DNA of 32,000 nt from Mycolicibacterium smegmatis. GTDB lineage: Bacteria > Actinomycetota > Actinomycetes > Mycobacteriales > Mycobacteriaceae. This document shows, one piece after another, positions 1 to 32,000 of this stretch (position 1 is the first letter of the stretch; each line of letters starts with the position of its first letter). The stretch lies in NCBI RefSeq assembly GCF_001457595.1, contig NZ_LN831039.1, positions 6,600,001-6,632,000 of the forward strand. The letters are read 5' to 3'. Below the pieces are notes generated by a model. It made no database searches and was not told where the DNA came from. It saw only the letters and a program-made list of their open reading frames with translations. Made by a program: the position numbers and the translations under genes.

Positions 1-290
1 GCGTCTGCGAGAGCAGCCGAGACCGAGGCCGCCCACGCCGGGGCGGCGGCTGCCGGTAGTGCAGCCACCTCGAACGCCGACCACAGATCAGGCGGCAGCG
101 TCTCATCGAACCCTTCCGGGCACACTCCGGAGTACCCGACGCGCGATACGACCATCTTGGCGACCGTGGTCCCCGCGACGTGGTCGAGCACACCCTGGCG
201 GTCTTCACCGTCCCACAGCAACGCCGCCGTGGCCGCAGAAATGGTCTGTTCGGCTGCGCGCTCTAAAATCGCCCAGTCAACTGCCATCAT
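1..290 (-). CDS. Hypothetical protein, N-terminal part only (gene continues beyond window start); last visible gene of the EspK-like operon
   Basis: Absent from the ORF track because it has no stop codon in the window. The minus-strand ATG at 290..288 overlaps the TGA (289..287) of the upstream gene as ATGA. The translation MMAVDWAILERAAEQTISAATAALLWDGEDRQGVLDHVAGTT... stays open to position 1, with G/C-rich third codon positions. Confidence 0.5.
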   Translation of the reverse strand, partial: MMAVDWAILERAAEQTISAATAALLWDGEDRQGVLDHVAGTTVAKMVVSRVGYSGVCPEGFDETLPPDLWSAFEVAALPAAAAPAWAASVSAALAD

Positions 291-2800
291 GATCCCCCGC
301 CCCATGGGGTGCTCACGATCTGCATCGCCAGATAAGCGATGTCGGCATACTTGATGTCCGGGCCGTTGTCCGGGTTCCACAACAGCAACAGTTCAGTCAG
401 ACGAGCCAAATCGTGGCAGGCCAACACATACGGCGAGGCCACCTCGTTGCCGGCTAACCACCCCGGCCGCATGGCAGAGCCGTTCGCCGCCGCGGTCACC
501 GATTCCGCCTCCAGTGCTCTCCACCGATCGTGTGACACCGGCAACCCGTTGCCCAATAGCTGCAGAATCTCCCGAATCACCGGCGACACCGCAAGATCTC
601 GAACCGATCCCGCACGCCCCAACGCCATTTCAGCCGCCGACAGCGTTGTGCGCCACGCTTCGGATCGGTCCGGCAGTGGGCCCTCACCGAATCCGGTCAG
701 CCGAGCGTATTCGGCACGGTTCAAGGTCTCCAACCGGTGGCTGTGTGTGTCGTCGAGCGGTGAGGGCGGCGCACCATCAGAGATCGGCGACAGAGACCGC
801 GAGCAGTCTTCATAGTGCTCGATCACCGACCGCGCCGGCATCGATGAGCCCCCGAGATCCGTCGAGACCGCCAACGCCCACAACTCGATATCCGAACGGT
901 GCTCAGAGGCCAACTTCGCATACGCCAGCATCGTCTCGGCCGGATTCGCCCAACTGAACCACCGCGCCCGAAACTCTGGTGGGAGCCCGCCATCGGCGAA
1001 CAACATCCGCGCCGACCGCGGCACAAACACCCCCGCTGGGAGGTAACCGGCACCCTCGCTGTTGACGATCAACGTCTCCACACCCGAGGACGTGCGGAAC
1101 ACACCCACACACCAATCCATGTACGGATACGCCCTGGAATCGTGCAACAGCTGATACAGCAACTGAGAAGCACTCGCCAGCAACGGGTCTGGCAGCGAGG
1201 AGCGGATCGCTTCGCTCGCAGCTCCCGCCGAAGCGCCCACACCGGAGCCCACCACCCCCGGCGGCAACGGCGCCACCGGGCCGGCAGAAGACCCACCACC
1301 ACCAGTCGGTGCGGTCGGCGCCGGCGCAGGACCGGCCGACGGTGTCACCGCGGCAGCCGGTGTCGCAGACCGCGCCACATCAGACCCGAACGGCGGCAGC
1401 GGCCCCATCGGGGCCGCCGGCACACCCGCCGAACCCACAGACCCCACCCCAGGACTTGCCGGCGCCGAAGACGGAACCGCCGGAGCCGACGACGCAGCCG
1501 AACCCGCAGCGACCGTCGACGGCGTCGCCCCCGCCGGAGCCGAAGGCACCCCAGAGGGAACAGCACTACCCGGTGAGCCCGTCGGCTGCGGAGAAACCGG
1601 CGGTGCAAATGTCGCCGGTCCGCCACCAGCGCTCAAACCAGCGCTCAAACCACGAGAAAAGTCCGACGGCGCACCAGCCGATGTCGACAACGGCGACTGC
1701 GGAAGGCCGCCGGCCCCCGGTACACCGCCACTGCTGGGCATGCCCGCACTGCCCAAACCGCCCGGCGAGCTCAACCCCTGAGTCGGCAGCCCGCCCGAAC
1801 CCAAACCGCTTGGCGCCGACGGCATCTTCGGAACACCGCCACTACCAAGGCTGCCTGCCGACCCCAGAGACGAAGCAGACGAACCACCGCCACCACTCAC
1901 GGGCAGTGCTGTTGGTGCTGGAGGGCCATCCTCGCTTGACTGCAAGCCATGACCACGTCTGTCACTTGGTGTGGGTGTGGCCCCTTCACCTTGGCTGGTG
2001 GTTTGGGTGGGTAATTCTTGTTGATCTGCCCCGCTAGCTTCGTCGGAATCGGCGGAAAGTCCGCCCCCACGATGAGGTTTAACCCCGTCTTCCTCAGTTT
2101 CTGTTTGCATGTCGAGCGGAGACGCGGGGGGTTCGGTACCAGGGAATCTGCTGGTTGGCATGCCGTTGCTGCGAGGGCCACCGGGTCCGCGGCCGCCCAT
2201 TCCGACACCTTGGTTTGCGAGGTCGCGCAGTTCGGGGTCGACCGGGTCGGCGCCGCTTCCCTGCCCCTGGCCGCCACTTCCAAGTCCGGCCTCAGCAGCC
2301 TTCGCCGAAATTGCAGAAGTCACCTCGGCGGACTTCGCAGTCGCGGCGGCCCGGGCTGCCGCAACGATTTCCATGATCTGCGCGCCGCCGATAGCCGCGG
2401 GGAAGCCCTGCTGGATGGCCTCCATCACCTTTTTGATCGCCTCATGGGCTTCGGCGTCGATCTGGTCCAGGTCCTCGCGCAGCCCATAGACCAGGCGTGC
2501 GCACTCCTCGCACACTCGCGCGAACGTAAAGTAACGATCCGCCTGCGACGTGTAGATGCTGGCATAGTGGTTCACCTTGTGGACGAAGCCGTCGATCATG
2601 TGGCCCGACTGCTCAGATGCAACCTGATTGCCCGCCTCGCGGCAACTGTCAGCATTCGAAAGAAGATCGACACCCTTAGCGTGCTGAGCGTCAGCAGCCG
2701 ACTGGAAGTTCTGTGGATCCGTAAGAGGCCAAACGCCACCAAGAATCGCTGCTGAGAACTGCCGCTGCGGCATCCCTGCCGGCGCACTGACGCTTACCAC
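287..2800 (-). CDS. EspK-like type VII secretion-associated protein (helical N-domain, long Pro/Gly/Ser/Ala-rich linker, globular C-domain)
   Basis: 837-aa ORF. It has an N-terminal helical region of about 170 aa (DPQNFQSAADAQHAKG...YTSQADRYF) and a low-complexity PGSA linker of about 350 aa. The C-terminal domain is about 300 aa (WCVGVFRTSSGVETLIVNSEGAGYLPAGV...). The tripartite layout and C-terminal motifs resemble M. tuberculosis EspK (Rv3879c) as I recall it. Start is GTG 2800 or ATG 2773. Confidence 0.6.
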   Translation of the reverse strand: MVSVSAPAGMPQRQFSAAILGGVWPLTDPQNFQSAADAQHAKGVDLLSNADSCREAGNQVASEQSGHMIDGFVHKVNHYASIYTSQADRYFTFARVCEECARLVYGLREDLDQIDAEAHEAIKKVMEAIQQGFPAAIGGAQIMEIVAAARAAATAKSAEVTSAISAKAAEAGLGSGGQGQGSGADPVDPELRDLANQGVGMGGRGPGGPRSNGMPTSRFPGTEPPASPLDMQTETEEDGVKPHRGGGLSADSDEASGADQQELPTQTTSQGEGATPTPSDRRGHGLQSSEDGPPAPTALPVSGGGGSSASSLGSAGSLGSGGVPKMPSAPSGLGSGGLPTQGLSSPGGLGSAGMPSSGGVPGAGGLPQSPLSTSAGAPSDFSRGLSAGLSAGGGPATFAPPVSPQPTGSPGSAVPSGVPSAPAGATPSTVAAGSAASSAPAVPSSAPASPGVGSVGSAGVPAAPMGPLPPFGSDVARSATPAAAVTPSAGPAPAPTAPTGGGGSSAGPVAPLPPGVVGSGVGASAGAASEAIRSSLPDPLLASASQLLYQLLHDSRAYPYMDWCVGVFRTSSGVETLIVNSEGAGYLPAGVFVPRSARMLFADGGLPPEFRARWFSWANPAETMLAYAKLASEHRSDIELWALAVSTDLGGSSMPARSVIEHYEDCSRSLSPISDGAPPSPLDDTHSHRLETLNRAEYARLTGFGEGPLPDRSEAWRTTLSAAEMALGRAGSVRDLAVSPVIREILQLLGNGLPVSHDRWRALEAESVTAAANGSAMRPGWLAGNEVASPYVLACHDLARLTELLLLWNPDNGPDIKYADIAYLAMQIVSTPWGGGS

Positions 2801-3384
2801 TTGATGCCTAGTGCGTCGCAGATCGAGAGTGGGCCGCCGTATGCCGACAAACTATCGGCCCAGATTGCCTTGTCGTATTCCTCCGGCGGGCCGGGACGTG
2901 CATTCCGGACATACAGAATCCGGTCGTCGATGAAACGTTGCAGAGTGCGCTGAAAGAAGGGATCAACATCGGGGTGCTGATCGAGTATTGGCTGTATGCG
3001 GTTCGCCCAATCTTCTGTATCCGAGCGGAATTTCGGTAGTGCAGCATCCCTAGCCGGTGTGCCAGGATCACCGGTGTTTCGCCAGGTGTTTGATGTCCGA
3101 TCGTCTTCGGCCATCAGCGGAGCGATGGCGGTGCACAGCGCGCGATCCGCCTCGGTGGTGTCCGAGGGTGTGGCGGTGGCTGGCTGATTCGGCTGAGTCG
3201 CTGCCACATCGGATGGTGCGGGTCGTGTCGCCAAGGCGACAATGCCGACAACCAACGCGGCAAGCGCCATCATCAAAGTGATCAGAGACATCCACGAGAA
3301 CCGTCGCTGGTTCGAAGGCTGTAGCTGCCCCGACGGAGCCCACTGCTGTGCGATGACTGGCTGTTGACCGTGCTGGGGGTCCAT
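2794..3384 (-). CDS. Single-pass membrane protein with Cys-bracketed extracytoplasmic domain
   Basis: 196-aa ORF with a Gln/Pro-rich N-tail and one TM helix (WMSLITLMMALAALVVGIVALA). The ectodomain runs from C84 to C189. Its stop overlaps the downstream EspK-like start by 7 nt. The ectodomain is paralogous to both halves of the 30356..31453 product. Confidence 0.7.
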   Translation of the reverse strand: MDPQHGQQPVIAQQWAPSGQLQPSNQRRFSWMSLITLMMALAALVVGIVALATRPAPSDVAATQPNQPATATPSDTTEADRALCTAIAPLMAEDDRTSNTWRNTGDPGTPARDAALPKFRSDTEDWANRIQPILDQHPDVDPFFQRTLQRFIDDRILYVRNARPGPPEEYDKAIWADSLSAYGGPLSICDALGIKW

Positions 3385-3456
3385 TTGCCCAGCTTAAGAC
3401 ACTGCAAGGTTAGGTTCAGGCGCTGTTTCCGTCCTACCGAGGTCGACCGGACCGCC

Positions 3457-3479
3457 TTGCGGTGAGCTGATCACCGCAA
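3457..3479. promoter_or_regulatory. Perfect 9-bp inverted repeat (TTGCGGTGA gctga TCACCGCAA) in a divergent intergenic region
   Basis: Read directly from the sequence. It lies 36 nt upstream of the ATG at 3515, between divergently transcribed genes. It could be an operator or a 5'-UTR hairpin. Confidence 0.3.
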
Positions 3480-3514
3480 CCGGCAGCTAGAATCAGCCGA
3501 GAGGAGCAACCAGA

Positions 3515-3937
3515 ATGGCGGGCAACGAACTACTCGCTCAAGCCACCGTCATCCCCGACTACCACCAGGTGCGTTTCGCCGCACTCGGCGCGAGAAGCGT
3601 TCCTGAACTCGATGACTACCCCGTGGAGTTCATAGCCGACGGATCCAGCATCCACGTGTTCACCTTCGCCGACGACCAAGACGAACACGGCGATCGCACG
3701 GTCGATGTCTATGTCTACCGCGGCACCGACACCGCCGGGCTAGGACGACTCATCTTCGACGCACCTTTGGACTTTTCTCAACCCGAATGCACTTTCGGCA
3801 GTGGACTGTCAGCCGAGGATGACCGTCACCACGTTTCGCTGAGGCGCACGGGCTCCATCCCTATCCGCGTGCTCACACGAGAAACCCAGCCCGGCAACGG
3901 AACCGACATCATCAACGTCCTCATCGACGACAGCTAA
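3515..3937 (+). CDS. Hypothetical 140-aa acidic protein; candidate immunity/nuclease-inhibitor-type protein of the toxin island
   Basis: AGGAG lies 8 nt upstream of the ATG. There is no signal peptide. The last ~10 codons plus the downstream leader are duplicated at 6946 onward. The N-terminal PDYHQV motif and the size are reminiscent of ComJ/Nin-like nuclease inhibitors, but that comparison is from memory and weak. Confidence 0.7.
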   Translation: MAGNELLAQATVIPDYHQVRFAALGARSVPELDDYPVEFIADGSSIHVFTFADDQDEHGDRTVDVYVYRGTDTAGLGRLIFDAPLDFSQPECTFGSGLSAEDDRHHVSLRRTGSIPIRVLTRETQPGNGTDIINVLIDDS

Positions 3938-4226
3938 ATCGCCACAGATCTTCCATATCGCGAAACCGTCTCGTTTTCTAAAGAATCCGGGACGGTCAGA
4001 TCCTGTCTTCAGCTAGAGCCTCTTACCCGGGTTTGTGCGCGGTCGTACGACACGCACGCTATGTGGTCGTACTGGCAGCACTCGATCAACAGAGCCGGAC
4101 CGCATCGAACGGCTTCCTCATTCTCACCACCATGCCGCCTGTGAGCAAACACACAAAGAACGCCCGGCATGCCCACTGACGCATCGCTGAGTTGGTAGCT
4201 GAATGCAGGTCAGAACCGGTTGAAGT
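3909..4226 (+). repeat. Cassette repeat copy A: 3' end of the 140-aa gene plus conserved non-coding leader upstream of the toxin gene
   Basis: By-eye alignment to 6946..7232. The first ~115 nt are about 90% identical (atcaacgtc.tcatcgacgacagcta.atcgccacagatcttc.atatcgcgaaac.gtctcgttt.ctaaagaa...). Homology then becomes patchier but stays clear (ctgtgagcaaac at 4139/7150; gtagct..atgcaggt...accggtt at 4195/7206). Confidence 0.75.
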
Positions 4227-4384
4227 AATTTGCCTGAGCGGAAATCTATCCGGCGCACGCCCCGTCGCCACACCAGTCTTTTACCAGGTGATTGACGTTT
4301 GTCGATAGCGCTGCTTACAGTCCCGTCCAGCAGACAGCGAGATAGCTGACTGGTTTCTAGTGAGATTGCTGAACGGGGTATCGC

Positions 4385-6406
4385 ATGCGGGGGGACGGTA
4401 GCTGGATGCCGGGTGCAGGAAACTTCCTGCACGATGGTCGGCACAGTGTGTGGTTGGGCTGGCCGGCGCGTTGGCTGGCCGCGTTGTGCGCGGTGGCGCT
4501 CACCGTCGGCGGGCTGCACCTGCTGGCGCCCTTGCCGCCGAGCGGGGCCGACGAGGCGGCGCAGGGGTTCGCCGACGCCGCGATCGCCGCGTTCACCGAT
4601 TCGGCGGTGGGCTCGGACCCGACACTGACCGCCCCGGCGCGCCGCGCCGGATTACCTGACGACCCGGTGGCCGGGTTGACCTCCCCGACTCCCGCCGGGC
4701 CGGTGCAAGTGGTACTACCGGGCGGGCTCGGCAACGCCCAGCACACCGCAGGCGGGCAAGTCGTCTACCCGAACGCCGGTGCCGGGTTCGACCTGTTGGC
4801 CGAAAACACGGGGAGCGGTACCCGCACCGTGGCCCGGATCAGCGACCCGGGCGGGCCGCGGATGGTCACCACGTTCGTGCGCACCCCGGCCGACACCGTC
4901 ATGCTGGCCCACACCAACGGCTATCTGACCATCAACAAAGCCACTCCCACCGCCGAGACCATCGGCATGTTCTCCCCGGCCGAAACCCGCGACGCCACCG
5001 GCGCATTGGTGCCCAGCTCCTATGTCGTCAAACAACTCGCCCCGCAGTTGTATGTGCTCGCCGAAGTCATCGACCCCCAACCGCACACCACCTGGCCGGT
5101 CTACGCCGACCCACCCCTGCACCTGACCGGGCCCGGCGGGGTGCCGGTGGGCTTGTTCGATTCGTTCACCAACACCGTCAGCTCGCTCGCCGACACTGCG
5201 ACCTCGGCGGTCACCACCGTCGCCTCGGCCACCGTGTCCGGTGCCAAGGCCGTGGGTGGGTTCGTCAAGGAAAACCCACTGGAATCGGCTCTGCTCGTGG
5301 GTGGTGTCGCGTTGGCGGTCACCGGCGTCGGTGGCCCCGCGGGTGCTGCGATGATCGCCTCGGCCACCGTCAACATCTCCAGCGCCGCCGTCGACATCGC
5401 TGCCGCCGCCATGCCCGACAACCAGACCCTGGGCATCGCCTCCACGGTGCTCGGCGCCGCGTCCATGGTCACCCCGCAAGGCGCCGCCAAGAAGGCCGTC
5501 AAAGAAGGCGCCGAACTCGCCGCCGAACAACTGGGCAAGCACGCCGACGACGTCATCGACGTCGCCAAAACCACCCCCACCCCACCAGCACAACTCGCCG
5601 ACGAGGTAGCAGCCGCAGGCACCCCGAAACCCCCAGTCACACCTGGTGTCTCACCGAAAGCCCCCAACGCGCCCCCGGTCAAGGCTGCAGATTCGTCGCC
5701 GAACGCAATCCCGGGCGGGGAGCAGAGCTGGGCGATGGCACCTGCGCCCAACGACAGGCGATTGAGCACCGACATCACCTCGCGCGTGCCGCTACGAAAA
5801 GGCACTAAGCAGCAAGTCCGCGACACTCATCCGTTCCACGACAGCGACGGCACTCCGCTCGATCCGCACACGTTTGAGCGGATTGAAGGGACGCCGCACT
5901 TCGGGCACAAACCAGAGTTCAAGGATGAGACGTCGCGGAAGATGACCGAGAAGTACGGGTTATCGCGTCGTGAGCGGGTCGAATGGGAAAACGTTCCCGA
6001 CCACTACCAACTCGAGAAGCCGCTCGAAAACAGTGGCCACAAGCACGAAATCCCGTACCGGCCAGGCGATGAAGACAAACTGTATGACAAGTTCGTGGAC
6101 TGGTCGCGCAAAGAGATCCATACCAACCCCCGGCTGGCCAAGGATCCCACGGCGCAGCGTCGAGCTAGCCTGGCCCGTCCGACGGGCCCAGACCAGAAAC
6201 GGCAAGTTCAGCATGTTCGCGCGGAGCAGACCACGAATAGGGTGCGCGATACAGCACGTGATAGCGCCCGCGATGCCAACCAATCCAGAAGCCGAAGCGG
6301 CAGTGACTCAGGATCGAAATCCAGTGGTAAATCGTCGGATAAGAAGTCCGATAAGAAGAAGGACAAGAAGAGCAAGAAGCATCACAAGAAGCCGTCCGGG
6401 AAGTGA
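4385..6406 (+). CDS. Secreted polymorphic-toxin-like protein with C-terminal GH-E-type HNH/EndoVII nuclease motif and Lys-rich tail
   Basis: 673-aa ORF with these parts. An N-terminal hydrophobic signal/TM (res 27-50, ...LLAPLPPSGA/DE). A domain of about 250 aa. A Gly/Ala-rich hydrophobic segment (res ~296-365). A Pro-rich linker (res ~396-445). Then HFGHKPEFKDETSRKMTEKYGLSRRERVEWENVPDHYQLEKPLENSGHKHE (res ~505-555). Finally a basic tail ...KSSDKKSDKKKDKKSKKHHKKPSGK. ATG 4406 is an alternative start. Confidence 0.8.
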   Translation: MRGDGSWMPGAGNFLHDGRHSVWLGWPARWLAALCAVALTVGGLHLLAPLPPSGADEAAQGFADAAIAAFTDSAVGSDPTLTAPARRAGLPDDPVAGLTSPTPAGPVQVVLPGGLGNAQHTAGGQVVYPNAGAGFDLLAENTGSGTRTVARISDPGGPRMVTTFVRTPADTVMLAHTNGYLTINKATPTAETIGMFSPAETRDATGALVPSSYVVKQLAPQLYVLAEVIDPQPHTTWPVYADPPLHLTGPGGVPVGLFDSFTNTVSSLADTATSAVTTVASATVSGAKAVGGFVKENPLESALLVGGVALAVTGVGGPAGAAMIASATVNISSAAVDIAAAAMPDNQTLGIASTVLGAASMVTPQGAAKKAVKEGAELAAEQLGKHADDVIDVAKTTPTPPAQLADEVAAAGTPKPPVTPGVSPKAPNAPPVKAADSSPNAIPGGEQSWAMAPAPNDRRLSTDITSRVPLRKGTKQQVRDTHPFHDSDGTPLDPHTFERIEGTPHFGHKPEFKDETSRKMTEKYGLSRRERVEWENVPDHYQLEKPLENSGHKHEIPYRPGDEDKLYDKFVDWSRKEIHTNPRLAKDPTAQRRASLARPTGPDQKRQVQHVRAEQTTNRVRDTARDSARDANQSRSRSGSDSGSKSSGKSSDKKSDKKKDKKSKKHHKKPSGK

Positions 6407-6482
6407 CAACGACTGCGACAAGGTGAAGTCGGCCCGGGTGGTCGCGCGACCCGTCCGTCGTCACGAGTAGGTGAGATGCTAC

Positions 6483-6941
6483 ATGGGCGAGGCAACGGGC
6501 ATACTCGCGCTGCGAAGGTATTGGAAAGGGTGGAATCCGGTGGCCAAGAGTGCTCTGCATACGTCGGCGGGCCTTGACCTTGTTGATGATTTGCGTCGAG
6601 AAATCGTTGATGGGCTCGACATCAACGAAGCCGACGAGGCCGGACTGACTCCTCTACACCACGCCTGCATTCACTGGAGCTACGAATCCGCCAAGATCCT
6701 CCTGGAAGCCGGAGCTGATGTCGACCCCCGAGACCAATGGGGTAACACACCGTTACTGCGGGTGGTCGGCAGCCGAGACGACAGCTTGGCATGGGTCACA
6801 TTGCTGCTCGAATACGGCGCTAACCCAACGATCGAGAACAACTACGGACACTCCCCGCTTAGCAACGCGAAACGAATGCAGGGAACCGAACGGTTGCTTC
6901 CGGCGCTTGAAGAAGCGCAGAAGCGATTTACCGCGCAATAG
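6483..6941 (+). CDS. Ankyrin-repeat protein, candidate cognate immunity protein
   Basis: Ankyrin consensus TPLHHA...LLEAGADVDPRD.WGNTPL...LLEYGANP. It starts 76 nt after the toxin stop on the same strand. AGGTGA lies ~10 nt upstream of ATG 6483; the ORF track start GTG 6471 is the alternative. Confidence 0.85.
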   Translation: MGEATGILALRRYWKGWNPVAKSALHTSAGLDLVDDLRREIVDGLDINEADEAGLTPLHHACIHWSYESAKILLEAGADVDPRDQWGNTPLLRVVGSRDDSLAWVTLLLEYGANPTIENNYGHSPLSNAKRMQGTERLLPALEEAQKRFTAQ

Positions 6942-6945
6942 GCGT

Positions 6946-7232
6946 AATCAACGTCATCATCGACGACAGCTAGATCGCCACAGATCTTCGATATCGCGAA
7001 ACTGTCTCGTTTCTAAAGAACCGAGGACGATCAGATCCTGTCTCAGCTAGACGCCTCATTCGCGCCGTCACGCTCTTGTGGCAGGTGTTCGATAGTGCGA
7101 TTCGAGCACAGACGGATCGCAGCTGGTCCGCACTCGTTTCTAAATGCGACTGTGAGCAAACGCACTCACAATGGCAACCACATTGGCTGGCGCATCGTTT
7201 GATGAGTAGCTACATGCAGGTAGGGACCGGTT
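6946..7232 (+). repeat. Cassette repeat copy B: remnant ...INVIIDDS* of a 140-aa-type gene plus leader
   Basis: It begins 5 nt after the ankyrin-1 stop and aligns with 3909..4221 (see copy A). Homology to the leader ends at about 7232, where sequence related to the toxin 3' end takes over. Confidence 0.75.
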
Positions 7233-7545
7233 TCATAACAACGAGTACAAGGGTTGGCTGAAACCGCAGGTTGATCAGGGCAATAAGCGGTTGGCCAAGG
7301 ATCCCACCGCGCAGCGGCGGCTCCGACAGGAAGCGGGCCCTAGCCAATCCAGCGCCGACACTCAACGCGACACCGCGCGTGAATCAGCACGCACCGCCGA
7401 CAACAACGAATCGGCCAATAATAGCGATTCCAAGCCGCGTGACAACGCAAATGGTAAGAGCAAGGAAAACAAAAAGAACGACAAGAAAAAAGAGAAGAAG
7501 AAAGACAAGAAGAGCAAGAATCACCACAAGAAACCCGGCAAGTGA
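7210..7545 (+). pseudogene. 3' remnant of a paralogous toxin gene (Lys-rich tail only; secretion and nuclease regions deleted)
   Basis: The frame is open from 7210. From 7288, RLAKDPTAQRR...KKKEKKKDKKSKNHHKKPGK parallels toxin residues 583-673 (RLAKDPTAQRR...KKKDKKSKKHHKKPSGK). There is no in-frame ATG; only TTG 7291 is available. Confidence 0.65.
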
Positions 7546-7603
7546 CCAAGTCATCGTGCACCAGGTCATCGCCAAGACTGATTGAGATGGGAAGCTGATC
7601 GCT

Positions 7604-8008
7604 ATGGCTCGCACACCGTTGCACATGTTCGGGATGAAATACCGCCGCGACGAGTACCTGGCGTTGATCGCCAGCGGCGAACACGACGTCAACGCCCAAG
7701 ACCTCGACGGTAAGACGCCGCTGCACTATGCGACCGAGCAGGAACAGTCGGAGATCGTGCACGCGTTGTTGGACGCCGGGGCTGATCCGAACGTTCAAGA
7801 ACGCATCTACGGCAATACCCCGCTATCGCAGGCGGTCCTTGAGATTGTCGAGCCCGGGGATCCGGTGATCGTCAAGATGCTCGACCACGGAGCCGACCCC
7901 ACCATCGCCAACAACTACGGCCACTCCGCGCTATCTTCCGCGCGCAGCATCGGCCGTAGCTGTGTGCCGCTGCTTGAAGCCGCCGCAGCCAAAAACAAGC
8001 AGGACTGA
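7604..8008 (+). CDS. Ankyrin-repeat protein, candidate orphan immunity protein
   Basis: KTPLHYA...LLDAGADPN...YGNTPL...LDHGADPTIANNYGHSALSSAR. This parallels ankyrin-1 (GANPTIENNYGHSPLSNAK) but is clearly diverged elsewhere. Confidence 0.85.
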   Translation: MARTPLHMFGMKYRRDEYLALIASGEHDVNAQDLDGKTPLHYATEQEQSEIVHALLDAGADPNVQERIYGNTPLSQAVLEIVEPGDPVIVKMLDHGADPTIANNYGHSALSSARSIGRSCVPLLEAAAAKNKQD

Positions 8009-8031
8009 AATGGACCTCGGCAGAGCAATGA

Positions 8032-9501
8032 TCAATACCTGTGGATGAGCCTCGGTGTGGGGGCGTGAAGATGGGCGCACCTTCCCGGGGATGATCTTCA
8101 CGGAATCAGGTATTCGATCAAGACCGGCGTTGGCGCGCTGGTTGGGAAGGTACGCCCATGCTCACCGTAGTTCACGACACCGAGGACGCCAACGACAAGG
8201 CCAGCGGTGCTGGTCGGTCGTTGTTGGATGAGATCGTCCGCGACGGGGCCCGGCAGATGCTGGCCGCGGCGTTGCAGGCCGAGGTCGCCGCCTACGTGGC
8301 GCAGTTCGCCGATCAACTCGACGAGAACGGTCACCGGTTGGTGGTGCGAAACGGCTATCACCAGCCCCGGGAGGTGCTGACCGCCGCCGGCGCGGTGCAG
8401 GTGAAAGCGCCGCGGGTCAACGACCGCCGTGTCGACCCCGACACCGGTGAACGCAAGCGGTTCTCCTCGGCGATCCTGCCGGCCTGGGCGCGCAAGTCGC
8501 CGCAGATGAGCGAGGTACTGCCGCTGCTGTACCTGCACGGCCTGTCGAGCAACGATTTCACCCCTGCCCTCGAGCAGTTCCTCGGCTCCGGCGCTGGGCT
8601 GTCGGCCAGCACGATCACCCGGCTCACGGCGCAGTGGCAAGACGAGGCCCGCGCGTTTGGGGCCCGCGACCTCTCGGCCACTGATTACGTGTATCTGTGG
8701 GTCGACGGCATTCACCTCAAGGTGCGGCTGGACCAGGAAAAGCTCTGTCTGCTGGTGATGCTGGGCGTGCGTGCTGATGGCCGCAAGGAGCTCGTGGCGA
8801 TCACCGACGGCTACCGCGAGTCGGCCGAGTCGTGGGCCGATCTGTTGCGCGACTGCAAGCGCCGCGGCATGACCGCCCCCGTACTCGCGATCGGCGATGG
8901 CGCGCTCGGGTTCTGGAAAGCAGTCCGCGAGGTTTTCCCGGCCACCAAAGAGCAGCGGTGCTGGTTTCATAAGCAGGCCAATGTTCTTGCTGCACTGCCG
9001 AAATCAGCGCACCCGTCGGCGCTGGCGGCGATCAAGGAGATCTACAACGCCGAGGATATCGACAAGGCCCAGATCGCGGTCAAGGCCTTCGAGGCCGACT
9101 TCGGCGCGAAGTATCCCAAGGCGGTCGCTAAGATCACCGACGACCTCGATGTGCTGCTGGAATTCTACAAGTATCCGGCCGAACATTGGATTCATCTGCG
9201 AACGACGAATCCGATCGAATCCACCTTTGCCACAGTGCGTTTGAGGACCAAGGTCACCAAGGGGCCCGGATCACGAGCGGCCGGACTAGCGATGGCCTAC
9301 AAGCTCATCGACGCCGCCGCGGCCCGCTGGCGTGCCGTCAACGCCCCACACCTGGTCGCCCTGGTCCGCGCCGGCGCGGTCTTCCATAAAGGCAGACTGC
9401 TCGAACGACCCACCGACATCACCCCGCCAACATCGCCCTCAGACGGCGGTCAGCACGCCGGAACGGAGGTCGCCTGAAACACCCCGATCCACAGGTATTG
9501 A
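8032..9501 (+). mobile_element. IS256-family insertion sequence (IS6120/IS1081-like)
   Basis: Perfect 15-bp terminal inverted repeats TCAATACCTGTGGAT (8032..8046) and ATCCACAGGTATTGA (9487..9501) flank a mutator-type transposase. The repeats extend to 20 bp with 2 mismatches. No 8-9-bp target duplication was found at either boundary choice. Confidence 0.8.
8158..9477 (+). CDS. IS256-family (mutator-type) transposase
   Basis: 439-aa ORF with hallmark stretches for this family: YLWVDGIHLKVR, LAIGDGALGFWKAV, QRCWFHKQANVL, TTNPIESTFATVRLRTK. Confidence 0.9.
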   Translation: MLTVVHDTEDANDKASGAGRSLLDEIVRDGARQMLAAALQAEVAAYVAQFADQLDENGHRLVVRNGYHQPREVLTAAGAVQVKAPRVNDRRVDPDTGERKRFSSAILPAWARKSPQMSEVLPLLYLHGLSSNDFTPALEQFLGSGAGLSASTITRLTAQWQDEARAFGARDLSATDYVYLWVDGIHLKVRLDQEKLCLLVMLGVRADGRKELVAITDGYRESAESWADLLRDCKRRGMTAPVLAIGDGALGFWKAVREVFPATKEQRCWFHKQANVLAALPKSAHPSALAAIKEIYNAEDIDKAQIAVKAFEADFGAKYPKAVAKITDDLDVLLEFYKYPAEHWIHLRTTNPIESTFATVRLRTKVTKGPGSRAAGLAMAYKLIDAAAARWRAVNAPHLVALVRAGAVFHKGRLLERPTDITPPTSPSDGGQHAGTEVA

Positions 9502-9883
9502 CAATTCCTCCTCGGCACATTCATTGTAGGAAAGACCTTCTACTACAAGGGCGCAAGCGAACTCGAGCTGGGCTCGGTGGCTGTTCCCTCGGGCCGGCTG
9601 CGGATCCGCGACCCGTTCTTTCCCCACCCCGGTCCTGATGACGGTTGCTTGCTGATCGTCGCGCCGGGGACGTACCGCGTCTGGGTCACCCTCGTCGAGA
9701 TCCCTGCCCTGCATGACGAAACCGAGCTGGAGACCCGCGAGGCCTATCTGTCGATCGGCCTCAACGACCGCACGCCCACCGGCTTGGACTACGCCGATGC
9801 TCTGCTGCCCTCACCTCGGCCCAGCTTCGGCGCGATGACCGGCACCGATTCCGGCAACATCGCGGTCTTCGACGACACTGAGG
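9502..9883 (+). pseudogene. Internal fragment of a DUF4241-like gene trapped between two IS elements
   Basis: The frame is open from the IS256 end (9502) and runs into the IS3 end. LELGSVAVPSGRLRIRDPFF...APGTYRVWV...REAYLSI...TDSGNIAVFDD fits my recollection of the DUF4241 pattern. Both the start and the C-terminal third are missing. Confidence 0.45.
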
Positions 9884-9959
9884 TGAGCCCCCTGTAGTGG
9901 TCCAGTCGTTGTGGGGACTCTGTTGCCCGAGTGTTCGGGCAGGAAGAATCACCAACGAC

Positions 9960-10247
9960 ATGACATCGAACAAACGCCGGCGGCATACCCCGGATCAGAT
10001 CATCCGCAAGCTCGCCGAGGGCAACAAGCTCCTGGGGACCGGCCAGGAACTCGCCGAGGTGTGCCGGCACCTGGAGATCACCGAGTCGACCTGGCATCGC
10101 TGGGTGGCCCAGTACGGCGGCATGAAAGCCAACGAGGCCAAACGCCTCAAGGAGCTCGAGGCGGAGAACGCCCGGCTCAAGAAGCTGGTCGCCAACCAGG
10201 CCCTCGACATCGACATGCTCAAGGAGATCTCGTCGGGAAACTTCTGA
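9960..10247 (+). CDS. IS3-family transposase OrfA (HTH plus leucine zipper)
   Basis: MTSNKRRRHTPDQIIRKLAEGNKLL...RLKELEAENARLKKLVANQALDIDMLKEI is typical of IS3 OrfA. The ATG at 9960 is preferred over the ORF-track start at 9897, which lies in the inverted repeat. Confidence 0.8.
   Translation: MTSNKRRRHTPDQIIRKLAEGNKLLGTGQELAEVCRHLEITESTWHRWVAQYGGMKANEAKRLKELEAENARLKKLVANQALDIDMLKEISSGNF
10235..10241 (+). other. Candidate programmed -1 ribosomal frameshift heptamer G_GGA_AAC
   Basis: In the orfA zero frame the codons are tcG GGA AAC ttc tga. This is the X_XXY_YYZ form, 4 nt before the orfA stop. The -1 frame continues GKLLTPNRKR... into OrfB. Confidence 0.55.
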
Positions 10248-11098
10248 CCCCGAACCGCAAGCGCAGCGCCGTCATCGCTCTGCGTGAACGGTTCGGGGTC
10301 TCTGAGCGCCGCGCGTGCTCGGTCGTCGGGCTGCACCGCTCGACGATGCGTCTGACGCCGGCTCCGGTCACCACCGAGGAGACCGAGTTGCGGGCGTGGC
10401 TGCGCCGGTTCTCCACTGATCGGCCGCGCTGGGGGTGGCGCCGGGCGGCGAAGATGGCCCGTCGCGCCGGCTGGAATGCCAACAACAAGCGCATCCGCCG
10501 ACTGTGGCGCGAGGAGGGCCTGCGGGTGCCTCAGCGGCGCCGCAAGAAGCGGCTGACGGGGATCGGGGTCGCCGTGGGGGCGATGTCGCCGATCCGTCCG
10601 AATGCGATCTGGGCGATGGACTTTCAGTTTGATACCACCGCTGATGGTCGCACGCTGAAGATGCTCAACGTGATCGACGAGTTCACCCGCGAAGCCCTCG
10701 CCATCGAGGTGGATCGCAGCATCGATGCCGACGGGGTCGTGGCTGTGCTGGATCGGCTCGCGCTCGTCCATGGGGCGCCGCACTATGTGCGTTTCGACAA
10801 CGGGCCTGAGTTCGTCGCGCACGCGGTGCGCGATTGGTGTCGATTCAACAGCGCCGGTTCACTTTTCATCGATCCGGGTTCGCCATGGCAGAACGCCTGG
10901 ATCGAATCGTTTAACGGCAGACTGCGAGACGAACTGCTCAACCTGTGGCGCTTCGATTCGCTACTGGAAGCCCGGGTGATCATCGAGGACTGGCGCTGCG
11001 ATTACAACGCCAACCGGCCCCACTCAGCCCACGGTGACCGCACCCCAGCCGAGTTTGCCCTACAGTGGGCCACGACCCATCAACCGAAAGTCGCATAG
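10235..11098 (+). CDS. IS3-family transposase OrfB (DDE integrase), expressed as OrfAB fusion by -1 frameshift
   Basis: The -1 frame downstream of the slippery site encodes ...PNAIWAMDFQFD...VRFDNGPEF...PGSPWQNAWIESFNGRLRDE...YNANRPHSA, the rve/DDE signature. The N-terminal part of ORF 9911..11098 overlaps orfA out of frame and is not real. Confidence 0.8.
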   Translation, partial: GKLLTPNRKRSAVIALRERFGVSERRACSVVGLHRSTMRLTPAPVTTEETELRAWLRRFSTDRPRWGWRRAAKMARRAGWNANNKRIRRLWREEGLRVPQRRRKKRLTGIGVAVGAMSPIRPNAIWAMDFQFDTTADGRTLKMLNVIDEFTREALAIEVDRSIDADGVVAVLDRLALVHGAPHYVRFDNGPEFVAHAVRDWCRFNSAGSLFIDPGSPWQNAWIESFNGRLRDELLNLWRFDSLLEARVIIEDWRCDYNANRPHSAHGDRTPAEFALQWATTHQPKVA

Positions 11099-11127
11099 CG
11101 ACTGGACCACCAAACGGGTCCCCCTCA

Positions 11128-11603
11128 CGGTGTTCAGCGCTCTGTTGACGACGACAGGTTGCGTTGTCGAAGGTCGTCCGGTGAGCGACGACCTACCGAC
11201 CGCCGACAAGTTGGGTTTACCCCAACAGAGCTTGCTCACAGAGCCGATGCGGCGCCAACCGGTGCCGGGTTGGACGGTCGAGGCGGCCGATCTGGGACTG
11301 CAGACGAAGGACCGCATTCGATTCTCGCCGATCGGGAATGACGGAGACCGCGCGCTGTTCCTGGCGATGACGGTGCAGGAAGCCTGGGTCATCGGCATCG
11401 ACGTCGGCAGCGGCCACAAATTGTTCGAGCCAGTCTGGTTAGGCAACCACGGCAGTGCAGAGGCATTGCTCGCCACGGTTTGCCATCTCAATGGCGCGAG
11501 CATGGTGTTGTGTCTCCGCGAAGATCCCCTTGCAAAACCACCGGCGCGCGCGTGGGTGATCGACACCGCGACGGGCGAGTTGATTTACGACGGCCCAACC
11601 GAA
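11128..11603 (+). pseudogene. 5'-truncated, IS-interrupted lipoprotein-like / PQQ-like beta-propeller gene, left fragment
   Basis: It starts directly at the IS3 end with a remnant lipobox (VFSALLTTTGC) and no start codon or n-region. The motif IDVGSGHKLFEPVW and VIDTATGELIYDG are propeller-like. It is cut at 11603 by the IS1380-like element. Confidence 0.45.
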
Positions 11604-13274
11604 CTAAGCCTCGATCCACCGATGGAAAGCCTGGATAGGCGGGTGTCGATATAAGGAAAGTGCCTTCTGAGCTGCGATGATGAGTGTTCCTTACGCACTT
11701 ATCGGCACAACTTCGAAAGGCACTTCCGGTGAAAGTGTCGCACAACTTCATGGCTGCGTCTGCAGTGTTCGATGATGAGCATCTGGTGTCGTGCGCCGGC
11801 CTGGTGCCGGTGATGACCCTGGCCAGCCAGACCGGGCTATCGGACCTGATCGCGGACAAGGTCGAAATCGTTGAACCGCGGATCAAGTCCGGCTCGGCCA
11901 ATCCGTCACCGAAGCTGACGACAGTAATCGCCGGAATGTGCGCCGGCGCCGACAGCATCGACGACCTCGACATCGTGCGCTCCGGTGGAATGAAAGCCCT
12001 CTTTGGCGGCGTGTACGCGCCCTCGACCATCGGAACACTGTTGCGGGAGTTCACCTTCGGACACGCCCGACAACTGGAAGCAGTGCTGCGTGAGCATCTG
12101 GGCGGGCTCTGCGAGCGCGTCGCGTTGCTACCCGGCGCCGATACCCAAGCGTTCGTCGACATCGATTCACTGCTGCGCCCGGTCTACGGCCACGCCAAAC
12201 AAGGAGCCTCCTACGGACACACCAAGATCGCCGGCAAGCAGATCCTGCGCAAAGGCCTCTCGCCGCTGATCACCACCATCAGCACCACCACGGGTGCCCC
12301 GATGATCACCGGAGCCCGGCTGCGGGCGGGCAAGACCAACTCCGGCAAGGGCGCAGCCCGGATGATCGCCCAAGCAGTCACCACCGCCCGCGCCGCCGGT
12401 GTCAACGGGCAGATCCTGGTGCGCGGAGACTCGGCCTACGGCAACAGCACCGTGGTGAATGCCTGCCGACGCGCCGGTGCCCACTTCTCGCTGGTGCTGA
12501 CCAAGACCCGCGCCGTCGCTGCGGCCATCGAGGCCATCAGCGATAACGCCTGGACCCCGGTCAACTACCCCGGCGCAGTGCGCGACCCCGACACCGGCGC
12601 CTGGATCTCCGATGCCGAAGTCGCCGAAACCACCTACACCGCTTTCAGTTCCACCAACACCCCGGTCACCGCTCGGTTGATCGTGCGCCGGGTCAAAGAC
12701 GCCCGATACCTCGATGCGCTGTTTCCGGTGTGGCGGTATCACCCCTTCTTCACCGATTCCGACGAACCCGTCGACGCCGCTGACATCACCCACCGCCGCC
12801 ACGCCATCATCGAAACCGTGTTCGCCGACCTGATCGACGGACCGTTGGCGCATATGCCCTCCGGGCGGTTCGGCGCGAACTCGGCCTGGGTCCTGTGCGC
12901 GGCGATCGCCCACAACCTGCTGCGCGCCGCCGGGGTGCTCGCCGGCGGTGCCCATGCCCTCGCGCGCGGAGCCACACTGCGCCGCAAGATCGTCAACATC
13001 CCGGCTCGACTGGCTCGGCCCCAACGCCGACCCATCCTGCATCTACCCTCGCATTGGCCGTGGGCCCAGCAGTGGCTCACATTGTGGCGCAACACAATCG
13101 GCTACAGCCCGCCAACTGCTGCGACCCACTGACCACCGGACCCACAGGCCCCGACCCGAACATCACAGGAAAAGCTGGGCAGACCAGCGGCTACAGGCTG
13201 CCCACGACCTGGGCGCACGACAAAAATCAGCCCCAAACAACCTCAACAGGGTCGATCCACGGATCGAGGCTAAG
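11604..13274 (+). mobile_element. IS1380-family-like insertion sequence (~1.67 kb; possibly IS1549-related)
   Basis: Terminal inverted repeats CTAAGCCTCGATCC (11604..11617) and GGATCGAGGCTAAG (13261..13274) match at 13 of 14 positions and enclose a single long DDE transposase ORF. Confidence 0.65.
11684..13132 (+). CDS. IS1380-family DDE transposase
   Basis: FDDEHLVSCAGLVPVMTLA...AGMCAGADSIDDLDIVRSGG...APSTIGTLLREFTFGH...VRGDSAYGN... matches what I recall of actinobacterial IS1380-family transposases. The true start may be a downstream GTG or ATG (11732-11750). Confidence 0.75.
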   Translation: MFLTHLSAQLRKALPVKVSHNFMAASAVFDDEHLVSCAGLVPVMTLASQTGLSDLIADKVEIVEPRIKSGSANPSPKLTTVIAGMCAGADSIDDLDIVRSGGMKALFGGVYAPSTIGTLLREFTFGHARQLEAVLREHLGGLCERVALLPGADTQAFVDIDSLLRPVYGHAKQGASYGHTKIAGKQILRKGLSPLITTISTTTGAPMITGARLRAGKTNSGKGAARMIAQAVTTARAAGVNGQILVRGDSAYGNSTVVNACRRAGAHFSLVLTKTRAVAAAIEAISDNAWTPVNYPGAVRDPDTGAWISDAEVAETTYTAFSSTNTPVTARLIVRRVKDARYLDALFPVWRYHPFFTDSDEPVDAADITHRRHAIIETVFADLIDGPLAHMPSGRFGANSAWVLCAAIAHNLLRAAGVLAGGAHALARGATLRRKIVNIPARLARPQRRPILHLPSHWPWAQQWLTLWRNTIGYSPPTAATH

Positions 13275-14112
13275 ACAGTCTCAGACCGACGGTCATCCGA
13301 TCCTTCAGCGGCTCGGTGATCACCTGGTCGCCCTTGTCGACGGACAAGGAGTTCACGGGATCGGCGAACGCGCCGAGCTGACATGGCATGTAATCGGAAC
13401 CGGCTCGCTCACTTATCCCGACGACGACAGTGATGTTGCACCGCCGGATCTCGCCGTCCAGTCCCGCCTGCGTGAACCCGACGTGGTGTTCTCTGTAGCC
13501 GACGGCACCGTCCTCACACCGGCGATACCCGCGGGCGAGCAAGTCCGGCGTGCTGCGGTCTATCCGGGTGGGTTCGCGTACGAGCTTGCGCGTGACCACT
13601 CAACTGGCGCAGGGATCGCCTTTTTCGATGATAAAGGTCGGCAGACCGGCCGCCTGGACGGTGAAGCGAAGCTCCTTACCGGCTCTGAAGCCTTACCAAT
13701 GGCTCAGCTTGCCAACCAAGACCAGATTCTGTCGGTAACAGGCACCCCACTTCTGTCGTTGCCGAAGTCGACCTTGTTGCCCTACACCCGGCTCGCCGGA
13801 ACGACGCTTCTCGTCTCCACCGACGAGGAGCACAGTGCGTGGCAACAATTCGATCTGCGCTCAGGTGACTCAGGTGTGACATGCAACAACGAGGCTCTCT
13901 GGTACTCCTATATAGGGTCCAGCGGTGACATCGTCCTCACGGGAGGTGGCCGCACACCCGTGCTTGCCCAGGCCATCGATCTAACCACGTGCGAAACCTT
14001 ATGGACGCTACCTGGGTCAACCGAATCGGAAGCGAAGGATCTGTGGCGAGTCAACGAGACACTCATCCTCCGCGTCAACAATCAGTTGTCCTCCCTGGTC
14101 TCACCCGACTGA
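13275..14112 (+). pseudogene. IS-interrupted PQQ-like beta-propeller gene, right fragment
   Basis: The 12895-frame is open through 14112 (..SQTDGHPILQRLGDHLVALVDG...AIDLTTCETLWTLPG...). Removing 11604..13278 joins it in frame to the left fragment. Confidence 0.45.
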
Positions 14113-14125
14113 TATGTGCAGGTTG

Positions 14126-14914
14126 TCAGGACCCACCGTAGGGTCCACCTTCACGAGCAAGGTCCTCCCCGATGAGTCCGTCGATGCACGCGCGTAGTGC
14201 AAAAGCATCAATGGGCTCGGCATATCCCGACCCGTCACACGTGTACAGGTAGGCGCCGTCGTCCTTCACCTGAACCCAATGCCGAGTCCCGCCACCCATC
14301 GATTGCACGGTGCCGGTGGCGACGATGTCGCTTTCGTCGACCTTGTCGTAGGCAGGGCCTCGCGGACCGGTATTCGCAACTGGGAAGCCGAAAGCGTCGT
14401 ATTCGTCGACTGATTCGGGTGGGGGTGGTAATTGCTCTCCACCACCGCTGACCGCAATGCGTGGGCGGAAACCGGCATGCTCCAGGCCAACCGAATGGGC
14501 GATCGCGGCGCCTATATCGCCCGGCGGCAGTGAGTAAATGTCCACGATGTCAACACCATCGGAGTCGGTTTGCTGAACTGCGACGAATGCCGAGTCGTTC
14601 GCCGCCACGCCGTTGACGCGCAGATCCAGCGTGCCCTCGTCGGTGAAGCTCACACGACATCCCACGCAAACATCAGCCCGTGCAAAAGCTTCGACCCACT
14701 CCCGAACCTCTCTGAGGTCTCCTCCCGCGAGACGGTCCTCGATCGGTGCAACCTCTCTGGTGACAAGCCATACCGAGCCCACGGGTCGGCTGCGCCCAAG
14801 CGGAAAAGGAAGCCAGTCCCGCTCGTAAAGTCCGCATGCTGCCTCCAAATCGACCACCGCAACGGTGCCGACCGCATCCAGCGGCACCGTCTCACCACCC
14901 GGCAAGTACGTCAT
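14126..14914 (-). CDS. EspG-family protein (type VII secretion PE/PPE chaperone family), orphan copy
   Basis: 262 aa. The N-terminal LEAACGLYERDWLPFPLG, the central ...VAVQQTDSDGVDIVDIYSLPPGDIGAAIAHSVGL and the C-terminal TRHWVQVKDDGAYLYTCDG..EPIDAFALRACIDGLI follow the EspG segment order as I recall it from EspG3. Confidence 0.55.
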   Translation of the reverse strand: MTYLPGGETVPLDAVGTVAVVDLEAACGLYERDWLPFPLGRSRPVGSVWLVTREVAPIEDRLAGGDLREVREWVEAFARADVCVGCRVSFTDEGTLDLRVNGVAANDSAFVAVQQTDSDGVDIVDIYSLPPGDIGAAIAHSVGLEHAGFRPRIAVSGGGEQLPPPPESVDEYDAFGFPVANTGPRGPAYDKVDESDIVATGTVQSMGGGTRHWVQVKDDGAYLYTCDGSGYAEPIDAFALRACIDGLIGEDLAREGGPYGGS

Positions 14915-15123
14915 GGGCCCCAGCCTGCCATGGAGAGCACATTGTGAGGTCTTTCGCAGGCCGATTGGTCTGTACCGAAGCCGCTCTCGCGTCGTCGGCT
15001 GTTGCGCGCCATCCGTCCCATCCGGTTTCCCGTCGAATACTTGTGCTGTAGGTCACATCGGGGAATGGTGGAAACAGGCCCGAGGGCCGCAGCGTGGCGC
15101 CCCGGGGGACCAGGAGGACAGCT

Positions 15124-17319
15124 ATGGCGGACAGAACACATTCTCCGGCCGGCAACGGGTCCGTGCCCACGGCGGAGCGTCCGGCCGCGATCCGGAACGT
15201 GGCACTTGTCGGGCCGTCGGGTGGCGGCAAGACCACATTGGTCGAGGCCCTGCTGGTGGCCGGGGGCGTGCTCACGCGGCCCGGTTCGGTGGCAGACGGT
15301 TCGACGGTGTGCGATTTCGACGAGGCCGAGATAGCCCAGCAGCGCTCGGTGAGCCTGGCGCTGGCGTCGTTGTCGCACAACGGGATCAAGGTGAACCTGA
15401 TCGACACACCCGGCTACGCAGATTTTGTCGGCGAGTTGCGCGCGGGTCTGCGCGCCGCCGACTGCGCGCTGTTCGTCATCGCGGCCAACGAGACCATCGA
15501 CGAGCCCACCAAGACCCTGTGGCAGGAGTGCGACGAGGTCCAGATGCCGCGGGCCGTGGTGATCACCAAACTCGACCACCCGCGCGCCAACTACGACGCG
15601 GCCCTCACCGCGGCCCAGGACGCGTTCGGCGACAAGGTCGCCCCGCTGTACTTCCCGGTCGGCGACGGCGAGAGTTGCAAAGGTGTGGTGGGCCTGCTCA
15701 CCCGCACGTACTACGACTACAGCGACGGCACGCACACCGCGCGGCCGCCGGACGGCTCCCACGATGCGGCCATCGCCGAACTTCGCGGCTCCCTCATCGA
15801 GGGCGTGATCGAGGAGTCCGAGGACGAGACGCTCATGGAGCGCTACCTCGGCGGCGAAGAGATCGACGAGGCCGTGCTGATCGCCGACCTGGAGAAGGCC
15901 GTGGCGCGTGCCTCGTTCTTCCCGGTGATCCCGGTGTGCAGCCAGTCGGGGGTCGGCACGCTCGAACTCCTCGACATCATCAGCCGTGGTTTCCCGGCTC
16001 CGCCGGAACATCAGCTGCCGGAGGTGTTCACGCCACAGGGCGCACCCCGCAAGCCGCTGTCGTGCGATCCGGACGGACCGCTGCTGGCCGAGGTGGTGAA
16101 GACGACGTCGGATCCCTACGTCGGCAGGGTCAGCCTGGTCCGGGTGTTCTCCGGCACCATCAGGCCCGACGCCACCGTGCACGTGTCGGGCCATTTTTCT
16201 GCCTTCACCGACACGTCGGCCTCGCCCGGGGCCGCCGCTGCCGCCGACGGCAGCACGCACAGCCACGCCGATCACGACGAGGACGAGCGCATCGGCACGC
16301 TGAGCTTCCCGCTGGGCAAACAGCAACGCCCGGCGCCCACGGTGGTGGCAGGCGACATCTGTGCGATCGGCCGGTTGAGCCGGGCCGAAACCGGTGACAC
16401 GCTCAGCGACAAAGCCGACCCGCTGGTGTTGCGGCCGTGGACCATGCCTGATCCGCTGCTGCCGATCGCGGTCGCGCCGCGCGCCAAGACCGACGAGGAC
16501 AAGCTGTCGGTCGGCCTGCAACGGCTGGCGGCCGAGGATGCCACGCTGCGCATCGAACAGAACCCGGAGACGCACCAGATTGTGCTGTGGTGCATGGGTG
16601 AGGCGCACGCCGCGGTGGTGCTCGACGCGCTGTCGCGGCGCTACGGGGTGTCGGTGGACACCGTCGAACTGCGCGTCCCGTTGCGGGAGACGTTCGCGGG
16701 CAGGGCAACCGGACACGGCAGGCACGTCAAGCAGTCCGGCGGGCACGGTCAGTACGCGGTGTGTGACATCGAGGTCGAACCGCTTCCGGAGGGGTCGGGT
16801 TTCGAGTTCGTCGACAAGGTCGTCGGGGGCGCGGTGCCCCGGCAGTTCATCCCGAGCGTCGAGAAGGGCGTGCGCGCGCAGATGGAGAAGGGTGTCACGG
16901 GAGAGTCGGGCTATCCGGTCGTCGACATCCGTGTCACGCTGTTCGACGGCAAGGCGCACAGCGTCGACTCGTCGGACTTCGCGTTCCAGATGGCGGGCGC
17001 GCTGGCGCTACGCGAGGCCGCGGCGGCGACGAAGATCAACCTGCTCGAACCGGTCGATGACGTGACCATCGTGGTGCCCGACGATCTCGTCGGGACGATC
17101 ATGGGCGATCTGTCCGGACGGCGCGGCCGCGTACTGGGCACCGACAAGCACGACGCCGACCGCACCGTGATCAAGGCCGAGATCCCCGAGGTGGAGTTGG
17201 TGCGGTACGCGATCGATCTGCGTTCGATGTCGCACGGTGCCGGCCAGTTCCGCCGGTCGTTCGCGCGTTACGAGCCGATGCCGGAGTCGGCCGCGGCCCG
17301 GTTGCGCACGAGCGCCTGA
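15124..17319 (+). CDS. fusA2: Elongation factor G-like protein (EF-G2)
   Basis: G1 motif GPSGGGKTT, then DTPGYADF and ITKLD, followed by EF-G domains II-V. AGGAGG lies 6 nt upstream of ATG 15124; the ORF-track start GTG 15094 is less likely. Confidence 0.85.
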   Translation: MADRTHSPAGNGSVPTAERPAAIRNVALVGPSGGGKTTLVEALLVAGGVLTRPGSVADGSTVCDFDEAEIAQQRSVSLALASLSHNGIKVNLIDTPGYADFVGELRAGLRAADCALFVIAANETIDEPTKTLWQECDEVQMPRAVVITKLDHPRANYDAALTAAQDAFGDKVAPLYFPVGDGESCKGVVGLLTRTYYDYSDGTHTARPPDGSHDAAIAELRGSLIEGVIEESEDETLMERYLGGEEIDEAVLIADLEKAVARASFFPVIPVCSQSGVGTLELLDIISRGFPAPPEHQLPEVFTPQGAPRKPLSCDPDGPLLAEVVKTTSDPYVGRVSLVRVFSGTIRPDATVHVSGHFSAFTDTSASPGAAAAADGSTHSHADHDEDERIGTLSFPLGKQQRPAPTVVAGDICAIGRLSRAETGDTLSDKADPLVLRPWTMPDPLLPIAVAPRAKTDEDKLSVGLQRLAAEDATLRIEQNPETHQIVLWCMGEAHAAVVLDALSRRYGVSVDTVELRVPLRETFAGRATGHGRHVKQSGGHGQYAVCDIEVEPLPEGSGFEFVDKVVGGAVPRQFIPSVEKGVRAQMEKGVTGESGYPVVDIRVTLFDGKAHSVDSSDFAFQMAGALALREAAAATKINLLEPVDDVTIVVPDDLVGTIMGDLSGRRGRVLGTDKHDADRTVIKAEIPEVELVRYAIDLRSMSHGAGQFRRSFARYEPMPESAAARLRTSA

Positions 17320-17320
17320 G

Positions 17321-17887
17321 TCAGCGGGCCGTTCCCACCGGCGCGTAGAACTCGGGGCGGCCCGCGCCTTCCTCAAGCTGGACCTCAAAGGTGTTGAGCG
17401 CCATGGCCAGAGTCAGGTACCCGCCCACGGTGAACATCAGATCCATGCGCTGGCGGTCGTCCAACCACCGGCCCAGCCGCGTCCACGTCTCGGGTGAGAG
17501 CTGCGCACCCGCCACCAACTCGTCGGTGGCATCGAGCACGGTTTGGTCGAATTCGTCTGCAGCGGAACCAGATCGGGCGGACTCCACGTCATCCACGGTG
17601 AGCCCCGCCAGCAGCCCCATCGCGGCGTGGTGGCCCCACTCGTAGACACAGCCCGCGCGGTACGCGGTCCGCAGGATCACCAGCTCCCGGATGCGCTCGG
17701 GCAGCAGTGAATCACGCTGCAGGTAGTTGTTGAACTGCAGGAAGTGGCGCGCCAGTTCGGGGTGGCGCACCAGGACGCCCAACGCGTTGCCCACGCCGTC
17801 GGCATCGCGCCGCTCGGGCGGCACCACCGACGCCAGCGCGTCGCGGGCGGCATCGTCCCAGTCCTCGGCCGGTAGCGGCGGCAGCAT
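17321..17887 (-). CDS. Carboxymuconolactone decarboxylase (AhpD-like) family protein
   Basis: 188 aa. RELVILRTAYRAGCVYEWGHHAAMG is the CMD-family core. It is convergent with fusA2 with a 1-nt gap. Confidence 0.7.
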   Translation of the reverse strand: MLPPLPAEDWDDAARDALASVVPPERRDADGVGNALGVLVRHPELARHFLQFNNYLQRDSLLPERIRELVILRTAYRAGCVYEWGHHAAMGLLAGLTVDDVESARSGSAADEFDQTVLDATDELVAGAQLSPETWTRLGRWLDDRQRMDLMFTVGGYLTLAMALNTFEVQLEEGAGRPEFYAPVGTAR

Positions 17888-17932
17888 CTCAAAAGTCCTC
17901 TCAAACGGCGCGTTACTTTACGATCGACCAGT

Positions 17933-17960
17933 AATCTACTTTACGATCGTAAAGTAGATT
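17933..17960. promoter_or_regulatory. Perfect 28-bp palindrome AATCTACTTTACGATCGTAAAGTAGATT, probable TetR operator
   Basis: Read directly from the sequence. It lies in the 100-nt divergent region between the CMD gene and the TetR gene. An extra half-site TACTTTACGATCG sits at 17914..17926. Confidence 0.6.
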
Positions 17961-17987
17961 GCGCGCGGATGAACGGGAGGACCGGCA

Positions 17988-18563
17988 GTGGACACGAGCA
18001 CCGCCAATGCCGCCGCCACCCGTGTGCGCCTTGTCGACGCGGCCGTACGGCTGATCACCCGGCACGGCTTCGCGGGCACATCCCTGCAGATGATCGCCGA
18101 TGAACTGGGCTTCACGAAGGCCGCGATCTACTACCACTTCCGCACCCGCGAGCAGCTTCTCGGCGCGGTCGTCGAGCCGTTCCTGAGCGAATTGCAGACC
18201 GTGATCGACGACGCCGAACGCCTGCGCGGCGTGCACGCCCGCGCCGATCGCATGGTGCGCGGCTATGCCGGGTTGGCCGTACGCAACCGCGCACTCGTGT
18301 CGGTGCTGGCGGGTGATCCGAGCGTGAACGAGGCATTGAAGACCCGTCCGGAGTGGGCGGCCCTGATCGATCGGCAGATGCGTCTGCTCACCGACGTCGC
18401 CCCCGGCCCGGCAGGCAGGGTCAAGGCGATGATGGTCTTCTCCGGGATGTCGGCCGCCGCCGGACCGGCGTCGGACGACATTCCCGTCGAGGAGCTGTAC
18501 GCGCATCTGGTCGACACGAGCCGCCGCGCCCTCGGCCTGCGCGCGCCGCGTGAAAAAGCCTGA
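17988..18563 (+). CDS. TetR/AcrR-family transcriptional regulator
   Basis: The N-terminal HTH RLVDAAVRLITRHGFAGTSLQMIADELGFTKAAIYYHF is canonical TetR_N. Confidence 0.9.
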   Translation: MDTSTANAAATRVRLVDAAVRLITRHGFAGTSLQMIADELGFTKAAIYYHFRTREQLLGAVVEPFLSELQTVIDDAERLRGVHARADRMVRGYAGLAVRNRALVSVLAGDPSVNEALKTRPEWAALIDRQMRLLTDVAPGPAGRVKAMMVFSGMSAAAGPASDDIPVEELYAHLVDTSRRALGLRAPREKA

Positions 18564-18590
18564 TCTGCAAGACGTTACGAAAGGAAGTAC

Positions 18591-19298
18591 ATGACGGCCA
18601 AGACGGCACTGGTCACCGGGGGCGCCTCCGGGATCGGCAAGGCGATCGCCGAGCGACTGGCCTCCGACGGTCACCAGGTCGCGATCCTGGACCTCAACCC
18701 CGGCGACGGCCCCCATGCCTACACCGCCGACGTCACCGACCGCGCCCAGGTCGACGGCGTGTTCAAGGCCGTCCGTGAAGAACTCGGGCCGGTCAGCATC
18801 CTGGTCAACGCCGCCGGCCTCAGCGATTTCACGCCGTTCACCGACATCTCGTTCGACCACTGGCAGCGCGTCGTGAACGTCAACCTGCACGGCGTCTTCC
18901 ACGTCGTGCAGGCCGCGCTGCCGGACATGGTCGCCGCCGGATGGGGCCGCATCGTCAACATCTCGTCGTCCAGCACGCATTCGGGTGTGCCCTACATGAG
19001 CTCGTACGTATCGGCGAAGTCCGCCGTGAACGGGCTCACCAAATCACTGGCGCTCGAATTCGGGCCGGCAGGCATCACGGTCAACGCGGTGCCACCGGGG
19101 TTCATCGACACGCCGATGCTGCGCGCCGCCGAGGCGCGGGGCGAACTCGGCGACATCGACGACACCATCGCCGCCACCCCCGTTCGGCGTATGGGCAGAC
19201 CCGAGGACATCGCGGCGACCTGCTCGTTTCTGATCTCCGAAGAAGCCGGCTACATCACCGGCCAGATCATCGGCGTCAACGGCGGCCGAAACACCTGA
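18591..19298 (+). CDS. Short-chain dehydrogenase/reductase (FabG-like)
   Basis: TGGASGIGKA Rossmann motif, NAAG, a catalytic YxxxK (YVSAK) and PGFIDTPM. Confidence 0.9.
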   Translation: MTAKTALVTGGASGIGKAIAERLASDGHQVAILDLNPGDGPHAYTADVTDRAQVDGVFKAVREELGPVSILVNAAGLSDFTPFTDISFDHWQRVVNVNLHGVFHVVQAALPDMVAAGWGRIVNISSSSTHSGVPYMSSYVSAKSAVNGLTKSLALEFGPAGITVNAVPPGFIDTPMLRAAEARGELGDIDDTIAATPVRRMGRPEDIAATCSFLISEEAGYITGQIIGVNGGRNT

Positions 19299-19466
19299 GG
19301 CACAACGCCGCACGCGCAACAATGAGAAGTGTGACCGGGCTCTCGCAACATAGGTGATTTGATGTTCGCCGCAGTAACGCCGATTTGTTGCGGTGACCAT
19401 CGGTCATCTGGAAAGGTTTGCTAGGCTCACGTTTTTCGCTGCGTCAATAAATCGGGGGTTGGTCAG

Positions 19467-20708
19467 GTGGCCTCATCCGCGGCGTTGCAGGATCGCCTCG
19501 GCCAGCGGTTCAAGCACTGGCGTTACGACCCGCCGTACAAGACCGCATGCGCGGGCATGGTGATTCTCGTCGTCACGGTGCTGGTGCTGACCTGGATGCA
19601 GTTCCGCGGTGATTTCGAGGACAAGGCCGAGATCACGCTGTTCGCAAGCCGATCCGGGTTGTCGATGGACCCCGGTTCGAAGGTCACGTTCAACGGTGTG
19701 CCGATCGGCCGCCTCAAGGGCGTCGACGTGGTCGAGGTCGACGACAATCCCGAGGCCAGGCTGACGCTCGACATCGATCCGAAGTACCTCGACCTGATCC
19801 CGGCGAACGCGGTCGCCGAGCTGCGCGCGACGACGGTGTTCGGCAACAAGTACGTCTCGTTCACCGCGCCCGAGCATCCGTCGGCCGAACGCCTCTCGGC
19901 GTCCACACCCATCCGGGCGCAGGGCGTGACCACGGAGTTCAACACGCTGTTCGAGACCATCACCGCGATCTCCGAGCAGGTCGACCCGATCAAGCTCAAC
20001 GAGACCCTGACCGCTGCCGCACAAGCCCTCGACGGCCTGGGCGACAAGTTCGGCCGCTCGATCGTCGACGGCAACGCGATCCTGGCCGACGTCAATCCGC
20101 GCATGCCGCAGATCCGTCGCGACATCACGGGTCTGGCGAACCTCGGCGAGGTCTACGCCGACGCGGCCCCGGATCTGTTCGACGGTCTGGACAACGCCGT
20201 GACCACCGCACGCACCCTCAACGACCAGCGCCACGATCTCGATCAGGCGCTGGTGGCGGCGGTCGGGTTCGGCAACACCGGCGGCGACATCTTCGAGCGC
20301 GGCGGCCCGTACCTGGTGCGCGGAAATCAGGACCTGCTGCCGGTCTCGGAGATGTTCGACCGCAACAGCCCCGCGCTGTACTGCACGATCAAGAACTACC
20401 ACGACGCTGCGCCCAAGTTCGCCGCGCAGACCAACAACGGCTACTCGTTCCAGCTGAACGACACGTTCGTCGGCGCGGGGAACCCGTACGTGTATCCGGA
20501 CAACCTGCCGCGCGTGAACGCCAGGGGCGGCCCCGAGGGCCGGCCCGGCTGCTGGCAGCCCATCACCCATGATCTGTGGCCCGCGCCGTATCTGGTGCTC
20601 GACACCGGCGCGTCGATCGCGCCGTACAACCACTTCGAACTGGGCCAGCCGATGTTCATCGAGTACGTGTGGGGCCGCCAGGTCGGCGAGAACACCATCA
20701 ACCCGTGA
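19467..20708 (+). CDS. MceA-like MCE-family protein, solitary
   Basis: PPYKTACAGMVILVVTVLVLTWMQFRGDF plus an MlaD domain (VTFNGVPIGRLKGVDV), a helical region and a Cys/Pro-containing C-terminus. This resembles Mce1A as I recall it. No yrbE or mceB-F genes are adjacent. Confidence 0.8.
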   Translation: MASSAALQDRLGQRFKHWRYDPPYKTACAGMVILVVTVLVLTWMQFRGDFEDKAEITLFASRSGLSMDPGSKVTFNGVPIGRLKGVDVVEVDDNPEARLTLDIDPKYLDLIPANAVAELRATTVFGNKYVSFTAPEHPSAERLSASTPIRAQGVTTEFNTLFETITAISEQVDPIKLNETLTAAAQALDGLGDKFGRSIVDGNAILADVNPRMPQIRRDITGLANLGEVYADAAPDLFDGLDNAVTTARTLNDQRHDLDQALVAAVGFGNTGGDIFERGGPYLVRGNQDLLPVSEMFDRNSPALYCTIKNYHDAAPKFAAQTNNGYSFQLNDTFVGAGNPYVYPDNLPRVNARGGPEGRPGCWQPITHDLWPAPYLVLDTGASIAPYNHFELGQPMFIEYVWGRQVGENTINP

Positions 20709-21597
20709 CGGTCTTGGCTTCCATCTCGGCTTCGAGCGTCTCCTCGTAGGCGCCCTCGTCGCGGCCCAGGGCGATGGTCGCCGCGATCATCGCGGCGATC
20801 GCCAGCGTCAGGGCGACGGGTTGCCAGCCGGCGATCGACAGGTGTTCACCCAGCACGACCGAGCCGAGCAGCACCGCGACGACGGGTTCGAGCACCAGCA
20901 TCGTCGGCACCGAGGTCTGCAGCGAGCCGGCGTGGAACGCCGACTGCTGAAGCAGGGTCGCCAGGACCCCGAGCACCACGACGAGATACAGCGCGGGTGT
21001 CGTGAACGTCGCGAGCACGTCGCCGTCGGCGACCATGTGCATCACGATCTTGGTGAGCACGGCCACGACACCGAACATCACGCCCACCGCGGCGGCCAGC
21101 AGCACCGCGCGACGCCAGTTGCTGCTGCGCGTCGCGAGCACGACGCACAGGGCGACGACGGACGTGCAGACCACCGCGACGGTGACCGTGGTCGACACCG
21201 AAACCGAATAGGTCCCCGTGCTGGTACGGGCCAGCAGCACGAACACGGTCAGCGCGCCCGTGAGCAACAGCGCCCACATCCAGTCGGCGCGACTCACCGT
21301 GCGGTGCGCCAGGCGCGCGCTCAACGGCAATGCGAACAACAGCGCCGACACCAGGACCGGTTGCACCAGCAGCAGGGAGCCGAATCCGAGCGCGAGTGCC
21401 TGGAACCCGTATCCCATGACGGCCGAGATGGTGCCTGCCCACCACAGCTTGCGCCGCAGCAGCGTCCGCAGCATCACGGTGCTCACGCCTTTCCCGGCGG
21501 GAACGTCCAGCGTCGCGCGTTGGCGCACCACGATGCCGACGGCCATGAAGATCGCTGCACACAGAGCGAGAAGCACCGCGATGCTGTTGCCGAGCAC
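20698..21597 (-). CDS. DMT-superfamily (EamA-like) membrane transporter
   Basis: 299 aa with about 10 hydrophobic helices and an acidic C-tail. GTG start. It converges on mce with an 11-nt overlap. Confidence 0.65.
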   Translation of the reverse strand: MLGNSIAVLLALCAAIFMAVGIVVRQRATLDVPAGKGVSTVMLRTLLRRKLWWAGTISAVMGYGFQALALGFGSLLLVQPVLVSALLFALPLSARLAHRTVSRADWMWALLLTGALTVFVLLARTSTGTYSVSVSTTVTVAVVCTSVVALCVVLATRSSNWRRAVLLAAAVGVMFGVVAVLTKIVMHMVADGDVLATFTTPALYLVVVLGVLATLLQQSAFHAGSLQTSVPTMLVLEPVVAVLLGSVVLGEHLSIAGWQPVALTLAIAAMIAATIALGRDEGAYEETLEAEMEAKTVTG

Positions 21598-21630
21598 GCG
21601 CCGTCAACCCCTTCTTGTCTGGCTGATCTG

Positions 21631-21981
21631 TTACTCGCCGGACGCGGAGTCGGAGGTGTCCGGCGTCGCGGTCAGGTACTCCAGGATGCCGGTGATGTCG
21701 AGCAGCCGCTCAAGATGCGGTGGCCGACGATCGATGTGCAGCTGGATGCCCGCAGGCGAGGTCTGCCGGTGGATGTTGAGCAGGCCGGACAGGCCCGCAG
21801 AATCGCAGAAGGTCAGGTCGGCGCAGTCGAGCCGCAGATCGTCGAGGGTCTGGTTGGTCGACAGGAGCTCGCTCACGTAGTCGACCAGTTTGTTGGTGGT
21901 CATGAAGTCGAGCTCACCGGCGACGGTCACCGTCGCCGATCGGCTGCCGTTCTCGGCTGCGGTGTTCAGTGAGAGGTTCAT
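21631..21981 (-). CDS. STAS-domain anti-sigma-factor antagonist (RsbV/SpoIIAA-like)
   Basis: 116 aa from ATG 21981. VAGELDFMTTNKL...LRLDCADLTFCDSAGLSGLL retains the DS(x)G phospho-serine context. Its ATG overlaps the upstream stop as ATGA. The 456-aa ORF-track version is an artefactual 5' extension. Confidence 0.8.
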   Translation of the reverse strand: MNLSLNTAAENGSRSATVTVAGELDFMTTNKLVDYVSELLSTNQTLDDLRLDCADLTFCDSAGLSGLLNIHRQTSPAGIQLHIDRRPPHLERLLDITGILEYLTATPDTSDSASGE

Positions 21982-23075
21982 CCATTGCGCCTTGCGTAGG
22001 TGGCGTGCAACATGTCGCGGGCTGCGCTGAGCATCCGCTGGGTCCTGGGGAAGTCCTGCAACTGAGCTCCGAGCAGTTCGAGGGTGGGCTGTAGCGAATC
22101 TACCGGTACACCGCGCGCGTCGAGCACCTCGGCGGTCCAGGCGATGAACCCCGTGAACAGTTCGGGGTCGTCGACGTAGAGCGCCGTGGCGAGGAAGTCG
22201 ACGATGTGCGCGACGTCGGTGCTGGTGTGTTGGCGTTGTAGTTGGGAGTAAGACGCCATGGCTGGTACCCGTTTTTCCAGCCCGGAAACCGTGTCCCGGA
22301 CCAGCTGTCCAGCGGTGGTGCTGACCATGGTGTATTCCTGGTCGGCGAGGTGGGGAAGCTCGTCGAACAGGTGGTCGCGGGGCGCGCGCCGCGTCAGGGC
22401 GAGACCGTCGGCCAGTTGCGCGGCCGCGGCCCTGGCGTCCGGTGCCCACGCGTCGGCCCCGAGCAGCCGCGCGTAGCGACCGTCGGGTCCGAATCCGGCG
22501 CCGCCCACCAGCACGGGCACCCCGGCCCCCTGGCATGCCGTGATGGCCGCGTGTGCTGTGGGCAGGCGGGTGGATATCGAGCACGACAGTGCGACCGCGT
22601 CGGGTCCGTGCTGATGCAGGTGGGCGATCAGGTGCGGCGTGGGCACCTGGGCGCCGAGGAAGTCGACGCGCCAGCCCCGCAGTCGCAGCACCTCGGCGAG
22701 CAACCGCGCCGGCAGCGCGTGCCATTCGCCGTCGGCGCAGGCCACGGCAACCCGCCCGGTGGTGGTCTGCCGTGCCACGGCCGGGTGGCGTACCAGCGCC
22801 GCGATCACGCGGTCGTTGATCGCGGTCGCGGCGTGCTCGGCGGCCACGCTCAGGCGGTTGTCGGCCCATTCCACGCCCACCCTGCGCTGCACGGCGGCGA
22901 TGACGTCGAGCAGCAGATCCTCGGCGGGCACTCCGTCCTCGAGCGCCCCGAACACCACGTCGACCGCGGCGTCCTCGTCGGCGTCGATCACCGCGTCCCA
23001 CAACCTGTCCCGCAACGACTCGACCACGGCGGGATCCGTCACGGGATCGGCCGCCGCGCCGTCACTGTGGCTCAC
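21978..23075 (-). CDS. Cobalamin (B12)-binding domain protein with C-terminal helical domain
   Basis: A B12-binding_2 helical bundle (GVEWADNRLSVAAEHAAT) is followed by a Rossmann B12 domain with an E-x-H motif (ADGEWHALPARLLAEVLRLRGWRVDFLG...VLVGGAGF). The GTG start at 23075 overlaps the PP2C stop as GTGA. Confidence 0.7.
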   Translation of the reverse strand: MSHSDGAAADPVTDPAVVESLRDRLWDAVIDADEDAAVDVVFGALEDGVPAEDLLLDVIAAVQRRVGVEWADNRLSVAAEHAATAINDRVIAALVRHPAVARQTTTGRVAVACADGEWHALPARLLAEVLRLRGWRVDFLGAQVPTPHLIAHLHQHGPDAVALSCSISTRLPTAHAAITACQGAGVPVLVGGAGFGPDGRYARLLGADAWAPDARAAAAQLADGLALTRRAPRDHLFDELPHLADQEYTMVSTTAGQLVRDTVSGLEKRVPAMASYSQLQRQHTSTDVAHIVDFLATALYVDDPELFTGFIAWTAEVLDARGVPVDSLQPTLELLGAQLQDFPRTQRMLSAARDMLHATYARRNG

Positions 23076-24715
23076 CGCCGAACCTCGCTCCGCAGAACAC
23101 TTTCCGCACGGCGCCCGCGGCGGGGTGCGGTGATCGCGACCACCGCGACGTCGTCGTGACCGCGCTGCCGGATCCACTCGGCGGTCAGCATCATGATCCG
23201 CTCCACGACCGCCTCCGCGGGCAGGCCCGCGCACTCCGAAAGCGCGGCGGCGAGCCTTTCCTCGCCGAACATCTCATTGCCCATCGGGCCGCCCCTGGCC
23301 TCGGTCACGCCGTCGGTGTAGAGCAGGCACGTCTCCCCGGGTTCCAGGATCGTCTCGCACGTCGTGGCCGTGATCTCGGGGACGGCGCCGACGAGCATGC
23401 CGCGCGTACCGGCCTCTTCGACACTGCCGTCGCGACGGACGATCAACGGCGACATGTGCCCCGCGCTGGTGAGCCGCAGCGCCACGTCGTCGTCGCGGCG
23501 GGCGGCCGACGCGAGCACGACAGTGGCGAAGCGTGTGTGTGCCGCCGACAGCAGCGCGCGGTTCAGCAGCCTCAGCACACGGCCGTGGTCGTCGGCCAAC
23601 GGCGCGAGCGCCTGCAGGGTGTTGCGGATCTTTCCGGTGAGGACCGCTGCGTCCAGACCCTTTCCGCACACGTCTCCGAGTACGACGAGGGTTTCGTCGT
23701 CGGGTGTGGTCGCGGGGTGCACATCGTAGAAGTCCCCGCCGACGGTCTGGTGGTCCTCGGCCGCGCGGTAACCACCCGCGATCTCGATTCCGTGCTGGTG
23801 CGCCAGTTTCGGCGGCAGCAACTCGTCCATCAGGGTGCGTGTGATCGCCGCCTGCTCGGCGTACAGGCGTGCGGCCGACAGGGCGGCGCCCGCGCGTGCC
23901 GCGAAGAGCCGGGCGAACACCTCTTCACCGTCGTCGAACGCGGATTTGGCGCTGTGGCGCAGCAGCACCAGCGCACCGGCGGGCACGCCGTGTCCCGGTA
24001 GCGGCGTGACGACCACCGATCCGACGGTCCCGGTGAGGTCGCGCGGGATGAGCCAGTCGGGTACCGAGTTCGGGTCGATCCACCGAGACGGCACCGGCGG
24101 GAAACCGCGCAGCGCTTCGGTGAGTCCCGCCACGGTCGCCGGGTCGGCCTCGACGCTGCGGTGCTCGACCGTCCCGGCGGTGCACACCATGTCGAGGCGC
24201 GGCCCGCTCGGCGGCGCGATGACCACGGCGCCGTCGGCGAGTCTCGGGACGGCGACCCGGACGATCGCCTCCATGCAGCGGTCGGCGTTCAGCGACGCCA
24301 TGAGCACCGCCGACACCTCGTCGAGGAAGTTCGCGCGCTCGCGTTCGCGCCTCAGTTCGCGCTCGACGGCGCGCAATTCACGGCCGGCATCGGTGACAGC
24401 GCCGGCGCGGCCCGCGGGGAACAACCACCACGCCACCTCGCCTCGGGGCAACGGCGTGGGTCGCGCTGTGCAGCCGTCGGGCCCGGTCTCGGTCTGGGCG
24501 GGTCCCGCGTCGCCGTGGCGGACGTGGGCCTCCCACAACCACGGTGCGCAATCGGACAGGTGGCGACCGGTGCGCAGGCCCGGCAGCGCATCGCGTGCGG
24601 CATCGCTCGCCGACCGGATGACGCCCTCGGCGTCCGCGACGATCACCGGATGGGGAGCAGAGGTCCAGACGTCGTCGAGTGCGCCCTCGACGTCGATCGC
24701 CGCCTCTTCCCTCAT
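23072..24715 (-). CDS. PAS-GAF-PP2C (SpoIIE/RsbU-like) serine phosphatase
   Basis: 547 aa. It has an N-terminal PAS-like region, a GAF-like middle, and C-terminal PP2C motifs GGDFYDV, LGDVCGKGLDAA and LLYTDGVTEA. Confidence 0.8.
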   Translation of the reverse strand: MREEAAIDVEGALDDVWTSAPHPVIVADAEGVIRSASDAARDALPGLRTGRHLSDCAPWLWEAHVRHGDAGPAQTETGPDGCTARPTPLPRGEVAWWLFPAGRAGAVTDAGRELRAVERELRRERERANFLDEVSAVLMASLNADRCMEAIVRVAVPRLADGAVVIAPPSGPRLDMVCTAGTVEHRSVEADPATVAGLTEALRGFPPVPSRWIDPNSVPDWLIPRDLTGTVGSVVVTPLPGHGVPAGALVLLRHSAKSAFDDGEEVFARLFAARAGAALSAARLYAEQAAITRTLMDELLPPKLAHQHGIEIAGGYRAAEDHQTVGGDFYDVHPATTPDDETLVVLGDVCGKGLDAAVLTGKIRNTLQALAPLADDHGRVLRLLNRALLSAAHTRFATVVLASAARRDDDVALRLTSAGHMSPLIVRRDGSVEEAGTRGMLVGAVPEITATTCETILEPGETCLLYTDGVTEARGGPMGNEMFGEERLAAALSECAGLPAEAVVERIMMLTAEWIRQRGHDDVAVVAITAPRRGRRAESVLRSEVRR

Positions 24716-24761
24716 CCAATCTCCTCACGCCCAGAACTCGCGCCCGCCTCGGGCACGAGGA

Positions 24762-25058
24762 CTAGACGACCTGCAGGTGCCGCCTGGGACGTGGTTGCAC
24801 GTCGTCCTCAGACGGTACCGGGGGATTCGGCGGTGGAGGAGCGATCTTGTCATTGACGCTGGCCACGACCGAGTCAACGCGGTTCACCGCGTTGTCACAC
24901 ATGTCGCGCACCCGACCGCTGGCGGTCTCAACGTCGTCGGCTGCACTGCGCAGGTATGCCCTGAGGTTAACCCGAAGCCGTTCACCCGCGCTGCGCGCCC
25001 GCTGCCGAACGCGGTCGTCCACCTCGATGGTGACGTACCTCGTCAACCGGAATCTCAT
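24762..25058 (-). CDS. Hypothetical 98-aa protein (helical, Pro-rich tail), possibly first gene of the PP2C operon
   Basis: The ORF has about 75% G/C at third codon positions by hand count. It sits 46 nt upstream of the PP2C gene on the same strand. I recognised no motif. Confidence 0.4.
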   Translation of the reverse strand: MRFRLTRYVTIEVDDRVRQRARSAGERLRVNLRAYLRSAADDVETASGRVRDMCDNAVNRVDSVVASVNDKIAPPPPNPPVPSEDDVQPRPRRHLQVV

Positions 25059-25215
25059 GGCCGAAACCTCATAGTCCCGCTCCCATCTTCGATGCCATGG
25101 ATCACATTAACCGTGCACGGCCACGGCACAATCCTGACGTGATCGGCACCGCAGCCGCCCACGCATGACATGCAACTCACACCATGATCGCCGATGACCA
25201 GCGCGTGCCGCGCGT

Positions 25216-25923
25216 TCATTCGGTGTTGATGCCGTCCCAATCCACCAGCGTCCAGCCACCGGTGGGATTGCCCTTGACCACCGCGTGACCGGTGTTGCCG
25301 AGCGGGTGGCGCGACAGCAGGCCGAGATCGGGATTGTCGACGTTCATGGCGACCCACGTCATGATCGCGCCGGCGTGCGAGAAGGCCACGGGATCGGTGT
25401 CCTCACTGTCGTAGATCTCGCGGACGGCCTCGTCGAACCGGGCGTCGAACTCGTCGCCGTCGATCGAACCCGGAATCCGCGCGGTCCGGTCGCCCTGCAA
25501 CCACCGCGTCGGGGCCTCGTAGTAGGTGAAACCCGCGAGCGCCTCGGGTTGTCCCTCGTAGATACCTGCCTCGATCTCCCGTAGGCCCGGCAACACCGTC
25601 ACGGGTTCTCTCGACAGATCCGCGAGGGGCTGCGCGGTCTGTTGCGTGCGGATCATGGTGGACGCGTAGATCCCGTCGAACGTGTGCCCGGCGGCGAGTT
25701 TCTGCGCGGCGGTTTCGGCCTGTTCGCGTCCCAGCGCGGTGAGCGGCGGGCCGGGTGTCGAGGTGTCGATCAAACCCGAGGCGTTGCCTTCGGACTGCGC
25801 GTGGCGCACGAGCGTCAGCGTGATGATGCGCTGTGCGACGGCGTTCGGCGCGGTCAGCATCCCCGCGACCAGGGCCACCACCAATGCCGCGACGGCCGCG
25901 GTTCTTCTGGTGTGCGTTGTCAT
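25216..25923 (-). CDS. Secreted histidine phosphatase (phosphoglycerate mutase-like) family protein
   Basis: RHAQSEGN catalytic RHG motif. The signal peptide MTTHTRRTAAVAALVVALVAGMLTAPNAVAQ is Tat-like. ATG 25923 is preferred over the longer track ORF, and it lies 1 nt after the AraC stop. Confidence 0.75.
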   Translation of the reverse strand: MTTHTRRTAAVAALVVALVAGMLTAPNAVAQRIITLTLVRHAQSEGNASGLIDTSTPGPPLTALGREQAETAAQKLAAGHTFDGIYASTMIRTQQTAQPLADLSREPVTVLPGLREIEAGIYEGQPEALAGFTYYEAPTRWLQGDRTARIPGSIDGDEFDARFDEAVREIYDSEDTDPVAFSHAGAIMTWVAMNVDNPDLGLLSRHPLGNTGHAVVKGNPTGGWTLVDWDGINTE

Positions 25924-25924
25924 G

Positions 25925-26758
25925 TCAGCTTCCGGTCGCTCGGCGGCGGTAGTTCGACGGCGTCTCCCCACAGAACTGCGCGAAGCATCGCGTGAAGGAG
26001 CTCAGGTTCTCGAAGCCCACGGCGGTCGCGGTCGCCTGCACCGACTGGTCCTGATCGGCAAGCAGCGCCATGGCGCGCAACATCCGTGCATGCAGAAGGT
26101 ATGTGCGCCAGGACATCCCGATCGTGTCGGCGAACAGTCGCCGCAGCGTGCGTTCGGAGACCGACACCGCCCGGCTCACCTGCTCGGCGGTCACCGAGTC
26201 GAGGTGTTCCTTGGTGTAGGCCAACGCCGCCGCGACGATGGGGTTGTCGGACGTCGGCAGGCTCAGCGGCGCCTCGTGGTCGAGTGCCTCGGCGACCAGG
26301 TTGGCCAGTGTCTGGAAGAAGCCGTCGGAGATCTCGTCGCCGTCGGCCCGGTCGATGGGCCAGCGCAGGCCGTAGATCATCATCTCGCGGATCAGCGGCG
26401 ACACGGCGATGATGCGTGCGCGGGTACCGCCGTCGGGGATCATCTGCGGGTCGAACATCACCGCGACGGTCTTGACGTCCGGGTTCATCACCGCCTGGTG
26501 CTGTAGGCCCGCCGGAATCCACGCGGCCTGCTGCGGCGGCAGCAGATAGTGGGCCGCGTCGGTCTCGACCTCGACGACGCCGTGCAGCGCGTACTCGATC
26601 TGATGCACCTCGTGCGAGTGCCATCCGGTGATCAGCCCCTCGCCCTCGTAGAGGTAGCTGCCTGCCGGCGCGCGGCCACCGCGGCGCAGTTCGATGACCG
26701 GGCGGGTGAGGTTGGCCGTTTCGGTCAAACCTCTGTCCGAAAGCGCAGAGACGGTCAC
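25925..26758 (-). CDS. AraC-family transcriptional regulator with N-terminal cupin domain
   Basis: Cupin region (GWHSHEVHQIEYALHG) and a C-terminal HTH_18 (VGFENLSSFTRCFAQFCGETPSNYRRR). Confidence 0.85.
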   Translation of the reverse strand: MTVSALSDRGLTETANLTRPVIELRRGGRAPAGSYLYEGEGLITGWHSHEVHQIEYALHGVVEVETDAAHYLLPPQQAAWIPAGLQHQAVMNPDVKTVAVMFDPQMIPDGGTRARIIAVSPLIREMMIYGLRWPIDRADGDEISDGFFQTLANLVAEALDHEAPLSLPTSDNPIVAAALAYTKEHLDSVTAEQVSRAVSVSERTLRRLFADTIGMSWRTYLLHARMLRAMALLADQDQSVQATATAVGFENLSSFTRCFAQFCGETPSNYRRRATGS

Positions 26759-26784
26759 ACCACAAGACGGTACTACTGAGAGCT

Positions 26785-28047
26785 ATGCAGACTGACGACC
26801 TGATCCTCGTGAGCATCGACGACCACGTCGTGGAACCGCCGGACATGTTCCTGCGCCACGTCCCGGCCAAGTACCGGGACGAGGCGCCCATCGTCGTCAC
26901 GGACGAAAAAGGCGTCGACCAGTGGATGTACCAGGGGCGCCCGCAGGGGGTGAGCGGTCTCAACGCGGTGGTGTCGTGGCCGGCCGAGGAATGGGGACGT
27001 GATCCGGCGGGCTTCGCCGAGATGCGTCCCGGCGTCTACGACGTGCACGAGCGCGTGCGGGACATGAACCGCAACGGCATCCTCGCCTCGATGTGCTTCC
27101 CGACGTTCACCGGGTTCTCGGCGCGGCATCTCAACATGCACCGCGAGGAGGCCACACTCGTGATGGTGTCGGCCTACAACGACTGGCACATCGACGAATG
27201 GGCGGGTTCCTACCCGGACCGGTTCATCCCGATCGCGATCCTGCCGACCTGGAACCCCGAGGCCATGTGCCGCGAGATCCGCCGTGTCGCGGCCAAGGGA
27301 TGCCGTGCGGTGACCATGCCCGAACTGCCGCATCTTGAGGGCCTTCCGAGCTATCACGACGACGACTACTGGGGCCCGGTGTTCACCACGCTGTCGGAGG
27401 AGAACGTGGTGATGTGCCTGCACATCGGCACGGGCTTCGGCGCGATCAGCATGGCGCCCAACGCGCCGATCGACAACCTGATCATCCTGGCCACCCAGGT
27501 CTCGGCGATGTGCGCGCAGGATCTGTTGTGGGGCCCGGCCATGCGCAACTACCCGGACCTGAAGTTCGCGTTCTCAGAAGGCGGAATCGGTTGGATCCCC
27601 TTCTATCTCGACCGCAGCGACCGTCACTACACCAATCAGAAGTGGCTGCGCCGGGACTTCGGCGACAAGCTGCCGTCGGACGTCTTCCGCGAGCACTCCC
27701 TGGCGTGCTACGTCACCGACAAGACATCGCTGAAGCTGCGGCACGAGATCGGCATCGACATCATCGCCTGGGAGTGCGACTACCCGCACTCGGACTGCTT
27801 CTGGCCGGATGCGCCCGAACAGGTGCTCGCCGAGCTGAACGCCGCCGGGGCCAGTGATTCCGACATCCACAAGATCACGTGGGAGAACGCCTGCCGGTTC
27901 TTCAGCTGGGATCCGTTCGCCCGCACGGCGCGCGAGGAAGCCACCGTGAAGGCTTTGCGTGCCAAGGGTTCCGACGTCGACGTGTCCATCCGCTCACGCG
28001 CCGAGTGGCGCAGGCTCTACGAAGAGAAGCGCCTCACCAAAGCATGA
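26785..28047 (+). CDS. Amidohydrolase-2 family (metal-dependent hydrolase) protein
   Basis: VSIDDHVVEPPDMF...GILASMCFP...WECDYPHSD is typical of the actinobacterial PF04909-type amidohydrolases. It is divergent from the AraC gene. Confidence 0.75.
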   Translation: MQTDDLILVSIDDHVVEPPDMFLRHVPAKYRDEAPIVVTDEKGVDQWMYQGRPQGVSGLNAVVSWPAEEWGRDPAGFAEMRPGVYDVHERVRDMNRNGILASMCFPTFTGFSARHLNMHREEATLVMVSAYNDWHIDEWAGSYPDRFIPIAILPTWNPEAMCREIRRVAAKGCRAVTMPELPHLEGLPSYHDDDYWGPVFTTLSEENVVMCLHIGTGFGAISMAPNAPIDNLIILATQVSAMCAQDLLWGPAMRNYPDLKFAFSEGGIGWIPFYLDRSDRHYTNQKWLRRDFGDKLPSDVFREHSLACYVTDKTSLKLRHEIGIDIIAWECDYPHSDCFWPDAPEQVLAELNAAGASDSDIHKITWENACRFFSWDPFARTAREEATVKALRAKGSDVDVSIRSRAEWRRLYEEKRLTKA

Positions 28048-28080
28048 TCGGACCGGCGTGATCGGGCCGGCCTGATCGGC

Positions 28081-28497
28081 TCACTGCAGGACGATCGAAT
28101 CACCCTCCACCCCGACGCTTTTCGCGTCGAGTGGGCGCGCCGCGGGGCCTTTGGCGACGGTTCCGTCGAGGTTGAACTCGCTGCCGTGGCAGGGGCAGTG
28201 GATGGTGCCGTCGGCGATCTCGTTCACCGTGCAGCCTTTGTGTGTGCACTTCGACGAGAAGCCCTTGAACACGCCCGCTGTGGGCTGCGTGACCACGGTG
28301 TCGCCGACGATCACTCCGGACCCCACCGGCACGTCGGCGACCTCGGCGATCACCTCACCGCCGGCGGGTGCCGGCCCTGCAGAGTCTGACGGGTCACTCT
28401 TGGCGGGCCCGTCACCGTAGGCGGCGCACCCGGCGACCGCGGTGGCGGCCAGGGTGCTACCGGTGCCGACGAGCGCTTGGCGGCGAGTTGCGTGCAT
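28081..28497 (-). CDS. Rieske [2Fe-2S] domain lipoprotein with Tat-type signal
   Basis: The RRQALVG twin-arginine region is followed by the lipobox VAGC. Rieske ligand boxes are CTHKGC and CPCHGS. Confidence 0.85.
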   Translation of the reverse strand: MHATRRQALVGTGSTLAATAVAGCAAYGDGPAKSDPSDSAGPAPAGGEVIAEVADVPVGSGVIVGDTVVTQPTAGVFKGFSSKCTHKGCTVNEIADGTIHCPCHGSEFNLDGTVAKGPAARPLDAKSVGVEGDSIVLQ

Positions 28498-28512
28498 GAG
28501 AATCCCTGCTTT

Positions 28513-29103
28513 CTAGAAGGTCAGGCCCGTGGTGTCGAAGAACCACAGCGCCGAGGTGAGCCAGACGTAGACGAGCACAAAGAACAGCAGACCACCCATG
28601 ACAGGGATGACCCACGGTTTCAGCCCTTTCCGGGTCAACAACATCATCTTGGCCACGAACACGCCGTAGAAGAAGCACCCGAACAGCGAGTGGAACAGCA
28701 CCCGCGAGTCGCCGCCCTGGAAACCCAGGGCGTACAGGCAGTGCACCGCGACCGGGACACTGGCCAGCACCGCGACCCGGCCCGACCACACGTGCGCCGG
28801 TCCGATCCATCGTGGTGCACGGCCGCTCGGCGTCAGCCGGTACATCACGAAAGCCGACACCAACTGGAAGACGGCCAGGCCGACGGCCAGCGTCGCCAGC
28901 CACGATTTCACCGCGGTCCCGCTGGAGAAGCCGGCCAGGCTGATCGAGAAGAACTGCGGCTCATGGACTCTGCCGAACACCCCGAGTCCGACCGCGACCG
29001 CGGACCCGACCAGGACGGGTACCAGGATCATCGAGGCGCCCGCGGGTGTGACGACCGGCGCGGGCCGGGTGGGCGCCGAGTAGAAATCGGGATCAGAAGA
29101 CAC
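28513..29103 (-). CDS. Integral membrane protein (4-5 TM; DUF6529-like)
   Basis: The hydrophobic C-terminal 172 aa of the track ORF are credible. A GTG at 29103 with GGGAG 6 nt upstream is the preferred start, with ATG 29031 as the alternative. The longer 349-aa version is an Arg/Pro-rich artefact. Confidence 0.6.
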   Translation of the reverse strand: MSSDPDFYSAPTRPAPVVTPAGASMILVPVLVGSAVAVGLGVFGRVHEPQFFSISLAGFSSGTAVKSWLATLAVGLAVFQLVSAFVMYRLTPSGRAPRWIGPAHVWSGRVAVLASVPVAVHCLYALGFQGGDSRVLFHSLFGCFFYGVFVAKMMLLTRKGLKPWVIPVMGGLLFFVLVYVWLTSALWFFDTTGLTF

Positions 29104-29593
29104 TGGTGGCTCCCGGTACGGCGGTGAAGTCCCAGTTCTTGTCGTTGATGCGCAGGTTGCCGACGACGGTATTGCCCTGATGCGTGCCGTTGAGTTCGGA
29201 GGTCTTGGCCTGGTCGGCCAGCTTGAGCACGCCGTTCTCGGCGGTACCCCACATCCACGTCTCGATGCCCTTGTTGTCACATGCGTAGGCGCGTGCCTTG
29301 GCGCCGTCGACGCGGATCTCCAGCGCGATGTTGCCGGTCTTGGTGGGGATGTCGGCGACGAAGTCCTCACGGTCGGCGAAGGGGCGCGGCGCGGGGGTGG
29401 TGGGCGTGGTGGGCGGTGCCGCGGGCACCGGGGACACCGCGGCGGTGCCGGTCGGCGCCGGGGCCGTCGATGTCGCGGCAGGCGGATTTCCGGATGCGGT
29501 CGATTCAGGCTGTCGGCTGACGTTGAGCAGGAACAGGCCGGTTCCGACGACAGCGACAGCACCGATGGTGGCGATGGGTCCTTTGATGTTCAT
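29093..29593 (-). CDS. Membrane-anchored exported protein with Pro/Thr/Ala-rich linker
   Basis: ATG 29593. MNIKGPIATIGAVAVVGTGLFLL forms the anchor, followed by a PTA linker and a ~90-aa domain. The longer 310-aa track ORF is an artefactual extension. Confidence 0.6.
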   Translation of the reverse strand: MNIKGPIATIGAVAVVGTGLFLLNVSRQPESTASGNPPAATSTAPAPTGTAAVSPVPAAPPTTPTTPAPRPFADREDFVADIPTKTGNIALEIRVDGAKARAYACDNKGIETWMWGTAENGVLKLADQAKTSELNGTHQGNTVVGNLRINDKNWDFTAVPGATSVF

Positions 29594-29670
29594 GCCGACG
29601 AGCATGCGCGCCGGCCGCCACCTGGTACTTGGAGAAGATGTGGAGATCGTCTGGAGATATACCTGGCAAT

Positions 29671-30117
29671 TCAGGCGCGCAGGCTGACGTGCCCTGCCAC
29701 GCGGGATGCGAACACCTCGGTCTCGACCACGTCGACGTCCGTGATCCCGGCCGCCCCGAGTGCCGCGGCCTTGAACGCGCGACCGGCGCTGCTGAGCCGG
29801 TGTCGGTAGGTCTCCTGAGCCTGGGGCGCGGTCCCCCACACCAGCACGTCGGTGCAACGCGCCAGCAGCTCGTTGATGCCGCCCGCGCGAGCGTAACCAT
29901 CGGCCCCGATCGCCAGCATCCACCGGTCGTCGGCGAAGTCCGTGATGCCGTCGACGACGTCGGCGCCGAGAATCTCCAGCGGCCGAATCCCCTCGCCCCC
30001 AGCCAATTCGACCGTGACGCGCCACCCGGCCATCACGTGGTCGACGATCAGACCCGCGGCGTTGCCGACCACCTCGGCCACGTCATCTGCCACCACATGT
30101 AGCCGGTAGATGGTCAT
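29671..30117 (-). CDS. Hypothetical 148-aa cytoplasmic protein
   Basis: High third-position G/C throughout and an ATG start. I recognised no family. Confidence 0.55.
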   Translation of the reverse strand: MTIYRLHVVADDVAEVVGNAAGLIVDHVMAGWRVTVELAGGEGIRPLEILGADVVDGITDFADDRWMLAIGADGYARAGGINELLARCTDVLVWGTAPQAQETYRHRLSSAGRAFKAAALGAAGITDVDVVETEVFASRVAGHVSLRA

Positions 30118-30355
30118 CGAGTTCTCCCTCGTCGGCGATTCACCGGATCACGCCCAAGCGGTGTTACGTCGCGTATGGACCGTTGACGAAGTCCACCAAG
30201 AACGGGTCGAACACCAGCTGTGATGTGTCATATGACCTCCCGCCCAGGCTCCGGCGCCTAACTGTAATAGTTACAGTAGGCAGGTTCAAGGGATTGACTT
30301 CGGCCGCTTGCTCCCAGTACAGAGTCGGCGTGTCGGCTATCTCGGGTAAGCAGGC

Positions 30356-31453
30356 TCAACCGACTGCGGCGTCACACGCAGACGCCACTAGACCTGCAAC
30401 CTTGATGGACGCATTCGCCAGGTGCTTATCCGCGGGGGCATAGGTAGTCAGAGCGAGTGCATAGGCCTGTCGGTATTGACTCGACAGGTCGGCGAAGTCG
30501 CGAAAGATGGCGTTGTCACTTCGTTGACCCAACACCAAAAGCTGGTTTGCGAGGAGGTTCATCACCGGCGTCACCTGCTCGTTTATGCGCTTCTGCTCGG
30601 GTGACCACTCAGTTCCCGGAATGTTGGGATCGGTTGCACGCCATTCTGCTGTATCAGCATCAAATGCTGTCAAAGTTGCGAGCCAATCACTGCACACAGG
30701 ATTGGGCTGCTGAAGGAAGGTTGCTGGGTCGCTGACGTCGTCCACTGGTGCAATTTGAGAAGGCGCAGGCAGGTGTGGGACTAGCGGCCCCCGCGCAGCT
30801 GCAGATCCGAACCCGATTGCAGCACAGATATTTCCAATGGCATCGGCAGCTGTGATAGCAACGCCGGCCAACGGATCATGCTTTCCCGTGTAGCCGGGAA
30901 CACTATCCGCATAGGCGACTGAGTAGGCGATGAACTGCTCGTAAAGCTCACGCATGACACGGTGCGGCGTTAGTTTCACGAGCGGAGCCAACTTCTCCGA
31001 TGCTCGGCGCATTGCATTCGCCACATCCTCGTACTGCGCGCGCACTTCGGGTGTCCAGGCCGACGCCGGTACGGCCGGGTCTCTGTTTTCCCAGCCATTC
31101 CGGATCTCGCCCCACCACTCTGAAAAGACGGGGTGCTGAGCCATGCATGTGGGGTCTTCGGTGATGACAGAGACGGGACCGTCATCGTCCGCGCTCGCCA
31201 CGTCGTGGGGACCCACGTTCCTTGATATTTCCGACGCCGTGGTCGAACCGTTGCCTTCACGAGTGACGAAGATCGTTACGGCGACCGTTACGCCGATGAT
31301 TACGACTATCGCAAGCCCACCGAGCATCCACCTCCAAGCACCACCACCTTTTGGCGGCCGAGGCGACGGGTACGGTCCGGAGTTGCCAGCAGCCGGGTAC
31401 TGGAATGCACCATCACCAGTAGGCGGCTTGCCATGTGGAGGCGGCATAGTCAC
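30356..31453 (-). CDS. Single-pass membrane protein with tandemly duplicated Cys-bracketed ectodomain
   Basis: Pro/Gly-rich N-tail and a TM helix (WMLGGLAIVVIIGVTVAVTIFV). Two repeats follow (C102...C210 and C254...C360), each with W-x-x-x-DP-x-x-P..W and a late Y..A...Y motif. They are paralogous to the 2794..3384 product. Confidence 0.7.
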   Translation of the reverse strand: MTMPPPHGKPPTGDGAFQYPAAGNSGPYPSPRPPKGGGAWRWMLGGLAIVVIIGVTVAVTIFVTREGNGSTTASEISRNVGPHDVASADDDGPVSVITEDPTCMAQHPVFSEWWGEIRNGWENRDPAVPASAWTPEVRAQYEDVANAMRRASEKLAPLVKLTPHRVMRELYEQFIAYSVAYADSVPGYTGKHDPLAGVAITAADAIGNICAAIGFGSAAARGPLVPHLPAPSQIAPVDDVSDPATFLQQPNPVCSDWLATLTAFDADTAEWRATDPNIPGTEWSPEQKRINEQVTPVMNLLANQLLVLGQRSDNAIFRDFADLSSQYRQAYALALTTYAPADKHLANASIKVAGLVASACDAAVG

Positions 31454-31577
31454 CTAATCACCTCCCCCGAGTTCCGAGCCGTCAGCTGTCTGTTGGACCG
31501 ATTATCACAGCGGGCGCGTGCCCAACAGTGTTATCGCGTCGATATAATCGTCGCGCAGTTTGAACGTCCGGCTGCGC

Positions 31578-32000
31578 TCAGTGCGTGATCTGCCAGTCCG
31601 CGGCCTCGTGTTGCCGACGCCAGAACTCGTCGAACCGGCCACCGGCCGCGAGCAGACCGTCGATGGTGCCGTCCTCGACGATGCGCCCGCCGTCGAGGAA
31701 CAGCACCCGGTCGGCGTGCCGGATGCTCGCCAGGCGGTGCGCGACGATCACGCGCGTGCGGGGCCGCAGATCGGCGGTGAGTGCGTCGACCACGGCGGCC
31801 TCGTTCTCGGTGTCCAGAGCGCTGGTGGCCTCGTCGACGAGCAACACGGGCGCGGGTTTGACGAGCGCACGGGCGATGCTGACGCGTTGGCGCTCACCGC
31901 CGGACAGCGCGGCGCCGGCCTCGCCGACCTTCGACGCGTCACCTTTGGGCAGCCGCGCGGTGAGTTCGTCGACCCGCGCGAGCCGTACCGCAGCGGCCAG
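31578..32000 (-). CDS. ABC transporter ATP-binding domain, C-terminal part (gene starts beyond window end)
   Basis: The reverse translation from 32000 reads ...LSGGERQRVSIARALVKPAPVLLVDEATSALD...VIVAHRL..., which covers the ABC signature, Walker B and the H-loop. Confidence 0.85.
   Translation of the reverse strand: MAAAVRLARVDELTARLPKGDASKVGEAGAALSGGERQRVSIARALVKPAPVLLVDEATSALDTENEAAVVDALTADLRPRTRVIVAHRLASIRHADRVLFLDGGRIVEDGTIDGLLAAGGRFDEFWRRQHEAADWQITH

Follow-up and report, generated by a model that had tools for sequence, protein, structure and literature searches.

Nuclease colicins and S-type pyocins, such as colicin E9 with its immunity protein Im9, combine a receptor binder, a membrane-crossing part, and an HNH-superfamily DNase, and are encoded upstream of the gene for a cytoplasmic immunity protein that binds tightly. 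Colicins lack signal peptides, are released by lysis proteins, and cross the Gram-negative envelope via Tol/Ton. MafB proteins of Neisseria carry a Sec signal, a DUF1020 N-domain, and a variable C-terminal toxin, and are accompanied by MafI immunity proteins and orphan cassettes. Among polymorphic toxins, the ankyrin class Imm-ank is one of the recorded immunity partners of Tox-GH-E nucleases (Zhang et al. 2012, PMC3482391). Sec-signal polymorphic toxins have been described in Gram-positive bacteria, where a cationic element aids targeting (PMC9424270, PMC13556192); they include the S8-PTS/BetaH toxins, known from Bacillales and from some actinobacteria (PMC9424270), and S8-Ntox35 of S. aureus (PMC13556192). 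In mycobacteria, the first protein-toxin warfare was described in 2026 and involves an ESX-4-secreted arabinanase acting outside the target cell (PMC13444075). That paper (June 2026) notes that competition by toxins was until then unreported for mycobacteria, describes only T7SS-type toxins, and calls it unclear how a toxin could pass multiple membrane barriers (PMC13444075).

Here we analyze a 32,000-nucleotide stretch of the Mycolicibacterium smegmatis genome (the window) and suggest that it likely holds a two-gene system for antagonism among fast-growing mycobacteria, in which a predicted DNase toxin would be exported and enter neighboring cells, and a cytoplasmic ankyrin protein would provide immunity. 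An earlier reading of the same DNA (the original prediction) had proposed a nuclease-type toxin with ankyrin immunity as new to mycobacteria. Our literature search agrees with it: we found no mycobacterial nuclease toxin that had been studied experimentally, and the 2026 report covers T7SS-type toxins only (PMC13444075).

Results

A modular toxin gene with a GH-E nuclease cassette

The toxin gene occupies positions 4385..6406 of the window on the forward strand, and encodes an open reading frame of 673 aa with an ATG start. The modular layout originally proposed for this protein was borne out: a hydrophobic N-terminus, a domain of ~250 aa, a Gly/Ala segment, a Pro-rich linker, and a C-terminal module. 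The protein is 99% identical to P0001, an M. smegmatis protein named "GH-E family nuclease" by NCBI. An exact-sequence look-up of the 673-aa product matched no record; the deposited versions have a later start and a 6-aa indel relative to it. The PGAP start is V37 (643 aa), which falls inside the N-terminal hydrophobic segment. We favor the longer start because the upstream stretch NFLH..HS.W.GWP.RW is kept in other species.

We identified about 130-136 homologues, confined to Mycolicibacterium, Mycobacteroides, and Mycobacterium strains, across which the N-terminal ~430 aa form a constant module. The distribution of the family is patchy and strain-variable, with several paralogous loci per genome that differ from strain to strain. 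Sequence searches of the PDB with the toxin protein and with the GH-E profile returned zero relatives, PHROGs had no match to the toxin or its neighboring genes, and no papers came up in a literature search on A0QUB6, the paralogue in mc2155. The toxin locus is situated in an IS-rich variable region.

The variable toxin cassette spans residues 432-597 (5678..6175, forward strand), with a GH-E core at residues 488-555 (nt 5846-6049). Pfam GH-E (PF14410) matches this core over the full model (1-68/68) with an E-value of 4.9e-12 and 46.7 bits, above the gathering threshold (cutoff 25). The GH-E motif HFGHKPEF...PDHYQLEKPLENSGHKHE lies at residues 505-555, and residues G507, H508, P510, E530, E533, N549, and E555 do not vary among 14 diverged members of the family. 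The GH-E assignment in the original prediction, made there from the spacing of the motif, therefore holds at the level of both the profile and the motif residues. Of the two histidines it had singled out, H507 and H552, the first is misplaced: the conserved histidine is H508, since G507 precedes it in the G-H motif. H552 stands in part, as it is nearly invariant but is replaced by Arg in a second GH-E subtype. AlphaFold 2 models the nuclease core with a pLDDT of ~90. The structural relationship to known nuclease folds that had been expected was not recovered: a Foldseek search of the C-terminal model against the PDB gave no significant match, and the top entry was McrA, an HNH enzyme, with E=1. 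The cassette is thus confirmed as a GH-E match, and we regard it as a predicted HNH/EndoVII-type nuclease and putative DNase.

Nuclease payloads and downstream genes are exchanged together

The boundary between constant and variable parts is a Pro-rich linker at residues 401-431 (5585..5677, forward strand) that ends in a near-invariant PKAPNAPP. Its start can be placed at residue ~396 to 401, and its composition extends to residue ~460; K425, P427, N428, A429, P430, and P431 are kept in at least 90% of 99 sequences. Directly past PKAPNAPP, family sequences split by payload type. GH-E, HNH/HNH_5, GIY-YIG, and NucA/NucB-like nucleases are found on the same ~430-aa N-module, with or without a PT-HINT domain, as are HINT+X payloads, and NCBI labels several homologues as "polymorphic toxin-type HINT domain-containing protein". 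Because the N-terminal ~430 aa are common to proteins with five different nuclease payloads, we consider this a true polymorphic toxin, as first proposed. In HINT-bearing relatives, a ...VHN|C junction, whose role we read from established intein/HINT chemistry, lies after PKAPNAPP and ahead of the payload. The 673-aa toxin itself lacks a HINT domain.

Downstream of the toxin is an ankyrin-repeat gene, ank1 (6471..6941, forward strand; ATG at 6483, 152 aa), which matches Ank, Ank_2, and related models (Ank E=1.3e-12). A GH-E payload is followed by an ankyrin gene in all five GH-E loci examined, including one in Mycobacteroides whose ankyrin gene product is 68% identical to that of ank1. NucA/NucB-like payloads are followed by a gene like ORF140 (see below) in ~9 of 10 loci, HNH payloads are paired with a downstream DUF4265 gene, and GIY-YIG payloads with an ORF of 330-380 aa. 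The type of downstream gene thus co-varies with the nuclease cassette. This pattern, in which GH-E is followed by ankyrin and other payloads by other genes, supports the proposal that the ankyrin gene is the putative cognate immunity gene. Neither ank1 nor the other immunity proteins have a signal peptide or hydrophobic N-terminus.

The constant N-terminal module

Residues 1-51 (4385..4537, forward strand) comprise the conserved NFLH..HS.W.GWP.RW stretch followed by a hydrophobic segment at residues ~30-50, and form a putative Sec signal peptide or signal-anchor. The hydrophobic segment reaches a Kyte-Doolittle 19-mer average of 1.95, and AlphaFold 2 predicts a helix at residues 25-47. Using a heuristic hydropathy criterion, we found a basic-plus-hydrophobic N-terminal segment in 67 of 78 complete homologues. 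Sec-type export of the toxin is plausible. Cleavage as a signal peptide and retention as an uncleaved signal-anchor are equally likely, because the h-region is long (~20-23 residues) and sits ~20 residues in; the conserved N-terminal extension of ~20-30 aa likewise suits either.

The original prediction stated that the protein has none of the known delivery N-termini, and our searches agree. Pfam and NCBIfam revealed no WXG100/LXG, PE/PPE, Rhs, CdiA, TNT, or MafB domain in the toxin at E<=1, and 13 family N-modules contained no known carrier N-terminal or repeat domain (MafB, Rhs, CdiA, CpnT-TNT, PE-PPE) at E<=10. The AlphaFold 2 model shows a transmembrane-like helix and then a beta domain at the N-terminus, without a WXG/LXG helical bundle. 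No secretion-system gene is conserved near the toxin loci, and across 29 loci we detected no recurrent neighbors besides immunity genes, and no Tap/Lap-like partner genes.

The beta-rich domain, at residues 52-262 (4538..5170, forward strand), is conserved, contains many invariant residues, and ends in W237-P-V-Y-x-D-P-P. Its ~200-aa core (residues ~55-250) is modeled with pLDDT >90. The domain has no Pfam name, with zero matches at E<=10 in a Pfam scan of 13 family N-modules, and the N-module is rare, with only 59 cluster representatives among 1.84 billion. Foldseek comparison of the full model to the PDB showed weak, non-significant likeness (E 0.008-0.1) to the beta-sandwich N-domains of GH92, GH63, and GH65 and to YidC P1. 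An origin from phage tail fibers is unsupported, because Foldseek against viral structures gave no meaningful match. Distant relatives of the beta domain occur in Streptomyces as proteins of ~300 aa, in which a canonical, textbook signal peptide precedes the beta domain and a Cys-rich hydrophobic end; the gene context of one of these was uninformative. The beta domain is most likely a binder of an envelope component, and thus a putative envelope- or receptor-binding domain.

Residues 263-400 (5171..5584, forward strand; landmarks VKENPLESALLVGGVALAVTGVGGPAG...MPDNQ...MVTPQGAAKK) form a Ser/Thr/Ala-rich helix followed by Gly/Ala-rich hydrophobic helices, a putative membrane anchor or insertion hairpin. 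Hydropathy peaks at residues ~300-326 (Kyte-Doolittle 19-mer 1.6; family median 1.62), and G314, G316, P344, P364, and G366 are invariant. An invariant GxGGP turn interrupts the region, and AlphaFold 2 draws several short helices instead of one span, at low confidence (pLDDT ~30 over residues 263-397). A role in translocation, such as the self-translocation after Sec export put forward in the original prediction, may be proposed by analogy. The idea that the ...MVTPQG... region is a PT-TG pre-toxin domain found no support, as the Pfam scans of the 13 N-modules (E<=10) were empty.

A conserved basic tail follows every payload

Residues 598-673 (6176..6406, forward strand) form a conserved C-terminal tail that follows each payload type and is carried by all family members. 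Its ~75 aa consist of a predicted helix (602-633), a Ser/Gly/Asn-rich stretch, and a polybasic/polylysine end, KKKDKKSKKHHKKPSGK, and the net charge over residues 586-673 is +17. A homology search with the tail alone, a low-complexity query, gave only 11 candidates and was uninformative. Between paralogues within a genome, tails share 68-88% nucleotide identity while the toxin regions are unalignable. As this identity is lower than that of the N-module, we rejected the tail as a recent gene-conversion tract. Since every payload is a nuclease, the polybasic tail most likely serves to bind DNA, or to draw the protein electrostatically to the anionic envelope and through it.

Cassette remnants and orphan immunity genes at the locus

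Upstream of the toxin gene lies ORF140 (3515..3937, forward strand), which its homologues' context marks as an orphan immunity gene of the NucA/NucB-type class: homologues with 28-88% identity directly follow NucA/NucB-type toxins in nine or more loci. ORF140 has no match in Pfam, PHROG, or PADLOC. Downstream of ank1, positions 6947..7232 (forward strand) are a copy of 3911-4221 at ~85-94% identity, comprising the last 27 nt of ORF140 and the intergenic DNA normally upstream of the toxin gene. Next is an orphan toxin remnant at 7240..7545 (forward strand), the last ~100 codons (NNEYKGWLK...KKPGK*), recognized by comparing its translation with P0002/P0005 and from repeats D1 and D7. It is the tail end of a second GH-E toxin, of the M. 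goodii/M. wolinskyi type, whose catalytic core has been deleted. The remnant is followed by a second ankyrin immunity gene, ank2 (7604..8008, forward strand; Ank_2 E=3e-24), whose product is 40% identical to that of ank1; a gene 84% identical to ank2 follows an intact type-2 toxin in M. wolinskyi (L006). ank2 is the putative cognate of the deleted type-2 GH-E toxin, kept as orphan immunity. The locus thus holds debris of cassette replacement plus an orphan immunity gene, and immunity-gene arrays are found in loci L014, L016, L019, L020, and L023. We rejected a link to phage/ICE machinery as a family feature, since the PhageMin_Tail and DUF7257 genes beside the paralogue P0027 occur only in M. 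smegmatis loci. The HINT relatives, the basic tail, the toxin remnant with ank2, and the upstream orphan immunity gene were not part of the original prediction.

Discussion

Model for toxin export and entry

In the antagonism model that we favor, the N-terminal segment would direct Sec-type insertion or export, so that the beta domain and all that lies C-terminal to it would end up beyond the cytoplasmic membrane. There the protein would be free, or would stay attached through its N-terminal anchor, its hydrophobic helices, or both, with the Pro-rich linker running through the wall. HINT self-cleavage would free the C-terminal nuclease and tail in HINT-bearing relatives; in the 673-aa toxin, release would depend on a protease, or would not occur. 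The nuclease-plus-tail piece would then enter a neighboring mycobacterium and degrade its DNA, and a matching ankyrin protein would bind this piece and block degradation. Such a toxin would probably let fast-growing mycobacteria kill unprotected relatives.

A more ambitious proposal, which we put forward tentatively and with some doubt, is that the constant parts provide self-sufficient, secretion-system-independent delivery of nucleases across the complete mycobacterial envelope, making the toxin a "mycobacterial colicin". In this view, the beta domain would bind the receptor, and the Gly/Ala helical hairpin, whose tip is acidic and contains Pro, would serve in membrane insertion and translocation. 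The helix-plus-polylysine tail would remain on the payload once HINT has cleaved, giving all payloads a new signal for entry or homing. If true, the ~300-aa Streptomyces proteins would represent a wider, unrecognized class of protein bacteriocins in actinobacteria that use the same module.

Polymorphic toxins do not usually carry a conserved tail beyond the payload, and such a tail resembles C-terminal secretion-substrate signals, raising the alternative that the toxin is the substrate of a machine encoded elsewhere (ESX/T7SS or conjugation-type), with the helix-plus-polybasic tail as its signal and an N-terminal segment that is not Sec. The window contains a divergent gene of 837 aa that weakly matches WXG100_2 (E=0.03) and an ORF with weak likeness to EspG (E=1e-4), and one paralogue adjoins a PhageMin_Tail-type gene of 1214 aa. 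T7SS-delivered toxins with HNH/ENDO payloads have also been predicted in M. abscessus (PMC13444075). However, each of the genes resembling WXG, EspG, or tape-measure proteins is restricted to M. smegmatis loci, and neither a WXG/LXG helical N-domain nor, in 29 loci, a Tap/Lap-like or other conserved neighbor is present. Inspecting the tail by eye, we noticed no YxxxD/E-type motif, and relatives of the beta domain bear Sec signal peptides, leading us to consider this alternative unlikely.

The second hydrophobic region bears on a different topology. Were residues 300-326 to cross the membrane as one stable helix, the nuclease would lie on the cytoplasmic side. The toxin could then be anchored in the membrane and work cell-autonomously, in toxin-antitoxin action, abortive infection, or as a defense sensor. 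Its N-terminus would be inside and its beta domain outside as sensor, while the ankyrin protein would restrain the nuclease in the cytoplasm until a trigger frees it. Two hydrophobic peaks that reach or exceed the usual membrane-span threshold, a cytoplasmic immunity protein, the IS-rich variable setting, and matches of the ankyrin proteins to PADLOC candidate-defense models (PDC-M72A, E~1e-12) are in keeping with this. We nonetheless judge it quite improbable: the region is split by the GxGGP turn and modeled as several short helices, the PADLOC ankyrin matches reflect the repeat itself, and PADLOC has no match to the toxin. Moreover, orphan immunity genes, decapitated remnants, HINT domains, and constant-N/variable-C architecture are hallmarks of secreted polymorphic toxins (PMC3482391). 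A secreted housekeeping nuclease acting on extracellular DNA for nutrition or biofilm remodeling would also combine a putative export signal with a predicted DNase domain, and the NucA/NucB-type relatives resemble secreted Bacillus DNases in Pfam name, but such an enzyme would have no use for a cytoplasmic inhibitor that tightly co-varies with it, for exchange of payloads, or for orphan immunity genes, and would not fit the patchy, strain-variable distribution, making this reading very improbable.

Relationship to known toxin systems

The locus shares with Tox-GH-E/Imm-ank pairs (Zhang, Aravind et al. 2012, PMC3482391) the toxin family, the GH/E/N/E residues, the ankyrin immunity class, and the constant-N/variable-C logic, with HINT domains in some relatives of the M. 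smegmatis toxin. It differs in that the carrier matches no Pfam leader or pre-toxin domain (MafB-N, LXG/WXG, RHS, TPSASD, and others) and in the ~75-aa basic tail after the toxin domain, which normally sits at the extreme C-terminus. Like MafB, the family has a signal-type N-terminus, a genus-restricted N-domain, exchangeable toxins, downstream immunity, and orphan modules, without a fused large-machine domain. Unlike MafB, it has no DUF1020 match or sequence relation and no conserved MafA-like lipoprotein gene nearby, and the mycobacterial proteins have a hydrophobic Gly/Ala region, a C-terminal tail, and exclusively nuclease payloads.

S8-PTS toxins resemble the M. smegmatis toxin in having a Sec signal (predicted here), a putative receptor-binding beta domain, and a cationic element for the anionic envelope, which in M. 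smegmatis, unlike S8-PTS, is the C-terminal tail. BetaH is ~120 aa, acidic, and freed by a separate S8 peptidase, while the mycobacterial beta domain is ~200 aa; the two are set apart here by description. No S8/subtilase gene was found among the window neighbors or in annotated loci L001-L005. The likeness to colicins is one of layout and predicted mode of action, without sequence relation, and the target envelope here would be mycobacterial. EatA and other ESX-4 LXG-like toxins (PMC13444075), and CpnT/TNT, are likewise mycobacterial with downstream immunity, and HNH/ENDO payloads are predicted in the T7SS set. EatA has an N-terminal helical bundle and Tap genes, and CpnT an outer-membrane channel domain; the M. 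smegmatis toxin has neither. EatA acts on arabinogalactan extracellularly, whereas the GH-E payload must reach DNA.

The family therefore points to a second, apparently T7SS-independent route of antagonism, with payloads that need the cytoplasm to cut DNA. Because M. smegmatis is a standard genetic model with several strain-variable paralogues, protein passage through the mycomembrane and cell wall, the receptor, and a possible help of the polycationic tail in entry are directly testable. Possible uses include protein delivery into mycobacteria and narrow-spectrum anti-NTM agents, the latter because toxin relatives occur in the M. abscessus group. Separately, Rfam returned matches to two M. 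smegmatis sRNA families.

A GH-E nuclease domain in a modular 673-aa protein

The ORF at 4385..6406 (+) encodes a 673-aa protein, here called the toxin, whose domain layout agrees with the original prediction. Kyte-Doolittle analysis shows a strong hydrophobic segment near the N-terminus (residues ~30-50, 19-mer values up to 1.95) and a weaker second peak at residues ~300-326 within a Gly/Ala-rich stretch, and a Pro-rich linker precedes a C-terminal module with HFGHKPEF...ENSGHKHE. The proposed GH-E identity of this module is clearly borne out by HMM: the Pfam GH-E model (PF14410) covers residues 488-555 with all 68 model positions (E=4.9e-12; score 46.7 bits, cutoff 25). The window comes from Mycolicibacterium smegmatis, and the best homologue of the toxin (P0001, 99% identical) has the NCBI name 'GH-E family nuclease'. 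We modelled the C-terminal 242 aa together with 14 GH-E relatives, and the core of the toxin domain was predicted at pLDDT ~90. Foldseek found no significant match to this model in the PDB, where the best, non-significant matches are HNH/beta-beta-alpha-Me nucleases (McrA 6ghc, E=1; Cap5; Hpy99I) and where no sequence relatives of the domain were found.

The toxin belongs to a polymorphic family

In a search of 5.8 billion proteins we identified 136 homologues of the toxin, and all of the named ones come from Mycolicibacterium, Mycobacteroides, or Mycobacterium strains without a species name. The first ~430 residues (the N-module) are common to these proteins, and different payloads lie beyond: GH-E (PF14410), HNH/HNH_5 (PF01844/PF14279), GIY-YIG (PF01541) or NucA/NucB-like (PF14040). 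All recognisable payloads are nucleases. Judged by sequence, the toxin is thus no lone gene and belongs to a polymorphic toxin family. The boundary between constant and variable regions is a near-invariant PKAPNAPP (residues 424-431); in some relatives a polymorphic-toxin HINT domain (PF07591) is inserted ahead of the payload, beginning just past this motif and ending in ...VHN|C. In HINT/intein chemistry, a junction of this type is expected to free the downstream fragment via Asn cyclisation, and ...VHN|C would be the release junction in these relatives. The family is not categorically new, since several relatives are already annotated publicly as 'polymorphic toxin-type HINT domain-containing protein'.

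The downstream gene co-varies with the payload

We compared 29 loci, with the toxin and downstream ORFs taken from the window, from exact-protein look-ups and from a one-genome-per-species scan. In the window, the next gene after the toxin encodes ankyrin repeats by Pfam (ank1, 6471 or 6483..6941 (+)). An ankyrin gene comes next in all GH-E loci (5/5), including that of Mycobacteroides sp. LB1, whose ankyrin protein is 68% identical to that of ank1. Other payloads are followed by other genes: a homologue of ORF140 (the gene at 3515..3937 (+), upstream of the toxin) for NucA/NucB-like payloads (about 9/10), a DUF4265 gene for HNH (2/2), and a 330-380-aa ORF for GIY-YIG (4/4). Co-variation of this kind is how comparative studies normally recognise cognate immunity, and it upholds the ankyrin gene as the predicted immunity partner. 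It also agrees with the survey of Zhang et al. (2012), which lists Imm-ank among the partners of Tox-GH-E (PMC3482391). The ankyrin proteins lack a hydrophobic N-terminus, as would suit a cytoplasmic inhibitor of a toxin that acts on DNA. Together, HMM, motif and co-variation make a GH-E toxin with a putative ankyrin immunity protein a well-supported reading.

A mycobacterial carrier module precedes the payload

A hydrophobic 15-mer (KD >= 1.8) after Lys or Arg is present in 67 of the 78 homologues whose N-terminus is complete; the conserved segment starts at about residue 20 and spans ~20-23 residues. Upstream of it, the motif NFLH..HS.W.GWP.RW is kept between species, which argues for translation from ATG-4385 over the PGAP V37 start. 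This geometry fits a Sec-type signal, for which an uncleaved signal-anchor would serve as well as a cleaved peptide. Compared with P0001 and most homologues, the toxin lacks six residues (RTVSAA) at residues 56-60 (~4550-4560), a loss that removes ...VSA|AQ, which would be the most plausible signal-peptidase site in its relatives.

Residues ~55-250 form a beta domain predicted at pLDDT >90. It has no match in Pfam, NCBIfam or PHROG for the toxin, or in Pfam for 13 diverged members. By Foldseek it weakly resembles the beta-sandwich N-domains of GH92/GH63/GH65 and YidC P1 (E 0.008-0.1); carbohydrate binding is a lead, not a result. An N-module profile matched only 59 of 1.84 billion cluster representatives, the weakest (E 1e-7 to 1e-3) being ~300-aa 'hypothetical' proteins. 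The only named species among these is Streptomyces huasconensis, and most others are from metagenome or read-archive assemblies. Ten such relatives (P0151, P0152, P0156, P0157, P0159, P0160, P0162, P0163, P0166 and P0171) all share the beta domain (...APWAKDA.G..V.T.Y...YPVVADP), which ends at YPVVADP and is followed by a Cys-rich hydrophobic C-terminus. Most have a signal-peptide-like N-terminus, several of them textbook, and the others have a truncated or unclear start; the signal-like starts support an extracytoplasmic location of the beta domain. Possibly, the ~300-aa proteins are small, secreted toxins that act on membranes and are based on this module. On one contig (L031), an 81-aa ORF lies just downstream of such a gene.

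Residues 263-400 are hydrophobic across the family (median KD 1.62), with G314, G316, P344, P364 and G366 invariant, and were modelled at low confidence as several short helices. Pore-forming colicins and diphtheria toxin insert hydrophobic hairpins into the target membrane; this region could act similarly, or could tether the toxin to the producer membrane. A 376-aa protein with a DUF7334 match (P0155) has three repeats resembling the toxin's hydrophobic element VKENPLESA-LVGGVAL..TG.G, indicating that the element exists as an independent, repeatable module.

A conserved basic tail follows the payload

The payload of polymorphic toxins is usually the C-terminus, whereas every member of this family closes with a conserved tail of ~75 aa, made up of a predicted helix (residues 602-633, consensus Q..VTN.QR..A...A), a stretch rich in Ser/Gly/Asn and a polybasic run (KKKDKKSKKHHKKPSGK); the net charge across residues 586-673 is +17. 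Between within-genome paralogues, tails are 68-88% identical in nucleotide sequence beside unalignable payloads, suggesting that the tail is kept by selection. We favour a role in DNA binding, or in electrostatic homing and entry, because HINT cleavage would leave the tail joined to the payload, and all payloads are nucleases. The cationic helix of the S. aureus S8-Ntox35 toxin is a precedent for electrostatic homing and entry (PMC13556192). A secretion signal is the main alternative. We rejected recent gene conversion of the tail, given that N-modules in the same comparisons are 68-94% identical.

Predicted export through the general pathway

As originally predicted, the toxin has no known delivery N-terminus: Pfam detected no WXG100/LXG, PE/PPE, Rhs, CdiA, MafB-N or TNT domain in the toxin or 13 N-modules. 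Across the 29 loci no neighbour other than the immunity genes recurs, and PADLOC gave no match for the toxin. A weakly WXG100-like 837-aa gene, an EspG-like ORF, and tape-measure-like and DUF7257 genes occur in M. smegmatis loci only. We therefore favour a self-contained two-gene module exported by the general pathway. The toxin would fall in the 'T2SS/Sec-dependent' class of Zhang's scheme, with a new leader domain, and Sec export followed by self-translocation is plausible. The S8-PTS/BetaH proteins are Sec-signal polymorphic toxins of Gram-positives, but differ in their N-domain and in having an S8 peptidase gene (PMC9424270).

According to Benedict et al. (Nat Commun, June 2026), competition via secreted protein toxins had no earlier report in mycobacteria; they describe EatA, an ESX-4-dependent arabinanase, and predict other T7SS toxins, HNH/ENDO nucleases among them, each of which has an N-terminal helical bundle and Tap partner genes (PMC13444075). 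Our literature search, with incomplete journal coverage, found no paper on the toxin family or on the mc2155 paralogue A0QUB6. From its sequences, the family is a predicted polymorphic DNase system whose carrier has no name and is confined to mycobacteria, and whose conserved basic tail is unusual. It offers a tractable, apparently T7SS-independent way into the question of how proteins pass the mycobacterial envelope.

Immediately upstream of the HNH-type paralogue (P0027, A0QUB6 in mc2155) are a 1214-aa PhageMin_Tail (tape-measure-like) gene and one with DUF7257 (4698-9505 of the M. smegmatis loci L001-L003); a DUF4265 gene follows the paralogue. The PhageMin_Tail/DUF7257 association was not seen in other species among the 29 loci.

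Cassette debris and orphan immunity genes

Repeat comparison revealed a copy of 3911-4221 (~85-94% identical) at 6947-7232 (+), so that the last 27 nt of ORF140 and the ~290 nt beyond, DNA normally preceding the toxin gene, are duplicated after ank1. The duplicate joins straight onto the 3'-terminal ~100 codons of another GH-E toxin gene (7240-7545 (+), NNEYKGWLK...KKPGK* in translation), whose catalytic core is gone. This remnant, annotated elsewhere as an 84-aa gene, is of the M. goodii/M. wolinskyi subtype (P0002/P0005). Beyond it lies an intact ankyrin gene (ank2, 7604..8008 (+)), 40% identical to ank1; in M. wolinskyi, the gene after the intact type-2 toxin is 84% identical to ank2. By these matches, the remnant and ank2 represent a displaced toxin/immunity pair. 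ORF140 matched no database family (Pfam, PHROG, PADLOC), and its homologues lie directly after NucA/NucB-like toxins in at least nine other loci, which identifies it here as an orphan NucA/NucB-class immunity gene. Having kept ank2 and ORF140, the strain would still be protected against at least two toxins that it no longer makes.

Mobile elements and other neighbours

An IS256-family transposase gene (8158..9477) follows ank2, with two more IS elements beyond: an IS3-family element (9911..11098) and a DDE_Tnp_1_4 transposase gene (11684..13132). In the window, Rfam matches two sRNA families of M. smegmatis, Ms_AS-8 (8048-8122 (-)) at the edge of the IS256-family gene and Ms_IGR-7 (11610-11728 (-)) at the edge of the DDE_Tnp_1_4 gene, with the IS3-family element between them; both may be IS-end transcripts and not free-standing sRNA genes.

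In the product of the 837-aa gene (287-2800 (-)), the N-terminus weakly resembles WXG100_2 (E=0.03) and is followed by a long middle rich in Pro/Gly/Ser/Ala and a ~300-aa C-terminal domain without assignment. The gene overlaps by 7 nt a gene for a 196-aa single-TM protein (2794-3384 (-)), the two possibly forming a T7SS-type substrate or toxin pair; the 837-aa gene is confined to M. smegmatis loci, and strain CP089233 (L005) has it in disrupted form. A 405-aa ORF (12895-14112 (+)) matches a 414-aa L005 gene with Conj_beta_prop_9 over 234 aa (95% identity), and is probably disrupted, as the IS at 11684..13132 extends into its 5' part. The 262-aa ORF at 14126-14914 (-) has a sub-threshold EspG-family match (E=1e-4; 22 bits, threshold 27). 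The adjoining 682-aa ORF (14911-16959 (-)) is probably spurious, because its L005 counterpart is annotated on the opposite strand (15094-17319 (+) in the window) as an EF-G-like GTPase.

Follow-up and report, generated by a model that had tools for sequence, protein, structure and literature searches.

The question raised by this locus is how a toxin-gene leader came to be fused to the very end of a toxin gene, between a complete toxin-immunity cassette and an intact ankyrin-repeat gene, and what that gene may still do. A first-pass annotation of the window (the whole 32,000-nt stretch of Mycolicibacterium smegmatis DNA analysed here, positions 6,600,001 to 6,632,000 of NZ_LN831039.1) had described the arrangement as a clean deletion derivative of a second cassette. 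Our comparisons indicate that window positions 6947-8008 are very probably the remains of a second, B-type cassette, consisting of a toxin stump and an orphan immunity gene of the Imm-ank type.

The window is 100% identical to M. smegmatis CP082846.1. The locus comprises, in this order, an ORF of 140 aa (3515-3937), a 447-nt leader, toxin A, ankA, the leader-stump remnant (6947-7545), ankB, and an IS256-family element. The intact cassette A has the following features:

3911 to 4384, + strand: leader of cassette A, which overlaps the 3' end of the upstream 140-aa ORF by 27 nt
3966 to 4008, + strand: imperfect palindrome in leader A
4139 to 4154, + strand: invariant block in leader A
4292 to 4321, + strand: promoter-like site in leader A, TTGACG-N18-TACAGT, a match to the sigma-70-type consensus
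4385 to 6406, + strand: toxin A, 673 aa, with a Pfam GH-E domain at aa 488-555 (E 4.9e-12, 46.7 bits)
6483 to 6941, + strand: ankA, candidate ankyrin-repeat (Imm-ank type) immunity gene for toxin A, supported by Pfam Ank families and by gene calls in other assemblies

From the N- to the C-terminus, toxin A consists of a signal- or TM-like segment, a conserved family N-domain, a Pro-rich linker, the GH-E nuclease and a Lys-rich tail. The longest ORF of ankA starts at GTG 6471. Neither the toxins nor the 140-aa protein nor the EspK_C-type neighbour matched a family in NCBIfam, and Rfam returned no RNA family in leader A or leader B. The palindromic leader motif was also considered as an RNA hairpin or terminator; a terminator was rejected, given a weak consensus energy (-2.65 kcal/mol) and no covariation. 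The remnant and the sequences downstream of it are composed as follows:

6947 to 7237, + strand: leader fragment of cassette B, corresponding to 3911-4226 of copy A; the promoter-proximal 160-180 nt are absent
7236 to 7239, + strand: joint between leader and toxin tail, 7237 with 7238, +/- 2 nt, reading ...GGTTTCATA then ACAACGAG...
7238 to 7545, + strand: final 102 codons of a B-type GH-E toxin gene (its 3' stump), encoding the Lys-rich tail; 98% nucleotide identity to the M. goodii tail
7522 to 7549, + strand: crossover interval in the conserved toxin 3' end, M. goodii-like upstream and L004-identical downstream
7604 to 8008, + strand: ankB, intact ankyrin-repeat gene, 134 aa (Pfam Ank_2, E 3e-24)
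8023 to 9509, + strand: IS256/Mutator-family insertion sequence (Pfam Transposase_mut) with an 8-bp target duplication, CCTCGGCA, at 8015-8022 and 9510-9517
9511 to 9878, + strand: 5' portion of a DUF4241-like gene, third in the B-type island (tblastn to M. goodii, 97.6% over aa 3-125 of 199)

The IS256-family element is missing from other strains. The DUF4241-like gene is interrupted at 9878/9879 by an IS3-family element (~9879-11118) with inverted repeats at 9889-9913 and 11094-11118. As the first-pass annotation had stated, the ankyrin gene downstream of the remnant is intact.

The homologies of the leader and the tail were established by local, pairwise, three-way and multiple alignments. 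In the blastn comparison of the two copies, positions 6947-7057 of copy B matched 3911-4022 of copy A with 90% identity (E 2e-37), and 7144-7232 matched 4132-4221 with 68% identity (E 0.003). On the toxin side, 7288-7319 matched 6131-6162 (91% identity, E 1.6e-7) and 7492-7546 matched 6350-6407 (84% identity, E 5.8e-13). The weaker of the two leader matches scored 30 locally; dinucleotide shuffles averaged 9.9 (sd 1.3), none of 500 equalling the match, and the outcome was the same when the leader of an independent relative replaced leader A (0/500). Thus, significant similarity was found on both sides, and each match named in the first-pass annotation was reproduced, including the extension of the leader homology to about 7232 and the correspondence of 7288 onward to the toxin A tail from 6131. 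That annotation had also placed a switch zone of about 55 nt at 7233-7287. No separate zone exists, as the sequence matches the tails of B-type toxins from 7238 onward; the stretch is not seen in a DNA comparison of copies A and B because the toxin tail has diverged too far from copy A.

Full-length relatives place the joint precisely. Homology to all three full-length toxin genes (M. goodii, L004 and M. wolinskyi) starts at window position 7238, and the leader homology of copy B extends to approximately 7235-7237, which sets the joint at 7237/7238, +/- 2 nt. Hence the leader is joined to the toxin 3' tail at a single point which can be mapped, as had been proposed. The protein encoded by the stump begins ...NEYKGWLK..., which in the intact toxins comes directly after ...ADDMY. 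The M. goodii locus (L026) contains 1,935 nt that are absent here (5819-7753), made up of 182 nt of leader and codons 1-584; measured against L004 the deficit is 1,953 nt, and in the coordinates of copy A it is ~1.86 kb, in agreement with the earlier figure of about 1.9 kb. Alignment to the intact relatives also bore out the claim that nothing is left of the start codon, the N-terminal delivery region or the nuclease. In the M. goodii parent the GH-E domain occupies aa 510-576, and the stump aligns to aa 586-686; since it begins after the domain, no part of the nuclease survives. Pfam searches of 7210-7545 and 7291-7545 returned no domain. In the intact relatives, the ~1.94 kb absent here spans the conserved candidate promoter, the 5' UTR with the ribosome-binding site, and the coding sequence from the start codon through the N-terminal delivery region to the end of the GH-E nuclease.

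Undeleted versions of the cassette, whose existence in relatives had been anticipated, were found in M. goodii, M. wolinskyi and metagenomes. A look-up of the exact AnkB protein yielded three metagenome contigs (L004, L005 and L009), in which a 692-aa GH-E toxin lies directly upstream of a 100% identical AnkB. In M. wolinskyi, a 686-aa toxin is followed by an AnkB homologue with 84% amino acid identity. The closest parent, with 94% amino acid identity over the tail, is the 686-aa M. goodii toxin P0030 (CP012150.1), which was found by blastp of the tail peptide against the homologues of toxin A; at the nucleotide level, stump positions 7238-7537 are 98% identical to the 3' end of its gene. A direct homologue search with the 102-aa tail peptide gave no hits, probably owing to low-complexity filtering. 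The gene order of its locus is a 140-aa gene, leader, 686-aa toxin, AnkB-like gene and DUF4241-like gene. A 59-nt spacer separates the toxin stop from the ankyrin gene in the window remnant as well as in L004, L005, L009, M. goodii and M. wolinskyi. When metagenomes were scanned for the tail with a degenerate DNA pattern, the L004-type contig and one further copy of the deletion allele were the sole hits, and a genome scan with AnkB gave only M. wolinskyi and two distant ankyrin genes.

The GH-E scores of the intact B-type toxins (49.1 bits for P0030, 48.2 for L004 and 50.3 for M. wolinskyi) are, like that of toxin A, above the Pfam gathering cut-off of 25 bits. Toxin A has 136 homologues, which share an N-terminal region of ~400 aa and differ in their nuclease domains (PF14410, PF01844/PF14279, PF01541 or PF14040, with or without PF07591); nuclease types are thus swapped within the family, between GH-E, HNH, GIY-YIG and NucA/B, with or without a HINT domain. 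A Lys-rich tail of ~100 aa forms the C-terminus of nearly all members irrespective of nuclease type. By these sequence criteria, the parent cassette is a Tox-GH-E / Imm-ank polymorphic toxin system, of a family that occurs in fast-growing mycobacteria. The literature searched contained no experimental study of these toxins.

How the joint arose can be explained in two ways. The description as a clean deletion derivative holds as far as the fusion of leader and tail with loss of the intervening sequence is concerned, but deletion is only one of two processes that fit. On the deletion route, a complete B cassette would have stood downstream of cassette A and then suffered an internal loss of 1.94 kb. 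The joint may alternatively have been made by one-step C-terminal displacement, a credible if tentative account. Here, the resident locus would have been M. goodii-like (140-aa gene, leader, N-domain, nuclease B, tail B and ankB), and the incoming DNA would have carried nuclease A, tail A, ankA, the 3' end of a 140-aa gene and a foreign leader. One end of this DNA would have entered by homologous crossover within the conserved N-domain or the linker, no further along than 5678, and its far end would have been joined illegitimately at 7237/7238. The N-terminal 580 codons of the resident toxin would then not be lost but would now be part of toxin A, and the leader of copy B would be donor DNA.

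Several findings are consistent with displacement. Leader A is the orthologue of the M. goodii leader, with 86% identity over all 480 nt, and leader B reaches 89% over the first 110 nt only; the N-domain of toxin A is 86-97% identical to that of M. goodii. Identity to M. goodii is 98% in the B tail and ~65-89% in the adjoining B leader, so the two sides of the joint differ in ancestry. The joint is also without clear microhomology: in L004 and M. goodii an ATAT lies close to each parental breakpoint, but it fails to reproduce the joint observed. Homology-facilitated illegitimate recombination has been proposed for the immunity arrays of the Vibrio cholerae T6SS and for Rhs loci (PMC5361080). 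However, displacement needs a donor with a leader already following ankA, that is, a tandem array elsewhere, and none was found. A search for the donor of nuclease A gave a best match of 63% identity outside M. smegmatis, so that the searched data hold no close relative of this nuclease beyond the species, and in the paralogous loci (L027-L032) the B leader allele was matched only by the short palindromic motif. Moreover, the locus is mosaic, and a breakpoint within the missing segment could equally explain the discordant ancestry. In the searched data, no strain with an intact tandem of A and B was found. Taken together, internal deletion and one-step displacement appear about equally likely, and the structural conclusion is the same under either history.

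The mosaic nature of the locus is evident from the distribution of differences. Compared with L004, the window has 70 differences at 7238-7521 and then none in 7522-8022 and 9510-9878; compared with M. goodii, it has six differences upstream of the crossover interval and then 46. This pattern places the crossover within 7522-7549, in the conserved 3' end of the toxin gene, and marks the locus as highly mosaic. Could the stump and the leader fragment then be part of an architecture for cassette exchange and not inert debris? The variable nuclease and immunity genes are flanked by the palindromic motif (~42 nt, at both island ends), by conserved leader blocks and by the coding end for the Lys-rich tail. 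If so, these repeats would serve as recombination arms for swapping or stacking immunity genes in mycobacteria, and the stump would be a landing pad where ankB could be replaced by the allele of a co-occurring toxin producer. We consider this unlikely.

It had also been suggested that an 84-aa Lys-rich peptide, starting at TTG 7291, could be expressed thanks to the retained leader. The ORF does exist (7291-7545), but its expression found no support. In cassette A, L004, M. wolinskyi and the HNH-type paralogue of the same genome, the start codon is preceded at a distance of ~80-93 nt by the motif TTGACG-N18-TA(C/G)AGT, and variants of it occur in M. goodii (with TGCAGT as the -10 element) and in the MKD8 paralogue. 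The leader sequence around it is otherwise diverged, and the motif is the best promoter candidate because it is conserved across the leaders of relatives. This candidate promoter falls within the 182 nt of leader lost from copy B, and a scan of the retained B leader for TTGNNN-N16-19-TANNNT gave no match. The frame of the stump is open from 7210 (112 codons), TTG 7291 being the first start-type codon and giving a product of 84 aa with 18 Lys. This codon is the ancestral internal Leu codon of a conserved RLAKDP motif, for which the intact genes of M. goodii and M. wolinskyi likewise use TTG, and it is not preceded by a Shine-Dalgarno-like sequence.

The substitution pattern points the same way. 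The stump differs from the M. goodii tail at 6 positions in 306 nt, and all six differences are nonsynonymous; four are clearly derived in copy B, including a K-to-N change in the otherwise invariant KSKKHHKK. Six of six nonsynonymous changes would have a probability of 0.0003-0.003 under the family omega of 0.09-0.15, and of 0.26 under neutrality. In strain CP080273.1, a 4.1-kb IS21/DDE composite lies inside the stump with ankB untouched, which marks the stump as dispensable. A functional small protein, such as a nucleic-acid-binding peptide or a helper of AnkB, would agree with the open frame, which gene callers annotate in several assemblies, and with the conservation of the Lys-rich tail whatever the nuclease, which suggests a functional module in the intact toxins. 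It would also agree with the tail dN/dS of ~0.09 against the more distant alleles (L004 and M. wolinskyi), although that divergence is mostly older than the truncation. Against it stand the loss of the promoter and ribosome-binding region, the ancestral Leu codon, the uniformly nonsynonymous recent changes, the disruption by IS elements and the lack of any Pfam or other family match for the 84-aa ORF, and we regard such a function as very improbable. We infer that the ORF is a pseudogene stump and not a gene, with six recent substitutions as the only evidence of decay, and it would be better labelled in annotation as a pseudogene fragment.

The reading of these similarities as chance or low complexity, or of the arrangement as an assembly artefact, is refuted: the Lys-codon region is of low complexity with internal repeats and the 7144-7232 match to copy A is merely 68% identical, but blastn gives E-values down to 2e-37, no shuffle reached the leader score, the 98% identity to the M. 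goodii tail extends over 300 mostly non-repetitive nucleotides, and the exact 30-nt joint sequence recurs in 16 of the 32 loci compared (from complete genomes, three of them with the joint, draft genomes and metagenomes). Its occurrence in independent assemblies shows that the structure is not an assembly artefact. All ten places encoding an identical AnkA have the same arrangement. Thus, the leader-stump structure is real and fixed in this lineage.

With the remnant read as a toxin stump in front of an orphan immunity gene, the remaining question is the role of ankB. The gene lies 3' of the intact toxA-ankA pair (4385-6941), with the effector stump (7238-7545) in front of it, at a locus without a functional cognate effector: only 102 codons of the B toxin gene persist, and its promoter, start codon and nuclease are gone. 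There are no nucleotide differences between ankB and its L004 copy beside an intact toxin. The pairing of Tox-GH-E toxins with ankyrin-repeat immunity proteins has been documented by comparative genomics (PMC3482391). Because ankB is intact, is identical to a gene beside an intact toxin and belongs to a documented pairing, its most likely function would be orphan immunity against the B-type toxins of other strains, and its product may protect against the B-type GH-E toxins of neighbouring Mycolicibacterium strains. Since its own promoter is gone, no intrinsic terminator was found between ankA and ankB (no terminator-like site on the + strand in 3400-8200, this interval included) and the palindromic motif directly downstream of ankA folds only weakly, ankB would most likely be transcribed by read-through from the toxA-ankA operon promoter at ~4292-4321. 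The earlier designation of the locus as an orphan or displaced toxin-immunity module goes too far: an intact immunity gene follows an effector stump, but no toxin domain is left.

The second cassette is a familiar by-product of toxin-gene turnover. At this mycobacterial polymorphic-toxin locus the weapon has been lost and the shield kept, with the joint mapped to within 2 nt and intact parents identified in M. goodii, M. wolinskyi and metagenomes. It extends the orphan-immunity pattern of T6SS, CDI/Rhs and T7SSb systems to a nuclease-toxin family of fast-growing mycobacteria, and ankB together with the M. goodii toxin provides reagents for asking whether such toxins mediate strain competition in Mycolicibacterium.

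The parent cassette resembles the Tox-GH-E/Imm-ank systems described by Zhang et al. 2012 (PMC3482391) in having a GH-E nuclease of the HNH/EndoVII fold followed by an ankyrin immunity gene, and its mycobacterial homologues likewise keep the N-terminal region and swap nuclease types. In contrast to the classical architecture, in which the toxin domain lies at the very C-terminus, the nuclease is internal here and is followed by the conserved Lys-rich tail of ~100 aa, and the M. smegmatis remnant itself is without a toxin domain. In the esaG arrays of the Staphylococcus aureus T7SSb (PMC9484751), immunity genes against a polymorphic nuclease toxin are also retained without a cognate toxin, and homologous recombination at repeats reshuffles them. 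However, these are long paralogous arrays without toxin stumps or leader fragments, and they involve another secretion system and another immunity fold.

Orphan cdiA-CT/cdiI and rhs-CT/rhsI modules (Poole et al. 2011; Koskiniemi et al. 2014; both as cited in PMC5361080) are similar in that, according to that account, a 5'-truncated toxin fragment and an immunity gene lie downstream of a full-length locus and share direct repeats with the main gene. As summarised there, such orphans keep the toxin CT domain and may be re-activated by recombination with the main gene, whereas the M. smegmatis stump retains only the tail that follows the nuclease. The feature defining the CDI/Rhs module, a retained toxin domain, is missing, the whole GH-E domain being absent, and if tails A and B recombined, toxA would end up fused to ankB, which is not its cognate immunity gene.

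The closest likeness is to the auxiliary T6SS clusters of V. cholerae, where orphan immunity genes occur with 3' stumps of effectors (Kirchberger et al. 2017, PMC5361080). There are differences: the host here is an actinobacterium with no T6SS and a toxin bearing an N-terminal signal- or TM-like segment, the M. smegmatis stump is preceded by a duplicated leader fragment that the V. cholerae arrays do not have, and a single orphan takes the place of their long arrays. In both, an intact effector-immunity pair is followed on its 3' side by an immunity gene without its cognate effector, a short 3' piece of the old effector precedes the orphan, and the same immunity gene adjoins an intact effector in other strains. 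The V. cholerae arrays have been explained by displacement through homology-facilitated illegitimate recombination (PMC5361080), which would fit here too. Thus, as far as gene arrangement can tell, the M. smegmatis locus matches the V. cholerae pattern of orphan immunity with an effector stump on each structural criterion examined.

Comparison of the 3' toxin stump of cassette B with the alleles of M. goodii (L026) and of L004, a metagenome contig carrying a full-length B-type toxin and an identical AnkB, revealed a sharp mosaic breakpoint at 7522-7549. Against the L004 allele, there are 70 differences in 7238-7521 and then none in 7522-8022 and 9510-9878, whereas the comparison with M. goodii gives the opposite pattern, with 6 differences before the breakpoint and 46 after it. 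Two other metagenome contigs (L006 and L010) have their position 1 at exactly 7522, as if the assembly graph forked at this point.

Downstream of ankB, the intact immunity gene of cassette B, the locus is interrupted by insertion sequences.

Insertion sequences and truncated gene 3' of ankB
8023-9509: IS256/Mutator-family element, target duplication at 8015-8022 and 9510-9517
9511-9878: DUF4241-like gene, truncated, cut by an IS3-family element at approximately 9879-11118

The IS256/Mutator element, inserted 14 nt 3' of the ankB stop codon with an 8-bp target duplication (CCTCGGCA), is absent from CP089233.1, CP080273.1, L004 and M. goodii. At the left end of this element is a match to the Rfam sRNA family Ms_AS-8 (77.7 bits, 8048-8122, minus strand). 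In M. goodii, M. wolinskyi and L004, the B-type island has the DUF4241-like gene in third place; in the window, the IS3-family element breaks this gene after codon 125 of 199. In strain CP080273.1, an IS3-family insertion with a 3-bp duplication (CGG) splits toxin A at the equivalent of 5452-5454, and a 4.1-kb composite of IS21 and DDE elements splits the B stump at the equivalent of 7346-7354. Both ankA and ankB are intact in this strain, which therefore has an immunity-only locus. Cassettes A and B also share direct repeats at 3911-4022 and 6947-7057 (113 nt, 90% identity) and at 6350-6407 and 7492-7546 (58 nt, 84% identity), through which cassette A could be lost or toxA could become fused to ankB, which is not its cognate immunity gene; no derivatives of either kind were seen among the fetched loci.

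The leader of toxA contains a promoter-like sequence, TTGACG-N18-TA(C/G)AGT (4292-4321), which occupies the same position upstream of the toxins in L004, M. wolinskyi (L011) and an HNH-type paralogue (L029), with variants in M. goodii and the MKD8 paralogue (L031). The site is conserved among paralogous toxin genes with otherwise diverged leaders. Other conserved leader blocks include GTAGCTA, TTTTGCC..GGAAA, GATAGCTGA, and TTGCTGATCGGGGGAT ahead of the ATG. The leaders of A, B, M. goodii and L004 have in common a 16-nt block, CTGTGAGCAAAC(A/G)CAC, with one A/G-variable position (4139-4154 and 7150-7165), which is surrounded by poorly conserved sequence.

An imperfect palindrome of approximately 42 nt (CTGTCTCGTTTCTAAAGAA..GAGACAG, followed by GATCAGATC in most copies) is located 5' of the toxin leaders.

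Copies of the palindrome
Window: 3966-4008 and 7002-7043
M. goodii (L026): 5557-5606 and 9161-9210
L004: 7382-7431 and 11078-11127
M. wolinskyi (L011): 7024-7073
MKD8 (L031): 4658-4707

Since M. goodii and L004 have a further copy directly 3' of the island's final gene, the palindrome brackets the cassette. As RNA it folds weakly and no covariation was seen, and a DNA site or a cassette boundary seems the better description of it.

The toxin island of M. goodii lies between the Mce4 operon and an EF-G-like gene (compared with 15039-24214 of the window). In M. smegmatis, a gap of only about 1.8 kb separates these two flanks, and the island is located upstream in the opposite relative orientation, indicating that it has moved or been inverted between the two arrangements. 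EspK_C-domain proteins adjoin family toxins in two different loci, the window (287-2800, minus strand) and MKD8 (L031, 8157-8567), and the same genome has a third locus (L029, 1-4505), where the genes next to the toxin encode a tape-measure-like PhageMin_Tail protein and a DUF7257 protein. These neighbours may hint at the route of toxin delivery.

Comparison of the homologues of toxin A showed that a Lys-rich tail of approximately 100 aa (LAKDPTAQRR ... KKDKKSKKHHKKPGK; 6086-6406 and 7238-7545) forms the C-terminus of nearly all members of the toxin family, independent of the nuclease type (GH-E, HNH, GIY-YIG, NucA/B and HINT-containing). Therefore, the variable toxin domain is internal in these proteins, an arrangement that is unusual among polymorphic toxins.

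Follow-up and report, generated by a model that had tools for sequence, protein, structure and literature searches.

Gene content and domain structure of the locus

The window, a stretch of 32,000 nucleotides of the Mycolicibacterium smegmatis chromosome (contig NZ_LN831039.1), contains three overlapping open reading frames on its minus strand (24715-23072, 23075-21978 and 21981-21631), the strand that also carries the features described within them. In 5' to 3' order they encode a putative PAS-GAF-PP2C serine phosphatase of the SpoIIE/RsbU type (23072..24715, 547 aa), a B12 protein predicted to be a stand-alone photocobilin (Pcob; 21978..23075, 365 aa, GTG start) and a predicted STAS anti-sigma-factor antagonist (21631..21981, 116 aa). 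The stop codon of the phosphatase gene shares bases with the Pcob start codon in a GTGA overlap (23072..23075), and the Pcob stop codon does so with the STAS start codon in an ATGA overlap (21978..21981). Both junctions named in the original prediction were read on the coding strand.

The phosphatase, presumably MSMEG_6543, matched the Pfam model SpoIIE/PP2C (PF07228) at 1.6e-42. It displays the metal-binding motifs GGD328FYD, GD348VCGKG, TD468G and HD521D522, whose aspartates (D328, D348, D468 and D521/D522) were invariant in sets of 25 and 40 homologues. The top solved relative of the PP2C domain by profile was Rv1364c (3KE6, 3.3e-16), and a Foldseek search with the AF2 model (pLDDT 82) returned PP2C matches including Rv1364c, RssB, SpoIIE, SiaA and RsbX. 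The PP2C part of the PAS-GAF-PP2C architecture proposed earlier was borne out by the SpoIIE match; PAS (PAS_4, E 0.004) and GAF (E 0.002) remained under the Pfam cut-offs in the N-terminus. The assignment of these two domains is backed by their recurrence in homologues at E<0.1 (GAF in 20 of 25, PAS in 9 of 25) and by the secondary structure of the model, the N-terminal ~320 columns of which matched PAS-GAF(-PHY) modules in Foldseek with E ~3e-7 and high rmsd.

The 116-aa protein was recognized by Pfam STAS (5.5e-14) and passed the anti-sigma-antagonist model TIGR00377 with 58.6 bits (cut-off 53.45). SpoIIAA (1TH8) and RsbV (6M36) were its nearest solved chains. The predicted phosphorylatable residue Ser61 (21799-21801) is part of the motif D-S-A-G-L (CDSAGL) and was kept in 69 of 75 cassette STAS proteins. 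These features identify the protein as a predicted anti-sigma-factor antagonist of the SpoIIAA/RsbV/RsfB type. With the SpoIIE match, the passed TIGR00377 model and the presence of Ser61, the PP2C and STAS genes form a predicted partner-switching-type pair as anticipated.

The product of the middle gene (21978-23075), presumably MSMEG_6542, combines a four-helix bundle with a Rossmann B12 domain and a C-terminal photoglobin domain. The Pfam models B12-binding_2 (6e-14) and B12-binding (2.8e-20) both scored over cut-off. In phmmer searches, residues 20-357 matched the structures 8J2W and 8J2X of SasPcob with ~50% identity (E=9e-89), and the AF2 model (pLDDT 86) superposed on these structures with TM 0.84-0.93 and rmsd 2.0-2.9 Å. 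SasPcob is the stand-alone photocobilin of Saccharothrix syringae, solved in the dark (8J2W) and light state (8J2X), and belongs to a family of B12-plus-bilin light sensors first characterised in 2024 (PMC10979010). The B12-binding architecture expected for the middle protein is thus supported by both Pfam models and by the agreement of its fold with 8J2W.

The four-helix bundle (residues ~15-96; 22788..23033) carries W70 (22866-22868) and E80-H81 (22833-22838), which align with Trp61 and Glu71-His72 of SasPcob. W70-x9-E80-H81, read directly from the sequence, conforms to W-x9-EH, the signature of the adenosyl pocket in light-sensing B12 domains. The Rossmann B12-binding domain (residues ~107-222; 22410..22757) contains E117-W-H119, an E/DxH motif, and hence both the W..EH and the lower-ligand signature of the original prediction were found. 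H119 (22719-22721), the predicted lower axial cobalt ligand, aligns with SasPcob His108, for which the crystal structure revealed a base-off/His-on state (PMC10979010). The ~130-aa helical C-domain, initially regarded as uncharacterised, was recognized by alignment to 8J2W and structure match as a photoglobin (biliverdin-binding globin) domain (residues ~236-359; 21999..22370), which binds biliverdin in SasPcob. D287 (22215-22217) and W313 (22137-22139) correspond to SasPcob Asp270 and Trp296, both of which contact biliverdin there. Used as sole query, the photoglobin domain retrieved 379 representative clusters at E<=0.001. W70, E80, H81, H119, D287 and W313 were invariant in all cassette Pcobs (81/81), and the predicted AdoCbl- and biliverdin-binding residues of M. 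smegmatis Pcob are intact at the sequence level. Homology and modelling identify the middle protein as a putative stand-alone photocobilin, composed of a CarH-type AdoCbl photoreceptor module and a globin cap.

Conservation of the cassette in Actinobacteria

Conservation of the triad across Actinobacteria had been named beforehand as a test. The survey covered 80 related actinobacterial loci from Mycobacterium, Streptomyces, Nonomuraea, Amycolatopsis, Nocardioides, Pseudonocardia and other genera. A PP2C gene was located directly upstream of Pcob in every locus (80/80) and a STAS gene directly downstream in 74 of the 80, so the unit holds; 5-6 loci had PP2C-Pcob without a STAS gene. The 4-nt overlap between PP2C and Pcob was kept in 73/80 loci, that between Pcob and STAS in 60 of the 69 loci with a scorable STAS. 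PP2C-Pcob-STAS is a conserved, translationally coupled actinobacterial unit, and the domain matches together with the conserved coupled order verify the proposed embedding of a CarH-like B12 module between PP2C and STAS. The overlaps are strongly conserved, but the stoichiometric co-production that had been deduced from them has to be qualified for M. smegmatis, where the STAS gene also has a SigF-type promoter of its own within the Pcob gene.

Across the related loci, no conservation of flanking genes beside the cassette was found; the neighbouring DMT transporter gene was not kept next to the cassette in other loci. The 98-aa open reading frame is a real, conserved mycobacterial gene with 121 homologues. 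Its proposed membership in the operon was not upheld: in the M. peregrinum group, which has the same chromosomal backbone, the 98-aa gene is located directly beside the DMT gene with no cassette in between, and it is thus a backbone gene. A Pcob-GAF-ANTAR fusion protein exists, which indicates Pcob-to-GAF coupling elsewhere.

Proteins with B12-binding_2, B12-binding and photoglobin domains were described by Schneider et al. 2021, and their actinobacterial members are, like M. smegmatis Pcob, accompanied by STAS and PAS-GAF-SpoIIE genes (PMC8717448). That study was purely computational and stated the coordination of the components to be unknown; in contrast to our analysis, it did not analyse mycobacteria, drew no connection to SigF and did not comment on overlaps or cassette behaviour (PMC8717448). 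For SasPcob, STAS, SpoIIE and PP2C partners were predicted by Zhang et al. 2024, who called the function of stand-alone photocobilins unclear (PMC10979010). Because these two papers had already reported STAS and PAS-GAF-SpoIIE neighbours, the input route is not undescribed, as had been assumed. Both reports of the neighbourhood are based on genome context only, and neither mentions mycobacteria or SigF (PMC8717448, PMC10979010). The mycobacterial cassette and its plausible link to SigF go beyond both papers. A search of the literature revealed no experiment on any photocobilin-PP2C-STAS cassette.

Partner switching and a plausible connection to SigF

As originally stated, neither an anti-sigma kinase nor a sigma factor was found in the window, according to both Pfam analysis of the window ORFs and tblastn with kinase and sigma sequences of related loci. 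None was present next to the cassette in 31 of 31 mycobacterial loci. Among the Streptomyces loci, a HATPase_c_2 kinase was encoded near the cassette in 12/33 and a group-3 sigma factor in 5/33, and additional STAS and PP2C genes were present in the surroundings. The sigma factors adjoining these cassettes are SigB-like paralogues. Since the Streptomyces loci pair SigB-like sigma factors with several STAS, kinase and PP2C genes, the wiring likely differs between lineages.

Like the partner-switching systems RsbU/RsbP-RsbV-RsbW, SpoIIE-SpoIIAA-SpoIIAB and RsfR-RsfB-RsbW2/RsbW1-SigF, the cassette encodes a PP2C, with putative N-terminal sensor domains, and a single-domain STAS protein with the conserved serine. 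RsbP is likewise a PAS-PP2C protein, and RsfB is acted on by RsfR, a PP2C coupled to a sensor. Unlike these systems, the cassette has no locus-encoded kinase or sigma factor, and its sensor is a separate B12/bilin protein encoded between the two genes. In Rv1364c of M. tuberculosis (PAS-PP2C-kinase-STAS), the nearest solved relative of the cassette PP2C domain and a proposed component of the SigF system, all modules are fused, its own kinase included, and a photoreceptor is absent. A photoreceptor feeding a partner-switching cascade of the SigB/SigF type is known from Bacillus subtilis, where YtvA (LOV-STAS) provides the blue-light input to SigB. YtvA differs in that it binds flavin in a LOV domain, is fused to STAS and acts within the stressosome, without B12, bilin or a dedicated PP2C pairing.

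A SigF-type promoter motif, GTTT-N15-GGGTA (22266..22289), is located within the photoglobin-coding part of the Pcob gene and is one of two such matches in the window, where 0.30 were expected. It precedes the STAS start codon by ~285 nt. In the literature, MSMEG_6541 is listed with 'GTTT-N15-GGGTA, 282' and a log2 of -3.63 in stationary-phase ΔsigF. As the promoter motif and its distance to the gene fit, we infer that the STAS gene is MSMEG_6541. A transcript headed by a TSS was reported for MSMEG_6541-6539, and the M. smegmatis STAS gene was reported to share a transcript with the DMT transporter gene that follows it. In the loci of other species, the internal motif was not conserved at that position. 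The characterised SigF partner switch of M. smegmatis comprises RsbW1-3, RsfA, RsfB and RsfSR, and the cassette genes are not among these. Pigmentation of strain mc²155 was seen 'when incubated under light' and was lost in ΔsigF. Since the STAS gene MSMEG_6541 is SigF-dependent, a connection of the cassette to SigF is plausible.

Light as probable input signal and SigF as probable output

SasPcob responds to green light at its B12 cofactor directly and to red light by way of the bilin; in either case the Co-C bond is broken and the quaternary structure changes (PMC10979010). Regulation of an enzyme by contact between the proteins was described for this relative as well. Binding of AdoCbl and biliverdin with green/red photoconversion was demonstrated only for SasPcob and AbDPcob (PMC10979010). 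M. smegmatis Pcob has the same three-domain architecture over its full length, including W-x9-EH, ExH and the biliverdin-contacting Asp and Trp, but its globin part is only ~38% identical to that of SasPcob, and the SigF-dependent STAS gene with its internal promoter is specific to the M. smegmatis locus. Because Pcob is closely related to a proven photoreceptor, light is its most likely input. CarH and LitR, described as controlling light-induced carotenogenesis, have the B12 module and the light-sensing signature in common with Pcob, the B12 module of which superposes on TtCarH with a target-normalised TM of ~0.85. CarH was also the best NCBIfam match of Pcob, covering profile positions 80-262 only and scoring 52.9 bits, where the cut-off is 400. 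In contrast to CarH and LitR, Pcob carries an extra globin domain, and its output is presumed to proceed via the phosphatase and not via DNA binding; Pfam detected no MerR-type HTH in Pcob.

We consider it probable, with room for doubt, that the three genes constitute a sensory cassette in which light acts via Pcob, PP2C, STAS and an RsbW-type kinase on SigF. The light state of Pcob would affect the PAS-GAF-PP2C protein encoded adjacently upstream by protein-protein contact, and the phosphatase would in turn set the phosphorylation of Ser61 in the STAS protein encoded downstream. Unphosphorylated STAS would then bind an anti-sigma kinase of the RsbW type whose gene is located at another place in the genome, most plausibly RsbW1 or RsbW2 of the SigF partner-switching network. 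Capture of the kinase would free the sigma factor and, in M. smegmatis, switch on the SigF regulon, to which both the crt genes for carotenoids and the STAS gene belong. Because the regulon includes the STAS gene, through the promoter inside the Pcob gene, a positive feedback would result.

It is rather unlikely that a light-gated cassette addresses a target other than SigF, either another anti-sigma kinase or something outside sigma-factor control, for instance an enzyme or transporter. Such an output would suit the mycobacterial loci without a nearby kinase or sigma factor, the SigB-like sigma factors of Streptomyces amid several STAS, kinase and PP2C genes, and the reported co-transcription of STAS with the DMT gene; moreover, SasPcob can modulate an unrelated enzyme in vitro and some partner-switching systems act on non-sigma targets. 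However, the DMT gene is no conserved neighbour of the cassette, the STAS protein scores above the cut-off of the anti-sigma-antagonist model and has SpoIIAA and RsbV as its nearest structures, and its gene is SigF-dependent. That Pcob senses whether cobalamin (or bilin or haem) is available, with cofactor loading instead of photolysis switching the phosphatase, appears quite improbable: W-x9-EH, the mark of light-responsive B12 domains, is invariant, the nearest relative photoconverts, and neither a cobalamin riboswitch nor cobalamin genes were found in the window. Such cofactor sensing would agree with AbDPcob, in which AdoCbl binding alone alters the activity of the attached enzyme, with the ~10-fold shift of the biliverdin affinity of SasPcob by AdoCbl, and with the lifestyle of M. 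smegmatis as a B12-making soil saprophyte. The view of the middle protein as a corrinoid methyl-carrier in a functionally meaningless neighbourhood, suggested by the name 'methanogenic corrinoid protein MtbC1' given to many homologues at JGI and by weak NCBIfam matches to MtbC, MtgC and MtaC, is effectively refuted by the failure of these family models (20-40 bits against cut-offs of 215-450; best match CarH), the full-length match to photocobilin crystal structures, the conservation of gene order and overlaps over 80 loci, and a search for methyltransferase genes near the cassette in the window, which found none.

The cassette is a good candidate for a light input to SigF in M. smegmatis, and the proposed sequence of light, Pcob, PP2C, STAS, SigF and carotenoid pathway is directly testable.

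A photocobilin encoded between a phosphatase and a STAS protein

Three minus-strand genes follow each other head to tail. They encode a PP2C phosphatase of 547 aa (23072-24715; Pfam SpoIIE/PP2C, 1.6e-42), a protein of 365 aa with B12-binding domains and a GTG start (Pcob, 21978-23075; 99% identical to an M. smegmatis entry) and a STAS protein of 116 aa (21631-21981; Pfam STAS, 5.5e-14) which also passed the NCBIfam anti-sigma-antagonist model. The coding-strand junctions read GTGA and ATGA, so every stop codon overlaps the start of the next gene. The original prediction of three overlapping genes was thus confirmed, as were the B12 motifs it had named in the middle protein (W70-x9-E80-H81 and E117-W-H119) and the Pfam domains B12-binding (2.8e-20) and B12-binding_2 (6e-14). 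Scans of the locus for sigma-70 promoters and terminators gave no match, and no cobalamin riboswitch was detected within the window.

A sequence search of the PDB with the middle protein retrieved the entries 8J2W/8J2X at E=9e-89 over residues 20-357 and 8J2Y at 1.4e-41, structures of the photocobilins SasPcob and AbPcob from Zhang et al. (2024, PMC10979010). Pcob and SasPcob share about 50% identity, the Rossmann domain being the best conserved part (64%), ahead of the helical bundle (48%) and the linker plus globin (38%). The AlphaFold model of Pcob (pLDDT 86) superimposed on 8J2W/8J2X over 342 columns with TM scores of 0.84-0.93 and 2.0-2.9 Å, and the structural match to CarH and other B12 domains was limited to the first ~210 residues. 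Judged by sequence and modelled fold, the architecture of the middle protein is that of the already known photocobilins and not a new one. Its C-terminal domain, previously considered uncharacterised, is a photoglobin, a domain that Schneider et al. (2021) had defined by computation. The photoglobin of SasPcob binds biliverdin via Asp270 and Trp296 (PMC10979010), the counterparts of D287 and W313 in Pcob. The adenosyl pocket residues Trp61 and Glu71-His72 of SasPcob correspond to W70 and E80-H81, and the lower cobalt ligand His108 to H119. All six Pcob residues W70, E80, H81, H119, D287 and W313 were invariant in 81 cassette homologues.

The phosphatase motifs GGDFYD, GDVCGKG, TDG and HDD were likewise invariant among homologues, and the closest solved relative of the protein is Rv1364c. 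Its putative PAS and GAF domains scored under the Pfam thresholds; both recur in homologues, and in the AlphaFold model (pLDDT 82) long helices connect a small PAS-like unit to a GAF unit. Foldseek searches matched the N-terminal half to PAS-GAF(-PHY) modules and the C-terminal half to Rv1364c, RssB, SpoIIE, SiaA and RsbX. The modelled residues 1-320 (23759-24715, minus strand) also matched the photosensory modules with which bacteriophytochromes bind biliverdin (E ~3e-7, but a high rmsd). Cys147 (24275-24277), located in the first GAF helix, was invariant in 40 homologues.

Conservation and chromosomal setting of the cassette

One genome per species was scanned, and the 80 closest of 427 relatives were examined, comprising 31 mycobacterial, 33 Streptomyces and 16 other actinobacterial loci. 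The expected conservation of the triad across actinobacteria was observed: a PP2C homologue with 53-68% identity was located directly upstream of Pcob on the same strand in all 80 loci, and a STAS homologue directly downstream in 74. The loci without STAS had unrelated opposite-strand genes downstream, except for L006 with a STAS remnant of 29 aa. Of the 80 PP2C/Pcob junctions, 73 retain the NTGA overlap, as do 60 of 69 Pcob/STAS junctions. The STAS protein resembles SpoIIAA and RsbV most closely and carries the phosphorylatable Ser61 (D-S-A-G-L), which is kept in 69 of 75 cassette STAS proteins. In four of the 75 this serine is replaced by proline; L012 and L014 read CDPMGL, and the PP2C gene of L012 was detected as a short fragment only. 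This suggests that the loci with proline are degenerate or rewired variants.

None of the flanking genes of the window (98-aa ORF, histidine phosphatase, AraC, DMT, Mce) accompanied the cassette elsewhere in the 80 loci. The 98-aa ORF upstream of the PP2C gene, initially placed in the same operon, is a genuine conserved mycobacterial gene with 121 homologues; searches up to E<10 gave no match for it close to the cassette in any of the 80 loci. The backbone of the M. peregrinum group reads amidohydrolase, AraC, histidine phosphatase, a 95-aa homologue of the 98-aa ORF, DMT, Mce, SDR, TetR, CMD and EF-G-like, with the DMT gene directly after the 95-aa homologue and the cassette absent. The same backbone without the cassette indicates that the three genes form a self-contained unit flanked by backbone genes, to which the 98-aa gene does not belong. 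The 98-aa gene goes together in this backbone with the gene for a histidine-phosphatase-superfamily protein (25216-25971, minus strand), also outside the cassette; the protein has an N-terminal signal-like segment, and its best NCBIfam match, below the cut-off, was the alpha-ribazole phosphatase CobC. The DMT transporter gene (20698-21597, minus strand) is separated from the STAS gene by 33 nt and shares 11 nt with the convergent orphan Mce gene at 19467-20708; it is not kept with the cassette elsewhere.

Other neighbours recur in subsets of the loci. In ten slow growers (L007, L009, L013, L015, L016, L018, L023, L027, L036 and L053), the cassette adjoins a phosphoribosyltransferase-like gene and the wag31 (DivIVA)/yggT end of the cell-division cluster, a context unlike that of M. 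smegmatis. A HemL-like gene (glutamate-1-semialdehyde aminomutase of tetrapyrrole synthesis, named by eye) is present within ~4 kb in nine of the 80 loci (L021, L025, L028, L030, L031, L035, L045, L046 and L055).

Elsewhere in the window, the gene for a 673-aa protein (4385-6406, plus strand) whose C-terminal part is a GH-E (HNH/EndoVII) nuclease domain precedes two small ORFs with ankyrin repeats (6471-6941 and 7586-8008, plus strand), all within a stretch of lower G+C content (0.57-0.58). This arrangement resembles that of a polymorphic toxin and its immunity genes. The stretch 8048-13132 carries transposase genes of the Mutator family (8095-9477), IS3-type HTH (9882-10247) and DDE_Tnp_1_4 (11684-13132). 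The Rfam sRNAs Ms_AS-8 (8048-8122, minus strand) and Ms_IGR-7 (11610-11728, minus strand) map to the 5' edges of two transposase genes in antisense orientation and may therefore be IS-end transcripts.

A proposed role in partner switching and the link to SigF

The original prediction had noted the absence of a kinase and a sigma factor, and Pfam scans and tblastn indeed revealed neither an RsbW-type kinase nor a sigma factor in the window. The lone weak tblastn match (E=0.001), antisense inside the Pcob gene, was taken as noise. Both components were also absent from all 31 mycobacterial loci. Within ~6 kb of the 33 Streptomyces cassettes, HATPase_c_2 kinases were present in 12 loci, extra SpoIIE phosphatases in seven, MarR regulators in ten and group-3 sigma factors in five, together with extra STAS genes. 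These neighbouring partner-switching genes support a role of the cassette in partner switching, and the observations support a supply of kinase and sigma factor in trans in mycobacteria.

MSMEG_6541, an "anti-sigma factor antagonist", was down-regulated in stationary-phase ΔsigF cells (log2 -3.63) and, according to the same authors, also in the study of Hümpel et al. 2010; a SigF consensus GTTT-N15-GGGTA was given 282 nt upstream of this gene (Singh et al. 2015). We located GTTT-N15-GGGTA at 22266-22289 (minus strand), inside the photoglobin-coding region and ~285 nt before the STAS ATG. The agreement in motif and distance identifies the STAS gene as MSMEG_6541; Pcob is presumably MSMEG_6542 and the phosphatase MSMEG_6543. 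SigF-type motifs matched twice in the window versus 0.30 expected; GTTT-N19-GGGTA occurs at 4353-4380, just upstream of the GH-E nuclease gene. At the homologous position in other species the internal motif was absent, so the evidence for the promoter comes solely from the published expression data of M. smegmatis. The operon table of Martini et al. (2019) lists a TSS-headed transcript MSMEG_6541-6539, in keeping with transcription that starts within the Pcob gene and runs on from STAS into the DMT gene. The stoichiometric co-production deduced earlier from the gene overlaps is therefore to be qualified: the overlaps are kept in most loci, but STAS expression also has a second source that depends on SigF.

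A possible light input and its meaning

AdoCbl bound to SasPcob is photolysed by green light, and by red light only with biliverdin bound. The light state differs in quaternary structure and is able to modulate an enzyme through protein-protein contact (PMC10979010). In the most likely mechanism, Pcob in its light state would modulate the PAS-GAF-PP2C protein by direct contact; by analogy with AbDPcob, light would activate. The PP2C-Pcob pair is invariant even where STAS is missing, and a natural Pcob-GAF-ANTAR fusion exists; both point to the phosphatase as the direct partner of Pcob. Besides this fusion, the best 150 photoglobin representatives included GGDEF-Pcob and NIT-photoglobin proteins. 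No Pcob-SpoIIE fusion was among them; SpoIIE fusions were reported by Schneider et al. (2021, PMC8717448). Another photoglobin representative, P0431 (1547 aa), contains 15 weak matched stretches and may be a repeat artefact, since its Pfam matches (P22_AR_C, TilS) are unrelated.

The phosphatase would then set the phosphorylation state of Ser61, and unphosphorylated STAS would sequester an RsbW-type kinase and free a sigma factor, most plausibly SigF, with the SigF promoter inside the Pcob gene amplifying STAS in a positive feedback. Strain mc²155 produces isorenieratene "when incubated under light", and ΔsigF loses pigmentation because SigF drives the crt locus, as a published M. smegmatis study has described. 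We tentatively propose, as a possible though rather unlikely scheme when taken as a whole, that MSMEG_6543-6542-6541 supply the SigF network with the photoreceptor arm it lacks: green or red light would act through Pcob and the phosphatase to dephosphorylate STAS, which would titrate RsbW1 (or RsbW2) and release SigF for light-dependent isorenieratene pigmentation, the internal promoter amplifying STAS.

The biochemically defined SigF system consists of RsbW1-3, RsfA, RsfB and RsfS/RsfR, the cassette genes not being among them, and in a preprint MSMEG_6541 appears only as a STAS protein, untested there. An output of the cassette other than SigF is a less likely alternative; the STAS gene itself depends on SigF for expression. 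Less likely still, Pcob would sense its cofactor and not light. The affinity of SasPcob for biliverdin is ~10-fold higher with AdoCbl (PMC10979010); the W-x9-EH signature of light-responsive B12 domains is invariant in the cassette homologues. A methyl-carrier role, suggested by the JGI annotation as a corrinoid protein, is effectively excluded by family scores far under the cut-off and by the full-length match to photocobilin structures.

The earlier interpretation of the locus is thus partly supported: its mechanism is plausible, but its novelty was overstated. Actinobacterial photoglobin/B12 genes accompanied by STAS and PAS-GAF-SpoIIE genes were already described by Schneider et al. (2021, PMC8717448), who called their coordination unknown, and STAS, SpoIIE and PP2C partners were predicted for SasPcob by Zhang et al. 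(2024, PMC10979010), who characterised photocobilins and stated the function of the stand-alone form as unclear. Later photocobilin and photoglobin literature yielded nothing on partner switching or mycobacteria. Added here are the behaviour of the three genes as a strict cassette with conserved overlaps and its occurrence in many mycobacteria. Its STAS gene is now equated with the SigF-dependent MSMEG_6541, which has an internal SigF-type promoter, and the cassette is connected to a pigment phenotype that depends on light and SigF.

If the proposed SigF route is true, a biological output would for the first time be demonstrated for a stand-alone photocobilin, and a B12-based light input for a partner-switching cascade. 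The genetic tractability of M. smegmatis, the biochemical dissection of its SigF system and its SigF-dependent pigment, which appears under light, make the locus a direct way to test the role of stand-alone photocobilins in cells. Being compact and self-contained, the cassette could also be used to switch protein phosphorylation in actinobacteria by green or red light, and the locus offers a way to learn how a non-phototrophic mycobacterium senses light.
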